Source of the DNA: Myxococcota bacterium
GTDB lineage: Bacteria; Myxococcota_A; UBA9042; PHBI01; JAWLBL01
Length of the DNA: 64,000 nt
Reading direction: 5' to 3'
Assembly: GCA_041687695.1 (NCBI GenBank)
Contig: JAWLBL010000001.1
Span: forward strand, 177,710-241,709
Made by a program: the position numbers and the translations under genes. Below are positions 1 to 64,000 of this stretch, piece by piece (the first letter of the stretch is position 1; the number at the start of each line of letters is the position of its first letter). The notes below the pieces were generated by a model. That model worked only from the letters and a program-made list of their open reading frames with translations. It had not been told where the DNA came from and did not search any database.

Positions 1-957
1 GTTGCGGGCGTCCCACGGCGCGCTCGCGGTGGTGGCGGCCGCGCGGGCCAGGGACACTGCGCCGGTGCGGTCGGGCGGCGACACGGCGGGATCGCCGAGG
101 ATGGCGTGCAGCGTGTTGGCGTCGGCGAAGCGGAAGCCGCCGGCCGCGAGGCGGCGCTCGAGGGCGGCCAGGAGCGCCGGATAGCGGGCCTGGCACTTGC
201 CCCAGGTCGCCAGGGCGTAGGCGGCCTTGTCGGCTACGCGCGGCGCGGGGTCGCTCAGGTGGTCGGCCCACAGCGCGCACACGTCGGCGGCGCGCGCGAC
301 GCCGCCGGTCCAGAAGGCCATCAGGGCGGCCAGGCGGACCGGCTCGGCGGGGTCGCGGACGAGGCGCTCGCGGGTCGCGTCGAAGAAGGCGGGGCCGCCA
401 TAGGTCAGCAGATCGCCCATGAGGGCGGCGCGTAGCTCGGCCAGGGCATGATCGCGGGCCAGGGCGGTCAGGCGGGCCGCCACGCCGGGCAGGCTGCCGT
501 CGACGCGAGCGGCGGCGGCGCCGAGCGGGGCGGCGAGGGCCGGGACGGTCTCGCGCTCGGCGGCGGCGAGGACGCGGCCGGACAGATCGGGATCGGCGCG
601 GTAGGCGCTTCCGCGGCGGACGAGGCCGACGGCGCCGAGGTAGCGCACATGGGGATCGGCGTCCTCGATGAAGCGGACCAGCGTCGGGTCGGGCGCCCCG
701 CCGCCGAGGGCGTCGAGCCAACGGGCGTAGCCGTGGCACTCGAGGCGGAACCCGGCGTCCCAGGGGCACGCGAGCGCGTCGAGGGCCGCCTCGACCAGGG
801 CCAGATCGTTGTCTTCGGCCGTCAGGCCGGTCTCGGGCGGGGTCACGCGGGGCGCGGCGGGGGCCGCCGGCGGCGCGGACGGCGGCTCGGCCGGCGGCGG
901 CGGCGGCGCCTTGCACGCGGCGAAGGTGATGGCGAGCGCGAGGCACCAGGGACGCAT
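1..957 (-). CDS. Putative lipoprotein, possibly HEAT-repeat-like (3' end runs off the window)
   Basis: Read manually from ATG at 957: MRPWCLALAITFAAC-KAPPPPPAEPP...DPTLVRFIEDADPHVRYLGAVGL. Lipobox-like FAAC, Pro-rich linker and GC3-rich codons. Absent from the ORF track, consistent with no stop inside the window. Confidence 0.6.
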   Translation of the reverse strand, partial: MRPWCLALAITFAACKAPPPPPAEPPSAPPAAPAAPRVTPPETGLTAEDNDLALVEAALDALACPWDAGFRLECHGYARWLDALGGGAPDPTLVRFIEDADPHVRYLGAVGLVRRGSAYRADPDLSGRVLAAAERETVPALAAPLGAAAARVDGSLPGVAARLTALARDHALAELRAALMGDLLTYGGPAFFDATRERLVRDPAEPVRLAALMAFWTGGVARAADVCALWADHLSDPAPRVADKAAYALATWGKCQARYPALLAALERRLAAGGFRFADANTLHAILGDPAVSPPDRTGAVSLARAAATTASAPWDARN

Positions 958-1117
958 CAGCGACTCCAACGATCGAACACGGCGGGGAACATAGCAGAGT
1001 GATGACGCGTCGAGGCACGTGCGGACCGCGGGCCGCCTCACAACTTGCGGCGCGCGGGAAGTCGCGCGACCTTCGCGAAGCCTGTGCGCGCGGTTGACTG
1101 GAGGGTGCGCGACCTTG

Positions 1118-2107
1118 ATGCAGCGCCTGGAGCCCGACGCCTTCGCGGCCCGCCTCGACGCGTTCGACGCGGCCGTGCTGGCGACCGAGGGCATCGATCA
1201 CTTCTGCACGTCGAGCGCCTGGGTGGTGCCCGCGCGCGAGGCCTTCCACCCCGAGACGACGCCCGTGGTGTTCGAGGGCGCCGAGGGGTTCGTCGCGCTC
1301 GCCCGGGACGACAGCGCGACGGTGGGGCGCTACCTGGCGCCGCTCGAGGCGATGTGGGGGCTCGCCAGCCCCGTCGCCGGGGCCCGGCCGGTCCCGCTGG
1401 CGCGCGAGGTGGTCGGCGCCCTGAGCGCCATCGACGACAGCTGGGACACCCTGTGGCTCTGTGGGCTCTCGCGCGACTCGCGGCTGTTCAAGGCCCTGGT
1501 CGCCGGCTTCGGCAAGCGCTTCCGCCTGGGGCTCGGGCCCGAGACGCGCCGGTACACGGCCAGCCTCGAGGGGGGCCTCGACGGGTTCATGAGCCGGCGC
1601 TCGGCCAAGTTCCGCGCCAACCTGCGCCGCGCGGCGCGCCAGGTCGAGGCCGACGGGTTCGCCTTCGAGGCGGCGCACGACGTCCGCTCGGCGGCCGGGC
1701 GGGAGACCTTCTTCGAGCGGCTCATGGCCATCGAGGCGCGCAGCTGGAAGGGCCTCGCCGACAGCGGCGTCAACGAGGGCCCCATGCGCCAGTTCTACCG
1801 CCAGATGCTCGATCGCATCGGCCCGGCCGGGCAGGTCCGCGCGCTCGTCCTCACCCGCGACGGCGAGGACGTCGCCTACATCCTGGGCGGCCTCTTCGCC
1901 GGGGCCTACCGCGGGCTGCAGGTCAGCTTCGACGACCGCTTCCGCGCGCTGTCGCTGGGCAACGTCATGCAGCTCGAGATGATCCGCCGCCTCTGCGACG
2001 AGGGGGTCGGCTGGTACGACCTGGGCTCGGACATCCCGTACAAGGCGCGCTGGGCCGAGGACGGCCTCACCACGGTCACGCTGGTGGTCCTGGGCGCGCC
2101 GCCCTGA
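1118..2107 (+). CDS. GNAT-family N-acetyltransferase (CelD/BcsL-like)
   Basis: RRSAKFRANLRR, SFDDRFRALSLGNVMQ and YDLGSDIPYKARW are typical of the Acetyltransf_6-type family. GGAGG lies upstream of ATG 1118. Confidence 0.75.
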   Translation: MQRLEPDAFAARLDAFDAAVLATEGIDHFCTSSAWVVPAREAFHPETTPVVFEGAEGFVALARDDSATVGRYLAPLEAMWGLASPVAGARPVPLAREVVGALSAIDDSWDTLWLCGLSRDSRLFKALVAGFGKRFRLGLGPETRRYTASLEGGLDGFMSRRSAKFRANLRRAARQVEADGFAFEAAHDVRSAAGRETFFERLMAIEARSWKGLADSGVNEGPMRQFYRQMLDRIGPAGQVRALVLTRDGEDVAYILGGLFAGAYRGLQVSFDDRFRALSLGNVMQLEMIRRLCDEGVGWYDLGSDIPYKARWAEDGLTTVTLVVLGAPP

Positions 2108-2197
2108 GCCGCGGGTCACCGCGACGGCGCGCGCTCGATTGATCCGGCACGCCCCGGGTGGTATCGCAGCCCTCGCCGCACGCGCGGGAGGGGACCG

Positions 2198-3547
2198 ATG
2201 ATCAAGATGATGGCCGGGTCGGGGTTGGGGTTGGCGCTGGTCGTGATGGGCTGCGGGACGCCGGGGAGCGGAGGCAGCGGGTCGCACGGGCCGCTCGTAC
2301 CGATCGACGGCGCGACCACCGATCTCGGCGAGGACGTCGCCAAGGGCGGCGACGCGGCGCTGGAAGGGGACGAGGCGCCCGGCGAGGACGTCGCCGAGAC
2401 CGGCTGCGAACCCGGCGCGACGCGCTGCGAGGGCGCCCAGGTGATGCTGTGCGGCCCCGACCGGGTCAGCTGGACGGCCATCGTGACCTGCCCCGAGGGG
2501 CAGGCGTGCGCCGACGGGGCGTGCTGCACGCCCGACTGCGCCGGCAAGACCTGCGGACCGAACGGATGCGGCGGCAGCTGCGGGACCTGCGGCGCGGGGT
2601 TGGCGTGCGACGGGGGCCAGTGCGTCTGCAAGGGCTCGTGCGAGGGGCGCGAGTGCGGCGACGACGGGTGCGGGACGCTGTGCGGCAGCTGCGAGGGCGG
2701 CGAGCTGTGCGAGGACGGGCAGTGCGTGTGCCAGCCGGACTGCGCCGGGGTGGCGTGCGGGCCGGACGGGTGTGGCGGCAGCTGCGGGACCTGCGCGGCC
2801 GGGCAGGCCTGCGTGTCGGGCGCGTGCGAGTCGACCTGCACGCCCAGCTGCGCGGGCAAGGAGTGCGGCGGCGACGGGTGCGGCGGCAGCTGCGGGACCT
2901 GCCCGGGCGGGTTCACGTGCTCGGCGGCGGGGATGTGCCAGGCGACCTGCACGCCCAGCTGCGCGGGCAAGCAGTGCGGCGGTGACGGCTGCGGCGGCAG
3001 CTGCGGGACCTGCGGCGCGGGGAGCACCTGTAACGCGCAGGGGCAGTGCCAGGCGACGACCGGCGGGTCGTGCTCCGGGTCGTGCGGCGGCCAGTCGTCG
3101 AGCGGCAGCTGCTATTGCGACAACAGCTGCAAGTCGCAGGGCGACTGCTGCGCCGACGCGTGCACGGCGTGTCCGTCGCTGACCGGCTGCGGGTCGTGCA
3201 CGCCCAGCTGCAGCGGCAAGGCCTGCGGGTCGGACGGCTGCGGTGGGTCGTGCGGGTCGTGCGGCGGGGGTCAGGTGTGCCAGAGCGGCAGCTGCGTCAC
3301 CTGCACGCCCTCGTGCGCGGGCAAGGTCTGCGGCGACGACGGCTGCGGGGGCTCCTGCGGCACGTGCGGGCAGGGCATGGCGTGCGCGGCCGGCCAGTGC
3401 GTCGACTGCCTCACCCAGTGCTCGCTCATGTGCACCTCCGATCCGACCGGCTGCCTGTTCGTGTGCAGCCTCGGCTCGGCCGACCTCGACTGCCTGATCG
3501 ACAACGACTGCGACGTGACCGCCTGCTTCGGCCTGCCCTTCCCCTGA
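2198..3547 (+). CDS. Cys-rich repeat lipoprotein with a somatomedin-B-like module
   Basis: Lipobox-like LVVMGC. Seven CxPxCxGKxCGxDGCGGSCGxC repeats, plus SCSGSCGG..SCYCDNSCKSQGDCCAD (SMB-like Cys spacing). Confidence 0.75.
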   Translation: MIKMMAGSGLGLALVVMGCGTPGSGGSGSHGPLVPIDGATTDLGEDVAKGGDAALEGDEAPGEDVAETGCEPGATRCEGAQVMLCGPDRVSWTAIVTCPEGQACADGACCTPDCAGKTCGPNGCGGSCGTCGAGLACDGGQCVCKGSCEGRECGDDGCGTLCGSCEGGELCEDGQCVCQPDCAGVACGPDGCGGSCGTCAAGQACVSGACESTCTPSCAGKECGGDGCGGSCGTCPGGFTCSAAGMCQATCTPSCAGKQCGGDGCGGSCGTCGAGSTCNAQGQCQATTGGSCSGSCGGQSSSGSCYCDNSCKSQGDCCADACTACPSLTGCGSCTPSCSGKACGSDGCGGSCGSCGGGQVCQSGSCVTCTPSCAGKVCGDDGCGGSCGTCGQGMACAAGQCVDCLTQCSLMCTSDPTGCLFVCSLGSADLDCLIDNDCDVTACFGLPFP

Positions 3548-3759
3548 GTCGGTGCCCGCCAGGTGTCACCGCCGTTACGCAGTGCGTCGCGGCGGTGGCG
3601 CCACCCGGCCCGATCCGAATCGTCGCCACAGGCCGGCTCGCCCCCGGTGGACTTGCGCATCCGCTGGAAATCGCAAGGATGGCACGGGGGTTGCTTCCGG
3701 CGCCCCGTACGTGCGCGCCTCGGGCGACCTCCGCCCGGCGCGCCCGACAAGGAGTCCGA

Positions 3760-4770
3760 GTGAGCACCGAGCAGACGCCGCCGAAGTATCAGGTCGAAGA
3801 CCGTGAGATCCTGCTGAGCTTCTACCAAAAGCTGTTCTGGACACGCCTGGTCGGCAAGCTCCCGGCCTCTCTGCCGCCCAACGCCATCACCGTCTTCGGG
3901 CAGTGCTGCGTCCTGCTGGGCGCCGTGTCCGCCGCCGGCGCGGTCCTGGGCGGCCAGCCGCTGCTGTACGCCTTCAGCGCCCTGCTGCTGCTCGCCTACA
4001 TGACCGCGGACAACGTCGACGGGCCCCACGCGCGCCGCACGGGTCAGTGCAGCCCGCTCGGCGAGTTCCTCGACCACGGCCTGGACGGCCTGGCCAGCGG
4101 CGCCATCCTGCTGACCGCCGCCTTCGTCATCCGCCTCGACCCGCTGGGCATGGTCCTGCTCGCCGGCATCGGCGCCCTGGGCTTCATGACCGTCTTCTGG
4201 GAGCAGTACCGCACCGGCGTCCTGGTCATCCCGCGCGTCAGCTCGCTCGAGGGCACGACCGTCGTCATGGCGCTGTCCCTCACGGCGATGATCGCCAACG
4301 ACCCGGCCTGGCTGCACGCCTCGCTGACCGAGTTCAACTTCACCAGCGGCGTCCTGGTCGCCGCCCTCGTCGGCTACGCCGTGGCCGCGGGCGCGCCCAT
4401 CCTGCGGGCGTCCCGCAAGGGCACGTCGCTGCGCGAGCTGGGCCCCATCCTGACCGTGGGCGCCAGCCTCTGCGCGCCGGTCGCCTTCGGGGCCGGCGGC
4501 ATCATGCCCGCCGTGGCCGTCTCCGTGTTCGGCGCCGACCTCGTGGGGCGCATGATCCTGCTGCGCCACCGCAAGATCGACGGCGCCCTGCTGCCCGCCA
4601 ACCGCTGGCTGGCCGTCGCCCCGCTGGCGCCGCTGGCGATGGGGGTCGGCGCGCCCAACACCTGGGCCGCCGTGTCCATGCTGATCGCGCTGGGCATGTA
4701 CGGCTCGACGCTGATGGCCGGGGTCGCCCACATGGGCGGCCGCGCCCAGGCCGACCGCCTGGCGGCCTGA
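3760..4770 (+). CDS. CDP-alcohol phosphatidyltransferase family membrane protein
   Basis: Signature DNVDGPHARRTGQCSPLGEFLDHGLD, PNAIT motif and multiple TM segments. AAGGAG precedes GTG 3760. Confidence 0.88.
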   Translation: MSTEQTPPKYQVEDREILLSFYQKLFWTRLVGKLPASLPPNAITVFGQCCVLLGAVSAAGAVLGGQPLLYAFSALLLLAYMTADNVDGPHARRTGQCSPLGEFLDHGLDGLASGAILLTAAFVIRLDPLGMVLLAGIGALGFMTVFWEQYRTGVLVIPRVSSLEGTTVVMALSLTAMIANDPAWLHASLTEFNFTSGVLVAALVGYAVAAGAPILRASRKGTSLRELGPILTVGASLCAPVAFGAGGIMPAVAVSVFGADLVGRMILLRHRKIDGALLPANRWLAVAPLAPLAMGVGAPNTWAAVSMLIALGMYGSTLMAGVAHMGGRAQADRLAA

Positions 4771-4836
4771 GCCGAGGTCCCCGACCACCAGCCGGCGTGC
4801 GGTCACGTCACACCGGCTGGCGGTCGTGCGTCGGCA

Positions 4837-5088
4837 GCTTGCGGTGACGCCGCGAAGGTCTGCGGTAACGCCGCGAAGGTCTGCGGTGACGCCGCGGAGG
4901 CCTGCGGTGACGCCGCGGAAGCTTGCGTGACGCCGCGAGGGCTTGCGGTGACGCCGCGGAGGCTTGCGGTGACGCCGCGGAGGCTTGCGGTGACGCCGAG
5001 AAGGCTTGCGGTGACGCCGCGGAGGCTTGCGGTGACACCGCGGAGTGCTTGCGGTGACGCCGCGGAAGCTTGCGGCGGCGCCGCGCAG
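4837..5088. repeat. Tandem array of 12 x ~21 nt units (consensus GCTTGCGGTGACGCCGCGGAG) between convergent genes
   Basis: Units counted directly; one is 20 nt and one 22 nt. Each carries a GCGG-N5-CCGC mini-palindrome, and there are no spacers. Confidence 0.95.
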
Positions 5089-5096
5089 GCTCGCCG

Positions 5097-5983
<887 letters not shown>

Positions 5984-5987
<4 letters not shown>

Positions 5988-7042
5988 GGGAGCGGCTCCT
6001 GCTGGGTGATGCAGTGGAAGGCGCCGCCGCCGAGGAGCACCTCGCGGGCGTCGACGCCGAAGACCCGGCGGCCGGGGAAGAGGTCGCCGATGACCCGCAG
6101 GGCCTCGGCGTCCTGCGGCCGGTCGTAGATGGGAACCACGACGCTGCGGTTCGCAAGGTAGAAGTTCACGTAGCTGGCGGCGAGGATCTCTCCGTCCGGG
6201 CCCTCGACGCGGCCCGGGCTGGGCACGCGGCGCACGGTGAGGCGGCGGCCGCGCGCGTCCGTGGCGGCCTCGAGGTCGCGCAGGATGGCCTCGAGGACCT
6301 CGCGGTTGGGGTCGTCGTCGCCCGAGGGCTCCATGGCCAGCACGACGCCAGGCGCGACGAAGCGCGCGATGGTGTCGATGTGCCCGTCGGTGTGGTCGTT
6401 GAGCAGGCCGTCGCCCAGCCAGATGAACGACGTGACCCCGAGCCAGTCGCGCAGCAGGGCCTCGAGCGCGGCCTGGTCGAGGTGCGGGTTGCGGTTGGGG
6501 TTGAGCAGGCACTGGCGCGTCGTGAGGCACGTGCCCTCGCCGTCGAGCTCGACCGAGCCGCCCTCGAGCACGAAGTCCGCGCGGAAGGTGCGCACGCCGC
6601 GCGTGGCCGCGACCGCCTCGCTGACCGCGTCGTCGCCTTCGAGCACGTATTTGCCGCCCCAGCCGTTGAAGTGGAACGAGGCGGCGGCCAGCTCGCCCTT
6701 GCCGTCGACCACGAAGAGCGGCGCGATGTCGCGCATCCAGATGTCGCCGAAGGGGATGCGGTGCAGGCGCGCCTTCAGGCCGGCGTCCTCGAGGGCGGCA
6801 CGGCACGCGCGCTCCGCCTCGGCGTCGGGGACCAGGATCTCGAGGGCCTCGTCGCCGTCCGCGATGCCGCGGCACAGCTCGACGAAGGCGCGCTGCACCT
6901 CGGGCAGGCCCTCCTCCCACAGATCCTCGTGCGAGGGCCAGGCCAGCCAGCAGGCGCGGTGCGGCGCCCACTCGGCCGGGAAGCGGTAGCCGGCGGCCGC
7001 CGGCGTGCCGGGGCGGGCGCTCGAAGGCTGAAGCGACGACAT
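5984..7042 (-). CDS. aguA: Agmatine deiminase
   Basis: PAEWAPH, DIWMRD, FNGWGGKY, LEGGS, NPNRN, DHTDGHID, SYVNFY and GGGAFHCITQQEP motifs. GGAGG before ATG 7042. Confidence 0.93.
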
Positions 7043-7118
7043 CGGGACCTCCACCGCAAGGGTCGGGGGCGACACCTTGCCCTCGGCCCGGCGCCCGGGC
7101 AAGAGGTTCGGGCCGCGC

Positions 7119-7172
7119 GGGTTGCCGCCTAGGGGCGAGGCGACTGGGTTGCCGCCTCGGGGCGAGGCGACT
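7119..7172. repeat. 27-bp direct duplication in the divergent aguA / TerB-like intergenic region
   Basis: GGGTTGCCGCCTAGGGGCGAGGCGACT followed by GGGTTGCCGCCTCGGGGCGAGGCGACT (1 mismatch). Confidence 0.85.
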
Positions 7173-7211
7173 AACGTGCGGAGCGCATCGAACACCCCCA
7201 GGGAGGACCCC

Positions 7212-8150
7212 ATGCCCCAGCTCACCTTCGAAGCGGTCGCGCCCCTCGTCGCGGCCGAGGACGTCCGCGGCGTGACGCTGAACGTGACCTTCCAGTGCCC
7301 GGTCTCGGGCAAGCGCGTCGACGCCTCGAGCAACATCGAGCAGGGCGTGCTCAGCAAGACCAAGACCGTCTTCGGCCGGCAGCTGATGCAGAGCCTGCGC
7401 TACTCGTTCTCGCGCATGCTCTACTCGCTGGTGGGCGGCGGGGTCGCGGGCAGCATGGCGTCGAGCGCGGCCAGCCAGGCGGTCGGGACGACGGCGGGCG
7501 CCCCGGCCAGCTACACCGAGGACGAGCGCCGCGCGACCGTGCTGGCGGCCTTCAAGCGCGTGCAGAGCCAGTTCGCCTGGGACGGGCAGCGCTTCGTGTC
7601 GGCGTCGCTGCTCAAGGAGCTACAGACCGAGATGGCCCGGGTGGTCGGCGCGATGGCGCTGACGGAGCCCTGGGACCGCGCCGTGCTGGCGCGCATGCTG
7701 GCCGAGGTGGCCGCCGCGGACGGCCGCATCGCCGACGAGGAGCGCGAGCTGTTCGCCGCGTTCGCCGAGGGCGCCGAGCTCGACCAGCTGCTGCACCGCG
7801 AGCCGCTGGCGGTCTCCGAGCTGAAGGAGACGACGCCCAAGGTGCGCGAGGCCCTGCTGATGCTGACCTTCGCTCTGGCGCAGACCGACGGGGCCTTCGG
7901 CGGCTCCGAGCGCGGCCGCATCGCTGGCTACGCGCACGCCTTCGGGGTGAGCGACCGGCGCGCGGCCGAGCTCGAGGCCCACGCCCGCGACTTCGTCGTC
8001 GACCAGATGCTCGAGGCCATCTACGCCGACGGGGTCTGCGACGCGGGCGAGCGCGCGCAGGTCGAGCAGCTGGCGAGCGGCCTGGGGATGGACGCCGAGG
8101 CGTTGGGGCGCCTGGACGCCCGCTGCCGAAAGCGCAAGGGCCTGCTGTAG
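7212..8150 (+). CDS. TerB-like (tellurite-resistance family) domain protein
   Basis: Three repeated A.ADG....E..R helical motifs (AAADGRIADEE, AQTDGAFGGSE, YADGVCDAGE). GGAGG before ATG 7212. Confidence 0.65.
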   Translation: MPQLTFEAVAPLVAAEDVRGVTLNVTFQCPVSGKRVDASSNIEQGVLSKTKTVFGRQLMQSLRYSFSRMLYSLVGGGVAGSMASSAASQAVGTTAGAPASYTEDERRATVLAAFKRVQSQFAWDGQRFVSASLLKELQTEMARVVGAMALTEPWDRAVLARMLAEVAAADGRIADEERELFAAFAEGAELDQLLHREPLAVSELKETTPKVREALLMLTFALAQTDGAFGGSERGRIAGYAHAFGVSDRRAAELEAHARDFVVDQMLEAIYADGVCDAGERAQVEQLASGLGMDAEALGRLDARCRKRKGLL

Positions 8151-8162
8151 ACCGCGGGGGGC

Positions 8163-8816
8163 TCAGGCGCCCCGGAGCGCCGCCAGGTGCGTGGCCAGCT
8201 CGGGCGGCAGCTCGGCCGTGAGATCGAGGCCGTCGGGCAGGCCGGGCAGCGGCGGCGCGATGAGCTGGGCGGCGTGCAGCCACAAGCGATCGGGCGCGCC
8301 GGGGACGGGGCCGCGGGCGCCACGGGCGTAGCGGCGGTCGCCGACGATGGGGTGGCCCAGGCGCTCCAGGTGGCGGCGGAGCTGGTGCTTGCGGCCGGTC
8401 TCGGGCTCCAGCGCGACGAGCGAGGCCGTGGCGAAGCGCTCCACGGTTCGGTAGCGGGTGACGGCCTGCAGGGGCGCGCCGCGGCGGTCGTCGGCCAGGG
8501 CGCGGTCGATGGTGCCGCCCTTGCGCGGGTGGCCGTGGACCAGGGCCAGGTAGCGCTTGGTGACGCGTCCGGCGGCGAAGGCGGCGCCCAGGGCGGCCAG
8601 CAGCTCGGGGTCGGCCGAGAGCAGGACCAGGCCCGAGGTCTCGCGGTCGAGGCGATGGGCCGGCGCCACCTTGGCCGGCGCCCCGGCGGCGCGCGCCCAG
8701 GCCAGCAGATCGGGGGCCGGGTCGCCCGAGGCCGGATGGACCAGCCAGCCGGCCGGCTTGTCGACCACCAGCAGGGCGCACAGGCCAGCGAGCAGGCGCG
8801 GCGTAGCGTCAGTCAA
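8163..8816 (-). CDS. RluA-family RNA pseudouridine synthase
   Basis: VVDKPAG, catalytic HRLDRETSG, TGRKHQLR, HPIVGDRRY and LHA motifs. Confidence 0.92.
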   Translation of the reverse strand: MTDATPRLLAGLCALLVVDKPAGWLVHPASGDPAPDLLAWARAAGAPAKVAPAHRLDRETSGLVLLSADPELLAALGAAFAAGRVTKRYLALVHGHPRKGGTIDRALADDRRGAPLQAVTRYRTVERFATASLVALEPETGRKHQLRRHLERLGHPIVGDRRYARGARGPVPGAPDRLWLHAAQLIAPPLPGLPDGLDLTAELPPELATHLAALRGA

Positions 8817-9237
8817 CGACGTCGGTGGTCTCGAGGGCGGCCTCGGCGGCGTCGCACACGGGCGGGCAGCCGGCGCCGTTGGGGGCGAAGGGCTGGTAGG
8901 TGGGCTCGAGGACGGCGGCGGCCTGCCAGGACAGGTTGGCGGCGCCGGCGTTGAGCTCGACCCGAGCGGGGGCGCCGGCGACGACGAAGCCGTCGGCCGA
9001 GCAGCTCAGGATGGAGGCGGGGCCGGACAGGGAGGCGACCTGCCCGCCCTCGCAGATGAACGAGGTCGCCTGGCCGTCGATGACCAGGGAGACGTCGTAG
9101 GCGCCGGGGCGGGGCTGGTCGAAGTCGACGAAGAGACCGTCGGAGCAGCCGATCTCGGTGCAGCCGCCCGCGTCCTCGCAGGCGACGAGGGCGACGGGGG
9201 CCAAGAGGCTGGTCAGGGCGAGGAAGGCGAGACGCAT
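8809..9237 (-). CDS. Hypothetical Cys-containing lipoprotein
   Basis: MRLAFLALTSLLAPVALVAC lipobox, CTEIGC and PNGAGCPPVC motifs. AGGAG upstream. Confidence 0.65.
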   Translation of the reverse strand: MRLAFLALTSLLAPVALVACEDAGGCTEIGCSDGLFVDFDQPRPGAYDVSLVIDGQATSFICEGGQVASLSGPASILSCSADGFVVAGAPARVELNAGAANLSWQAAAVLEPTYQPFAPNGAGCPPVCDAAEAALETTDVVD

Positions 9238-9298
9238 GGGAGGCTCCTGCGAGGCGGAGGGGCCCGTGTCAGCGGCTGGAGGCCGGCCGCTATTCCGG

Positions 9299-12016
9299 TC
9301 AGTTCGGCGCGACGAGCGCGGCGGCGGCGCCCGACTGCACGAAGGCGACGAACTGAGGCGCCGGGACGGGGCGGCTGACCAGGTAGCCTTGGACCTCGTC
9401 GCAGCGCATGCCGCGCAGCAGCTCGAGGTGGGTGGCCGTCTCGACGCCCTCGGCCACCAGGGTGAGCCCCAGGCTCTGCCCAAGCGTCACGATGGTCTTG
9501 ATGATGGCGACGTCCTGGGCCGGGGCCGCCGCGTCGCCGGCGATGTCGAGCAGGAAGCTGCGATCGATCTTCAGGGCGTCGACCGGGAAGCGCTTCAAGT
9601 AGTTGAGCGACGAGTAGCCGGTGCCGAAGTCGTCGATGGACAGCTTGACGCCGCCGAGGCGCTTGAGGCTGGTCATGTGCTCGAGCACCTCGTCGATGTC
9701 GTGCATCAGCATGTTCTCGGTGATCTCGAGCTCGAGCGCCTCGGGCGGCAGGCCGGTGACCTCTAGCGCGCGGGCCACGACGGCGGTCAGATCGTCGTCG
9801 CGGAACTGGTGGGCGGACAGGTTCACCGACACCCGCAGGTGCCCGAGGCCGACGTCGTGCCAGTGTCGCGCCTGGCGGCAGGCCTCTTCGATGACCCAGC
9901 GGCCGATGTCCATGATGAGCCCGGTCTGCTCGGCGAGATCGAGGAACCGGTTGGGGTAGAGCAGCCCGAGGCGCGGATGTTGCCAGCGGATGAGCGCCTC
10001 GGCGCCCGTGACCGCGCCCGTCTCGAGGTTCACCTTGGGCTGGTAGTGCAGCACCAGCTGGCCCTCGGGGACCGCGCGGTGGAGATCGCTGACCAGCGAC
10101 AGCCAGTCCTCGGCCGCCGTGCGCATGGCGGGCGTGAAGAACTGGTAGCGGTTGCGCCCCTGACGCTTGGCGCCGTACATCGCGGCGTCGGCGGCGCGCA
10201 GGAGCCCCTCGGCGCTGTCGCCGTCGGCCGGGAAGAGCGCGAGGCCGATGCTGGAGCTGACGTAGACGTCTTGCCCGGCGATGGTGACGCCCGCGGACAG
10301 CGCCCGCAGCACCTTCTGGGCCACCTGCCCGGCGTCGCGTTCGGTCGCCAGCGGCAGCACCAGCGCGAACTCGTCGCCGCCCAGGCGCGCGACCAGGTCG
10401 CTCGAGCGGACGCAGCCCGCCAGCCGCCGGCCGACCTCCTCGAGCAGGGCGTCACCGGCCGTGTGCCCCAGGCTGTCGTTGACCACCTTGAAGTTGTCGA
10501 GGTCGACCAGCGCGACGGCCAGCGGCTGCCGCATCCCGCGGGCGGTCGTCATCGCCTGCTCGAGGCGCGCCTCGAGCTGCGGGCGGTTGGGCAGGCCGGT
10601 GACCGGATCGTGCTCGGCCTGGTGCTGGATGCGCCGCTCGTCGGCCCACTGGCCCAGGGCGATGGCCGCCACGAGGGCCGCCTCGGCGATCACCAGGCGC
10701 TCGGCCTCGGTCGGCTGACGCGTCTTGCGGAAGTGCACGGTCAGCACGCCGTCCTGCAGCGCCGCCGAACGCCCGATGGCCAGCGCCCAGCACGCCCGCA
10801 GGCCGTGATCGGCGCCCGGGTCGCGGGGGCCGGTCGCGCGGAGGTCGGGCTCGATGACCAGCTCGGTCGCGCCGAGCGCCTGGTAGGGGACGCCCAGCTC
10901 GCGCTGGAGGTCGGCGCCGTCGACCGCCTGGACGTACCCGCGCGGGAGGCTCCGGCCGGCCGCATACCGGAACAGGCCCTGGCGGACGCGCCACACGGCG
11001 GCCAGGGCGCCCGGGATGGCCGCCTCGACCGCCGCGACGATGGCGTGCAGCGACTGCTCGATGGGCGCGCGGCGCGCCAGCAGGCCGAGCAGCGCGCCCC
11101 GGTCCAGCTGCGGCTCGGCGGCCGGCGGCGCGAGGGCAGGCGCCTCGACGCGGACCGGGGCGGGCGGCGGGGCGGCCGGGAGGGCGGCTTCGAAGGCCTG
11201 GGCCATGCGGGTGGCCTGGGCGAGGACGTCGTCGAGCGCGCCGTCGAGACCGACCGAGGCCGGCGACGCTCGGCGGTTGGCGAGCGACCGCTTGAGGAAG
11301 CCCATCTGACGCCGCAGCGCCATGAGGTCGTCGGCGCTGTGGGCCCGGACGAGGTCCGGACGGCTGGCGTCGAAGACGCGCGACAGGCGCGAGAGCCGCT
11401 GGAGCTGTTGGGCGCGCTCCAGGGCGACCCCGAGGCAGCCCGCCAGCAGCTCGAGCGCCAGCAGATCGTCGAGATCGGGTGGCTGCTCCTGGCCCCACAC
11501 CAGGCAGAGGGCCCCCAGGACGCTGGCGTCGACGCCGACCGCGACGACCACGCCGTCGTAGCCGCTCAGGCTGCCGTCGGTCACGCCCATGTCGGCCGCC
11601 ATGGTGGCTCCGTCGACGCGCCGGCTGCCCCGCGCCGGCACGGCGAAGGCCGACCCGCCGCGGCCCGGACAGCGCCGCCCGCGCCACGTCTGGACGGCGC
11701 CGAAGGCGGCCATCCACTCGAGATCCTCGCCCTGGCGGCGCGCGAAGCCGGCCCCCTCGGCGCCGCCGAGCTGCATCGCCCACCGCACGCCGATCTCGAC
11801 CAGGGCGCTGAGGCCGGCGTCGGCCGACGAGGCGGCCAGCACGGAGCGGCAGGCCTCGACGAGCTGGGCGGCGCGGCGGTCGCGAGACGCGGGCGCGGGG
11901 GGCTCGGGCGCGGTCAAAGGACTTCTCCGAAGCGAATGCTCGTCCGGTGACGGAGGGCTGGAGCGGGGCGGTACCGAAGAAAGCACGAGTGGCCGTCGCT
12001 CGACAAGCGACGCCAT
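9299..12016 (-). CDS. GAF-domain diguanylate cyclase / phosphodiesterase (GGDEF-EAL)
   Basis: RLGGDEF, EAL, ELEITE, DDFGTGYSSL and EGVE motifs, with two GAF-like N-terminal regions. Start codon uncertain. Confidence 0.92.
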   Translation of the reverse strand: MASLVERRPLVLSSVPPRSSPPSPDEHSLRRSPLTAPEPPAPASRDRRAAQLVEACRSVLAASSADAGLSALVEIGVRWAMQLGGAEGAGFARRQGEDLEWMAAFGAVQTWRGRRCPGRGGSAFAVPARGSRRVDGATMAADMGVTDGSLSGYDGVVVAVGVDASVLGALCLVWGQEQPPDLDDLLALELLAGCLGVALERAQQLQRLSRLSRVFDASRPDLVRAHSADDLMALRRQMGFLKRSLANRRASPASVGLDGALDDVLAQATRMAQAFEAALPAAPPPAPVRVEAPALAPPAAEPQLDRGALLGLLARRAPIEQSLHAIVAAVEAAIPGALAAVWRVRQGLFRYAAGRSLPRGYVQAVDGADLQRELGVPYQALGATELVIEPDLRATGPRDPGADHGLRACWALAIGRSAALQDGVLTVHFRKTRQPTEAERLVIAEAALVAAIALGQWADERRIQHQAEHDPVTGLPNRPQLEARLEQAMTTARGMRQPLAVALVDLDNFKVVNDSLGHTAGDALLEEVGRRLAGCVRSSDLVARLGGDEFALVLPLATERDAGQVAQKVLRALSAGVTIAGQDVYVSSSIGLALFPADGDSAEGLLRAADAAMYGAKRQGRNRYQFFTPAMRTAAEDWLSLVSDLHRAVPEGQLVLHYQPKVNLETGAVTGAEALIRWQHPRLGLLYPNRFLDLAEQTGLIMDIGRWVIEEACRQARHWHDVGLGHLRVSVNLSAHQFRDDDLTAVVARALEVTGLPPEALELEITENMLMHDIDEVLEHMTSLKRLGGVKLSIDDFGTGYSSLNYLKRFPVDALKIDRSFLLDIAGDAAAPAQDVAIIKTIVTLGQSLGLTLVAEGVETATHLELLRGMRCDEVQGYLVSRPVPAPQFVAFVQSGAAAALVAPN

Positions 12017-12091
12017 TGCGTGCCCAGTCCGGACCCGCCGCGACGCGGCCCTGATGTGGACCGCGCCGTGGCGGCGCCGCTCGAGCTCGGA

Positions 12092-15000
12092 TCAGACCCG
12101 CGGCACGTCCGCGTGCAGGAGGCACCGCGTCAGCCAGAGGTTCGCCACCTTCTCCTGGACGCTGTTGGCCTTGAGGCGCGCGTTCAGGAAGGGGAAGTCC
12201 ACCTGGTCGAGGTGCTGATCCTGGTTGGTGCAGGTGAAGACCAGCGTCTCCTTGCCGTCCGGGCCGACGTGGCGCTGGAGGCACTGGGCGCAGATCTCCT
12301 TCATCATGCACTGCATCGGCGAGTTGATGGACCCGATGGCGACGTGGTCGCGCTTCAGGTACGGGGCCAGCACCGAGTGGCGGGCCGCCTTGACCGCGGC
12401 CATCATGCCGTCGGAGCCGATGGCGATGAGGCGGTCGGCCTCGGGCAGCGGCACGACGGCCTCACCCAGCTCGCCCGTGGCGAAGGCGACCATCGCCTGC
12501 ACGATGTTGCCGACGAAGGTGCGGTCCTGCGGGCGCTCGGCCGCGATGCCCGGCGCCTCGTCGCAGGCCCAGATGACCTGGTCGGTCGCCGCCTCGATGT
12601 CCTCGCGCTTGAAGAGATCGGAGGTCTTCCGGTAGCCGGCGAAGTACAGGACCCGGTTGCCGCGCTCCTTGAGCGCCTTGGCGATGGAGAAGAGCACGGC
12701 GTTGCCGAGGCCGCCGCCGACCAGGACGACGCTCTCGCCCTCGGGGATCTCGGTCGGGGTCCCGGTGGGGCCCATGCAGACCACCGGCTCGCCCGGCTGC
12801 AGGGTCGCGCACAGGCGCGACGAGGCGCCCATCTCGAGCACGATGAGGCTCAGCAGCCCCTGCTCGGCGTCGACCCAGGCGCCGGTCAGCGCGAGGCCCT
12901 CGGGGACCAGGCGCGTGCCGTCGACCATGGGCGCCCGCGACTCGAAGGCCTGCAGGCGGTAGAACTGGCCCGGCTGGAACTTGCGGGCGGCGAGCGGCGC
13001 CTTGCAGATGACCTCGACGATGGTCGGGGTGAGGCGCTTGACCTCGACGACCGTGGCGGTCAGCTCGCCGCCGAGGCGCTCGGAGAAGTCGCGCCACTCG
13101 CCGTCGCGGGCGGGCTGCGCGGCCGGGTCGAGCGTGGCCAGCTCGGCCTCGAACAGCTGGGCGACGCGCGAGTAGCCGTCCTTGGCCGAGGCCATCGCCT
13201 TGACGACCGAGCCGGCGTACTGCGGGTGGTTGTCGCCGTAGAACGAGACGCAGCGGGTCTTGTCGGCCGACAGGTGGCTGGTGAAGAAGCCGGCCGGGCC
13301 CGACAGATCCTGGTACAGGTGCGCCGGCTCGAGGCGCAGGGTGCCGTCGGGCTCGCGGTGCGCGTGGTGCGCCTGGAAGTACTGGTTCCAAGCGTCGAGG
13401 GCGAAGCGGCCGGGGTTCTCGCGCTCGACGGTCACGTTGGGCGCGGTGCCCGCGGCGACGCACACGGTGCGCGCCGGCAGCTCGACGATCTCGCCCGTGC
13501 CCTTCCACCAGCGGTCGACCTTGGCCTGGCGCTCGAACTTCACGGCGCGGACTGCCCCGTGCGCGTCGGGCACGGCCTCGATGGGGTTCATCCCCTCGAC
13601 GAAGTAGATGCCCTCCTCGAGCGCCTTCTCGATCTCCTCGTGGTTCAAGCGATAGGCCGGCGAGGACTGCATGTCCTTGCGGTAGGCCAGGCTGACGCCG
13701 CCCCAGCCGCGGACCAGCGCGACGAAGTCGGGCGCCTCGCCGGCGCTCGCGGCCCGCTCGCGCTCGGCGCGGACGGCGCGGCCGTGCTCGAGGAACTCGC
13801 CGAGCACCTCGAGCTCCTCGGGGCGGAAGACCGACTCGGCCTCGAGCCCGAAGGTCTCGACCAGCTGCTCCCAGCGGTCCAGCATCAGCTCGACCTGCAC
13901 CGGGTAGTAGGCCGCCAGCTCGGTCGCCGTGTCGATGCCGGTCAGGCCGCCGCCGATGACGATGGCCGGCAGACGCACCTGCAGCGCCGCCATCGAGTCG
14001 CGCTTGAACGCGCCCGTCAGCTGCAGCGCCATCAGGAAGTCCGAGGCCTTGCGGACGCCGCGGATGAGGTTGTTCTTGAGATCGATGATGGTCGGCCGGC
14101 CGGCGCCCGCCGCCAACGCGACGTGGTCGAAGCCGAGCTGCCAGGCGTCCTCGACGTCCAGCGTCCCGCCGAAGCGCACGCCGCCATGGATGGCCAGGTT
14201 CGGCCGCCGCGCCAGGTTCACGTACAGCGTCGTCAGGAAGTTCTTGTCCCAGCGGACGGTGATGCCGTACTCGCTGACGCCGCCGAAGCCGCTGAGGATG
14301 CGACGGTCGAGCGCGTCGCACATCGACGCCCACTCGCGCACCGGCTCGCGCAAGAGGCGCTCGGGCAGCGGCTCGACCTTCAGGCCGTCGACGCCGACGA
14401 CGCCGAAGCCCTCGTTGACCAGGTGGTGGCACAGCGTGTAGCCGGCCGGCCCGAGGCCCACGACCAGGACCTTCTTGCCGTTGTAGGGCAACGCGTAGGG
14501 CCGCGCCGCGTTCAGCGGGTTCCAGCGGGTCAGCAGCGACCAGATCTCGAAGCCGTACGGCATCTTCAGCACGTCGGTCAGGACGTGCGTCTCGACGAAG
14601 GGGATGTTGACCGGGTCCTGCTTCTGGTAGATGCAGCCCTTCATGCAGTCGTTGCAGATGCGGTGGCCGGTGCCCGGGGCCATCGGGTTGTTGATGGACA
14701 CCAGGGCCAGCGCGCCGATGGCGTCGCCTTCGCCGCGGGCCTTGTGCATCTCCGAGATGTGCTCCTCGAGCGGGCAGCCGTGCAGGCTCACGCCGAGGGG
14801 GTTCTTCTTGAAGGGCGGCACGTCGGCGCCCGGGGCCGGCGCGCCCTTGTCGTGCAGGCCCTTCGAGCACGAGTCCTTGGACCGCTCGTGGCAGATGATG
14901 CAGTAGTCGATCTCGCTCAGCGCCTGGCGCGGCGTGCCGCGGTCGTCGGTGAGGCCGAAGCCGTCGCGGCGGCGCAGGTGCGAGGCCGGGCCGACGATGG

Positions 15001-15796
15001 ACTCGGGGAGGTCGGCCCGCGGGCGCTCGATGTGGACCAGGTGGTCGTAGTCGGTCTTCTTGGGCAGCTTGTAGCTGACCCAGCCGGCGATGGCCGCGCG
15101 CCCGGCGGGGTGCACGGCCCGGGCGTGGCACCAGCGCTCGAGCAGCGAGAGTGTGTTCTGGATCAACCTCTGATCGCCGGCGGGGGCCTCGGCTTCGGTG
15201 CCTTCGGCCAGGGCCGCGAGCGTGGCCGTGCCGGCGACGACCTGGCGCAGGCGCGCGGCCACGGCCGCCGCCTCGGGCTCGAGCTCGCCGCCCTTGGCGG
15301 CCGCCTCGTAGGCCTTGTCGACGTCGAGCAGCGCCACGATCGCGTCCGCCAGCGCCAGCTCGGGGTCCGCCCCGCCCAGCGCCTCGGGCTTGATCTGGCC
15401 CAGCAGCGCCCCCGCCTGCGCGTCGAGCGCCGGGAAGTCCTGCTCGGTCGCCCCCTCGGGCGCCGTCCGGCCGAAGACGCGGCGCGCCATGAAGCGCTTC
15501 TTGAAGTCGAAGATCACCCGGTCCGCCAGCGCCCGCCGCTCGAGGGCGGCCAGCTCGGCCTCGACGCCGAAGAGCGACGCGAGGAAGCGCGAGACGTGGC
15601 GCGACACGGCGACCAGCAGCTCCGACTCGACCGGCCCCTCGAGGGTGCGGCCGGCGCTGTCGCGGTAGGCGACGTAGCGCTCGGCGAGGGCCGCGTCGTC
15701 GGCCTCGAGGCGCGTGACGAAGGCCTGGTGGAGACGGGCGAGGCCGTGCGGGTCGTGCAGGTCCTCGTAGGTGAATTCGGGCAAGCCCAGCTTCAA
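12092..15796 (-). CDS. Large FAD/Fe-S oxidoreductase: GltD/NfnB-like module fused to a C-terminal FNR/PyrK/NfnA-like module
   Basis: CIICH..C..GCPL..GHRICNDC..C; Rossmann motifs GLGPAG and IGGGLTGID; C-terminal GPTG, GGGLG and SPMQCMMKEICAQC..C. GAGGAGG before TTG 15796. Confidence 0.85.
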   Translation of the reverse strand: MKLGLPEFTYEDLHDPHGLARLHQAFVTRLEADDAALAERYVAYRDSAGRTLEGPVESELLVAVSRHVSRFLASLFGVEAELAALERRALADRVIFDFKKRFMARRVFGRTAPEGATEQDFPALDAQAGALLGQIKPEALGGADPELALADAIVALLDVDKAYEAAAKGGELEPEAAAVAARLRQVVAGTATLAALAEGTEAEAPAGDQRLIQNTLSLLERWCHARAVHPAGRAAIAGWVSYKLPKKTDYDHLVHIERPRADLPESIVGPASHLRRRDGFGLTDDRGTPRQALSEIDYCIICHERSKDSCSKGLHDKGAPAPGADVPPFKKNPLGVSLHGCPLEEHISEMHKARGEGDAIGALALVSINNPMAPGTGHRICNDCMKGCIYQKQDPVNIPFVETHVLTDVLKMPYGFEIWSLLTRWNPLNAARPYALPYNGKKVLVVGLGPAGYTLCHHLVNEGFGVVGVDGLKVEPLPERLLREPVREWASMCDALDRRILSGFGGVSEYGITVRWDKNFLTTLYVNLARRPNLAIHGGVRFGGTLDVEDAWQLGFDHVALAAGAGRPTIIDLKNNLIRGVRKASDFLMALQLTGAFKRDSMAALQVRLPAIVIGGGLTGIDTATELAAYYPVQVELMLDRWEQLVETFGLEAESVFRPEELEVLGEFLEHGRAVRAERERAASAGEAPDFVALVRGWGGVSLAYRKDMQSSPAYRLNHEEIEKALEEGIYFVEGMNPIEAVPDAHGAVRAVKFERQAKVDRWWKGTGEIVELPARTVCVAAGTAPNVTVERENPGRFALDAWNQYFQAHHAHREPDGTLRLEPAHLYQDLSGPAGFFTSHLSADKTRCVSFYGDNHPQYAGSVVKAMASAKDGYSRVAQLFEAELATLDPAAQPARDGEWRDFSERLGGELTATVVEVKRLTPTIVEVICKAPLAARKFQPGQFYRLQAFESRAPMVDGTRLVPEGLALTGAWVDAEQGLLSLIVLEMGASSRLCATLQPGEPVVCMGPTGTPTEIPEGESVVLVGGGLGNAVLFSIAKALKERGNRVLYFAGYRKTSDLFKREDIEAATDQVIWACDEAPGIAAERPQDRTFVGNIVQAMVAFATGELGEAVVPLPEADRLIAIGSDGMMAAVKAARHSVLAPYLKRDHVAIGSINSPMQCMMKEICAQCLQRHVGPDGKETLVFTCTNQDQHLDQVDFPFLNARLKANSVQEKVANLWLTRCLLHADVPRV

Positions 15797-15927
15797 GACC
15801 CTTCCTCCTCTCGGGGGCGCATGGGGGGCGCATGGGGGGCGGAGTAGTACCGCACCTAATCCCATGACGCCAAACTCATTCCGGACCCGGCGGGTCGCAC
15901 TCGACGCCGCCGCGGGTCGGGCGGGAA

Positions 15928-17106
15928 TCACGCGCCCAGCGTCCGCTCCCACAGCCAATAGCCGCCCGCGAGGGCGACCAGACAAGACAAGGGCACGACG
16001 AAGCGGGGCCGGTGCCAGGGGCGGCTCTGCGCCCAGCGCAGCGCGGGCCAGGCCAGGGCGACCAACGCCAGCTGGCCGGCCTCGACGCCCAGGTTGAAGG
16101 CGGCGAGCGGCACGGCGAGGGCGCCGGCCGGCAGCTCGAGCTCGGTCAGGAAGCCCGCGAAGCCGAAGCCGTGGACGAGTCCGAAGGCGAAGGTCATCAC
16201 CCATCGCCAGCGCATGAGGTCGGCCGCCTCGCGGCGACGCAGGTTGTCGAGCGCGACGACGACGATGGACGCGGCGATGGTCGCCTCGACCAGGGTGTCG
16301 TCCAGGCTGACGAGGCCCAGCACGGCCACCGCCAGGGTGACCGAGTGGGCCACGGTGAAGGCGGTGACGACCTTGACCAGCGCGCCGAAGCTGCCGCCGA
16401 CGGCCAGCAGGGCCAGCAGGAACAGCAGGTGGTCCCAGCCGAAGACGATGTGCTCGAGGCCGATGGCGAAGAAGGCGGCGAAGCCGCTGGGGCCGGCCTC
16501 CGCCACGGGCGGCTGCGGATCGAGGCCCAAGGTGGCGCTCGGCGGCGCCTCGGCGGCGGTCGCGGCCTCCGGTGTCGTCGAAAAGTCGTGCTCGAAGGTG
16601 CGATCGGCGGCCGTCAGGGCCCGCAGCAGCCGCCCGCGCTCGCCGACGCCGAAGCGCGCGAGGTGGCGATGGTCGCCAGGCAGCCGCTCGAGGAAGTCCA
16701 GGCGCACCGAGAAGGCCGCGAACGGGGCCGCCCCGGCCGGCGCCTCGCACCGCCAGGCGAGCGCGATGATCTGGACGTCCTCGTCCTCCCGCGCGTCCAC
16801 ACGCCCCGGCTCGCCCTGGCAGACCCGGCCGCCGTCGGCGACCACGACCCCAGACAGCACCGCCTGCATCAGCGCGCCGGCGTGCTGCTCGCGCCAGGCG
16901 CGCCGCTCGGCCGGCAGCGACGGCGCCCGCCGGTCCGCCACGGCCTCGACCTGCAGCACGTCCATCTCGAGCACGGCCTCGACCCGCCCGGCCGCCGGGT
17001 CGACGGACCACTTGCCGACGCTGTGCGAGAGCCGATGGGCCGACGCCGCCTCGGGCCACGCGGCCAGCACCGCGACCAGCACCACGCCCAGTCCGATCCT
17101 CGTCAC
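15928..17106 (-). CDS. HupE/UreJ-family membrane protein with an N-terminal exported domain
   Basis: Signal peptide ending ASAH; GLEHIVFGWDHLLFL, TAFTVAHSVTL, FGLVHGFGFA and FNLGVEAGQ motifs. Confidence 0.88.
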   Translation of the reverse strand: MTRIGLGVVLVAVLAAWPEAASAHRLSHSVGKWSVDPAAGRVEAVLEMDVLQVEAVADRRAPSLPAERRAWREQHAGALMQAVLSGVVVADGGRVCQGEPGRVDAREDEDVQIIALAWRCEAPAGAAPFAAFSVRLDFLERLPGDHRHLARFGVGERGRLLRALTAADRTFEHDFSTTPEAATAAEAPPSATLGLDPQPPVAEAGPSGFAAFFAIGLEHIVFGWDHLLFLLALLAVGGSFGALVKVVTAFTVAHSVTLAVAVLGLVSLDDTLVEATIAASIVVVALDNLRRREAADLMRWRWVMTFAFGLVHGFGFAGFLTELELPAGALAVPLAAFNLGVEAGQLALVALAWPALRWAQSRPWHRPRFVVPLSCLVALAGGYWLWERTLGA

Positions 17107-17441
17107 CCGCTCACCTCCAGCCGGACCGCCCGGCCCAGCGCGCGCGACACCACCTCGGACAGGGCCTCCGACAGCGCCTCGCCCAGCTCACGCCCGGCGC
17201 GCCGGTCGACCCAGCGCCCCTCGACCCCGTCGAACTTGAACGCCGCGTCCGGCGTCGCCAACCACAGCTGCCGCAGCGGCGGCTGGCGGCTCACGAACAG
17301 GCGCGCGCCGTCCTCGACCTCGATCTCGAGCACGCCGTGGCTCAGCGTCGCGTCGATCTCGTCGAGCCCCAGCGCGTCGATGCCGTCGCGCAGGCCCCTC
17401 AGCGTGTCGTCGCTCCAACGATCGTAAGTGCGCTCGTCCAT
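17103..17441 (-). CDS. cyaY: Frataxin-like iron donor protein CyaY
   Basis: GVLEIE, SRQPPLRQLWLA and FKFD..RW motifs; 112 aa. Confidence 0.82.
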   Translation of the reverse strand: MDERTYDRWSDDTLRGLRDGIDALGLDEIDATLSHGVLEIEVEDGARLFVSRQPPLRQLWLATPDAAFKFDGVEGRWVDRRAGRELGEALSEALSEVVSRALGRAVRLEVSG

Positions 17442-17601
17442 CCGGAGCCCTCGCCGCGCCGTCCCTGGCGCCGACGGGACGCACCATGCCCCGCCGCCGC
17501 CCGCGCATCAACTCACGCGCGCCCTCTTGATGTTCCGGCCCGCGTGCCGAAGATCGCGCGCGCCCTCGGTGCGCCAGCCTCCGTCCCGACCAGGAGCCGC
17601 C

Positions 17602-20355
17602 ATGTCCCACGCCACGACCACCCGCCTGTCCGTCACGGGCATGACCTGCGGCCACTGCTCGCGCCGCGTCGATCAGGCCCTGCGCGCCGTCCCGGGCGTC
17701 GTCGACGCCGCCGTCGACCACGCGACGGACCGCGCCGTCGTCACCCACACCGCGGGGACCACCGTCGACGCGCTGGTCCAGGCCGTCGAGGCCGCCGGTT
17801 ACGAGGCCGCGCCCGAGGCCGACACCGACGGCGAGCCCGCCGCAGCCGGGGAGGTCGCGCCGGCGCCCGCGCCCTCCCACGAGCCCGACGAGGCGCCCTC
17901 CCCCACCCCGGCCGTCACGGCCCTGGCCACGGCACGCCTGGACGTCTCGGGCATGCACTGCGCCAGCTGCGTCGCCAGCATCGAAGGCGCGCTGAAGGCC
18001 TACGACGGGGTCCACGACGCCGCGGTCGACCTGCTCGGCGAGCGCGCCGAGGTCCGCTACGACCCGACCGTCGTCTCGCCCCACGATCTGGCGGCCCAGG
18101 TGAACCGCCTCGGTTACCAGGCCCGGGTCGCGACCCAACGCCCGCTGCATCGCCGCGCGGCCGACGAGGACCAGCGCATGCACGGCCGCGAGCGGCTGCT
18201 GCGTTGGAAGATCGCGTTCGCCCTGACGGTCGGCGCGGCCGCGATGGTCCTGTCCATGCCGCTGATGCACGCCCCGGCGGGCGCGGCCGTGCACGACCCG
18301 CTGATGGTCGTCACGATGCCGCTCGACGCCTGGCTGCGCGGCGCCCTGCCCGGGCTCTACGCCCTGGACCACGGCGCGCTGCGCTGGCTGCTGCTGGCCC
18401 TCACCTTCCCGGTCCTGGTCTGGTCCGGCGCCGACTTCCTGGTCCGCGCCGTCCAGGGCGCCCGCCGCGGCTCGGTCGACATGAACACGCTCATCGCGCT
18501 CGGCACCGGCGCGGCGTTCGGGTTCAGCGCCTTCGTCACCGTGGCCCCCGGGCTGCTCGAGCGCCACGGACTGCCGCCCCACGTCTGGTTCGAGGCCGTG
18601 CCCTGGGTCATCGGCCTGGTCCTGCTGGGCAACCTGTTCGAGCAGCGCGCCCGCCGCGAGACCGGCGAGGCGGTGCGCGCCCTGGCCGAGCTGATGCCGC
18701 CCACCGCCCGCGTCGTGCGCGACGGGGCCGAGGTCGAGGTCCCCATCGAGGAGGTCCTGCCCGGCGACCGCGTCCGCGTCCGCCCCGGCGAGCGCGTCCC
18801 GGTCGACGGCCGCGTCGAGGTCGGGCGGGCCAGCGTGGACGAGGCCATGCTGACCGGAGAGGCCCTGCCCGTCCCCAAGGGCCCCGGGGACCTGGTCCTG
18901 ACCGGCACCTTCGACCACGACGGCGCCCTGACCGTGCGCGCCCTGGCCGTCGCGGGCGAGACGACCCTGGACCGCATCGTCGCCCTGGTCGAGCAGGCCC
19001 AGGCCACCAAGCCGGCCATCCAGCGCGTGGCCGATCGGGTCGCCGGCGTCTTCGTCCCGGTCGTCCTCGTCGTGGCCGCGCTCGCCGCGCTGGCCTGGGC
19101 CCTGCTAGGCCCGGCGCCGGGCGCCCTGCACGCGCTCGAGGCCGCGATGACCGTCCTCATCATCGCCTGCCCGTGCGCCATGGGCCTGGCCGTCCCCACC
19201 GCCGTGGCCGTCGCGGTCGGCCGCGCCGCGGGGCTCGGGCTGGTCGTGCGCAGCGGCGACGCCCTCGAGCGGGCGCGGCGGGTGACCACCGTCGTGCTGG
19301 ACAAGACCGGCACGCTGACCCGGGGCCAGCCCGTCGTGGCGTCGTTCCAGCGGCTGCCCGGCGCCCCGGACGAGGCCGAGCTGGCCGCCCTCGCCGGCGC
19401 CGCCGAGGCCCAGAGCGAGCACCCGCTGGCCCGCGCCATCGTGGACTGGGCGCGCGCGCGCGTGGCCTCGGAGATGGCGCTGCCCGAGGCGACGGAGGTC
19501 GTCGCCAGCCCAGGGCGCGGTCTTCGCGCGCTGGTCCGCGGCCGCGCCGTGGCCATCGGGACGCTGGCCTGGGTCGCCGGAGAGGGCGAGGTCGGCCCGG
19601 AGCTGCTCCAGCTGGCCGACGACCTCGGCGCCCGAGGGCAGACGCCGGTCGCCGTCGCGGTCGACGGAGCCGCGGTCGCCTTGTTCGGGCTCGAGGACGC
19701 GCTCGAGCCGACCAGCGCCGGCGCGGTCGCCCGTCTGCGCGCGTTGGGCCTCGAGGTGGTCCTGCTGACCGGCGACCGGCGTCCGGCGGCCCAGGCCATC
19801 GCCGCCCGCGCGGGGATCACGCGCGTGGTCGCCGAGGCCCTGCCCGAGGACAAGGCCGCCGAGATCCAGGCGCTGCGCGACCGGGGCGAGGTCGTGGCCA
19901 TGGTCGGCGACGGCATCAACGACGCGCCGGCCCTGGCGGCCGCCGACGTGGGCCTGGCGATGGGCTCGGGGACGCAGGTGGCCGTCGCCAGCGCCGACGT
20001 CACCGTGATGACGCGCGATCTCGGCGCCGTCGCGGACTTCGTCGCCCTGTCCCGGCAGACCCACCGCGTGGTCCGGCAGAACCTGGGCTGGGCCTTCGGC
20101 TACAACGCGCTGGGCATCCCCATCGCGGCGGGCGCGCTGTATCCGACGCTGGGCATGGCGCTGTCGCCAGTCTTCGCCAGCGCGGCCATGGCCTTCAGCT
20201 CGGTGAGCGTGGTCGGCAACTCGCTACGGCTTCGCGGGGCGCGCCTCGGCCGGGTGCGCCGCGGGCTCGCCGTCGCCGCCGCCCCCGGCCCCGGCCTGAT
20301 CGGCCAGGGCCACGCGCCCGACGGTGGGGCGCAGGCGCTCGAGGACCGCGCGTAG
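17602..20355 (+). CDS. copA: Cu+-type heavy-metal P1B ATPase with two HMA domains
   Basis: GMTCGHC and GMHCASC; TGE, CPC, DKTGT, SEHPL, TGD, GDGINDAP, YN and MAFSS motifs. AGGAG before ATG 17602. Confidence 0.92.
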   Translation: MSHATTTRLSVTGMTCGHCSRRVDQALRAVPGVVDAAVDHATDRAVVTHTAGTTVDALVQAVEAAGYEAAPEADTDGEPAAAGEVAPAPAPSHEPDEAPSPTPAVTALATARLDVSGMHCASCVASIEGALKAYDGVHDAAVDLLGERAEVRYDPTVVSPHDLAAQVNRLGYQARVATQRPLHRRAADEDQRMHGRERLLRWKIAFALTVGAAAMVLSMPLMHAPAGAAVHDPLMVVTMPLDAWLRGALPGLYALDHGALRWLLLALTFPVLVWSGADFLVRAVQGARRGSVDMNTLIALGTGAAFGFSAFVTVAPGLLERHGLPPHVWFEAVPWVIGLVLLGNLFEQRARRETGEAVRALAELMPPTARVVRDGAEVEVPIEEVLPGDRVRVRPGERVPVDGRVEVGRASVDEAMLTGEALPVPKGPGDLVLTGTFDHDGALTVRALAVAGETTLDRIVALVEQAQATKPAIQRVADRVAGVFVPVVLVVAALAALAWALLGPAPGALHALEAAMTVLIIACPCAMGLAVPTAVAVAVGRAAGLGLVVRSGDALERARRVTTVVLDKTGTLTRGQPVVASFQRLPGAPDEAELAALAGAAEAQSEHPLARAIVDWARARVASEMALPEATEVVASPGRGLRALVRGRAVAIGTLAWVAGEGEVGPELLQLADDLGARGQTPVAVAVDGAAVALFGLEDALEPTSAGAVARLRALGLEVVLLTGDRRPAAQAIAARAGITRVVAEALPEDKAAEIQALRDRGEVVAMVGDGINDAPALAAADVGLAMGSGTQVAVASADVTVMTRDLGAVADFVALSRQTHRVVRQNLGWAFGYNALGIPIAAGALYPTLGMALSPVFASAAMAFSSVSVVGNSLRLRGARLGRVRRGLAVAAAPGPGLIGQGHAPDGGAQALEDRA

Positions 20356-22125
20356 GGTCGCCTCGAGCTCGCGCAGCCGCCCGGCGGCTTCGGGCTGGGT
20401 GACCGAGCGCTGCAGGGCGTGCAGCGGGCTCTCGGGGTCGGCCGACACAAGGCGCGCCAGCGTCAAGGCCGCCTGGACGACGCCGGCCTCGTGGGGCTCG
20501 GTCGCGGTCGGCACCGACAGCGGCGAGGGCGAGCTGGCCGAGGCGCGGCCCGTGGTGGCCGCGGTCCGGACCGAGGCGACGCGATCGCGGCCGCTCTGCT
20601 TGGCGGCGTACAGGGCCTGGTCGGCGCGACGGACCAGCTCCTCGGCGTCGAGGGCGTCGGCCGGGCAGCAGGCGACGCCCACGCTGACGGTCACCGACAA
20701 CGCCGCCAGGCCCGCGCCGCAGTTGGTCGGCGCGTGCACCGGCGCGCCGCGCACCAGCGCACGGATCTTGTCGGCGGCCTGCAGGGCCTCGTCCGGACCG
20801 GTGCTGGGCAGGATGATCACGAACTCTTCGCCGCCGTAGCGCGCCACGAGATCGCTGGCTCGGGTCGCCTGGCCCAGGCGGCGCGCGATCTCGCGAAGGA
20901 CGGCGTCCCCGGTCGGGTGGCCGAAGGTGTCGTTGACCTCCTTGAAGTGGTCGAGGTCCAGCATGAGGAGCGCGAACGAGCCGCCGTAGCGCTCGGCCCG
21001 CTTGAGCTCGCTGCGCAGGTGCTCCTGGCAGTAGCCGCGGTTGTACAGCCCCGTCAGCGGGTCGATGATGGCGGCCAGGAAGGCCTGATCGCGCGCCACC
21101 TGCATGGTCCGCAGGCGCTCCTGGCGGCGCAGGACCCCCGAGACGCGGGCCTCGAGCTCCGTCGGCGGGACGTCGGCGGGCAGGTAGTCCTCGACGCCCG
21201 CCTCGAAGGCGCGGATGCGGTGGGCCGCGCTGGGGGCGTCGTCCATCACGACGACGCCGGCGGGCATGGCCTCGGCGGCGAGGGCCTCGAAGGCGCCGTA
21301 GGACACGATCAGCGCGCGGCGGCCCTGCCGTCCGCCGGCGTCGAGGGCCTGGGCCTCGGCGAGGTGGGCGACGGCGCGGCGGAGATCGCGCTCGGTGACC
21401 ACGCGCGTGCGCTCGAAGCCGTCGAGGGTCGCGGCCACGCGCGCGCGGACCGACGGGTTGTCGTGGGCGACGACCACCACGTCGCGCGGCTCGCCGTCGT
21501 CGGCGCCCCGGGGGGCCTCGTCGTCGGCGAACATCCGCGAGATGGCCTCGCGCTGGGCCGACAGACGGCCGCGCAGCTCGCCGAGCGCGATGAGCGACCG
21601 GACGCGCGCGACCAGCTCGCCGTCGCTGACGGACTTGGTCAGGAAGTCGTCGGCGCCGGCCTCGAGGCCCTCGACCGTGTCGTCGGTCGAGTCGAGGCTG
21701 GTGAGGAGCAGGATCGGCGTCTGCCGGGTGCGGGGCCGCGCGCGCAGGGCCCGGGTGAGCGCGAGGCCGTCGAGGTCGGGCATGCGCACGTCGACGATGA
21801 CGAGATCGATGGCCTCGGGGTCGGCCTCGGCGCGCTCGAGCGCGGCACGCCCCGAGTCGCAGGTCAGCACCTCGAGGCCGGCGCGGGAGAGCTTGTCGCG
21901 CAGCACCTCGAGGACCAGCGGGCTGTCGTCGACGAGCAGCACCCGGCCATCGCCCTCGACGGCGGGCCGAGGCGGGTGCACGGCCATCAGCTCGCGGGTC
22001 GTGCGGAACAGCCACGACAGCTCGGAGCCGCCGCCGCCGCGCCGCCCGTGAGGCCCGGAGGACGCCGGGCCGGGTCGGGCCGCCGCGGTGGAGGTCCTGG
22101 GATCGTCGTCGCCGGATGCCGCCAT
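20224..22125 (-). CDS. PleD-like response-regulator diguanylate cyclase (REC, degenerate REC, GGDEF)
   Basis: LLVDD..DVRMP..GADDFLTK receiver domain, RASD I-site and GGEEF. Start could alternatively be 21987. Confidence 0.85.
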   Translation of the reverse strand: MAASGDDDPRTSTAAARPGPASSGPHGRRGGGGSELSWLFRTTRELMAVHPPRPAVEGDGRVLLVDDSPLVLEVLRDKLSRAGLEVLTCDSGRAALERAEADPEAIDLVIVDVRMPDLDGLALTRALRARPRTRQTPILLLTSLDSTDDTVEGLEAGADDFLTKSVSDGELVARVRSLIALGELRGRLSAQREAISRMFADDEAPRGADDGEPRDVVVVAHDNPSVRARVAATLDGFERTRVVTERDLRRAVAHLAEAQALDAGGRQGRRALIVSYGAFEALAAEAMPAGVVVMDDAPSAAHRIRAFEAGVEDYLPADVPPTELEARVSGVLRRQERLRTMQVARDQAFLAAIIDPLTGLYNRGYCQEHLRSELKRAERYGGSFALLMLDLDHFKEVNDTFGHPTGDAVLREIARRLGQATRASDLVARYGGEEFVIILPSTGPDEALQAADKIRALVRGAPVHAPTNCGAGLAALSVTVSVGVACCPADALDAEELVRRADQALYAAKQSGRDRVASVRTAATTGRASASSPSPLSVPTATEPHEAGVVQAALTLARLVSADPESPLHALQRSVTQPEAAGRLRELEATLRAVLERLRPTVGRVALADQAGAGGGGDGEPAAHPAEARPAKP

Positions 22126-22259
22126 GCCCACGGAACGCCCTCGAGGCCCGGAGAAATCCCGGCTGCCCGCGCCGATCTCCATCGCCGGCGGACGCCCAGC
22201 CTGGGTCCCGACGTCGTCCGCGCCTGGGGGCGAGGCGCCGGGTCTGCGCAGCCCGCGGC

Positions 22260-22664
22260 TCATCCCGGCCGATCGTAGTAGAAGCGTTCGTGGACGACGA
22301 AGCCGTCGAGCCAGCGGCGCACGGCGACCTGCTCCATCACCAGGCGCGTTCCGGTCCGGAGGTCGAACGCGTAGCGCCACTCGGACAGGGTCACGTCGTC
22401 GCCTACGGCGGTGGACAGCAGCGTCACCTCGTCGATGCGCGCGACCTCGTTCAGGAAGCCCTCCTGGCGCTGCCGATTGCTCGCCTTGCCTTCGGTCGCC
22501 GGGGCCCCGGGCTCTTGCATGATCACGTGCTCGGCGTAGTGGCGCTCGAACGCGTCGAGCAGCCGGCCCTCGAGGATGAGGGCGTTCAGCGCACGCTCGC
22601 GCGCGACCAGCGCGTCGCGCGCCGGCGGGGATCGATCCATGCAGCCTCCGTGGGGATGGGCCAC
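22260..22664 (-). CDS. SnoaL/NTF2-like protein
   Basis: AFERHYAEHVIMQE and EQVAVRRWLDGFVVHERFYY motifs. Confidence 0.75.
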   Translation of the reverse strand: MAHPHGGCMDRSPPARDALVARERALNALILEGRLLDAFERHYAEHVIMQEPGAPATEGKASNRQRQEGFLNEVARIDEVTLLSTAVGDDVTLSEWRYAFDLRTGTRLVMEQVAVRRWLDGFVVHERFYYDRPG

Positions 22665-22683
22665 GCGTACCGCAAAAGCGCAA

Positions 22684-23838
22684 TCACCGCCAGAGGGGGT
22701 CCCGCGAGATCGGGTAATCGTGCAGGTCCTGCGGCACGAGCGGCCACTGGCCGGGGGCGTCCGGATCGAAGACCGGGTAGCGCCCGGCGTCGATGGCCTC
22801 GCGCGTGGTCAGCACGGGGCCGGCGTCGAGGGTGCGGATCCAGTAGAGGTCGGGCGGCAGGATGTCCTGGCGGGGCACGTCCAGCGGCTCGCCGTACGCG
22901 GTCGCGAGCAGCATGGCCGGGAAGTTCGCGCCGGCGGCCGTGTAGAAGTAGTGGGTCGTGCCGAAGCGGCCTGCGTTCAGCTCGGTGATGCGGGGGCGAC
23001 CGTCGGCGTCGCCCTTGAGATCGACGAAGCAGACGCCGGTGAAGGCGCGGTCGAGGGCGAGGGCGGCGGCCTCGCCGATCCGGTTGAGCTCGGGGTCGTG
23101 GACGGTGTGGCTGATGGCCGGGGCGCCGGTGATCCCGGACGGGCTGACGTGCGGGATGACGTAGGCGAGGCGGCGGCGGCCCTGGCTGGTGACGAGGCGC
23201 CCGGCGTCGAACAGGCCCATCCAGGTCAGGTTGTCGCCGGGCAGGAACTCGGAGGCGATCATGCCGCCCCAGCCATTCCAGTAGTCGACCCAATGGATGG
23301 CCTGGTCGACGGTGCGGCACGGCAGGCTGGCGACGCCGATGCCCTTGCCCGGGATGCCGGCGCCGCGGACCCAGACGGGCGCGTCCGGCTCGCGCTGCAG
23401 CCGCGGGAAGACGGCGCGCAGGGTCGCGGGGGCGTCGATGAGGTGCGTCTCGGGCACCGGGAGGCCGGCGTCGCGCCAGATCTCGTGGCTGGCCCACTTG
23501 CTGTCGGCCAGGGCGAGCGTGGCCGGATCGGGCAGGAAGACGCGGGCTTGCAGGCGATCGCGCGCCTCGCTCAGGGCGGCTATCTCGATGGACCCGTTGG
23601 GCATCACGAAGTCGATGGCGTGCGTGTCGACGAGGCGGTTCAAGGCGTCGAGGAAGGCCTCGCGGTCGCGGGTCCGCGGGACCAGGGCCCGTACGTGGCC
23701 GAGCGCGAGGAACGCGTAGTAGGGTGACGCCTCCACGCACGCAACGAACGGACAGGGTGTCATCGCCAGCAGCGACCGTGTCAGGTTGACCGCGCCGGGT
23801 CCGCCCGCGCTGGTCACCAGGATGCGTCGTCGCGTCAT
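22684..23838 (-). CDS. ATP-grasp domain protein
   Basis: ILVTSAGG, DSKWASH..GLPVPET, SEFLPG and VDLKGDADGRPRITELNAGRFG motifs. Confidence 0.8.
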   Translation of the reverse strand: MTRRRILVTSAGGPGAVNLTRSLLAMTPCPFVACVEASPYYAFLALGHVRALVPRTRDREAFLDALNRLVDTHAIDFVMPNGSIEIAALSEARDRLQARVFLPDPATLALADSKWASHEIWRDAGLPVPETHLIDAPATLRAVFPRLQREPDAPVWVRGAGIPGKGIGVASLPCRTVDQAIHWVDYWNGWGGMIASEFLPGDNLTWMGLFDAGRLVTSQGRRRLAYVIPHVSPSGITGAPAISHTVHDPELNRIGEAAALALDRAFTGVCFVDLKGDADGRPRITELNAGRFGTTHYFYTAAGANFPAMLLATAYGEPLDVPRQDILPPDLYWIRTLDAGPVLTTREAIDAGRYPVFDPDAPGQWPLVPQDLHDYPISRDPLWR

Positions 23839-23929
23839 CGCTCCCCCCTCCCTCGGGACGGCCGAAACCCTCCGGGGCCGGCCCTCGGAGCGGCCATCTT
23901 AGGGGCTCCGGGGCAGCGGGGGAATCAAG

Positions 23930-23959
23930 TTGACAGCCTTCCGAACCGACGAGTAGAAG
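23930..23959 (+). promoter_or_regulatory. Candidate sigma70-type promoter; transcript possibly leaderless
   Basis: TTGACA (23930-23935), 18-nt spacer, TAGAAG (23954-23959). ATG 23968 lies 8 nt downstream with no SD sequence. Confidence 0.4.
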
Positions 23960-23967
23960 CGCCACCA

Positions 23968-25323
23968 ATGTCGGACCACACGCCGCGCACTGACATCCAG
24001 AGCCCGAAGCACCTCGCCGCCGCGGGCGGCCCGGGTGCGCGGATGAACGTCCTGTCCTACGAGCTGGGCCGACTCCGGCAGACCCTGCCGCTGCTCGTCA
24101 GCCGCTGCATGGCCTACAGCGCCATGTCGCGCTTCGACGACGAGCTCATCGCCGCGGTCAAGGAGTTCTACGGGCTCGAGCTCGACGTCGCGACCGCCGA
24201 GGCCGAGATCCTGGAGGAGGAGGACGAGCGGGTCCGCTTCTTCCCGTGGTTCCTGTGGGACTGGCGATCGGGCGCCGGCGGCGGCAAGGACGTCGCCATG
24301 CGCACCATCGGCGAGCGCTACATGGACGAGCCGGGGCACGGACTGCACGAGCTGAAGCTGCTGCAGGCCCTGTGCGCCTCGTACGTGGGCTTCTACGAGG
24401 CGCTCGAGGACGCGTCCGCCGTGGGCGTCCGCCTGCGTGATCTGGCGAGCGGCGAGATCCTCCGCGTGTCGGACGAGGGCCTGGCCGGCGACGTGTTCTC
24501 GGGCCACATCGTTCAGGCGCGCCTGCTCCGCATCCCGGCCAGCGACGGGCCGTGCGTCCTGGTCGACGCCATCTACGCGACCCTGCCCCCCGAGGCCCGC
24601 CCGGCCATCCAGGTCGAGCTCGAGAGCCTGGGCGCGACCGACGGCGATCCGGCGGCCTGCCTGAAGACCTATGTCGCCGAGATGCTTCACTTCGCCGACC
24701 ACCTGCTCGAGACGTTGGCGCGCCCGCCCGAGGCCGACAACGGCGACGGCGATCCGATGATCCTGTCGCGCAGCCGGCTGGCCGGGGCCGACGCGGCGAC
24801 GGTCACGCGCGCGTTGGCCGCTGGCGTCGAGGGCTTCTCGATGGTCGAGCCCGGTCTGTGGCAATACGCGCCGCTCGGCGCCCCGCGCGGCTTCGTCGAC
24901 GCCCGCTCGCAGCGGCGCGTGGTCCTGGCGGCCAACAGCCCGACGCGGCTCGAGGCCCTCGAGGCGGCGATCTCGGGCGCCACCGAGGTCACCCGTCCCG
25001 CCCTGCGCAGCCTCGAGGAGTTCACCTCGGCCGTGCAGCGCTGGGCCGAGCACGGCGGCGGCGACACCTGGCTGCGCCTCGATCCCGACGTGCCGCGCGC
25101 CGTCGCCGAGTGGTTCACCGCCTGGGTCCGACAGTGGCTCGACATGCCCTCGCCGATGCTGGGCGACCGCACCCCTCGCGAGGCCGTCGGGCACACCGAC
25201 GGGCGCCGCCGCGTCGAGGCCCTGCTCAGCCGCTTCGAGCGCCTGCAGCTCGGCACGCTCGCCGCCGCCGCCGACGAGGCCGTGGTCACCCTCGAGCACG
25301 TCCGCCTCGAGCTGGGGCTCTGA
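23968..25323 (+). CDS. Hypothetical protein with a C-terminal MbcA/Xre-antitoxin-like (DUF2384-type) motif
   Basis: WLDMPSPMLGDRTPREAV motif and coding-like codon usage. Confidence 0.6.
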   Translation: MSDHTPRTDIQSPKHLAAAGGPGARMNVLSYELGRLRQTLPLLVSRCMAYSAMSRFDDELIAAVKEFYGLELDVATAEAEILEEEDERVRFFPWFLWDWRSGAGGGKDVAMRTIGERYMDEPGHGLHELKLLQALCASYVGFYEALEDASAVGVRLRDLASGEILRVSDEGLAGDVFSGHIVQARLLRIPASDGPCVLVDAIYATLPPEARPAIQVELESLGATDGDPAACLKTYVAEMLHFADHLLETLARPPEADNGDGDPMILSRSRLAGADAATVTRALAAGVEGFSMVEPGLWQYAPLGAPRGFVDARSQRRVVLAANSPTRLEALEAAISGATEVTRPALRSLEEFTSAVQRWAEHGGGDTWLRLDPDVPRAVAEWFTAWVRQWLDMPSPMLGDRTPREAVGHTDGRRRVEALLSRFERLQLGTLAAAADEAVVTLEHVRLELGL

Positions 25324-25326
25324 CGG

Positions 25327-25740
25327 ATGCCCATGTCGCTCGAAGCGGGACAGCAGGCTTCGCTCGCCAAGACCGTCACCGAGGCCGACGTGGTCCTCTT
25401 CGCCGGGCTGTCGCTCGACACCAACCCGGTGCACGTCGACGAGGGCTACGCCCGCACCACCCGGTTCGGCGGCCGCATCGTCCACGGGATGTGGACGGCC
25501 GGCCTCATCTCGGCCGTCATTGGCACGCGCCTGCCCGGGCCCGGGTCGATCTACCTCAGCCAGACGCTGAAGTTCCGCGCCCCGGTGCGCATCGGCGACA
25601 CCATCACCGCGCGGGTCACGGTCAAGGCGGTCCGGCCGGACAAGCCCATCGTCACCCTCGAGACCGTCGCCGACAACCAACACGGAGAGCGCGTCGTCGA
25701 GGGCGAGGCCCTCATCCTGCTGGAGCCGCCGAACGCCTGA
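25327..25740 (+). CDS. MaoC-family (R)-enoyl-CoA hydratase / dehydratase
   Basis: FAGLSLDTNPVHVD, RIVHGM and LPGPGSIYLSQTLKFRAPV motifs. Confidence 0.9.
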   Translation: MPMSLEAGQQASLAKTVTEADVVLFAGLSLDTNPVHVDEGYARTTRFGGRIVHGMWTAGLISAVIGTRLPGPGSIYLSQTLKFRAPVRIGDTITARVTVKAVRPDKPIVTLETVADNQHGERVVEGEALILLEPPNA

Positions 25741-25744
25741 CCCA

Positions 25745-26821
25745 ATGGACTGGCTGGATCACGTCACCTACGGCAACTCGCTGCGCACCTGGCTCCTGGC
25801 CCTGGTCGTGGCCGCCGCGACGTACGCCGGCCTCAAGGCGCTCGAGTGGCTGGTCCTCAAGCGCGTCGCGCAGTTCACCAAGGGCACGAAGAACCGGCTT
25901 GACGATCTGGCCCTCGGGGTCCTCGGGCACACGCGCCCGTGGTTCCTGGCCGTCATGGCCTTGTTCGCGGGCTCGCAGCTGCTCCTGCTGCCCGGCAAGG
26001 CGAGCAGCCTCGTCAGCCTCGTCGCGGTCCTGACGCTGGTGGCGCAGGCCATCCTGTGGGGCAACGCCGCCATCGGCCTGTTCGTCGAGGACTACGCCGC
26101 GCGCCGCCTCGAGCACGACGCCGCCAGCGCCACCACCGTGAAGTTCCTGGGCTTTCTGGCGCGGCTGGTCCTCGTCGTCATCCTGCTCCTGGTGGCCCTC
26201 GACACGCTGGGCGTCGACATCACGGCGCTCGTCGCCGGCCTCGGCATCGGCGGCATCGCCATCGCGCTCGCCGCCCAGACCATCCTGGGCGATCTCTTCG
26301 CCTCGCTCTCCATCGTGCTCGACAAGCCGTTCGTCATCGGCGACTTCATCATCGTCGACACGCTGATGGGCACCGTCGAGCACATCGGCCTCAAGACGAC
26401 CCGCGTGCGCAGCCTGTCGGGCGAGCAGCTCGTCTTCGCGAACGCCGATCTCCTCAAGAGCCGCGTCCGCAACTACAAGCGGATGTTCGAGCGGCGCATC
26501 GTGTTCGGCTTCGGCGTCACCTACGACACGCCGCCCGAGACCCTGCGCCGCATCCCCGAGCTGTGCCGCCAGCTGGTCGAGGCCTTGCCCGACACGCGCT
26601 TCGACCGTGCCCACTTCGCCAAGTTCGGCCCGTCGTCGCTGGACTTCGAGGTCGTCTACTACCTGCTCGTCCCCGACTACGGCGTCTACATGGACCGCCA
26701 GCAGGCCATCAACCTGGGCCTGGTCGAAGGCCTCGCCGAGCTGCAGGTCGAGTTCGCCTTCCCGACCCAGACCCTGTACGTCAAGCCCGAGCCCAGCGAG
26801 CCGCCCGCGCAGGGACGCTGA
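25745..26821 (+). CDS. MscS-family mechanosensitive channel
   Basis: GLGIGGIAIALAAQ, DKPFVIGD, GTVEHIGLKTT and FAFPTQT motifs. Confidence 0.92.
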   Translation: MDWLDHVTYGNSLRTWLLALVVAAATYAGLKALEWLVLKRVAQFTKGTKNRLDDLALGVLGHTRPWFLAVMALFAGSQLLLLPGKASSLVSLVAVLTLVAQAILWGNAAIGLFVEDYAARRLEHDAASATTVKFLGFLARLVLVVILLLVALDTLGVDITALVAGLGIGGIAIALAAQTILGDLFASLSIVLDKPFVIGDFIIVDTLMGTVEHIGLKTTRVRSLSGEQLVFANADLLKSRVRNYKRMFERRIVFGFGVTYDTPPETLRRIPELCRQLVEALPDTRFDRAHFAKFGPSSLDFEVVYYLLVPDYGVYMDRQQAINLGLVEGLAELQVEFAFPTQTLYVKPEPSEPPAQGR

Positions 26822-26831
26822 CCGGCCCGCC

Positions 26832-27083
26832 TCAGCCCGGCTCGGCCGCCAGGTCCTCGCCCAGCTCGAAGTACTTGCAGAAGGCCAGCGCGCCGCTGGG
26901 TTCGATGGCGCGGTGCTCGCCCACCAGGAAGTGGTTCGGGTAGCCCATCGAGCAGCTCCAGCTGGCCCGGTGCAGGTGGGCGCAGCCGTCGCAGCGGAAC
27001 ACCAGGCCGTAACGCGCCGCCTCCTCGCGGAAGCGCTCGTTGGCGCCCGCGATGTCGCGCAGATCGTCGTCGGTCGCCCTCAT
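26832..27083 (-). CDS. Small Cys-rich hypothetical protein (83 aa)
   Basis: MRATDDDL..FRCDGCAH..CSMGYP..FCKYFELG. ATG overlaps the upstream stop (ATGA), with GAGGAG before it. Confidence 0.7.
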   Translation of the reverse strand: MRATDDDLRDIAGANERFREEAARYGLVFRCDGCAHLHRASWSCSMGYPNHFLVGEHRAIEPSGALAFCKYFELGEDLAAEPG

Positions 27084-27805
27084 GGCCGCTGCTCCTCGAG
27101 CCGGGTCTTCTGCGCCATCCACGCGTCCCGCTGCGCCGGCGTCGAGATGCGCCGCCCCGCCCGCGCGTGGGCCGCCAGGCGGCGCTGCGGGTCGGGCGTC
27201 AGCTCGGCCTCGACCCACGCCGCGAGGAACCCCTCGTCGCCCAGGGCCGGCAGCAGCTCGCGCGCCTCGTCCACGCGCCCGGCGTCCAGCAGCAGCAGGG
27301 CCGCGAAGGGCGTCAGCCCCCCGACCTCGCCCGCCGCCAGCGGCCGCCGCGCCCAGCGCAGCGCCACCTCCGGACGCCCGCCGCGGCACGCCGTCCACGC
27401 CAGCGCCGCCTGCACCGGCCGCGCCGGCTCGAGCTGCTCGTCGCCGACCCGCAGCGCCGGCGTCCGCCCCAGCACGTGCCGGGTCAGAAACCGCTGCGCC
27501 GACTTCGCGTCCACCGCGCGGCCGCCCGCCGGGTGGAACACGCGCCGCGCCTCGCCCAGCAGCCGGTCCAGCGCCCGCGCCAGCGCGTCGTGGGCCCGCC
27601 CGAGCCGCTTCGGGTCGCTGCCCGCCCGGTCCATCGCGACGAACGCGCTCCGATAGGGCGCCAGCTGGCGGACCGGGTCCTTGGGGCCCGGCAGGTGCTC
27701 GAGCAGCGCGCACGGCTCGCCCCCCGCCGGGGGCGCGGCGAGGGCGGGCCCGACCGCGAGGGTCGCGAGCAGTGAGGCCAAGACGAGACGGCGGGCGGGT
27801 GTCAC
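27080..27805 (-). CDS. Exported helical hypothetical protein
   Basis: Signal-like RRLVLASLLATLAVGPALA after GTG 27805; GC3-rich frame. Confidence 0.55.
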   Translation of the reverse strand: MTPARRLVLASLLATLAVGPALAAPPAGGEPCALLEHLPGPKDPVRQLAPYRSAFVAMDRAGSDPKRLGRAHDALARALDRLLGEARRVFHPAGGRAVDAKSAQRFLTRHVLGRTPALRVGDEQLEPARPVQAALAWTACRGGRPEVALRWARRPLAAGEVGGLTPFAALLLLDAGRVDEARELLPALGDEGFLAAWVEAELTPDPQRRLAAHARAGRRISTPAQRDAWMAQKTRLEEQRP

Positions 27806-27872
27806 GAGGCGAAAGCTAGCCCGCACGGTGCCGGCTTGCCAAGCCTCGGCGCGGGCCCGATACTCGGCGGCC

Positions 27873-28673
27873 ATGGGTCGAACCGCCGCGCTCCTCATCC
27901 TGCCGGTGGCCGTCGCTTGGGTCACGCTGGGCGGGCTCGCGTCCCCCCTACGCGCCGAACCGAACGCCTCCGAGCCGGACGCCTCCGAGCCGGACGCCCC
28001 CTCCCCCGCCGAGGCACCGAGCGGCTTCGGCCCCGAGGACTACGTCCGGGTCGTCCTCGAGGCCCCGGGCCCGACGCCCTTCCACGAGATCCGCTACGAG
28101 GTCGTGCGCCGCGGCCCCGCCGCCGCCGCCATGCACCGCCGCGAGCTGCCCGGCCACGGCGAGTCGCTGCACGGCATGGCCCTGCTGACCCGCGACGAGG
28201 AGGCCGCCCTGCGCGCCCTCATCGATCGCGCGGGGGCCCTGACCCTGCCCGACGCCCCGGCCCTGCCCGCGCAACCCGGCGCCGAGGGCCTGCAGTGGCG
28301 CGTCGAGCTTTCGCTGGACGGCCGGACGCACCGCTTCCGCGTCCGCGACCCCATCAACCAGCCCGACCGCCGCTACTGGGCGCTGGTCGGCGGCGTCCGC
28401 GACGTCGTCCGCCGCCACGCGGGCGAGCAGCCCTTCCGCAACGTCTTCTTCGACCCCGGCCACCTGGGCTGGGTCAACCTGGTCTCGGTCCCCGCGGCGC
28501 GCGTCTGGGTCGACGGCTTCGACACGCGCCTCGAGACGCCGCTGTACGGCTACGAGCTGCGCGCGGGCGCCCACGAGGTGCGCCTGGTCAGCCTCGACGG
28601 CGCCTGGGACCGCACCTACACCATCCGCGTCGAGCCGGGCGGCACGACGCACCTCGCGGTGGACCTGCGATGA
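27873..28673 (+). CDS. Exported protein with a C-terminal PEGA-like domain
   Basis: Signal peptide; GWVNLVSVPAARVWVDG..TPL..LRAGAHEVRL motif. Confidence 0.65.
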   Translation: MGRTAALLILPVAVAWVTLGGLASPLRAEPNASEPDASEPDAPSPAEAPSGFGPEDYVRVVLEAPGPTPFHEIRYEVVRRGPAAAAMHRRELPGHGESLHGMALLTRDEEAALRALIDRAGALTLPDAPALPAQPGAEGLQWRVELSLDGRTHRFRVRDPINQPDRRYWALVGGVRDVVRRHAGEQPFRNVFFDPGHLGWVNLVSVPAARVWVDGFDTRLETPLYGYELRAGAHEVRLVSLDGAWDRTYTIRVEPGGTTHLAVDLR

Positions 28674-28730
28674 CGTGGCGCCTGCCGGACCCGCCGCCGC
28701 CCCCGCGCGCCGAGGTGGACCTTGCGTGAC

Positions 28731-30773
28731 ATGGGCCGGTCCTGGCCTCGCTGGCTGGGGCTCCTCTCCCTGGCGACCCTGGTCTGGTGGGGCGTGTCGG
28801 CCCTCGATCCCGACGCGCAGCGCGTCGAGCGGGTCGCCGCCGCGTCCCTGGCGCGCGCCAGCCTGGGCGCCCTCTCCGAGCACGCCGGCGGCCACGGCCC
28901 CTTGGAGGTCGGCGCGCTCGACCTGCGCTGGAGCCCCGCGTGCGAGACGGGCGGCGCCGACGTCCTCGCCCGCGCCGTCCGCGAGGTGCCGGGCGCGCCG
29001 GGACGCCTCGTCGTCGACTGCGGCCGCGACCACGGCCACATCCGGATGGCCCTGACCCTCGAGGGCCTCGGCGACGGCGCGCCCTGGCTCCACGCGGCCG
29101 ACACCCCCGTGCCCACTGGCGTCTCGCTCCTGCCGGCCATCCTGGTCGTCCTGGTCGCGCTCTTCTTCCGCAACGTCCTGACGGCCCTCTTCGCCGCCAT
29201 CGTCCTCGGCGCCCTGCTCGCCGAGGACCTCGCCATCGGCCCCGCCCTGGAGCGCGCCGCCACCAGCTACCTGTGGGACAGCGCCACCGATCCCTTCAGC
29301 CTCTACATCTTCGGCTTCACCCTCGCCCTGGTCGGCGCCGTCCACGTCTCTATCGCCATGGGCGGCATGCAGGGCGTCGTCGACCGCCTGCGGCGCATGG
29401 CCCGCGGCGTCCGCTCGACCCAGCTCGCCACCGCCCTGATGGGCCTCGCCGTCTTCTTCGACGACTACGCCAACGCGGTCGTCGTCGGCTCGTCCGCCCG
29501 CCCGCTCACCGACGGCCAGCGCATCAGCCGCGAGAAGCTGGCCTGGATCGTCGACTCGACGGCCGCCCCGGTCGCCGGCCTGGCCGTCATCTCGACCTGG
29601 ATCGGCGTCGAGATCCAGCTGTTCGAGCAGCAGCTGCCCTACCTCGGCGGCCAGGCGACCAGCGGCTACGACCTGTTCCTGCAGGTCCTGCCCTACCGCT
29701 TCTACTGCCTGTTCGCGCTGGCCCTGGTCTTCATCGTCGTCCTGACCGGCCGCGACTTCGGCCCCATGCTCGAGGCCGAGCGCCGCGCCCGCGGCGGCCG
29801 CGTCGCGCCGGTCGAGGCCCGCGGCCTGACCGGCCGCCGCCTGTCCGAGACGCTCGCCAAGCCCGGCGCGCGCCCCCGCGCCGTCAACGCCCTGGCGCCC
29901 ATCCTGCTGGTCCTGGTGGGCACCTTCGCCGCCTTCATCACCATCGGCGCCGGCCGCCTCGAGGCCGACGGCCGCGTCCTGTCGCTGCTCAGCCCCGCCG
30001 ACCTCGGCGACGCCTTCATCGCGGTGGGCGACGACAACGTGGCGGTCCTGTTCTGGGCCGCCGTGGCCGGCAGCGTCCTCGCCCTCGCCCTCGCCCTCGT
30101 CCAGCGCCTGCTCACCGTGCGCGAGGCGCTGGTCGCCTGGCTCCACGGCGCGCGCACCATGCTGGTCGCCGTGGCCATCCTCATCCTGGCCTCGGGCATC
30201 CGCAAGGTCACCGAGGACCTCGGCGCCGCCAGCTTCATGGTCGCCCTGATGGGCGACGTCGAGGCCTGGACGCTCCCGGTCGTCACCTTCCTGGTCGCCG
30301 CCGCGGTCGCCTTCAGCACCGGCACCAGCTGGGGCACCATGGGCATCCTGCTGCCCGTCGCCATCCCGCTCGCCGCCGCCGTCACCGCCGAGCAGGGCGG
30401 CGCACCCATCGTCCTGCTGCTCGTCGCCGCCTCCGTCCTCGACGGCGCCATCTTCGGCGACCACTGCTCGGTCATCAGCGACACCACCGTCATGAGCTCG
30501 ACCGCCTGCCACTGCGATCACGTCGCCCACGTCCGCACCCAGATCCCCTACGCCCTGCTGGCCATGGTCGCCGCGGCGGGCGCCGGCTACCTGCTCGCCC
30601 CGCAGCTGGGCGGCGGCCTGGCCGTCCTGGGCTGCCACGCCGCGGGGCTGGCCGCGATGTTGCTCTTCGTGCGGGTCCGTGGCCGCATCGCGCGCGCCGA
30701 GGCCTCGCCCGCCGCGACGCCGGCCGCCGGGGGCGTGCCCGCCTCGAAGGCCGCCGCCGCGCGCGAGCCCTGA
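28731..30773 (+). CDS. Na+/H+ antiporter NhaC-family transporter
   Basis: FFDDYAN, SREKLAWIVDSTAAP, FSTGTSWGT and GAIFGDHCSVISDTT..HVRTQ motifs. Confidence 0.9.
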   Translation: MGRSWPRWLGLLSLATLVWWGVSALDPDAQRVERVAAASLARASLGALSEHAGGHGPLEVGALDLRWSPACETGGADVLARAVREVPGAPGRLVVDCGRDHGHIRMALTLEGLGDGAPWLHAADTPVPTGVSLLPAILVVLVALFFRNVLTALFAAIVLGALLAEDLAIGPALERAATSYLWDSATDPFSLYIFGFTLALVGAVHVSIAMGGMQGVVDRLRRMARGVRSTQLATALMGLAVFFDDYANAVVVGSSARPLTDGQRISREKLAWIVDSTAAPVAGLAVISTWIGVEIQLFEQQLPYLGGQATSGYDLFLQVLPYRFYCLFALALVFIVVLTGRDFGPMLEAERRARGGRVAPVEARGLTGRRLSETLAKPGARPRAVNALAPILLVLVGTFAAFITIGAGRLEADGRVLSLLSPADLGDAFIAVGDDNVAVLFWAAVAGSVLALALALVQRLLTVREALVAWLHGARTMLVAVAILILASGIRKVTEDLGAASFMVALMGDVEAWTLPVVTFLVAAAVAFSTGTSWGTMGILLPVAIPLAAAVTAEQGGAPIVLLLVAASVLDGAIFGDHCSVISDTTVMSSTACHCDHVAHVRTQIPYALLAMVAAAGAGYLLAPQLGGGLAVLGCHAAGLAAMLLFVRVRGRIARAEASPAATPAAGGVPASKAAAAREP

Positions 30774-30790
30774 GCCGCGCGAGGAGCCCC

Positions 30791-31609
30791 ATGACCCGAC
30801 TGCAGATCCTGCGCCGAGGCGTCGACCGCCCCCCGGCCGTCGCCGGCCGCTTCTACCCGGACGACCCGCTGGCCCTCGAGGCGCTGGTCGACGCCCTGGT
30901 CGCGCAGGCCCGCGCCCACGTCCCCGGCGGCGAGGACGTCCGGATCGTCCTGTGCCCCCACGCGGGCTACGCCTACTCGGGGCCGACCGCCGGGGCCGCC
31001 TTCGCCGCCGTGCCCGCCGACGTCTCGCGCGTCGTCCTGGTCGGCCCGGCCCACCGGGTCGCCTTCGACGGGGTCAGCGCCGGCGACTTCGCCCACTACG
31101 TGACGCCGCTCGGCGCGCTGGCGGTCGATCGCGAGGCCATCGCCGACCTCGAGTCGCGCAGCCTCGTCACCTGCGTCCCCGAGGCCCACGCGGCCGAGCA
31201 CTGCCTCGAGGTCATCGTGCCGTTCCTGCAGGTCGTCTGCGGCGACCTCGAGATCCTGCCGCTGCTGGTCGGCCGCGCCGGCCCCGAGGCCGTCGACGCG
31301 GTGCTCGAGGCGGCGCTGGCCCCGGGCGACCTGCTCGTCGTCAGCTCGGATCTGTCCCACGGCCTCGGCTACGACGAGGCCTGCGCCCGCGACCGCCGGA
31401 CCCTCGAGGCCGTCGCCTGCGGCGAGTGGCGCCACCTGAGCGGACACGACGCCTGCGGCCACAAGGGGCTCGGCGCGGCCATGCGGCTCGCGGCGCGCCG
31501 CGGCTGGCGCCCCGATCTGCTGGACTACCGCAACTCGGGGGACACCGCCGGGAGCCGTGCCGCGGGGGACTACATCGTCGGCTACGGCGCCGCCTGCTGG
31601 ACCGCGTGA
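30791..31609 (+). CDS. amrB: AmmeMemoRadiSam system protein B (MEMO1 family)
   Basis: RPPAVAGRFYP, PHAGYAYSG, GPAH, EHCLE, SSDLSH, DACG and NSGD..VGY motifs. GAGGAG before ATG. Confidence 0.9.
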   Translation: MTRLQILRRGVDRPPAVAGRFYPDDPLALEALVDALVAQARAHVPGGEDVRIVLCPHAGYAYSGPTAGAAFAAVPADVSRVVLVGPAHRVAFDGVSAGDFAHYVTPLGALAVDREAIADLESRSLVTCVPEAHAAEHCLEVIVPFLQVVCGDLEILPLLVGRAGPEAVDAVLEAALAPGDLLVVSSDLSHGLGYDEACARDRRTLEAVACGEWRHLSGHDACGHKGLGAAMRLAARRGWRPDLLDYRNSGDTAGSRAAGDYIVGYGAACWTA

Positions 31610-31708
31610 CCTCCGAGGCCGCCCCAGGGCTGGCTTCGGGCTGGAAACACGGGATCCCATCCCCTATAAAGCCCCGGTTACGGTCGTCACCGGGACGTCA
31701 CCTGGTCT

Positions 31709-34192
31709 ATGGAACGAAATCTAGCCGCCTCCGCCGCCCCCTCCCTGGTCACGCCCGCCTCCCGGACGCGCTGGCCGGGCCCGCCGCGCCCGGTCACCCT
31801 GCTCCACGTCGCCGCGCTGCTCGTGCCGCTGAGCCTCATCGTGCTCGGGTGCAAGCTCCACAAGGGGCTGACCCTGTCGAGCGACCTGGGCTTCGGTGAC
31901 GTCGTCGGCCTGCTGGCGCAGGACGTCGGCTTCCTGGGCCTGTACGGCCTGGGCTGGACGGTCGCGCTGGCCGCCGGCGCCGGAAGGCGTTGGCTGCGCT
32001 GGGCCACCGGGTCCGCCTTCCACGTCGTGACCTTCACCCTGATGGTCGTCGCGGTCATCGAGCACGGCTTCTTCGTCGCGACCGGCACCAGCCTCGACTG
32101 GTACATGGTCGAGTACGGCTACCAGAACTTCGGCGCCTTGAAGGACGTCATCGCCAGCGAGGTCAAGGCCCCCGTCTGGATCGGGTTCGGCACGCTGGTC
32201 CTGCTGGTCACGGCGCCGCTGGCGCTGGCCCGCCTCCCGTTCGTGCGCCGCCTGGCCGCGCGCGAGGTGAGCGCCGGTGACTGGACGCGGCCCTGGGCCG
32301 TCCCGCTGCACGCCAGCGTGGTGCTGACCATCGCCCTGGGGCTCGGGCTCACCGGCGGGAGCGTCGCCGACGACCTGGTCTCGCTGCGCCAGAACGTCTA
32401 CGTCGACCTCGGGGGCGAGGCCATCGCCGCCGCCCTGACGCCGCCGGCCGAGGAGATCGCCCGCGCGGCCGAGCCGTGGAGCCCGCTGCGGGTCACGGCC
32501 ACCCAGGCGACGCGCCGCCACAACGTGGTGCTGGTCGTGCTCGAGTCGTCGCGCGCCTCGGCCTTCAGCCCCTACGGCGCGCCGGCCGATCTCACGCCCA
32601 ACTTCACGAAGCTGGCCGATCGCGGGCGCCTGGTGAAGAACGGCTACACGGTCATCCCGCACACCAGCAAGGCGCTGGTGGCCATCCAATGCGGCATGTA
32701 CCCCAAGATCGCGACGCCCATCGACGAGGCCGCCCCCGGCGCGCTGCCGTCTGAGTGCCTCGCCGGGATCCTGCGCGAGGAGGGCTACGCCACGGCCTTC
32801 TTCCAGCCGGCCGAGGAGAACTTCGAGCGCCGCCGCGAGCTGGTCGCCAACTTCGGCTTCGAGCACTTCGTCGGGCGCGAGGGCCTGGCCGAGGCCGGCT
32901 ACAAGGAGAGCAACTACTTCGGCTACGAGGACGACGCGATGATCGGCCCCGCGATGGCGTGGGTCGACGAGGTGTCGAAGAAGGGGCCGTTCCTGCTCAG
33001 CGTGCTGACGCTGACGGCGCACCACAACTACCAGATCCCGCCCGGCTTCAAGCGCCGCAAGCTGGCGGACAACCCCACGCTCGACCGGTACCTGAACACC
33101 ATCGCCTACACCGACCGCTTCCTGGGCAAGCTGGTGGACGAGCTGGACCGCCGCGGGCGCCTCGAGGACACGCTGTTCCTGGTCGTGGGCGACCACGGCG
33201 AGGCCTTCGGCGAGCACAAGCGCAACCAGCACGACAACGTGCTGTACGAAGAGGGCGTCCACGTCCCGATGCTGGTCGCCGGGCCCGGGGTCGAGCCGGG
33301 GTCGCCCATCGAGGGGCTGCGGCAGAGCATCGACATCGTGCCGACGGTGCTGGATCTGCTGGGCTACGACGTGCGCGGAGGCCTCATCGCCGGCAAGAGC
33401 CTGATGGAGCCCGAGGGCCACGACCGCATCTACACGTCGTGCTGGTACAAGGACAACTGCATGGCGGTCCGCGTGGGCCCTCGCAAGATCCTGTATCACT
33501 ACCAAAAGCGGGGCCTCGAGGTCTTCAACGTGGTCGACGACCCGGGCGAGACGGTGAACCTGGCCGGCGAGGGCAACTCGCTCACCCGGCTCGAGATCGA
33601 CGCCGCGATCGAGGACATGAAGGGCTGGAAGGAGCGCGTCAACGCCATCTACGCCGCGGGCAGCCGCAGCCAGAAGGAGAAGTTCGTCTCGAGGACGGCG
33701 CCGACCCCGCGCTTCCCGCTCGACGTGCAGCTGGGCGAGCACGTCAAGCTCATCGGCTACGACCTCGAGTCGACCGAGCTGGTCGTCGGCGTGCCGACCG
33801 TCGTGACCTACTACTTCCAGGTCCTTGGCAACCCCGGCCCGGGCTGGCGCCTGTTCACGCACCTCGAGGGCCCCAAGTTCATCAACGTCGACCACACGGC
33901 CGTCGAGGGCACCTACCCGGCCTCCGAGTGGCAGGCCGGCGAGTACATCGAGGACCGGCACACCTTTCGCATCAACCCGGGCCGGCCCGCCGGGCGCTAC
34001 AAGCTGAAGATCGGCCTGTACGACGAGGGCGGCAAGGGCCTCGAGGCGCGCGCGCTGCCGGTCGACCTCCGCAAGCAGGGGGGCGAGCCGGGGGTCGAGA
34101 TCGACGACAAGCGGCGGGTCACCATCGCCACGTTCGAGGCCACCGATCCCAAGAACGCGATTGTAGAGGATGGCCACACCGACGGACATTGA
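31709..34192 (+). CDS. LTA-synthase / sulfatase-superfamily membrane enzyme with a C-terminal Ig-like domain
   Basis: N-terminal TM helices; VLES, HTSKA (putative Thr nucleophile), GDHGE and HVPM motifs. Confidence 0.82.
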   Translation: MERNLAASAAPSLVTPASRTRWPGPPRPVTLLHVAALLVPLSLIVLGCKLHKGLTLSSDLGFGDVVGLLAQDVGFLGLYGLGWTVALAAGAGRRWLRWATGSAFHVVTFTLMVVAVIEHGFFVATGTSLDWYMVEYGYQNFGALKDVIASEVKAPVWIGFGTLVLLVTAPLALARLPFVRRLAAREVSAGDWTRPWAVPLHASVVLTIALGLGLTGGSVADDLVSLRQNVYVDLGGEAIAAALTPPAEEIARAAEPWSPLRVTATQATRRHNVVLVVLESSRASAFSPYGAPADLTPNFTKLADRGRLVKNGYTVIPHTSKALVAIQCGMYPKIATPIDEAAPGALPSECLAGILREEGYATAFFQPAEENFERRRELVANFGFEHFVGREGLAEAGYKESNYFGYEDDAMIGPAMAWVDEVSKKGPFLLSVLTLTAHHNYQIPPGFKRRKLADNPTLDRYLNTIAYTDRFLGKLVDELDRRGRLEDTLFLVVGDHGEAFGEHKRNQHDNVLYEEGVHVPMLVAGPGVEPGSPIEGLRQSIDIVPTVLDLLGYDVRGGLIAGKSLMEPEGHDRIYTSCWYKDNCMAVRVGPRKILYHYQKRGLEVFNVVDDPGETVNLAGEGNSLTRLEIDAAIEDMKGWKERVNAIYAAGSRSQKEKFVSRTAPTPRFPLDVQLGEHVKLIGYDLESTELVVGVPTVVTYYFQVLGNPGPGWRLFTHLEGPKFINVDHTAVEGTYPASEWQAGEYIEDRHTFRINPGRPAGRYKLKIGLYDEGGKGLEARALPVDLRKQGGEPGVEIDDKRRVTIATFEATDPKNAIVEDGHTDGH

Positions 34193-34314
34193 GGTGTAGT
34201 CGTTCTCTACACTCGCCGCGCGGCCGAGGGCGGCCGGTTGGAAGGCCGAGGGCGGCCGTTCGGGCGCGTCTTGCGGTGAGGCGCCTCCCTGCCCATGATG
34301 GCGTGCGACTTGCA

Positions 34315-34343
34315 GGTGATGTACGTCACACCTCGTCACACCT
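34315..34343 (+). promoter_or_regulatory. CRP/FNR-like site overlapping a 10-bp direct repeat
   Basis: GGTGA-TGTACG-TCACA (9/10 match to TGTGA-N6-TCACA) and CGTCACACCT x2 at 34324-34343, upstream of ATG 34368. Confidence 0.4.
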
Positions 34344-34367
34344 GCACCACGCTCCTGGAGGGGACCC

Positions 34368-36107
34368 ATGAGGACGATGACCCGGCTGGCCCGTCGGCAC
34401 GCGCCGCTCTCCGCCGCGGCCCTGGCGCTCGCCGCCGCCGCCGCCACGCTCGCGACGCCCACCACGGCCACCGCCTGCGGCGGCTTCTTCTGCAACCAGC
34501 AGCCCATCGACCAGGCGGGCGAGCAGATCGTCTTCACGGTCGCCGGCGACCAGATCCAGGCGACCATCCAGATCTCGTACAGCGGCGAGGCCAAGGACTT
34601 CGCCTGGGTCATCCCGGTGGCGTCCAAGCCGACCCTCAGCGTCGGCTCGCAGGCCCTCTTCACGCGCCTCGACCAGTTCACGCGCCCGCAGTTCTACCTG
34701 CAGTGGGACAACTCGGACGGCCAGTGCGGCGGGTGGTGGATGTGGGAGGCCGACGCCGCGGCCGGCGGCCCGCCCGCGCCCTCGAACGACGACGGCGTGC
34801 AGGTCGTCGCCCAGGAGGAGGTCGGCCCCTACCAGACGGTCACGCTCGACTCCGACGACGCCGACGCGCTGGTCAAGTGGCTCAACGACAACGACTTCGA
34901 CCAGCCCGCCGAGTCGCTGCCGCTCATCGAGCACTACGTCGCGCAGGACATGCTGTTCGTCGCGCTCAAGCTCAAGCAGGACGCGGGCGTCGGCGACATC
35001 CAGCCCATCGTGCTCGAGTTCCAGGAGCAGAGCCCCTGCGTGCCGCTGGTCCTGACGCAGATCGCGGCCCTGCCGGACATGCCGGTGCGCCTGTGGATCT
35101 TCGGCGAGTCGCGCGCGGTCCCGAGCAACTGGTTCCACGTCGTCATCAACCACAAGAAGATCGACTGGCTCAACGGCGGCGCGAACTACTCCGATCTGGT
35201 GACCCAGGCGGTCGACGAGGCCGCCGGCCACGGCTTCGTGACCGAGTACGCGGGCACCTCCGAGGTGCTGAAGGAGCAGCTGTACAAGGAGGGCCAGTAC
35301 GACATCGCCAAGCTGGCCGCCATCAGCGATCCGGGCGACTTCATGGAGGAGATCATGGCCCAGCAGTTCCCGGCCGACTCGGTGCTGCGGGGCCTGCTGC
35401 GCAAGTACATCCCCATGCCGCAGAGCCTGGTCGACGAGGGCGTGAGCGAGAACCAGTTCTACAACAGCCTGTCGAACTACGAGTACGCGCTGCCCGAGGA
35501 CTACGCGCTGGACGGCGCGGCCTTCGCGGCCGAGCTGGACGACAAGGTCGTCACGCCGCTGAAGAACGCGCAGACGGCCATCGATCGCCACCGCTACATG
35601 ACGCGGCTGTACACGACCGTGTCGCCCGAGGAGATGAACCGCGACCCGCTGTTCCACATGAACCCGGATCTCCCGGACGTGTCGAACGTGCACACCGCCA
35701 GCGGCAAGGCCGAGTGCGGCGACGACGGCCAGGTCGCCAAGATCGTCATCACCCTCGAGAGCGGCGAGACGGTCGAGATCCCGGGGCCGTTCGACAACTG
35801 GTGGAGCGTGCCCGTGGCCGACTACGCGCCCAACGAGCCGGCCGCGGCGCGCATCGAGCTGGTCGGCGCGACCGGCGAGCCGACGCTGGTCGATCCGACC
35901 AAGGCGCGGCAGGTGGACGGGCGGCTGGACAAGTCGACCCCGATCCAGGTCATCAGCGAGCTCGAGCCGTTCACGCCGCCGGCGACGCCGGGTCCGAGCG
36001 GCACGGCCAAGTCCACGGGCGGCTGCGCGGGCGGCGCGGCCGGTGGGCTGGGCCTGGCGCTGGCCGGGCTGGCGCTGGCCGGGCTGCGCCGGCGCCGCGA
36101 CGCCTAG
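34368..36107 (+). CDS. DUF2330-like exported protein with a MYXO-CTERM-like sorting tail
   Basis: ACGGFFC..QAGEQIVF, FAWVIPV and FVALKL motifs; C-terminal GGCAGG, hydrophobic stretch, RRRR. Confidence 0.8.
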   Translation: MRTMTRLARRHAPLSAAALALAAAAATLATPTTATACGGFFCNQQPIDQAGEQIVFTVAGDQIQATIQISYSGEAKDFAWVIPVASKPTLSVGSQALFTRLDQFTRPQFYLQWDNSDGQCGGWWMWEADAAAGGPPAPSNDDGVQVVAQEEVGPYQTVTLDSDDADALVKWLNDNDFDQPAESLPLIEHYVAQDMLFVALKLKQDAGVGDIQPIVLEFQEQSPCVPLVLTQIAALPDMPVRLWIFGESRAVPSNWFHVVINHKKIDWLNGGANYSDLVTQAVDEAAGHGFVTEYAGTSEVLKEQLYKEGQYDIAKLAAISDPGDFMEEIMAQQFPADSVLRGLLRKYIPMPQSLVDEGVSENQFYNSLSNYEYALPEDYALDGAAFAAELDDKVVTPLKNAQTAIDRHRYMTRLYTTVSPEEMNRDPLFHMNPDLPDVSNVHTASGKAECGDDGQVAKIVITLESGETVEIPGPFDNWWSVPVADYAPNEPAAARIELVGATGEPTLVDPTKARQVDGRLDKSTPIQVISELEPFTPPATPGPSGTAKSTGGCAGGAAGGLGLALAGLALAGLRRRRDA

Positions 36108-36126
36108 TCCGTTCCACGGTCCCCAT

Positions 36127-36168
36127 GACGAGCCCCCGCCCCGCCTCGCGCGGCGCGGGGGCTTCGTC
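36127..36168. terminator. GC-rich hairpin between convergent genes (possible bidirectional terminator)
   Basis: GACGA-GCCCCCGC..CCGC pairs with GCGG..GCGGGGGC-T-TCGTC. No U-tract. Confidence 0.55.
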
Positions 36169-36170
36169 GT

Positions 36171-37007
<837 letters not shown>

Positions 37008-37060
37008 GGGCGACTCCGGGTGCGCGGGGCAGGACGCGCGAGCCGGCGCGCCGATTCCCC

Positions 37061-38047
37061 TCAGGCCCCGCGCGCGACCAGGCGCCAGCTGCGGTGGATG
37101 GGCCCGCGGAAGTCCGGCGGGACCGTCTTGTGGGTCATCTCGGTGGCGTTGGCGCCCAGGCCGTCCAGGTCGGGCACGAAGCGTCGGAAGTTGGTCGAGA
37201 ACCAGACGACGCCGCCCGGCGCGACCAGGCGCAGGATGCGCTCGAGCATGGGGCGGTGGTCGCGCTGGATGTCGAACACGTCGGCCATCTTCTTGGAGTT
37301 CGAGAAGGTCGGCGGGTCGACCACCACCAGGTCGTACTGCTCACGGCGGCGCGCCGGGTCGTCCAGCCAGGCCAGCACGTCGGCGCGCTCGAGGCGGTGA
37401 TCGCGGCCCTGGAAGCCGTTCAGCGCCAGGTTGTCACGGGCCCACGCCAGATAGGTGTTCGACATGTCGACGGTGGTGGTCGAGCGCGCGCCGCCGGCCG
37501 CAGCGTACACCGAGAAGGCCCCCGTGTAGGCGAAGAGGTTCAGCATGCGCTTGCCCGCCGCCTCGCGCTCGACCAGGCCGCGGGTGACGCGGTGGTCCAG
37601 GAACAGGCCCGTGTCCAGGTAGTCCGTCAGGTTGACCAGGAAGCGGTGGCCGCCCTCCGAGACGACGAAGCGCTCGCCCTCGTCGCCGACGCGCTCGTAC
37701 TGGCTCAGGCCCTTCTGGCGCTGCCGCGTCTTGACGAAGGCGTCGTCGGGCGACACGCCGAGCTGCGCGGCCGAGGCCGAGACCATCGCCTCGATCCAGG
37801 CGTCGTCGGCCTCGTCGACGCCCCGCCGCGCGAACTCCGAGACGTGCAGCCGCCCCTCGTACCAGTCGATGGCCAGCGGGACCTCGGGGATGTCCCGGTC
37901 GTAGACCCGATAGCAGCCGACGCCCTCGCGCGCCGCCCACTTGCGTAGGCGCCGGACGTTCTTGGTCAGCCGGTGCCGCAGCATCTCGGCCTGCGCCGCG
38001 GTCCGCTCGGCCACGGCCGCGCCATCCTGAGACGAATCCTCAACCAT
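37061..38047 (-). CDS. Class I SAM-dependent methyltransferase resembling the RlmK half of RlmKL
   Basis: YRVYDRDIPE, NLTDYLDTGLFLDHR, LNLFAYTG, VDMSNTYL and DPPTFSNSK motifs. Confidence 0.88.
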   Translation of the reverse strand: MVEDSSQDGAAVAERTAAQAEMLRHRLTKNVRRLRKWAAREGVGCYRVYDRDIPEVPLAIDWYEGRLHVSEFARRGVDEADDAWIEAMVSASAAQLGVSPDDAFVKTRQRQKGLSQYERVGDEGERFVVSEGGHRFLVNLTDYLDTGLFLDHRVTRGLVEREAAGKRMLNLFAYTGAFSVYAAAGGARSTTTVDMSNTYLAWARDNLALNGFQGRDHRLERADVLAWLDDPARRREQYDLVVVDPPTFSNSKKMADVFDIQRDHRPMLERILRLVAPGGVVWFSTNFRRFVPDLDGLGANATEMTHKTVPPDFRGPIHRSWRLVARGA

Positions 38048-38136
38048 ACCGCTAACTTGCACTACCCGGAAGCGGCCCCCTAGGCTTCGACGCTCCCACC
38101 GAGCCGCCCGGCTCGCAGCGCCTGGAGGCCCGCCCC

Positions 38137-39075
38137 GTGCGAACCCCGACCCGTCCCGCCGCCTTCCTCCTCACGCTGGCCCTTTGTGTCACCTTCGCGA
38201 CCGCCGCGCCAGCCCAGACCGCCCCCGCCGCTCCCGCCTCCCCCGGCGGCCCCGGGGCCGGCTCCGTCCTGCGCCAGGAGCGCCCCGACGCCCTCGACTG
38301 GAAGTTCCCGCGCTTCCGCGCCAGCCAGTACGGCGCCACGGCCGGCCTGCTGACCGGCATGCTGGCCATCGACGTGCTGGGCCTGAAGTCCTCGGACGTC
38401 CGCTGGTCGGGCGGCGTCCTGCTGGACGACTTCGTCCGCGACGAGCTGCGCGCCGGCAGCCAGGCCGGCCGCGACCGCGCCGACCAGGCCAGCGACGTGC
38501 TGCTGTGGTCGCTGATGGCCGCCCCGATGCTGGACGCCGGCCTGACCGCGGGCGTCGCGCACGGCAACGGCGACGTCGCCTGGCAGATGGCGATGATCAA
38601 CGCGCAGTCCTTCGCCGTGACCGGCCTGACCCAGAAGGTCACCAAGCGCGTCTTCGGCCGCGCGCGCCCGTACACCGAGGAGTGCGCCAAGGACCCGGAC
38701 GCCAAGCACTGCGGCTCGAGCAGCTCGAACCAGGGCTTCATCAGCGGGCACTCGGCCATGGCCTTCACCGCCGCGGGCCTGATGTGCGCGCACCACGAGA
38801 ACCTGCCCCTGTACGGGGGCGGCTTCGCCGACCGCGCGGCCTGCGGCGTCGCCCTGGGCGCCGCGACCGCCACCGGGCTGCTGCGCATCTCGGCCGACAA
38901 GCACTACGCGACCGACGTCCTCGCGGGCGCCGCGGTGGGGCTGGCGTCCGGGTACCTGCTGCCCAAGTGGCTCCACTATGGGTTCGGCGACGACGACGAC
39001 GAGGGCGTGCCGGACACCTACGTCGCCCCGGCCGCCGGCGAGTTCACCGGGTTCACGATGGGCGGCCGCTTCTGA
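38137..39075 (+). CDS. PAP2-family phosphatase, membrane protein
   Basis: KRVFGRARP, FISGHSA and RISADKHYATDV motifs. Confidence 0.85.
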   Translation: MRTPTRPAAFLLTLALCVTFATAAPAQTAPAAPASPGGPGAGSVLRQERPDALDWKFPRFRASQYGATAGLLTGMLAIDVLGLKSSDVRWSGGVLLDDFVRDELRAGSQAGRDRADQASDVLLWSLMAAPMLDAGLTAGVAHGNGDVAWQMAMINAQSFAVTGLTQKVTKRVFGRARPYTEECAKDPDAKHCGSSSSNQGFISGHSAMAFTAAGLMCAHHENLPLYGGGFADRAACGVALGAATATGLLRISADKHYATDVLAGAAVGLASGYLLPKWLHYGFGDDDDEGVPDTYVAPAAGEFTGFTMGGRF

Positions 39076-39093
39076 GGCCGGCGAGCGGCGCGC

Positions 39094-40065
39094 CTACCAC
39101 AGCACCCGGATGCCCAACGTGTCGCCGCGCACGGCGGGCATGATGATGGTGGGCGGGCCCGCCGTCGGGTCGTCGGGCTCGGCGTCGGTGTAGTAGAACA
39201 GCTTGGGGATGCCCCAGCCGAGGCCCAGGCCCAGGGCCATGCTCAGGAGCTGGTCGCTGGCCCAGTGCCGGTCGGCCACCATGCGCAAGAGCCCCGTCGT
39301 GGTGCCCAGCGCCAGGGCGCCGCCGCAGGCGAGCGCGTCGCCCCAGCCGCCGCCGTACAGCGGCAGCTCGCTGTGGTGGGCGCAGATGAGCCCGGCGCCC
39401 GCCATCGCCATGGCGGTGTGGCCGCTGTAGAAGCTGTTGTACATGGCGTCGGTGCCGCAGAGGTTGTCGTAGTCGGGGTCCTCGCGGCAGGCCTGCGCCA
39501 TCGGCCGCTCGCGCGCGGACAGCCGGTGCGCCAGCTGGCTCAGCAGCCCGACGGCCGCCAGCGTCTCGAGATCGATCATGCCCAGCTGCCAGGCGACGTC
39601 CGGCTCGCCCCGGATGAGCCAGGTGACCACGATGGCGTCGACGACGATGGGGTAGAACTGGCCGATGTGCCAGCCGAAGTCGCTGACGCGGTTGGCGAGC
39701 CGCCGGTTGCGCTCGGTCTCGCCCACGAAGAGGTCGCGGACGGGGTCGTCGAACAGGATGGGGCCGCTCCAGCTGGGCTCGTCGACCTTGGGCCAGAACC
39801 AGCTGATGGCCAGGTTGCCGGCGACCAGGCCGCCGGTGATGGCGTAGTCCAGGGTGTCGAAGCGGCGCCACTCGGGCTTCCAGACGAGCTTGGTCGATCT
39901 AGGCGCTTGGGGGGCAGGCTCGGCGCGTGGCTCGGGGGCCTCGGCGGCCGGAGCGGCGAGATCGGGCGTCTGGCCGCGGACGCCCGGGGCGACGCCCCCG
40001 ACGCACACGAGGGCGAAGCACGTCGCGGCCATCAGGCCACGCCGCGGGAGCGAGATCGGGAGCAT
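39094..40065 (-). CDS. PAP2-family phosphatase, paralog of the neighbouring gene
   Basis: RLSARERP, SFYSGHTA and RMVADRHWASD motifs. Confidence 0.85.
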   Translation of the reverse strand: MLPISLPRRGLMAATCFALVCVGGVAPGVRGQTPDLAAPAAEAPEPRAEPAPQAPRSTKLVWKPEWRRFDTLDYAITGGLVAGNLAISWFWPKVDEPSWSGPILFDDPVRDLFVGETERNRRLANRVSDFGWHIGQFYPIVVDAIVVTWLIRGEPDVAWQLGMIDLETLAAVGLLSQLAHRLSARERPMAQACREDPDYDNLCGTDAMYNSFYSGHTAMAMAGAGLICAHHSELPLYGGGWGDALACGGALALGTTTGLLRMVADRHWASDQLLSMALGLGLGWGIPKLFYYTDAEPDDPTAGPPTIIMPAVRGDTLGIRVLW

Positions 40066-40081
40066 GGGGTAAGCCTGCCTT

Positions 40082-40139
40082 GGTCAGGGGCCGGGGCGGG
40101 GTCGCCCGGGCGAGCCCGGCGAGCGCCGCGCCCCTGACC
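40082..40139. terminator. Hairpin downstream of the YbhB/YbcL gene
   Basis: GGTCAGGGGC...GCCCCTGACC outer stem with an inner CGGGC-GA-GCCCG stem. Confidence 0.4.
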
Positions 40140-40153
40140 GGTCGGACGAGGAC

Positions 40154-40780
40154 CTACCGCAGAGCGGGGTTCAGCGTGTAGGTCCCGTAGAGGGTGGCGG
40201 TGGCGATCACGTGGCCGCTGATGGCGGCGAGGGCCTGGCGCCCGTCGAACTGGTCGGGCAGATCGAGGCGCTCGACGTCGAGGGCGTACAGGGTGAAGTG
40301 GTACAGGTGGACGCGTTCGTCGTTCCAAGGCGGGCACGGCCCGTCGTAGCCGTGGTAGTTGCCGTCCATGTCGGCGTCGCCCTTGAACCAGTTGGTGTAG
40401 TCGTTCAGGCCCTGCCGGGCGTTGCCCTGGACGTACACGTCCTGCTTGCCGCGGGTCGTCACGCCGCGCGCGTAGGCGCCCTCCTCGATGCCGGTGAAGG
40501 TCGGCGGGAGATCGACCAGCACCCAGTGGAAGAACTCGGTGCGCGGCATGATCTTGGGGATCTTGGTGCCCTCGACGTTCACCTGCGAGCCGTCGGTGGG
40601 GACCTCCGAGTCGTGACAGACCAGCGCCAGCGACCGCGCGCCCGTGGGCACGTCCGACCAGTCCAGGGCCGGGTTGAGGTTCTCTCCGAACGTCACGTGC
40701 GTCTGGGGATCGGGGACGCAGAACGCGAACCGGTCGGGGAGGCGCGACCCGGCCTGAAAGCTCGGGGAGGTCAGCTTCAT
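40154..40780 (-). CDS. YbhB/YbcL-family (PEBP, Raf-kinase-inhibitor-like) protein
   Basis: NLNPALDW, FFHWVLVD and YDGPCPPWND..HLYHFTLYALD motifs. AGGAG before ATG 40780. Confidence 0.92.
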   Translation of the reverse strand: MKLTSPSFQAGSRLPDRFAFCVPDPQTHVTFGENLNPALDWSDVPTGARSLALVCHDSEVPTDGSQVNVEGTKIPKIMPRTEFFHWVLVDLPPTFTGIEEGAYARGVTTRGKQDVYVQGNARQGLNDYTNWFKGDADMDGNYHGYDGPCPPWNDERVHLYHFTLYALDVERLDLPDQFDGRQALAAISGHVIATATLYGTYTLNPALR

Positions 40781-40950
40781 CTCGGCTCCTTGCAGGGGGA
40801 GGGACGGCGACGACGGCGAGGGGCGCCGGCGGGCGGGCGAGCCGCCGGATGGGGGCGGCCCGGACGAGCGGGTGGCGGAGTGTTTCCCCAAGGGTAACTG
40901 CGGCCGAGGGCGGGGTGTCAAGGAGGCGGCCGTCGTCCGCGGACCGGACC

Positions 40951-41193
40951 GGTCAGCGGTGGCGGTAGACCCTTCCCGAGTCCGCTGGCCGATTCCGTGG
41001 CCCGGTTCCGTGGCTTCGTCGGCGCACCGAGCCCGGTGCCCTGCGAACGGCCCCCCGGCTCATACACCACTTGACAGGACACTACTCCGCCGTGAGTGGT
41101 GAAGCCGGGACCGGGCCCCCACGCACATAGTCCAAGCACCACCTTGGCTACTGGGTACCTCTGGGCCTCGCCAGAAGTGGCGAAGCCCCGAGG
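40951..41193. ncRNA. Candidate structured non-coding element (five consecutive stem-loops) 3' of the four-helix-bundle gene
   Basis: Stems at 40951-40990, 41015-41047, 41049-41117, 41128-41150 and 41158-41193, read by eye. No convincing ORF. Confidence 0.45.
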
Positions 41194-41200
41194 ATCACAC

Positions 41201-41563
41201 CTACCGCTTTGGGTGCATCAGCCGCCACGTCATCGCCTGCACGCGGTCGAGCAGCGCCAGCGCTTCATCCCCGCGCGCCTTCGGCACCGCGCCCGTCGCG
41301 ACGAGCAGCCGCATCGCGGCGGACGCCTCGCGACACGAGCCGTAGGCGATCCTGTAGTGCTGAACCCGGTCACGCCCCGCCCGGCCAGCGCCCTCGGCCA
41401 GGTTCAACGGCGTACTTGCGACCGCCCGCACCGCCTGCTCGGCGACGCACCGCAGTTGCGGACTCACGCCCCGCGTCGATGCCACGACCGCCACCGCCGC
41501 CTCGACCGCCAGCGATTCAGCCTGGAGTGAGCTGCCGTTCCGAACCACACCTTCGTCCTGCAT
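41201..41563 (-). CDS. Four-helix-bundle protein (23S-rRNA-IVS / bAvd-like family)
   Basis: EQAVRAVASTPLNLAEGAGR..HYRIAYGSCRE signature; about 120 aa. SD-like AAAGGA fits ATG 41563 (alternative start 41572). Confidence 0.88.
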   Translation of the reverse strand: MQDEGVVRNGSSLQAESLAVEAAVAVVASTRGVSPQLRCVAEQAVRAVASTPLNLAEGAGRAGRDRVQHYRIAYGSCREASAAMRLLVATGAVPKARGDEALALLDRVQAMTWRLMHPKR

Positions 41564-41726
41564 GGGAGCCATCCTTTCGTGTCAGTGGATGCGCCCCCAC
41601 CCCGCAGGGGTCCCCGGCGGCGTCAAGGGTCGCCGAAGGCGACCGGCGCGCAGCGCCGGCTTGCCCTTTACGTCGCCGGGGACCACTGCGACCCTCCCGC
41701 ATCCTCTGACGCGATGGATGGCTCCC
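41564..41726. other. 163-nt imperfect inverted repeat ending in a two-hairpin junction
   Basis: Nested stems GGGAGCCATCC/GGATGGCTCCC, TCGTGTCAG/CTGACGCGA, GGATGCG/CGCATCC, CGCAG/CTGCG, GGTCCCCGGCGGCGT/ACGTCGCCGGGGACC and AAGGG/CCCTT, capped by TCGCC-GAA-GGCGA and CCGGCGC-GCA-GCGCCGG. Confidence 0.9.
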
Positions 41727-41840
41727 TCAGCGACGAGGCCTGTGCCCAGCCACCTCAGCGCCCGCCCCACCGCGCAGCGAGCTGCGCGGGCCCTCGAGCA
41801 CGAGCAAGCTCGTGCAGTCCGGACGCCGCGTCTCGATGAC

Positions 41841-42102
41841 GGCGATGGCCACGGCCAAGGCCACGGCCACGGTCTACGGCCACGGTCCACGGCGACGGCC
41901 TCGGCCACGGTCTACGGCCTCGGCCTCGGCCTCGGTCTACGGCCTCGGCGACGGCCACGGTCTTACGGCCTCGGCGACGGCCACGGCGACGGCCACGGTC
42001 CACGGCGACGGCCACGGCCACGGTCTACGGCCTCGGCGACGGCCACGGACTACGGCCACGGTCTACGGCCACGGCCTCGGCCACGGCCACGGCCGCGGCC
42101 CT
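41841..42102. repeat. Compound microsatellite of 42 GG-initiated units (GGCCAC/GGCCTC/GGCGAC with interspersed GGTCTAC/GGTCCAC)
   Basis: Parsed by hand: 33 hexamers, 8 heptamers and 1 octamer, 262 nt in total. Confidence 0.93.
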
Positions 42103-42316
42103 GATAGCGAATCTGTGCAGCCGAGCCCCTGGACCATGAGGAAGCCTGGACCGCCAGCATCCACGCTGCGAGGCGCTTGGTCCCCAACCCCGTTTACCAA
42201 TCGGGTCTACCGCCGTCCGCGTGGCGAGCGGCGGCCGGACGCTGGACGCGAGCGGGGCCGCTTGACGCGCCGGGAGACGGGGTCGACGGTTCACTCCAAC
42301 CCCGCCCCCTCGGAAA

Positions 42317-45058
42317 ATGCCCAATCTCCTCGCAGACATACGTCCCGACGAGCGGCGCGGCGCCCTGCTGGCCTTCGTCACCCTCTTCGGCGTCCTCGCC
42401 GGCCACACGCTGCTCGAGACCGGCCGCGACGCGCTGTTCCTCGCCAAGGTCCCGGCCGACCGGCTGCCCTTCGTGTACCTGGCCATCGCCCTGCTGGCGC
42501 TGGCGGTCACGCGCGGGCGGCGGCCCCTGGTCGGCGGTGGCCACGGCCTGGCCACCTGGCTGGTCGCCTCGGCCTCGGTCACCCTGGGCTTCTGGGCCCT
42601 GAGCGCCCTCGAGGCCACCTGGGTGCTCTACGCCCTGTACGTCTGGGCCGGCCTGTTCGGGACCGTGGCCACGCTGCAGTTCTGGCTGCTCCTGGGCCAG
42701 ACCTACACCGTCCCCCAGGCCAAGCGCCTGTACGGCTTCATCGGCGCAGGCAGCGTCCTGGGCGCCGTCTCGGGCGCCTCGCTCGCCAGCCTGGTCACCT
42801 CGGCCCTGCCCACCCGCCACGTCCTGCTGGGCGCCGCCGTCGTCTTCCTGACCGCCGCCCTCGGCGCCGCCCGCCTGTCGCTGCGCACCACCACCCCGCG
42901 CCGCGCCGGGCGCCGCGTCGCGCGCCCGACCCACCCTGGCCGCTCCCCGCGCGAGGTCCTCGAGTACCCCTACGCGCGCCGCCTGGTCGCCCTGGTCGTC
43001 GTTGCGACGCTCACGGTCACCTTCCTCGACTACCTGTTCAAGGCCGAGGTCTCGCGCACCGTCTCCCCCGAGGGCCTCGGCTCCTTCTTCGCCAACTTCT
43101 ACGTCGCCCTGAACGGCCTCGCCCTCGTCGTCCAGCTGGTCCTGACCAGCCGCCTCATCCACCTGCTCGGCGCCCACCGCGCCCTGGTCATCCTGCCCGG
43201 CCTGCTGATGCTCGGCGCCGGCGGCCTGCTCGCCGGCGGCGCGCTCGTCGCGGTCCTGCTCGCCAAGGGCGCCGACGGCAGCCTCCGCCACTCGCTGCAC
43301 CGCACCAGCCTCGAGGTGCTGTTCATCCCCCTGCCCGAGCGCCTGCGCTTTCACACCAAGCGCCTCGTCGACGCCGCCGGCCACCGCGGCGCACAGGCCA
43401 CCGCCTCCCTGCTGCTGCTGGGCCTGCTCGCCGCCGACGCGCCCCTGCCGGTCTTCGCCGCCGCCATCCTGCTCTTCGCCGCCGGCTGGCTCACCCTCGC
43501 CCTGCGCCTGCGCGCCCCCTACCTCGAGCTCTTCCGCGCCCGCCTCCGCGAGGGCTCCGTCGCCCAGCTCGGCGACGCCCTGCCCCGCCTCGACGGCGAC
43601 TCGCTCGAGGCCGTCTTCGCCGCCCTCGGCAGCGAGGACCCCGCCCAGGTCCGCGCCGCCATCGATCTCCTGGCCGATCAGGGCAAGGTCCGCCTCATCC
43701 CGGCGGTCCTGCTCCACCACGACTGCCCCGACGTCGTCCTGCGCCTCCTCGAGCTGTTCGCCGAGGCCGGCCGCCGCGACTTCGTCCCCATCGCCGATCG
43801 CCTCGCTCGGACCGCGCCCCCCGACCTGCGCGCCGCCGCCCTGCGCGCCCGCACCGCCGTCGCCCCCGATCAGCTGCTGCTCCAGCGCTGCCGCGCCGAC
43901 GAGAGCGCGCTCGTCCAGGCCACGGCCCTGGTGGGCCTCGTCGCCGGCGGCTGGATGGCCGGGCCCACCGCCCGCGCCGCCCTGGGCGAGGTCGTCCGCC
44001 ACGGCACCGCCGAGGCCCGCGCCGCGCTCGCCCGCGCCATCGGCTTCCAGCCGCACGAGATCTTCCACGACGCGCTGCTCGCGCTGGCCAGCGACCCCGC
44101 CCTGGCGGTCCGCCGCGAGGTCGCCCGCGCCATGGCCGCCGGCCCCGTCGAGCGCTTCCTGCCGGCGCTGCTGCCCCTGCTGGCCCACCGCGACACCCGC
44201 GCCCCCGCCCGCGACGCGCTGGTCGCCCTGGGCGCGCCCGCCGTCGCCTTCCTCGGCCACGCCCTGTCCGACCCCGCCCTGCCCCTGCGCGTCCGCCGCC
44301 ACGTCCCGCGGACCCTGAGCCGCTTCGACACCCGGGCGGCCGCCGATCTCCTGCTGGCGCGCCTGACGGACGAGCCCAGCGGCATGGTGCGCTACAAGAT
44401 CCTGCGCGGCCTCGGCCGCATGCGCGCGGTGTCGCCCGAGCTCCCGCTCGACCGACGCGTGCTGGCGGCCGCGATGGACCGGACGCTGGAGCTGGCGCTG
44501 CAGTTGGCGACCTGGCACCTGGTGCTGACCCGCGGCGGCCAGGACGACCCCTCGCGCCGCACGCCCGCCCACGAGCTCATCGAGGGCCTGCTGGTCGACA
44601 AGAGCCGCCACGCCCTGGAGCGCTTCTTCCGCCTGCTGGGCCTGACGCTGCCCGGCGAGGACTTCGAGCGCATCCACCGCGGCCTGTTCCACGCCGACCG
44701 CGTGGTGCGCGCCTCCAGCCGCGAGCTGCTGGCCCACATCCTCGAGCCGCCGCTGCGCGACCGGGTGCTGGCCCTGGTCGACGAGGGCGGCGACGAGGCG
44801 CTCCTGTCCCGCGCCGGCGCCCTCGAGCGGGCCGAGACGCTGGGGTACGAGGCGCTGCTCGGCGAGATGCTGGACCACCCCAGCGAGACCCTGCGCTGCC
44901 TGGCCGCCTACCACGTGGGCGAGCTGGGCCTCGGGCGCCTCGGGCCGCGCCTCGAGCAGATGAGGCCGACCCTGGGGGCCGCCAGCGCCCGGGTCGTCGA
45001 GCGCGCGCTCAAGCTGCTGGCCCACCCGAACGGCGCCTGGAGGATGCATGAGGCCTGA
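42317..45058 (+). CDS. NTT/TLC-like MFS nucleotide transporter fused to HEAT repeats
   Basis: Roughly 400-aa multi-TM N-terminus with LETGRDALFL and QFW...QAKRLYGFIGAGSVLG, followed by repeated D...VR..A..A HEAT-like helices. Confidence 0.78.
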   Translation: MPNLLADIRPDERRGALLAFVTLFGVLAGHTLLETGRDALFLAKVPADRLPFVYLAIALLALAVTRGRRPLVGGGHGLATWLVASASVTLGFWALSALEATWVLYALYVWAGLFGTVATLQFWLLLGQTYTVPQAKRLYGFIGAGSVLGAVSGASLASLVTSALPTRHVLLGAAVVFLTAALGAARLSLRTTTPRRAGRRVARPTHPGRSPREVLEYPYARRLVALVVVATLTVTFLDYLFKAEVSRTVSPEGLGSFFANFYVALNGLALVVQLVLTSRLIHLLGAHRALVILPGLLMLGAGGLLAGGALVAVLLAKGADGSLRHSLHRTSLEVLFIPLPERLRFHTKRLVDAAGHRGAQATASLLLLGLLAADAPLPVFAAAILLFAAGWLTLALRLRAPYLELFRARLREGSVAQLGDALPRLDGDSLEAVFAALGSEDPAQVRAAIDLLADQGKVRLIPAVLLHHDCPDVVLRLLELFAEAGRRDFVPIADRLARTAPPDLRAAALRARTAVAPDQLLLQRCRADESALVQATALVGLVAGGWMAGPTARAALGEVVRHGTAEARAALARAIGFQPHEIFHDALLALASDPALAVRREVARAMAAGPVERFLPALLPLLAHRDTRAPARDALVALGAPAVAFLGHALSDPALPLRVRRHVPRTLSRFDTRAAADLLLARLTDEPSGMVRYKILRGLGRMRAVSPELPLDRRVLAAAMDRTLELALQLATWHLVLTRGGQDDPSRRTPAHELIEGLLVDKSRHALERFFRLLGLTLPGEDFERIHRGLFHADRVVRASSRELLAHILEPPLRDRVLALVDEGGDEALLSRAGALERAETLGYEALLGEMLDHPSETLRCLAAYHVGELGLGRLGPRLEQMRPTLGAASARVVERALKLLAHPNGAWRMHEA

Positions 45059-45956
45059 GACGGACCCCGGCCTGCCCGCCGCGCACGCGGTCCCCCTGAT
45101 GGAGCGCATGCTCCACCTGCGCGCCCAGCCGCTGTTCGCGGGGCTGTCCTCGGCGCGGCTGGCGATGGTCGCCGCCGCCACGCGCGAGCGCGCCTACACC
45201 CGCGGCGAGCTGGTGCTGGGCGAGGGCGAGCTGCACGACGCCATGATCTTCGTCGTCAGCGGCGCCGTGCGCCTGAGCCGCCACGGCCGGTTCGTCGACA
45301 CGGCGGGCCCGGGCGCCGTCGTCGGCGACCTGGGCGTCGTGGTCGGGCCCAGCGCCGGGCTCGAGGCGCGCGCCGAGACGGCCGCCCTGACCCTGGAGCT
45401 GACGCGCGACGGGCTGCTCGAGCTGCTCGAGGAGGACTTCAACCTGCTGCTCGAGGTCATCCGGCGCACGAGCGGGCAGCTCATCGAGCGGCTGGCCGCG
45501 ATGGAGGTCGCGCCCATCCTGCCGCCGGCGCCGCGCGCGCCCCTGGCCTTCCCGGACCGCGAGCTGGATCTGGTCGAGCGCCTGTTCCTCTTGCGCCGCA
45601 TGCCCGGCTTCACGACCGCGGGCCTCGACGCCCTGAGCGAGCTGGCGCGCGAGCTCAAGGAGCTGCGCCTGCCGGCCCGCGAGCGCCTGTGGGGCATCGG
45701 CGAGCCGGCGGGGCACCTGCTGTTCCTGGCGGGCGGCGACGTCACGTGCCGCGCGCCCCGGGGTTGGACCACCCTGCGCAGGGGGCTGTCGCTGGTCGGC
45801 GCCCTCGAGGCCATCGCCGGCGCGCCCCGCTGGTTCGAGGCGACCACCGCCACCGAGGTGGTCGCCCTGCGGGCCGACGTCGACACGCTGCTGGACGTGT
45901 TCGAGGACGACGGCGAGACGGCCCTGGGTTTCCTGACCCACCTGGCCAGCGCCTGA
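45048..45956 (+). CDS. Tandem cyclic-nucleotide-binding-domain protein
   Basis: Two repeats of ER..LR..P.F..L...L..GE....FV.SG; overlaps the upstream stop. Confidence 0.8.
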   Translation: MRPETDPGLPAAHAVPLMERMLHLRAQPLFAGLSSARLAMVAAATRERAYTRGELVLGEGELHDAMIFVVSGAVRLSRHGRFVDTAGPGAVVGDLGVVVGPSAGLEARAETAALTLELTRDGLLELLEEDFNLLLEVIRRTSGQLIERLAAMEVAPILPPAPRAPLAFPDRELDLVERLFLLRRMPGFTTAGLDALSELARELKELRLPARERLWGIGEPAGHLLFLAGGDVTCRAPRGWTTLRRGLSLVGALEAIAGAPRWFEATTATEVVALRADVDTLLDVFEDDGETALGFLTHLASA

Positions 45957-45989
45957 GCGCCGGACCTCGGGAACGGGCCGATGGTGCCT

Positions 45990-46297
45990 CGGCGACGGGT
46001 CGGACCTGTCCCGGCAACAGGTCGGAGCTGTCCCGGCAACAGGTCGGAGCTGTCCCGGCGACAGGTCGGACCTGTCCCGGCAACGGGTCGGACCTGTCCC
46101 GGCAACAGGTCGGACCTGTCCCGGCAACAGGTCGGAGCTGTCCCGGCGACAGGTCGGACCTGTCCCGGCAACAGGTCGGAGCTGTCCCGGCAACAGGTCG
46201 GAGCTGTCCCGGCGACAGGTCGTAGCTGTCCCGGCGACAGGTCGGACCTGTCCCGGCAACAGGTCGGAGCTGTCCCGGCGACAGGTCGTAGCTGCCT
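45990..46297. repeat. Tandem array of 14 x 22 nt palindromic units (CGGCRACAGGTCGGASCTGTCC)
   Basis: Units counted directly. The core GACAGGT-CGG-ACCTGTC is a hairpin. No spacers; lies between convergent genes. Confidence 0.95.
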
Positions 46298-46351
46298 CGG
46301 GACCAGCTCCGACCAGTCTCGAGAGCCAGGTCGGCGCGGTCTCGCGACGGC

Positions 46352-48133
46352 TCAGCGCGACGGCGGGGCGTCGTCCTCGGGGCGCTCGAGGCCGACGACG
46401 TGGTAGGTGGTGGCGTCGGTCTGGTAGGCGTGGACGCGCAGCGGGTTGCCTCGCTCCTTGCCGCTCTGGCCGGCGAAGACGTCGATGACGTGGTAGGCGG
46501 GACGCTGCTCGCTGGCGCCGGCGACCTGCGGCAGCAGCAGGCAGACCTCCTCGCCCAGGCGCCGCGCCACCGGCAGCCGGCCCTGCGGGGCCAGGCCGCG
46601 GCCGGCCCACGCGTGGGCCTGGTAGACGCGCTGGGTCGGGTCGACGACGCGGCCGAAGACGGCGAGATCGCGCAGGCACAGCATCGGCGCGCCCTCGGGG
46701 GACGGGCCCAGCGTGGGGCGCGCCAGCGGCGAGACGACCGACAGCCAGCGCCGCAGCAGCTTGTCGCGCCGGCCGATGAGGATGCGCTTCAGCTCGTCGG
46801 GCAGCACGCCCTCGGGCAGGCGCGCCTGCGCGACCAGGGCCTCGACGTGGGCGTCGGTGAACTCGGCCAGGATGCGCGCCGCCCAGGCGCCGTCGCGCTC
46901 GCTGATGCGCGAGAAGGCCGGGTTCGGGTACTCGTTCTTCCAGTCCTCGGGGTCGAAGGTCTCGACGTCGAAGTAGCCCCAGATCTCGCCGGACGGGCCG
47001 AACTCGGCCTGGTCCCAGGGCCGCACCGCGAAGCCCAGGGTCACGACGTCGGTCAGGATGTCCAGCGGGTCGAAGATGTAGCTGTGCCCGTGGCGCCGCG
47101 ACAGGCGGTCCCAGGCCCACAGGCTGCCGAAGCTGTCGCCGAAGTCGACGAAGTTGTGCCGCACGTGCCCGGCGACGGCCGCGTCTTCGGGGGCGTCCTC
47201 TGGCAGCGGCTCCTCGATGAACATCGACAGCGTGTTCTGCTCGCGCGAGTCGAAGTGGTTGACCCAGGCGGCGAACAGGTAGGCGCCGCGCAGCTCGCGG
47301 CGGTTCTCGTGGGGGACCACGTCGTTGGGGTCGTCCTTGCGGACGCCCTGGTAGGTCCACGGCCCCAGGGGCTTGCCCGGCAGAAAGAGGCTGGCCATCG
47401 CGCGGTAGCGGCCGTCGGGCATGCGGGTCGCCTTGGACAGCACCTCCTCCAGGTCCTTGGCGTCGAAGGGGACCTTGCGGCCGGTCGGCAGCTCCTTGTC
47501 GGCGTCCTCGGCGATGCGCAGGATGCCCCGGTCGAAGTAGACGACGTTGTTGCAGGGCGCCCAGTAGCCGGCGGCGTGATAGATGCGCGAGACCACCGCG
47601 TCGCCCGAGGTCGCGCGGAACTCCTGCACGTTGCCGTCGAATTTCACGAGATAGCGCCGCCCGTCGGCCATCTTCGCCTGAAAGCCCGGGTTCTCGCCGT
47701 CGGGCTTGCCGCCGACGATGGTCCAGGGGCCCTCGGTCTCGGGCGGCGGGCCCTCGCAGGGCCCCTCGGCGACCTCCTCGGGGCTCATCGGCGCGCGGCT
47801 CATGCGGTTGACGAACCAGCTGGAGTCGGGGACCTCGTCCCAGGCGTTCACGTTGACCGACTCCGCGCCGTAGTCGACCGACAGCAGGCGCGTGGTCGGC
47901 CGGGCCAGGCTCTGGTCCAGGAAGTCCCACACGAAGGGCGAGTAGTACTCCTCGGGCGGCGGCGTGAACGGGGTCTGGTCGGGGTCCTGCCACATCGGCT
48001 CCTTCAGCGGAAAGGGCCGCAGCTCGGAGCCGCCGCAGCCGGCGGACGAGGCGAGGACGAGCAGGGCGAACAGGCCCCGAGCGAGGGCGCGGCCGGCCCG
48101 CGGGGCGAGGTGGTGCGCGCGATCAGAACGCAA
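46352..48133 (-). CDS. Lipoprotein of unknown function with atypical-kinase-like motifs
   Basis: Lipobox-like ASSAGC; GGKPDGENPG, YLVKFD, WVNHFDSREQN and VDFGDSFG motifs. Confidence 0.7.
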   Translation of the reverse strand: MRSDRAHHLAPRAGRALARGLFALLVLASSAGCGGSELRPFPLKEPMWQDPDQTPFTPPPEEYYSPFVWDFLDQSLARPTTRLLSVDYGAESVNVNAWDEVPDSSWFVNRMSRAPMSPEEVAEGPCEGPPPETEGPWTIVGGKPDGENPGFQAKMADGRRYLVKFDGNVQEFRATSGDAVVSRIYHAAGYWAPCNNVVYFDRGILRIAEDADKELPTGRKVPFDAKDLEEVLSKATRMPDGRYRAMASLFLPGKPLGPWTYQGVRKDDPNDVVPHENRRELRGAYLFAAWVNHFDSREQNTLSMFIEEPLPEDAPEDAAVAGHVRHNFVDFGDSFGSLWAWDRLSRRHGHSYIFDPLDILTDVVTLGFAVRPWDQAEFGPSGEIWGYFDVETFDPEDWKNEYPNPAFSRISERDGAWAARILAEFTDAHVEALVAQARLPEGVLPDELKRILIGRRDKLLRRWLSVVSPLARPTLGPSPEGAPMLCLRDLAVFGRVVDPTQRVYQAHAWAGRGLAPQGRLPVARRLGEEVCLLLPQVAGASEQRPAYHVIDVFAGQSGKERGNPLRVHAYQTDATTYHVVGLERPEDDAPPSR

Positions 48134-49490
48134 AGCTGCTCCCCAGGGTCAGGCGGAAGTTCTCGATGGCGCCGCCGTCCTCGAAGGGCTCGGTGCCCCA
48201 GGCGAACAGGACGGCGAAGCTGGGCGACTGCATGTCGGGCGTCTCGAAGCCGAAGCCGAAGGAGGCGCGCAGCAGCCCCAGTTCGAAGTCCTCGAGGTGG
48301 GCGCCGAAGACGTTGCCGACGGCGCCGTGCAGCGAGGCGTCGAGCCAGGTCCAGATGGGCCACTGGTACTTGAGCATGGCGACCGCCGCGCTGCGGCCGA
48401 CCAGGCGGCGGCTGGGGAAGCCGAACAGGCGCTCGTTGCCGCCCAGGGTGATGAGCTCGGTGAAGGGCACGGGCGTGTCCCCCAGCGGATCGGCGAAGTC
48501 GGCCGACAGGGCGAGGCTCAGGACCCGCTCGCGGTAGACGTCGAGCATCCCTACGACGGCGGCGCCGTAGCGGGCCCAGGGCTCGACCGGGGCGGCCGAC
48601 AGGTCGAAGGACACGCTGCCGTAGGCCTCGGCGCGCACGCCGCTGCCGGCCGCGGGCCGGGCCTGCCGCGAGTCGAGGACCACCGAGAACCTGGGCGACA
48701 GGGCCGTGTAGCCTTCGTCGAAGCCGTAGGGGATGGGGAAGGCGCCCGTCTCCGACTGCGCGCGCAACGACGGCTCCTCGCAGCAGGTCGTGCTCTGGAA
48801 GGACAGGCGCGCCAGCTCGACCGAGCCGCGGACGAAGCTGCGGCCGGCCAGGACCTCGCGGACGCCCAGCTCGCCCGACAGGCGGTGCTCGCCGAAGCGC
48901 GACAGGTCCTCTTCGCGGCTGCGCGGGCCGAGGCCGGCGAAGATGCGGTCGGGGCGGTACCACCAGCGGGCGGTCGCGTCGAAGCTGGTGCCGTTGCCGG
49001 GCCAGTAGGTGTCGGTGAGGGCGAGGTCGTAGGAGTCGATGAAGCCGGCCAGGGTCGCGCGGGCGGTCAGGTTGTTGCCCGGGACCAGGAAGTCGTCGGC
49101 CCAGACGTAGGCGCCGTAGCGGCTCAGCGGCGAGCCGCCGCCGAAGTCGAGGGCGACGATGGGCACGAAGCCGGTCCGGAAGTCGTCGTCGGCGCCGGAG
49201 GTGAAGGCCTCGAGCAGCTTGGGGACGAAGCGCTTCTCCTCGACGGTGGTGAAGGCCCAGGCGGTGGGGCGCCGCAGGCCGTACTCGGCGACGGCCCACA
49301 GGGGGAAGAGCGCGGCGCGTGGGACCCATAGGGCCACGTCCGAGGTGGAGGTGGGCGCGGGGCCGCGGCCGTCGTAGTCGGGCACGGCGCGCTTGGGTGG
49401 GGCGGCGCTGCCGGTGCTGGCGCAGCCCGCGGCGGCCAGCGCGACGAGGAGCGACAGGGCGAGGTGGAGGGCGAGGGGCTTGATACGCAC
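48123..49490 (-). CDS. BamA/TamA (Omp85)-like outer-membrane beta-barrel
   Basis: Signal ending AAAGC; LGGNERLFGFPSRRLVGR (loop-6 VRGF-like); alternating beta strands; terminal Phe. Confidence 0.75.
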   Translation of the reverse strand: MRIKPLALHLALSLLVALAAAGCASTGSAAPPKRAVPDYDGRGPAPTSTSDVALWVPRAALFPLWAVAEYGLRRPTAWAFTTVEEKRFVPKLLEAFTSGADDDFRTGFVPIVALDFGGGSPLSRYGAYVWADDFLVPGNNLTARATLAGFIDSYDLALTDTYWPGNGTSFDATARWWYRPDRIFAGLGPRSREEDLSRFGEHRLSGELGVREVLAGRSFVRGSVELARLSFQSTTCCEEPSLRAQSETGAFPIPYGFDEGYTALSPRFSVVLDSRQARPAAGSGVRAEAYGSVSFDLSAAPVEPWARYGAAVVGMLDVYRERVLSLALSADFADPLGDTPVPFTELITLGGNERLFGFPSRRLVGRSAAVAMLKYQWPIWTWLDASLHGAVGNVFGAHLEDFELGLLRASFGFGFETPDMQSPSFAVLFAWGTEPFEDGGAIENFRLTLGSSFAF

Positions 49491-49500
49491 TATGGCAGCG

Positions 49501-50967
49501 TCAGGCTTCCGGTAGGGACGGCTCGAGGCGACCCGGCACCGGCGGCCGGGGCGACGTCCGCTCGGGGCGGGCGGGGGGGCGGTCGCCGGAGGCGGGCTCG
49601 GTGAGCGCGGCGCGGCGCCGGTACTCGCGGCCGATGGCCCAGACGACGCCCAGCCAGACCAGCGTGAGGGCGAAGTTGAAGGCGATGAAGCCGCGGGTCG
49701 TGAAGGCCAGGAGCGAGCCGAGGGCGACCACGCCGGCGCTCAGGACGTCACCGATGCGGACGAAGAAGGTGTCGATGACGACCTTGGCCTTGTACTTCTT
49801 GTCGCGGGTGGTCACGAGGAACAGCGCGTGGCGCACGGTATTGTACAGTGAGTAGTCCGTGCCGTTCTCGAGGACCTTGGCGACCATGATGACGGTCAGC
49901 GCCGGCGCGGCGAAGAGGACCGCGTAATTGCCGAGCACGATGAGGGGCAGCAGGAACAAGGCGATGCGCACGCCCAGGTACTTGAGGATGCGCGAGACGA
50001 GGAAGAGCTGGATGACGAGGACGGTGAGGTTGACCCAGCCGAAGAACTCGGCCTTGAACTCACCGATGTAGCCCTCGACCGTGACGCCGGCGCCCAGGGC
50101 GGCCTCGCGCTCGGCGACGTCGACCAGGACGCGGTCCAGGATGTACTCGCCGGTGGTGTTGACCCAGTTGAGGATGAGGAGGAGGGCGGCGACGAGGGCC
50201 AGGTAGCGGTCGCGCCAGACCAGGGCGAAGCCGCCGGCGGACCGGGCGGGCGCGGCGGCGGCGCTGGGGCCGGGCGCGGCGGAGGGTGGCGCGTCCTCGG
50301 CGGGCGCCTCGGGGCGCGGGGTGCGGTCGACGGCGGGGCTGCGGCGGTGCACGAGCCAGGTCAGGCCGAGGCAGGCGACCAGGACGCCGGCCGACAGGGG
50401 CATGAGCAGGAAGGGGCCGAGCGGCTCGATGAGCAGGCGGGCGATCCAGGCGCCCGCGACCGCGCCCAGGGCGCTGCCGGCGCCGACGATGGCGAACAGC
50501 CGCTTGCCCTGCTCCTCGGTGTAGACGTCGTTGGCGAAGGACCAGAACTGCGCGACGACGAAGACGTTGAAGATGCCGACCCACAGGAAGAAGGCGATGC
50601 CCAGTGGCACTTCGAAGGCGGCCAGCGCGTAGAACACGAGCAGATTCGAGGCGAAGAACAGGGTCGTCCAGGTGATGAGGCGCATGCGGTCGACGCGCGC
50701 GAACAGCCGGTCGTAGGCCTTGACGAAGAAGATGAGCAGCAGGGCCTGTCCGGCCGCGGAGTAGCTCTTGATCTCGGCGCCGCCGCCGCCGGCGAGGATG
50801 AGCGGCTCGCGCACGACCTTGAGGACGTAGTAGGCGGCGAGGAGGAGGAAGACGTTGGCCGCGAGGACGAGCGCGGAGAAGACCTCGTGCGGCCTGACGT
50901 CGGCGAAGAGCCCTAGGAGCTTGGCGACGCGCTCGCGCGCGGCTCCACGGGGCGCCAATGGGGTCAT
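49501..50967 (-). CDS. NTT/TLC-family (ATP/ADP-translocase-like) transporter
   Basis: YYVLKVVREPL, AQFWSFANDVYTEEQGKRLFAIVGAG and KYKAKVVIDTFFVRIGD motifs. GGGAGG before ATG 50967. Confidence 0.88.
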   Translation of the reverse strand: MTPLAPRGAARERVAKLLGLFADVRPHEVFSALVLAANVFLLLAAYYVLKVVREPLILAGGGGAEIKSYSAAGQALLLIFFVKAYDRLFARVDRMRLITWTTLFFASNLLVFYALAAFEVPLGIAFFLWVGIFNVFVVAQFWSFANDVYTEEQGKRLFAIVGAGSALGAVAGAWIARLLIEPLGPFLLMPLSAGVLVACLGLTWLVHRRSPAVDRTPRPEAPAEDAPPSAAPGPSAAAAPARSAGGFALVWRDRYLALVAALLLILNWVNTTGEYILDRVLVDVAEREAALGAGVTVEGYIGEFKAEFFGWVNLTVLVIQLFLVSRILKYLGVRIALFLLPLIVLGNYAVLFAAPALTVIMVAKVLENGTDYSLYNTVRHALFLVTTRDKKYKAKVVIDTFFVRIGDVLSAGVVALGSLLAFTTRGFIAFNFALTLVWLGVVWAIGREYRRRAALTEPASGDRPPARPERTSPRPPVPGRLEPSLPEA

Positions 50968-51209
50968 ACGACCTCCCGCGACGGTGCTTCGTCGTGGCGG
51001 TGGCTCGCCGGGGCGCCCGCGGCCTCGCGGCTGAGCCGGGGCGCGGACGAGGCGACCGCCGTATACGGGGTGCTGGGGGGTCCACCGAGGAGCATGCACG
51101 CTCCCCCGTGGCGGGTCACGGTTCGAGGCGACAACGGGTCATGGAGATGTCACACGGCGGCGCGTCGAGGCGATGGCCATGGACGTAGGCCGGCGGTAAG
51201 CTGCTCCGT

Positions 51210-52235
51210 ATGGTCGACGCGCATCGGGCCTTCGAACGGCTGCTGCAGCTGACGCGGACGCTCACCGAGGAGCTGCCGCTCGAGGCGGCGCTGCAGGAGG
51301 TGACCGACGCGGCGCTGGCGCTGGTGCCGGGCGACCACGCGTCGCTGCGGCTGCTGGACGACTCGCGGTCGCTGCTGGTGTCGGGTGCCCGGTCGGGCGA
51401 GGGGATGGACCAGCGCCCGATGGCCTTCCGGCCGGGTGAGGGGCTCATCGGCTGGGTGGTCGAGCGCGGGCAGTCGGCGCGCGTGGGCGACGCGGCGGGC
51501 GACCCGCGGTTCGTGCGCGACGGCGAGCAGGGGTTCTCGATCGCCTCGCTGCTGGCCGTGCCGATGTGGTCGGGGGGGCGCGTCATCGGGGTGCTGTCGG
51601 TCAGCTCGGCCCGAGGCGAGGCGTTCGCGCCCGAGCACGAGCTGACGGCGCAGGTGCTGGCGAACTGCGCGGTGCCGCCCATCGAGCGGGCGCGCCTTCT
51701 GCGGCTGTCGCAGACCGACCACCACACGATGGCCTTCAACCAGGGCTATCTGATGCCGCGCCTGAGCGAGGAGATGGCCCTCGCGCGGCAGTGGACGCGG
51801 CCGCTGGCCTACCTGCTGATGGATCTCGACCACTTCAAGCAGGTCAACGACACGTGGGGGCACGCGGTGGGCGATCGCGTGCTGCGCGAGTTCGCCGACC
51901 GGATGCGGGCGCTGGTGCGGCGCCAGGACGTGTTCGTGCGGCGTGGCGGTGAGGAGTTCTCGCTCATCATGCCGGGCACCGGGCTGCGCGAGGCGGCGGC
52001 GGTGGCCGAGCGCATCCGGGCGACGCTGGCGGCGCACCCGGTGGCGCTGCCGGACGGGTCGACGCGGGTGCAGACCGCGTGCATCGGCGTGGCCGTGTGG
52101 GACGGGGCCGAGTCGCCGGACGCGCTGGACCAGCGCGCCGACGCGGCGATGTACCGGGCCAAGGGGGGCGGGCGCAACCGCGTGGAGGTCGACGGGCGGG
52201 CGCGGGCCGGGGGCAAGGCGCCGGGCCAGGTCTGA
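51210..52235 (+). CDS. GAF-GGDEF diguanylate cyclase
   Basis: GEGLIGWV..SLLAVPM GAF domain; DLDHFKQVNDTWGH, RRQD I-site and GGEEF. Confidence 0.9.
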   Translation: MVDAHRAFERLLQLTRTLTEELPLEAALQEVTDAALALVPGDHASLRLLDDSRSLLVSGARSGEGMDQRPMAFRPGEGLIGWVVERGQSARVGDAAGDPRFVRDGEQGFSIASLLAVPMWSGGRVIGVLSVSSARGEAFAPEHELTAQVLANCAVPPIERARLLRLSQTDHHTMAFNQGYLMPRLSEEMALARQWTRPLAYLLMDLDHFKQVNDTWGHAVGDRVLREFADRMRALVRRQDVFVRRGGEEFSLIMPGTGLREAAAVAERIRATLAAHPVALPDGSTRVQTACIGVAVWDGAESPDALDQRADAAMYRAKGGGRNRVEVDGRARAGGKAPGQV

Positions 52236-52240
52236 CGGCG

Positions 52241-53197
52241 TCAACGGGCGGGCTCGGGGTCACCGGGTCGCGACAACGGGCCGCGGCGGACGCGGACGGC
52301 GTGGCGTGACGGCTCGAGGCCGCCGCCGTGGCGGCGCGCCCAGACCTGGGTCAGCTCGGCGCCGAAGAAGAAGACCTGCGACGAGTAGTACAGCCAGAGC
52401 ATGAGCACGAAGAAGGAGCCGGCGGCGCCGTAGACGGAGCCGACGGAGACGTGCGCGAGCCACAGGCCGATGAGGAGCTTGCCGAGGGCGAAGAGCACGG
52501 CGCTGACGAAGGCGCCGCGCCAGACGTCGCGCCAGGCGATGCGGACGTCGGGCAGGACCTTGAAGACCACCGCGAAGAGCACGGTGGCGAGGCCGATGGA
52601 GACCAGGAAGCTGGCGGCGCGGAAGAGGACCTCGGAGGCGGGCAGCGCCTGCCCGAAGCGCAGCTCGGCCGCGCGGAGGGCCGCCTCGCTGAGGATGAGC
52701 GCGACGAGCAGCAGGCCGATGAGGACGATGAGCACGAAGGAGACCAGGCGCTTGGCGACGATGCCCACGACGGCGCCGCGCAGGTGGCGCGCCGGGCGCG
52801 GGGTGACGTTCCAGATCTGGTTCAAGGCCGCCTGCAGCTGCACGAACAGGCGCGAGGCGGCGTAGAGGATGGCGGCGCCGCTGATCACGGTCGCGACGAG
52901 GCCCTCGCCGCGGTCGCTGACCCCCTCGAGCAGGGCGCTGACGACGGCGGCCGCCGCGGGGCCGAGCTCGGTCTCGAGGGCGAAGACGACCTGCGCGCGG
53001 GCGGTGTCCTCGCCGTAGACGAGGCCGGCGATGGCGACGGCGAGCAGCAGGACCGGGGCGATCGACAGCAAGGCGTAGAACGCCAGGGCGGCGGCCATGA
53101 GGGCGCCGCGGTCCTGCGAGTAGCCGGTCAGGATCTCGCGGAACATCGAGCCGCGGCCGTCGGGCCGGGCGTCGTCGGGGCGAGCGTCGGAGTCCAT
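52241..53197 (-). CDS. YihY / virulence factor BrkB family membrane protein
   Basis: AAALAFYALLS, ALNQIW and YGAAGS..LWLYYSSQVFFFGAE motifs. Confidence 0.92.
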   Translation of the reverse strand: MDSDARPDDARPDGRGSMFREILTGYSQDRGALMAAALAFYALLSIAPVLLLAVAIAGLVYGEDTARAQVVFALETELGPAAAAVVSALLEGVSDRGEGLVATVISGAAILYAASRLFVQLQAALNQIWNVTPRPARHLRGAVVGIVAKRLVSFVLIVLIGLLLVALILSEAALRAAELRFGQALPASEVLFRAASFLVSIGLATVLFAVVFKVLPDVRIAWRDVWRGAFVSAVLFALGKLLIGLWLAHVSVGSVYGAAGSFFVLMLWLYYSSQVFFFGAELTQVWARRHGGGLEPSRHAVRVRRGPLSRPGDPEPAR

Positions 53198-53325
53198 GCA
53201 CCACCTGGGGCACCGACGCAGGGGCCGACCGGGCCGGGGCGCCTGAGTCGAGAGGGCGCGGCGCGGGGCGCGTGCGTCGGATGGGATGGGGGCAGGATGA
53301 CCCGAGGACGACGCGAGCGCGAGCT

Positions 53326-55098
53326 TCAGGGCGGCGAGAGCTCGGCGACGGCGGCCGTCAGCTCGTCGCGCAGGCACGCGTTGCAGTCGGCGCGGCCGTC
53401 GCGGCCGCAGCCGGAGCGGACGCCGTCGACGACGCGCAGGACGTCGAGGGCGCGGGGCTCGCGCAGGGCGCGCAGGGCGCGCAGCAGGACGAGGCGGTCC
53501 TCGCAGGTCGCCGCGGCGCGGAGCTCGACGGAGAGGCGGTTCCAGGGCTCGAGGTGCTCGAGGCGGCCGGTCTCGGCGAGCAGGGCGCGGGCGCGCTGGC
53601 GCACGACGGCGCGCGGGTCGAGGCGGGCCAGCTCGGCGAGGCGCTCGGCGGCGGTCGGGGCGAGGTGGGCGACGACGAGGGCGCGGGCGGCGTCGAAGAT
53701 CTCGCCGCGGGGCGACTGCAGGTGGTGGAGGACGGCGCCGAGGAGGGCGCCGTCGGCGGCGTAGTCGGGCTCGAGGCGCAGGGCGTGGGCGTAGGCGTCG
53801 AGCTCGTCGCGCCAGGTGCCGGCGGCGGCGTGGGCGAGGCCCAGGTGGTAGTGGGCGTGCGGGTTGGAGGGGGTGGCGTCGCGGAGGGCGCCCAACATGA
53901 GGACGGCGGGCTGCGGGTGGCCGGCGGCGAGGCTGGCGAGGGCCGGCTGGACGTCGGGGCGGGCGGCGAAGGCGTCGCGGGCGGCGAAGAGGCGGGCGCG
54001 GCGGGCGGCGAGGGCGCCGGAGTCGCGGTGGAGGGCGAAGCTGGGCGGCGGCGCGGCGACGTCGGAGGCGGCGGGTGGGGCGGCCGGCGGGGGGGCGTCG
54101 GTCGGGGCGAGCACGAGGCCGGCGGCGCCCAGGGCGCACACGGCGGCGGCGGCGGCGATGAATCGGAGGCGGTGGCGGGCGACGGCGGGCCGGGGGGAGG
54201 ACGGCGGGGGGCCGGCCCAGGCGGCCAGGAGGGCCTCGCGGGCGGCCTCGGCCGAGGGGAAGCGATCGTCGCGGCGCTTGGCGAGCAGCCGGGCGACGAG
54301 GGGCTCGAAGGCCTCGGGCAGGGAGAGGTCCGGGGCGGCCTCGCGCAGGGTCGGCGGCGGGCGGGTCAGGTGCAGGCCCAGGAGATCGTAGGCGTCGGGG
54401 GCCTCGAAGGGCAGGCGACCCGTGAGCAGCTCGAAGGCCATGACGCCCAGCGAGTAGAGATCGGCGCGTGCGTCGACCTTGCCGCCGGTGGCCTGCTCGG
54501 GGGCCATGTATTCGGGGGTGCCGTAGATGACGCCGACGCGGGTCAGCCGGGGCGCGGCGGCCTCGGCGTCGACCATGGCGACGCCGAAGTCGAGGATCTT
54601 GACGTGATCGGCGAAGCCGTCGCGCTCCGTCAGCATCACGTTCTCGGGCTTGAGATCGCGGTGGACGACCCCGAGGGCGTGGGCGGCGGCGAGGCCGGCG
54701 AGGACCTGCTCGAGGATGGGCGCGGCGCGGTCGACCGGAAGGCGGCGCTCGCGGCGCAGGACGTGCTCGAGCGTCTCGCCCTCGAGCAGCTCCATGACCA
54801 GGAAGGAGGCGCCCGCGTCGGTGCGGCCGTAGTCGACGGCGGCGCAGACGTTGGGGTGATCGATGCGACCGGCGGCTTGCGCCTCGCGCTGCAGACGCGC
54901 CACCATCTCGTCGTGTGCCGCCGAAGCGATGGTCGCGTGCAGCAGCTTGAGCGCGAACTGCTTGTGCATGAGCAGGTGCTCGACGCGCACGACGGTGCCC
55001 ATGGCGCCCGACCCCAGCGGCCCGAGCACCCGATAGCGGCCCGCCACGACCGTCCCGGCCGGCAGGGGCGTGTCAGCCGTGAGCTCCCCGTGCGACAA
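53326..55098 (-). CDS. Hanks-type Ser/Thr protein kinase with a TM helix and a TPR/HEAT-like C-terminus
   Basis: GSGAMG, ALK, HRDLKPEN, DFG, GTPEYMAPE and DLYSLG motifs. Confidence 0.93.
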   Translation of the reverse strand: MSHGELTADTPLPAGTVVAGRYRVLGPLGSGAMGTVVRVEHLLMHKQFALKLLHATIASAAHDEMVARLQREAQAAGRIDHPNVCAAVDYGRTDAGASFLVMELLEGETLEHVLRRERRLPVDRAAPILEQVLAGLAAAHALGVVHRDLKPENVMLTERDGFADHVKILDFGVAMVDAEAAAPRLTRVGVIYGTPEYMAPEQATGGKVDARADLYSLGVMAFELLTGRLPFEAPDAYDLLGLHLTRPPPTLREAAPDLSLPEAFEPLVARLLAKRRDDRFPSAEAAREALLAAWAGPPPSSPRPAVARHRLRFIAAAAAVCALGAAGLVLAPTDAPPPAAPPAASDVAAPPPSFALHRDSGALAARRARLFAARDAFAARPDVQPALASLAAGHPQPAVLMLGALRDATPSNPHAHYHLGLAHAAAGTWRDELDAYAHALRLEPDYAADGALLGAVLHHLQSPRGEIFDAARALVVAHLAPTAAERLAELARLDPRAVVRQRARALLAETGRLEHLEPWNRLSVELRAAATCEDRLVLLRALRALREPRALDVLRVVDGVRSGCGRDGRADCNACLRDELTAAVAELSPP

Positions 55099-55330
55099 CC
55101 CGCGCCCCCTCCATGCGTGGCCCCGAACGCTTCGCCTCGTCGCGGCGGAGGGGCTCGGGGGGCGGCGACGCTAGCACCGCGCCGCACGGACGGTCAAAGC
55201 CTCGGACGCGAGCCGATGCAATCCACGAGCGCCCGTCGATTGGCCCCCCGCGCGTCGAAGGCGCGTCCCGGTCTTGTAACCGGTCTCCGGCGTCGCCAAA
55301 CTCTGCCGGTTTCGATGGAGGTCTGCCAGC

Positions 55331-56119
55331 GTGTCCTCGAGCTCCCCGGCGCGTATCGATCGGCGCGAATACAAATACCTCATCGACGAGGACACCGCCG
55401 CGCGCGTCCGCGAGGCCATCGCCCCCTTCTGCGTGCTCGACGGCTTCGCCGAGGCGCGCGCCGACCGGCGCTACATCATCGACAGCCTGTACTTCGACAC
55501 CCCCGACCTGCGCCTGTTCCGCGCCAACGAGCACGAGGTCGCCGATCGCTTCAAGGCCCGCGCCCGCACCTACCCCGAGAGCGCCACGGCCCCGGTCTTC
55601 TTCGAGATCAAGCGCCGCATCGGCGACGTCATCGCCAAGACGCGCGGCCGCGTGTCGCGCGACCACTGGGCCGAGGCGCTCGAGCGCGCGCGCGTGCCCC
55701 AGGACGACCGCTGCCCACCCCGCGACCGCCCCGCCGTCGAGCGCTTCTTCGCGCTCGCCTGGCGCTACCACCTGCGCCCGGTCGTGCTCGTCCGCTACGA
55801 GCGCGAGCCCTGGATGAGCGTCATCGACAGCTACGCCCGGGTGACCTTCGACTATCACGTCCGCAGCCAGGCCATCGATCGCCTGACCTTCGACCACGCG
55901 CCGAACGCCTGGCGCGCCTCCGACCACCCCGAGGCGAGCCGGGCGGACCGCTCGCTCATCATCCTCGAGCTGAAGTTCACGACCCACGTCCCGATGTGGC
56001 TGGTCCACATCGTCGAGCGTTTCGACCTGTGGCGTCAGTCGTTCTCCAAGTACGGCACCTCGGTCCAGGCGTGGCACCTCCCCGCGTCGCTGAGGACCTC
56101 GCCCAGGCTCGCCACGTAG
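55331..56119 (+). CDS. VTC-domain polyphosphate polymerase (CYTH/TTM fold)
   Basis: RREYKY, SLYFDT, FKARARTY, FFEIK, YERE, RVTFD, ILELK and FSKY motifs. GGAGG upstream. Confidence 0.9.
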   Translation: MSSSSPARIDRREYKYLIDEDTAARVREAIAPFCVLDGFAEARADRRYIIDSLYFDTPDLRLFRANEHEVADRFKARARTYPESATAPVFFEIKRRIGDVIAKTRGRVSRDHWAEALERARVPQDDRCPPRDRPAVERFFALAWRYHLRPVVLVRYEREPWMSVIDSYARVTFDYHVRSQAIDRLTFDHAPNAWRASDHPEASRADRSLIILELKFTTHVPMWLVHIVERFDLWRQSFSKYGTSVQAWHLPASLRTSPRLAT

Positions 56120-56191
56120 CCCAAGGCGCGTGCCCCCCTCCCGCTCCCCCACCGCTGCCCCGGGCCCAGGTCGCCCGACGGAGCCTCCCCC

Positions 56192-56881
56192 TTGAGCGCC
56201 CTCGACTCCTTCTTGAACGCCTCCGGCGGCGATCCCGTCACCTTGCAGACCGCCCTGCTCTCGCTGCTGCTCGCCTTCGCGCTGACGCAGGCGATCGGGG
56301 CCGTCTACACCTGGACCTTCAAGGGCATGAGCTACTCGCGCTCCTTCGTGCAGGCCGTCGCGATGGGCAGCATCGTCGCCTGCATGCTCATGCTCGCCAT
56401 CAACAACAGCGTCGCCGCGGGCCTCGGCATCGCCGGCAGCCTGGCCATCATCCGCTTCCGGACCTCCATGCGCGACCCGCGCGACATGGTCTTCGTCTTC
56501 GCCTCGATGGGCGCGGGCATCGCGGCCGGCCTCAAGGCCTATCCGGCCGCCGTCCTGGGCACGGCCCTGTTCTGCCTGGCCGCGGTGCTGCTCAGCGTCA
56601 GCGAGTTCGGCAGCCAGCGCATCTACGACGGGCTGCTGCGCTTCGTGCTGCCGACCAGCTCCGAGGCCGAGCAGGAGCTCGCGCGCATCCTCAAGCGCCA
56701 CACGCGCCACTTCGCCCTCGTCACCCTGCGCGAGGTGTCGCAGGGTGACGCGCTCGAGCACGCCTATCAGATCCAGATCCCCGACCAGAGCCGGCGCGTG
56801 AAGCTGGTGCGCGAGCTCGAAGCGGTCGCGGGCATCCAGGACGTGACCCTGCTGATGCAGGAGCCGACGGTCGAGCTATGA
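56192..56881 (+). CDS. DUF4956-family membrane protein
   Basis: GLGIAGSLAIIRFRTSMRDPRD..G..AG motif; TM helices plus a soluble C-terminal domain. Confidence 0.88.
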   Translation: MSALDSFLNASGGDPVTLQTALLSLLLAFALTQAIGAVYTWTFKGMSYSRSFVQAVAMGSIVACMLMLAINNSVAAGLGIAGSLAIIRFRTSMRDPRDMVFVFASMGAGIAAGLKAYPAAVLGTALFCLAAVLLSVSEFGSQRIYDGLLRFVLPTSSEAEQELARILKRHTRHFALVTLREVSQGDALEHAYQIQIPDQSRRVKLVRELEAVAGIQDVTLLMQEPTVEL

Positions 56882-58944
56882 GCAGCCTGACGACGACGCT
56901 GCGGTCCGCGCTGGTGCGCTTCGGTCCGCTGGCCATCTGGATCGCCACCGTCGCCGGCGTCGCCTACCTGTGGGGCGACGTGGTGAGCGGCGGGCCGGTG
57001 GTCGGCCACGCCGAGGCCGTCGAGTACCGCCTGGCGTCCGAGACGGTGGCCCGCGTCGGCACCCTGGCGGTCGAGGTCGGGCAGTCGGTCGCGGCGGGGC
57101 AGATCGTGGCGACGCTGGACGCGAGCACGCTCGAGGGCGAGATCCGCGTCTACGAGGCCGACCGCGAGCGGGTCCGCGCGGCCATCGCGGCCGCGGCCGC
57201 CGAGGCGCGGCACTCGCTGGCCGCCGACACGCACGACCTCGAGCTCGAGGCCGCCAAGGTCGAGCGCGACCTGGCCCAGGTCCGGGCCGAGCACGGCGCG
57301 CGGGCCGCCGAGCTGCAGGCCCTGACGCAGCAGCGCCGGGCGCTCGCCAAGCTGATCGAGGACCGGCTGGCGTCGTCGGCCGAGCTGTCGGAGCTGGACG
57401 TGCGCCAGGCGACGCTGCGCAAGGAGGTCGCCGGGGCGCACACTCGGATCTCCGTGCTCGAGGCGCAGCTCGCCGGCATGCGCTCGCGGCCCTCGGGGCT
57501 GGTGGGCGAGACGGTGGACGTCGTGACCGCCCCGCTCCAGCACGAGCTGTCGATGATCGAGCGGCGCCTCGAGCAGCTGCGAGGGCAGCGCGACGCGCTG
57601 GTGCTGCGGGCGCCGACCTCGGGCATCGTCTCGACCATCTGGGCGCGGCCGGGCGAGGTGGTCGGGGCCGGCCTGCCGGTGGTGACGCTGGTGGGCGACC
57701 GGGCCGAGCGCGTCGTCGCCTGCGCGACCGAGGAGCAGGCCTGGGCCGTCGAGGTCGGGCAGGCCGTGACGCTGCACGGCCGGGGTGGCGGGGGCGGGAC
57801 GCCGCTCCGGGGACACGTCGTCGCGCTGGGCCCCGTCGTGAACCAGATGCCGCTGCGCTGCCGCCGCAGCGCCAACGAGCTGACCTGGGGCCGCGACGTG
57901 GTCGTCCTGGTCGACGACGCGGCGCCCATCGTGCCCGGGCAGGCCTTCTCGCTGCGCTTCGAGCGCGATCCGCGCCCCTCGGGGACGGCGGTGGCGGCGC
58001 GCCCGGCGGCCACGCCCGAGGGCGGGCGGCTGCTGGTCATCCCGGACGAGCTGCGGCGCCTGTCGCGCTTCGAGCCGTCGGGGCTGGTCTGGGTGCCCGC
58101 CCTCGCGCGCTACGTGGTCGCCAGCGACGACACGGGCTTCGACGGGCACGCGCAGGAAGGCGCGCCGTGGCTGTTCACGATGGACGCGGCCGGGCGGGTC
58201 GACCCGGCGCCGCTGGCGGTGGCGGGCGCCAAGGAGGTCAGCGACCTCGAGGGCATCACCGTCACGCCCTCGGGGCGTCTGTTCGCGCTGGCGTCGCAGA
58301 GCCTGAGCAAGAAGGGCAAGCGCCCGGCCAAGCGCCAGGCCTTCTGGCGCATCGGAGTCGAGGGGCGGAGCCTGCGCCTGGACGGCGAGCTGCGCTTGGC
58401 CGAGCTGCTCGGCGCGCTGTCCACCGAGCGGCTGCGGGCCCTGGGCGTGGCCGATCTCGACGCCCTGGACATCGAGGGCCTGGCCTCGGACGCCGCGGGG
58501 CGCCTGTACCTGGGGCTGAAGGCGCCGGTCGGCCCCGACGGCGAGGCGCTCATCTGGCGGCTGGACCACCCGGACGCCCTGTTCGCCAGCGGGCGGCTCG
58601 AGGACGCCGGCCTGTCGCTGTGGGCGCGCGTGCGGCTGCCGGTCGAGGCCGACGGCCGCGAGGTCCCGGGCGGCGTGTCCGAGCTGCTCTGGCTGCCCGA
58701 CGGGACGCTGGTCGTCGCCTCGACGGCGTCCGCGGGCGATCCCAAGACGCAGACCGGCCGCGTGTGGGCCGTCCCCGAGGCCGACCCCGATCGCGGCCCG
58801 CTGACGCCGCGCGAAGTGCGCGCCTTCGCCGGCCACAAGCCCGAGGGCCTGTCGCTCGCGCCGCATCCGGGCCGGATGGCGGTCGTCTTCGACAACGGCG
58901 ACGCCCCGCCGGCCATGGTGGAGCTGCCGTGGCCGGGCCGTTGA
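56878..58944 (+). CDS. HlyD-type periplasmic adaptor fused to a beta-propeller (DUF3616 / phytase-like) domain
   Basis: TM helix, lipoyl half-motifs (VEVGQSVAAGQ, LRAPTSGIV) and coiled coil; then FEPSG, DLEGI, DIEGLA and KPEGL propeller blades. ATGA coupling to DUF4956. Confidence 0.78.
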   Translation: MSSLTTTLRSALVRFGPLAIWIATVAGVAYLWGDVVSGGPVVGHAEAVEYRLASETVARVGTLAVEVGQSVAAGQIVATLDASTLEGEIRVYEADRERVRAAIAAAAAEARHSLAADTHDLELEAAKVERDLAQVRAEHGARAAELQALTQQRRALAKLIEDRLASSAELSELDVRQATLRKEVAGAHTRISVLEAQLAGMRSRPSGLVGETVDVVTAPLQHELSMIERRLEQLRGQRDALVLRAPTSGIVSTIWARPGEVVGAGLPVVTLVGDRAERVVACATEEQAWAVEVGQAVTLHGRGGGGGTPLRGHVVALGPVVNQMPLRCRRSANELTWGRDVVVLVDDAAPIVPGQAFSLRFERDPRPSGTAVAARPAATPEGGRLLVIPDELRRLSRFEPSGLVWVPALARYVVASDDTGFDGHAQEGAPWLFTMDAAGRVDPAPLAVAGAKEVSDLEGITVTPSGRLFALASQSLSKKGKRPAKRQAFWRIGVEGRSLRLDGELRLAELLGALSTERLRALGVADLDALDIEGLASDAAGRLYLGLKAPVGPDGEALIWRLDHPDALFASGRLEDAGLSLWARVRLPVEADGREVPGGVSELLWLPDGTLVVASTASAGDPKTQTGRVWAVPEADPDRGPLTPREVRAFAGHKPEGLSLAPHPGRMAVVFDNGDAPPAMVELPWPGR

Positions 58945-60275
58945 GGCGAGCGGCGGCGGGCCTGCTGGTCCTCGCGACCGGCGCTTGCGGCGGGTGCGCG
59001 TCGGTGACGCCCACGCCGACCTCGAGGGCGCTGGCCGTCTGGAACGAGCACGCCCAGGCGGCGCACGCGTCCCAGCCAGCGGTCCAGGGGGCGCGATTGA
59101 CGCTGACGGTCGACCAGGCCGTCGCGCGGGCGGTGGCTCACAGCGGCGAGGCCGCCGTGCTGAGGGCGCAGGCCCGGGCGCGGCGCGCGCGGGGGGACGC
59201 CGAGGCCGCGCCGCCCAACCCCGAGCTGCGGGTCACCAACGTGCGCCTCGACCGCCTGCACGCGGGCTCGCCGACCCTGGACGCGGCGCTGCGCTTCCGG
59301 TTCGAGCCGCCGGGGACCCTGGCGGCTGCGCGCGACGCCGAGCACCTCGAGGGGGCGGCGCTCGAGGCCGAGGCCGCCACGGCCGAGCTCGAGGCGGCGG
59401 CCGAGGTGCGGCGCCTGTTCAGCCTGGCGACGCTGCTGGGCGAGGCGGCCGCGGTGAGCGAGGCCGAGGCGCAGCTGTACGAGCGCCTGCTGGCGCAGCT
59501 CGAGGCCGCCGCGGCGCGGGGCCGCGCGGTCCGCACCGATCTCGCCGGGGCCGCCCTGGGGCGCGCCGACGCCATCGCCGAGCGGCACGCCGTCGCGACC
59601 AGGCGCGCCGAGGTGCTGGCCGAGCTGAGGCGGCACCTCGCCGTCCCGCCCGGGACGGAGCTGGAGCTGGTCGCGCCCGAGCCCGCGGCCGCGCCGGTCC
59701 CGGAGCTGGCGCGGGCGGACGACCAGGCGGTGGCCGAGGCGGCGCTGACGGCTCGCCCCGAGCTGGCGGCCGCGGCGGCCCGCGTGGCGCGGGGCGAGGC
59801 GCTGGTCGGGGGCACCCGCTGGCTGGCGTGGCCGCGGCTGGGCTTCGCGCAGCTGGGCTGGGAGCGCACGCGCGACGACGATCCGTTCGCGTTCGCGGTC
59901 GGGGTGGCGCTGGACCTGCCGCTCTTCGACGCGGGCGGCGCGGCCGAGGCCGAGGCGCGCGCGCAGCTGGCGGCGTGGCGGGCCGAGGAGGAGGCGCTGG
60001 CCCTGCAGGTCGGGCAGGAGGCGATCGCCGCGGCGCGGCGCGTCCGGGCGGCGCAGGCGCGGCTGGCGTTCATCGACGAGACGCTGACGCCGGCCGCCGA
60101 GCAGGCGCAGGCCGCGTCCGAGGCGGCCGAGGCGGTGGGCGCCGAGGACCCGAGCGACCGGGCGCGGGCCGAGCGGCAGGTGCTGCGCGCGCGGCGAGCC
60201 CGAATCGAGGCGCTGCTGGCGCTGTCCGAGGCGGTGGCCGCGTTCGAGCGGGCAGTCGGGGGCGCCGGGCGATAG
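58941..60275 (+). CDS. TolC-family outer-membrane channel
   Basis: Lipoprotein-like signal, PNPEL, RPELAAA and VALDLPLFD motifs; long helices. TTGA overlap with the upstream stop. Confidence 0.78.
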   Translation: MRRAAAGLLVLATGACGGCASVTPTPTSRALAVWNEHAQAAHASQPAVQGARLTLTVDQAVARAVAHSGEAAVLRAQARARRARGDAEAAPPNPELRVTNVRLDRLHAGSPTLDAALRFRFEPPGTLAAARDAEHLEGAALEAEAATAELEAAAEVRRLFSLATLLGEAAAVSEAEAQLYERLLAQLEAAAARGRAVRTDLAGAALGRADAIAERHAVATRRAEVLAELRRHLAVPPGTELELVAPEPAAAPVPELARADDQAVAEAALTARPELAAAAARVARGEALVGGTRWLAWPRLGFAQLGWERTRDDDPFAFAVGVALDLPLFDAGGAAEAEARAQLAAWRAEEEALALQVGQEAIAAARRVRAAQARLAFIDETLTPAAEQAQAASEAAEAVGAEDPSDRARAERQVLRARRARIEALLALSEAVAAFERAVGGAGR

Positions 60276-60461
60276 CCGCCGCCGACACGGCTGGGGTGGT
60301 CCGGACGGCGCGCGTGAGTAGGGTGCCCGCTCCGGAGGGCCGGAGCGCGTCGAATCGCGGCGTGGCGCGCGGCTTGCCTTCCGTTCTGGGGCTCTGTTAT
60401 GTGCCCTCGAGTCCGTCCCCCGCGCCCGCTTCGTCCGTGCGCGCCGCCGAGGAGCCTCGCG

Positions 60462-61061
60462 ATGTCCGAACTCACCAGCCAGCAGAAGCGCAAGCAGCTC
60501 CTCGCGATGCTCGGGTCGGGCATGGTGATGATCCACCTCGACCCGCGCGTCCCCGGGGTCGTCGTGCCGCCGCAGTTCGCCGGCGACGACGTGCTGCGCC
60601 TGAACCTGGACTACCGCTTCAACCTGCCGGCCCTCGACATCGGCAAGGACGGCGTCTACGCCGTGCTGTCGTTCAACCGGGTCAACTTCGGCTGCACCCT
60701 GCCCTGGGCGGCCGTCTTCGCCATGACCGCCCCGCAGGACGGCCACGAGGGCGTGGTCTGGCCCGAGTCCGTGCCGCCCGAGATGCAGCCCTACTTCGCG
60801 CAGGCCGGCGTGTCCGGCGGGGCCGTGCCGGTCAGCCTGCGCGCGGTCAGCCGCCGCGACGACGACCCGGCGCCCGCGCCCAGCCCGGCGCCCGCGCCCA
60901 GCCCGGCACCCGCCGCCGAGGCCGCCTCCGCCCCTGGCCCCCGCCGCTTCGCCGTGCACGACGGCGGCGGCGAGGGCGCGTCGTCCGCGGGCGCCGGCGG
61001 CGGCGACGGCGACGGGGCCGCCCCCAAGCCGCGCCGCCCCATCCTGACGGTCGTCAAGTAG
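60462..61061 (+). CDS. sspB: SspB-like ClpXP adaptor
   Basis: LDPRVPGVVVP..LRLNL..LSF..PWAAVFA core and C-terminal RPILTVVK ClpX-binding-like tail. GAGGAG upstream. Confidence 0.8.
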   Translation: MSELTSQQKRKQLLAMLGSGMVMIHLDPRVPGVVVPPQFAGDDVLRLNLDYRFNLPALDIGKDGVYAVLSFNRVNFGCTLPWAAVFAMTAPQDGHEGVVWPESVPPEMQPYFAQAGVSGGAVPVSLRAVSRRDDDPAPAPSPAPAPSPAPAAEAASAPGPRRFAVHDGGGEGASSAGAGGGDGDGAAPKPRRPILTVVK

Positions 61062-61069
61062 GCCGGGGC

Positions 61070-62904
<1,835 letters not shown>

Positions 62905-62908
<4 letters not shown>

Positions 62909-63843
62909 CGGCCGCCCCGCTGCTGGTCCTGGTCGGCCCCACCGCGGCCGGCAAGAGCGCCGTCGCCCTGGCCGTCGCCGAGGCCGTCGGCGGCGAGATC
63001 GTCAGCGCCGACTCGGTCCAGGTCTACCGCGGCGTCGACCTCGGCTCGGCCAAGCCCACCGCCGCCGAGCAGGCCCGCGTCCGCCACCACTGCATCGATC
63101 TCGCCGATCCGACCGAGCAGCTCGACGCCGCCACCTGGGCCGCCGCCGCCGACGCCGCCATCGCCGACGCGCGCGCCCGCGGCCGCGTCCCCATCGTCTG
63201 CGGCGGCACCGGCCTGTACGTCCGCGCCCTGCTCCACGGCCTGACCGACCTCCCAGATCCGCCGCCCGACGTCCGCGACGCCGTCCGCGCCGACCTCGCC
63301 GCCCGCGGCCCGGCCGCCCTGCACGCCGAGCTGGCCGCCGTCGACCCCCAGGCCGCCGCCCGCGTCCCGCCGACCGACCCCCAGCGCATCACCCGCGCCC
63401 TCGAGGTCTACCGCGCGACCGGCCGCCCGCTGAGCGCCTGGCAGGCCGACCACGGCTTCCGCCCGCGCCGCTACGACGCGCACGTCGTCGGCCTGTGGCC
63501 CGACCGCGACGTCCTGCGCGCCCGCATCTACGCCCGCGCCCGCGCCATGCTGGCCTCCGGCTGGCCCGACGAGGTCCGCGCCTTGCTCGCCCGCGGCGTC
63601 CCCCCCGACGCCCCTCCCCTGCGCGCCCTCGGCTACCGAGAGGTCGTCGCCCACGTCCTGGGCCACCTGCCCGCCGCCGACCTGCCCGACGCGGTCGCCC
63701 GCGGCCACTGGCAGTACGCCCGCCGCCAGCTCACCTGGTTCCGCGGCATCACCACGCGCGAGGACGCCCTGGTCCACCACGAGCCGGGCGCCCCGGACCT
63801 CGTCGCCCGCCTCAGTCGAACAGCGTCTGAGCCTGCGCCTTGA
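62905..63843 (+). CDS. miaA: tRNA dimethylallyltransferase
   Basis: GPTAAGKS, SADSVQVY, GGTGLY, RALEV and YARRQLTWFR motifs. GTGA overlap with mutL. Confidence 0.95.
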
Positions 63844-64000
63844 GCGCCGCGCAGTCGGTCCCCGCCCCGACCGGCACCCACACGAAGGCGCTCTTGTCCG
63901 GGTCCGGGTGCTTGTCGGCCGACATCGAGAAGCTGGCCAGCGCGGCCGGCTCGGCGCCCAGCGTCGTCTGCTCGCTGCTCCCGAGCAGCAGCCCCTCCAT
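63812..64000 (-). CDS. 3' end of a hypothetical protein entering from beyond the window
   Basis: Open GC3-rich frame up to the window edge, ending ...AQTLFD*. Confidence 0.5.
   Translation of the reverse strand: MEGLLLGSSEQTTLGAEPAALASFSMSADKHPDPDKSAFVWVPVGAGTDCAALKAQAQTLFD

What the first reader, a model, noticed from the sequence alone, without database searches (positions are those of the whole stretch)
46352..50967. NTT translocase + Omp85 barrel + kinase-like lipoprotein operon: possible ATP supply to an extracytoplasmic kinase
Seen: three tightly coupled minus-strand genes (10-nt gap, 11-nt overlap). The last encodes a lipoprotein with kinase-like motifs in the expected order: Gly-rich GGKPDG, YLVK (beta-3 Lys), Glu, HFDSREQN (DxxxxN catalytic loop) and DFG. 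Known: TLC/NTT proteins exchange ATP/ADP in Rickettsia, Chlamydia and plastids; their role in free-living bacteria is unclear, and the periplasm normally lacks ATP. Inference: the NTT exports nucleotide for a periplasmic or surface atypical kinase, with the barrel acting as its translocator or substrate channel. Alternatively the system imports prey- or environment-derived nucleotides.
Basis: partly seen in the sequence, partly recalled or inferred. Interest (0 to 1): 0.76.

Follow-up and report, generated by a model that had tools for sequence, protein, structure and literature searches.

The report
Periplasmic kinase-like lipoprotein with nucleotide carriers
A soil-type myxobacterial genome carries a conserved gene set (an exported kinase-like lipoprotein, the outer-membrane barrel it is predicted to dock under, and ATP/ADP-carrier-type transporters) that suggests, without proving, ATP-driven chemistry in the periplasm, where ATP is thought to be absent.

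Summary
Three coupled minus-strand genes encode a short TLC/NTT-family carrier (49501-50967), a POTRA-less Omp85 barrel (48123-49490) and a lipoprotein (46352-48133).

The lipoprotein belongs to a large family with no Pfam match. Its core folds like Fam20C, CotH, CtkA and PI4KII kinases (Z 12-13.7). Lys, Asp, Asn and Asp are all kept in 118 of 130 divergent relatives. Two co-varying cysteine pairs point to an oxidising compartment.

A complex model docks the lipoprotein on the barrel's N-terminal helix and periplasmic turns (score 0.84, best control 0.02).

The barrel lies within 500 bp in 38 of 51 fully flanked relatives. A TLC gene lies in 36 of 51, in many arrangements. This genome's only two TLC genes both flank the lipoprotein. 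In a phylum sample, 43 of 44 genomes with the kinase have a TLC gene, against 106 of 357 without it.

Best reading (about 0.5): a periplasmic atypical kinase fed nucleotide by TLC carriers. Transport, its direction, kinase activity and the substrate are all untested.

The scan noted the same module before in four other genomes. Five literature searches found no description of it.

The parts
46352..48133 (-). Lipoprotein of an unannotated kinase-like family (593 aa)
   Evidence: GC3 0.973. No Pfam or NCBIfam hit at E<=1. Family of 2512 cluster representatives at E<=1e-3. AF2 model pLDDT 78, pTM 0.82.
48035..48133 (-). Signal peptide and lipobox (residues 1-33, SAG|C)
   Evidence: Single N-terminal hydrophobic segment. 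Cys33 invariant in 24 of 24 close relatives and present in 100 of 130 divergent ones.
47777..48034 (-). Conserved N-terminal docking segment (residues 34-119; PEEYYSPF, NVNA, DEVPDSSWF motifs)
   Evidence: Highly conserved but pLDDT below 50 at residues 63-96 in the monomer model. Residues 39-102 make most contacts with the barrel in the complex model.
46724..47776 (-). Atypical kinase-like domain (residues about 120-470; K164, D295, N300, D330)
   Evidence: VIA-align: CtkA Z 13.7, Fam20C 13.4, PI4KIIalpha 12.3, CotH 11.9, MavQ 10.8, HipA 10.5. Foldseek top hit Fam20C, E 2.2e-4. Residue conservation.
46385..46735 (-). C-terminal Ig/FN3-like beta-sandwich (residues 467-583) with cysteine pair 486/531
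   Evidence: Z 7-9.7 to beta-sandwich domains. C486 and C531 are both present in 69 and both absent in 61 of 130 relatives, never alone.
48123..49490 (-). POTRA-less Omp85-superfamily 16-strand barrel with a long N-terminal helix (455 aa)
   Evidence: PF01103 23.2 bits against a cut-off of 24. 31 of 39 orthologues match PF01103 at E<=0.01. Model pLDDT 86. BamA Z 23.3, TamA 23.1, Sam50 22.9, FhaC 21.2, porins <=15. Ends in Phe.
49501..50967 (-). Short TLC/NTT-family inner-membrane carrier (488 aa from ATG 50967)
   Evidence: PF03219 28.4 bits against a cut-off of 21. Family profile against solved NTTs: 9j3n E 1.8e-18 over the full length, 9j3j E 1.8e-13. GGAGG site before the ATG.
42317..45058 (+). 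Second carrier: TLC domain fused to HEAT repeats (913 aa), convergent with the lipoprotein gene
   Evidence: PF03219 30.8 bits and HEAT_2. 30% identical to the short carrier. One of only two TLC genes found in the 7.97-Mb genome.
45048..45956 (+). Tandem cyclic-nucleotide-binding protein, overlapping the end of the TLC-HEAT gene
   Evidence: PF00027, two stretches. The TLC-HEAT plus cNMP pair recurs near the lipoprotein in 9 of 80 related loci.

Best explanation
This is an envelope module built around an exported enzyme.

The lipoprotein is secreted, lipid-anchored and disulfide-bonded. It folds as an active-looking atypical kinase of the Fam20/CotH/CtkA/PI4KII type.

It docks through its conserved N-terminal segment and two loops onto the N-terminal helix and periplasmic turns of a POTRA-less Omp85 barrel. 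It therefore sits in the periplasm under the outer membrane.

A kinase there needs a phosphoryl donor. The linked TLC/NTT-family carriers are proposed to exchange cytoplasmic ATP (or another NTP) for periplasmic ADP across the inner membrane. One carrier is short. The other is fused to HEAT repeats and paired with a cyclic-nucleotide-binding protein.

Shown here: gene structure, fold, residue conservation, export signals, genomic linkage, and a model of the complex.

Inferred: catalysis, nucleotide transport and its direction. The substrate is unknown. It could be a protein, glycan or lipid of the envelope, possibly something handled by the barrel.
For: Fold: residues about 120-470 match 13 atypical kinases at Z 9.9-13.7. 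The top 13 rows are all kinases. Foldseek's top hit is Fam20C, E 2.2e-4.

Catalytic set: K164, D295, N300 and D330 are all present in 118 of 130 divergent relatives.

Export: a lipobox, and two cysteine pairs that co-occur almost perfectly. C126/C194: 56 both, 73 neither, 1 single. C486/C531: 69 both, 61 neither, 0 single.

Docking: ipSAE 0.84 in three runs against a best control of 0.02. That mark was reached by 116 of 157 solved complexes and 2 of 215 mismatched pairs. The runs share at least 92% of contacts, and partner pLDDT is at least 88. The three stretches that were disordered in the monomer model (63-96, 258-270, 339-354) all lie in the interface. On the barrel, contacts are residues 8-72 plus the connections between strands 8-9, 10-11 and 12-13. 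These are periplasmic in the standard Omp85 topology.

Barrel linkage: of 51 related loci with at least 5 kb on both sides, the barrel is present in 40, and within 500 bp in 38.

TLC linkage: a TLC gene is present in 36 of those 51. On the lipoprotein tree, TLC presence changes at least 11 times and its arrangement at least 16 times. The genome's only two TLC genes both lie within 4 kb of its only copy of the lipoprotein.

Co-occurrence: in a 401-genome phylum sample, 43 of 44 genomes with the kinase also have a TLC relative, against 106 of 357 without it.

Carrier identity: the family profile matches solved ATP/ADP carriers over the full length, E 1.8e-18.
Against: No transport, binding or kinase assay exists for any member.

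The carrier is very far from characterised NTTs (TIGR00769 16 bits against a cut-off of 387). Its substrate is therefore open.

The one canonical NTT read about here prefers ATP import, is independent of membrane potential and is orientation-locked (PMC1951785 abstract). A 2026 preprint passage calls the mitochondrial carrier the only known ATP exporter.

TLC relatives are common without this kinase (106 of 357 genomes). In 6 such genomes examined the neighbours were unrelated or pointed to nucleoside or phosphate metabolism: PNP_UDP_1, Metallophos, His_Phos_1, PPDK_N.

15 of 51 fully flanked loci have no TLC gene within 5-7 kb.

The lipoprotein has no sequence-level tie to any known kinase family: Pfam gives nothing and hhalign against this genome's CotH genes gives probability 1%. 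A shared fold does not prove catalysis.

Related genomes are not independent, so the co-occurrence counts overstate the case.
Confidence: 0.5

Rival explanations
1. Nucleotide uptake system. The barrel is the outer-membrane channel. The kinase-fold lipoprotein is only a periplasmic nucleotide-binding or capture protein. The TLC carriers import environmental or prey-derived nucleotides, as canonical NTTs do.
For: Characterised NTTs import (PMC1951785 abstract; preprint passage). In one of 6 kinase-negative genomes the short TLC gene is followed by a PNP_UDP_1 phosphorylase-family gene, which fits salvage. The outer-membrane protein, lipoprotein and inner-membrane transporter layout resembles uptake systems (inference).
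Against: The catalytic-loop Asp295 is kept in 125 of 130 relatives, and all four catalytic positions in 118 of 130. Binding alone would not need the catalytic Asp. Omp85 barrels are not known as solute channels. No salvage or nucleotidase gene recurs among the 80 loci.
Confidence: 0.2
2. Delivered effector kinase. The lipoprotein is exported to the surface or into vesicles, with the barrel as its translocator. It acts inside prey or neighbour cells using their ATP, as secreted CtkA does in host cells. The TLC linkage has another cause.
For: The top structural match is the secreted H. pylori kinase CtkA (Z 13.7). Omp85 relatives FhaC and CdiB secrete partners (Z 21-22). Relatives are myxobacteria, many of which are predators (record titles).
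Against: The complex model places the folded enzyme against the periplasmic turns and N-terminal helix of the barrel, not in or above the pore. This reading does not explain why 43 of 44 kinase-bearing genomes carry a TLC gene, nor why both TLC genes here flank the kinase gene. No POTRA domain for substrate handling was found.
Confidence: 0.1
3. Non-kinase role. The lipoprotein is a structural or regulatory partner of the barrel (as BAM lipoproteins are), or it uses another donor or chemistry, such as polyphosphate or nucleotidyl transfer.
For: There is no sequence tie to a proven kinase family. The predicted interface with the barrel is tight and co-inherited (pairwise identities correlate at r 0.90). 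A VTC/DUF4956/HlyD cassette lies 4 kb away.
Against: Pseudokinases usually lose the Lys/Asp/Asn/Asp set, and here it is kept. The VTC cassette did not recur among the 25 commonest neighbour clusters of the 80 loci.
Confidence: 0.1

Closest known systems
Fam20C and other secretory-pathway kinases of animals, supplied by an ER/Golgi ATP/ADP exchanger (the exchanger is recalled, not looked up)
   Same: Same fold class (Z 12.4-13.4). Works outside the cytosol. Disulfide-bonded. Needs ATP carried across a membrane.
   Different: No detectable sequence relation (no PF06702 hit). Bacterial, lipid-anchored and docked to an outer-membrane barrel. The proposed carrier is an MFS-type NTT and is genetically linked to the kinase.
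CotH atypical kinases (PF08757; Bacillus spore coat)
   Same: Bacterial exported kinase-like enzymes with the same fold class (Z 11.9 to 5jda). This genome has 8 CotH genes, at least 4 with lipoprotein-like signals.
   Different: Profile-profile comparison finds no relation (probability 1%). The lipoprotein has a different N-terminal docking segment and a different C-terminal domain, and its partners are an Omp85 barrel and TLC genes.
CtkA (JHP940), the secreted kinase of Helicobacter pylori (PDB 3akj)
   Same: Best structural match: Z 13.7, rmsd 4.0, 232 residues aligned.
   Different: 10% identity. By its PDB title CtkA is a secreted proinflammatory kinase. It is not a lipoprotein and has no barrel or carrier partner (recalled).
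NTT/TLC ATP:ADP antiporters (PF03219, TC 2.A.12) and the NTT-HEAT-cNBD clade of free-living bacteria (Major, Embley and Williams 2017, PMC5381601)
   Same: Both carriers pass the Pfam cut-off. The short family's profile matches solved NTTs over the full length. The TLC-HEAT plus cNMP-binding pair is the architecture that paper describes (abstract and passages read).
   Different: Far below NCBI's NTT model cut-off. The function of free-living NTTs is unknown. The paper contains none of the words periplasm, export or kinase.
Omp85 superfamily: BamA, TamA, Sam50, FhaC/CdiB
   Same: 16-strand barrel at Z 21-23. C-terminal Phe. Long loop 6, with the RGF motif present in the family consensus.
   Different: No POTRA domain. 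Instead there is a 37-residue N-terminal helix, which forms the predicted docking face. The window's copy reads LFGF where the consensus reads MRGF.

Membership tests
Protein-kinase-like superfamily, Fam20/CotH/PI4KII/HipA-type atypical kinases | Two-lobed kinase fold | tested here: met
   VIA-align Z 9.9-13.7 to 13 atypical kinases over model residues about 120-470. Foldseek top hit Fam20C, E 2.2e-4.
Protein-kinase-like superfamily, Fam20/CotH/PI4KII/HipA-type atypical kinases | Strand-3 Lys, helix-C acid, catalytic-loop Asp...Asn and metal-binding Asp (DFG), in order and conserved | tested here: met
   K164 121, acid at 178 114, D295 125, N300 123, D330 127, each of 130. The order fits the model's strands and helices. 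No residue-level superposition was available.
Protein-kinase-like superfamily, Fam20/CotH/PI4KII/HipA-type atypical kinases | Phosphotransfer activity | not testable with these tools
   Needs an assay.
CotH (PF08757) or Fam20C (PF06702) as sequence families | Match to the family profile | tested here: not met
   No Pfam family at E<=1. hhalign against 7 CotH genes of this genome gives probability 1%.
Bacterial lipoprotein | Signal peptide ending in a lipobox with an invariant Cys | tested here: met
   Residues 1-33 end in SAG|C. The Cys is present in 24 of 24 close relatives and 100 of 130 divergent ones. No dedicated signal-peptide predictor was available.
Omp85 superfamily (PF01103) | Profile match above the curated cut-off | tested here: inconclusive
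   The window's protein scores 23.2 bits against a cut-off of 24, covering positions 6-325 of 325. 31 of 39 orthologues match at E<=0.01, best 2.4e-13.
Omp85 superfamily (PF01103) | 16-strand barrel like BamA/TamA | tested here: met
   16 strands in the model. Z 23.3 to BamA and 23.1 to TamA, against <=15 for porins.
BamA/TamA/TpsB subfamilies of Omp85 | N-terminal POTRA domain(s) | tested here: not met
   No POTRA family in Pfam. The N-terminus is modelled as a long helix, mature residues 27-63.
TLC/NTT nucleotide transporters (PF03219) | Pfam match above the cut-off and full-length likeness to solved NTTs | tested here: met
   28.4 bits against a cut-off of 21. Profile against 9j3n E 1.8e-18 over positions 15-447 of 451, and against 9j3j E 1.8e-13.
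TLC/NTT nucleotide transporters (PF03219) | Membership of the characterised NTP/NDP exchanger clade (TIGR00769) | tested here: not met
   16 bits against a cut-off of 387.2.
TLC/NTT nucleotide transporters (PF03219) | Nucleotide transport, and its direction | not testable with these tools
   Needs uptake and efflux assays.

The most novel reading that the evidence does not exclude
Free-living Gram-negative bacteria run ATP-dependent phosphorylation in the periplasm. NTT-family carriers work as ATP exporters, the reverse of their role in parasites and plastids. They feed a dedicated atypical kinase that is held under an Omp85 barrel. This would be a bacterial counterpart of the eukaryotic secretory-pathway kinase system.
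Probability: 0.45. Interest if true: 0.92.

Novelty: new variant of a known kind. Interest (0 to 1): 0.8.

Why it matters
Textbooks treat the periplasm as free of ATP. Envelope processes are therefore thought to be powered indirectly.

A conserved exported kinase with its own nucleotide carriers would challenge that view. It would also offer a function for the many unexplained NTT genes of free-living bacteria, and a role for a POTRA-less Omp85 barrel.

The lipoprotein family is large (2512 cluster representatives) and has no annotation. All parts can be tested with ordinary assays.

Tried and rejected
Sequence relation to known kinases: Pfam and NCBIfam gave nothing. A PDB sequence search gave only a chance hit, E 0.34. 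hhalign against this genome's CotH genes gave probability 1%. A PF06702 search of the genome found nothing, but the control rang nowhere, so that result says nothing.

PF03219 six-frame search of the phylum sample: it missed this genome's own two TLC genes. I replaced it with the family profile A4. Ten apparent negatives were checked with the protein query, and 9 of the 10 had a match.

Range outside Myxococcota: named relatives found here were all myxobacterial-type. The listing of cluster members added one Bradymonadia name. Only the ESM Atlas pointed outside the phylum, to a cluster whose commonest phylum is Acidobacteriota. The wider range claimed in earlier notes was not tested here.

RNA and signals: the Rfam E-value scan of 40900-52300 gave one chance miRNA hit. 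No sigma-70-like promoter or intrinsic terminator was found in 45800-51300.

Sequencing runs: none was listed, so there is no RNA holder.

Transmembrane count: the hydropathy count was too crude to use.

Literature: searches (listings read only) found no paper describing this module. The structure paper behind 9j3n/9j3j was not in the library.

Errors: (a search term with a slash) was corrected. (a range with stop codons) was dropped.
Full report
**Observation.** The window is about 74% G+C. It lies in a 7.97-Mb genome of 63 contigs. Three minus-strand ORFs at 46352-48133, 48123-49490 and 49501-51099 have third-position GC of 0.973, 0.976 and 0.94, while the overlapping frames have 0.56-0.70. 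They are therefore the real genes. The 10-nt gap and the 11-nt overlap were read in the sequence. The carrier most likely starts at ATG 50967 behind GGAGG. The set is flanked by plus-strand genes on both sides, so it forms one unit.

**The lipoprotein.**
- It has no Pfam or NCBIfam family at E<=1 and no sequence match among solved structures.
- The family is large. 1454 relatives at E<=1e-3 were found among 8000 scored candidates, and every relative that carries a name is called hypothetical protein. An exhaustive search found 2512 cluster representatives at 50% identity.
- An AlphaFold2 model built from 24 sequences has pLDDT 78 and pTM 0.82.
- Foldseek ranks Fam20C first (E 2.2e-4), then Fam20A and PI4KIIalpha.
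- An independent all-against-all structural search gives these matches over residues about 120-470: CtkA Z 13.7, Fam20C 13.4, Hydra Fam20 12.8, PI4KIIalpha 12.3, CotH 11.9, MavQ 10.8, HipA 10.5 and actin-fragmin kinase 10.3. It also gives beta-sandwich matches (Z 7-9.7) for residues 467-583.
- In 130 divergent representatives, K164 is kept in 121, D295 in 125, N300 in 123, D330 in 127 and all four in 118. The helix-C acid is Glu in 62 and Asp in 52.
- Profile comparison with this genome's CotH genes finds no relation. This is a separate family of the kinase-like fold.

**Location.**
- The protein starts with a signal peptide and lipobox, and the Cys is invariant in 24 of 24 close relatives.
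- Two cysteine pairs appear and disappear together across the family. C126/C194: 56 both, 73 neither, 1 single. C486/C531: 69 both, 61 neither, 0 single. This is the pattern of disulfides, and so of an oxidising compartment.

**The barrel.**
- The window's protein scores just under the Omp85 cut-off (23.2 against 24, full-length match). 31 of 39 orthologues match.
- Its model (pLDDT 86) has 16 strands and a 37-residue N-terminal helix, with no POTRA domain.
- It matches BamA, TamA, Sam50, CdiB and FhaC at Z 21-23. Porins reach at most 15.

**The complex.**
- With paired alignments of 39 rows, the model scored 0.84 in three runs. The best of three controls scored 0.02. That mark was reached by 116 of 157 solved complexes and 2 of 215 mismatched pairs. 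The runs share at least 92% of contacts, and partner pLDDT is at least 88.
- This supports binding but does not show it. I know of no solved complex like it (recalled).
- On the lipoprotein, the interface uses residues 39-102, 266-273 and 341-374. These cover the three stretches that were disordered in the monomer model and hold some of the most conserved motifs (NVNA, DDPNDV).
- On the barrel, the interface uses the conserved PDYDGR segment, one face of the N-terminal helix, and the connections between strands 8-9, 10-11 and 12-13.
- In the standard Omp85 topology the N-terminus is periplasmic. Those connections are then periplasmic turns (inference), so the enzyme sits under the barrel and not on the surface.

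**The carriers.**
- The short carrier passes the TLC cut-off (28.4 against 21). Its family profile matches two solved ATP/ADP carriers over the full length (E 1.8e-18 and 1.8e-13).
- It is far from NCBI's model of the characterised clade (16 against 387).
- A second TLC gene, fused to HEAT repeats and followed by a tandem cNMP-binding gene, converges on the lipoprotein gene. That architecture was described by Major et al. 2017 (PMC5381601). The paper does not contain the words periplasm, export or kinase (abstract and passages read).

**Linkage.**
- A scan of species genomes found at least 542 with a relative. The best 80 loci were kept, and nearly all bear myxobacterial-type record titles.
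- Of 51 loci with at least 5 kb on both sides: the barrel is present in 40 (38 within 500 bp), a TLC gene above 150 bits in 30 and above 60 bits in 36, both barrel and TLC in 27, and neither in 6.
- The TLC gene sits upstream, downstream or on the other strand. On the lipoprotein tree its presence changes at least 11 times and its arrangement at least 16 times.
- This genome has exactly two TLC genes, and both flank its single lipoprotein gene.
- In an even sample of 401 genomes of the phylum, 44 have the kinase and 149 have a TLC relative. The overlap is 43 of 44, against 106 of 357 genomes without the kinase (my count from the two lists).
- Related genomes are not independent, so these are descriptive counts.
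- Lipoprotein and barrel pairwise identities correlate at r 0.90, as expected for a co-inherited pair.

**Against the ATP-export reading.**
- TLC genes are common without this kinase. In six such genomes the neighbours differed: a second TLC, a hydrolase, PilZ, PPDK_N twice, Metallophos, PNP_UDP_1, and His_Phos_1 with a protein kinase.
- A canonical NTT prefers ATP import regardless of membrane potential (PMC1951785 abstract).
- A 2026 preprint passage states that only the mitochondrial carrier is a known ATP exporter.
- No assay exists.

**Comparison and novelty.** The nearest analogy is the eukaryotic secretory-pathway kinase Fam20C with its lumenal ATP supply. The nearest bacterial kinds are exported CotH kinases and secreted CtkA. 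Five literature searches found no description of this module. Four earlier notes of this scan describe the same module in other genomes with the same reading. They are not independent evidence. Here I tested the fold, the docking and the linkage on this genome and its relatives.

**Verdict.** The fold prediction and residue conservation are confirmed. The barrel-lipoprotein pair is a conserved core, probably binding. The TLC genes are functionally linked. ATP export to a periplasmic kinase is the best available mechanism (about 0.5), but it is unproven.

Noticed in passing
window 55331-58944 (+): A VTC-domain gene, a DUF4956 gene and a HlyD-like adaptor gene sit in a row 4 kb from the short TLC gene. 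The scan's notes (233 findings) treat this cassette as a candidate polyphosphate export module. Two candidate routes for phosphoryl donors into the envelope therefore lie side by side.
   Followed up: no
G000 loci L082-L089: The genome has 8 CotH-family genes. At least four (L083, L085, L086, L087) begin with lipoprotein-like signals. This organism therefore exports several kinase-fold enzymes.
   Followed up: partly
window 38056-39075 (+) and 39094-40083 (-): Two PAP2 phosphatase genes, each with a single N-terminal hydrophobic segment. PAP2 genes recur near the lipoprotein in 8 of 80 related loci. In L064, L074 and L075 one sits directly upstream of the lipoprotein, where the barrel usually is. 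This is a possible counter-activity.
   Followed up: partly
window 50968-52235: A GAF-GGDEF diguanylate cyclase gene diverges from the TLC gene across a 242-bp spacer. A Ser/Thr protein kinase gene follows at 53326-55098.
   Followed up: no
P0383 (JGI contig) and L047:715-3603: One 908-aa database protein carries both TLC and Omp85 Pfam domains. In L047 a single 962-aa open frame spans both the barrel and the lipoprotein. These are probably run-through gene calls rather than real fusions.
   Followed up: no
window 48123-49490 (-): The window's barrel has its own lipobox-like end of signal (AAGC), which most orthologues lack. It reads LFGF where the family's loop-6 consensus reads MRGF.
   Followed up: no
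L091:10767-13892 and L092:913-4305: In two of six kinase-lacking genomes, the short TLC gene lies near a protein of more than 1000 aa with PEP-utilizer and PPDK_N ATP-binding domains.
   Followed up: no
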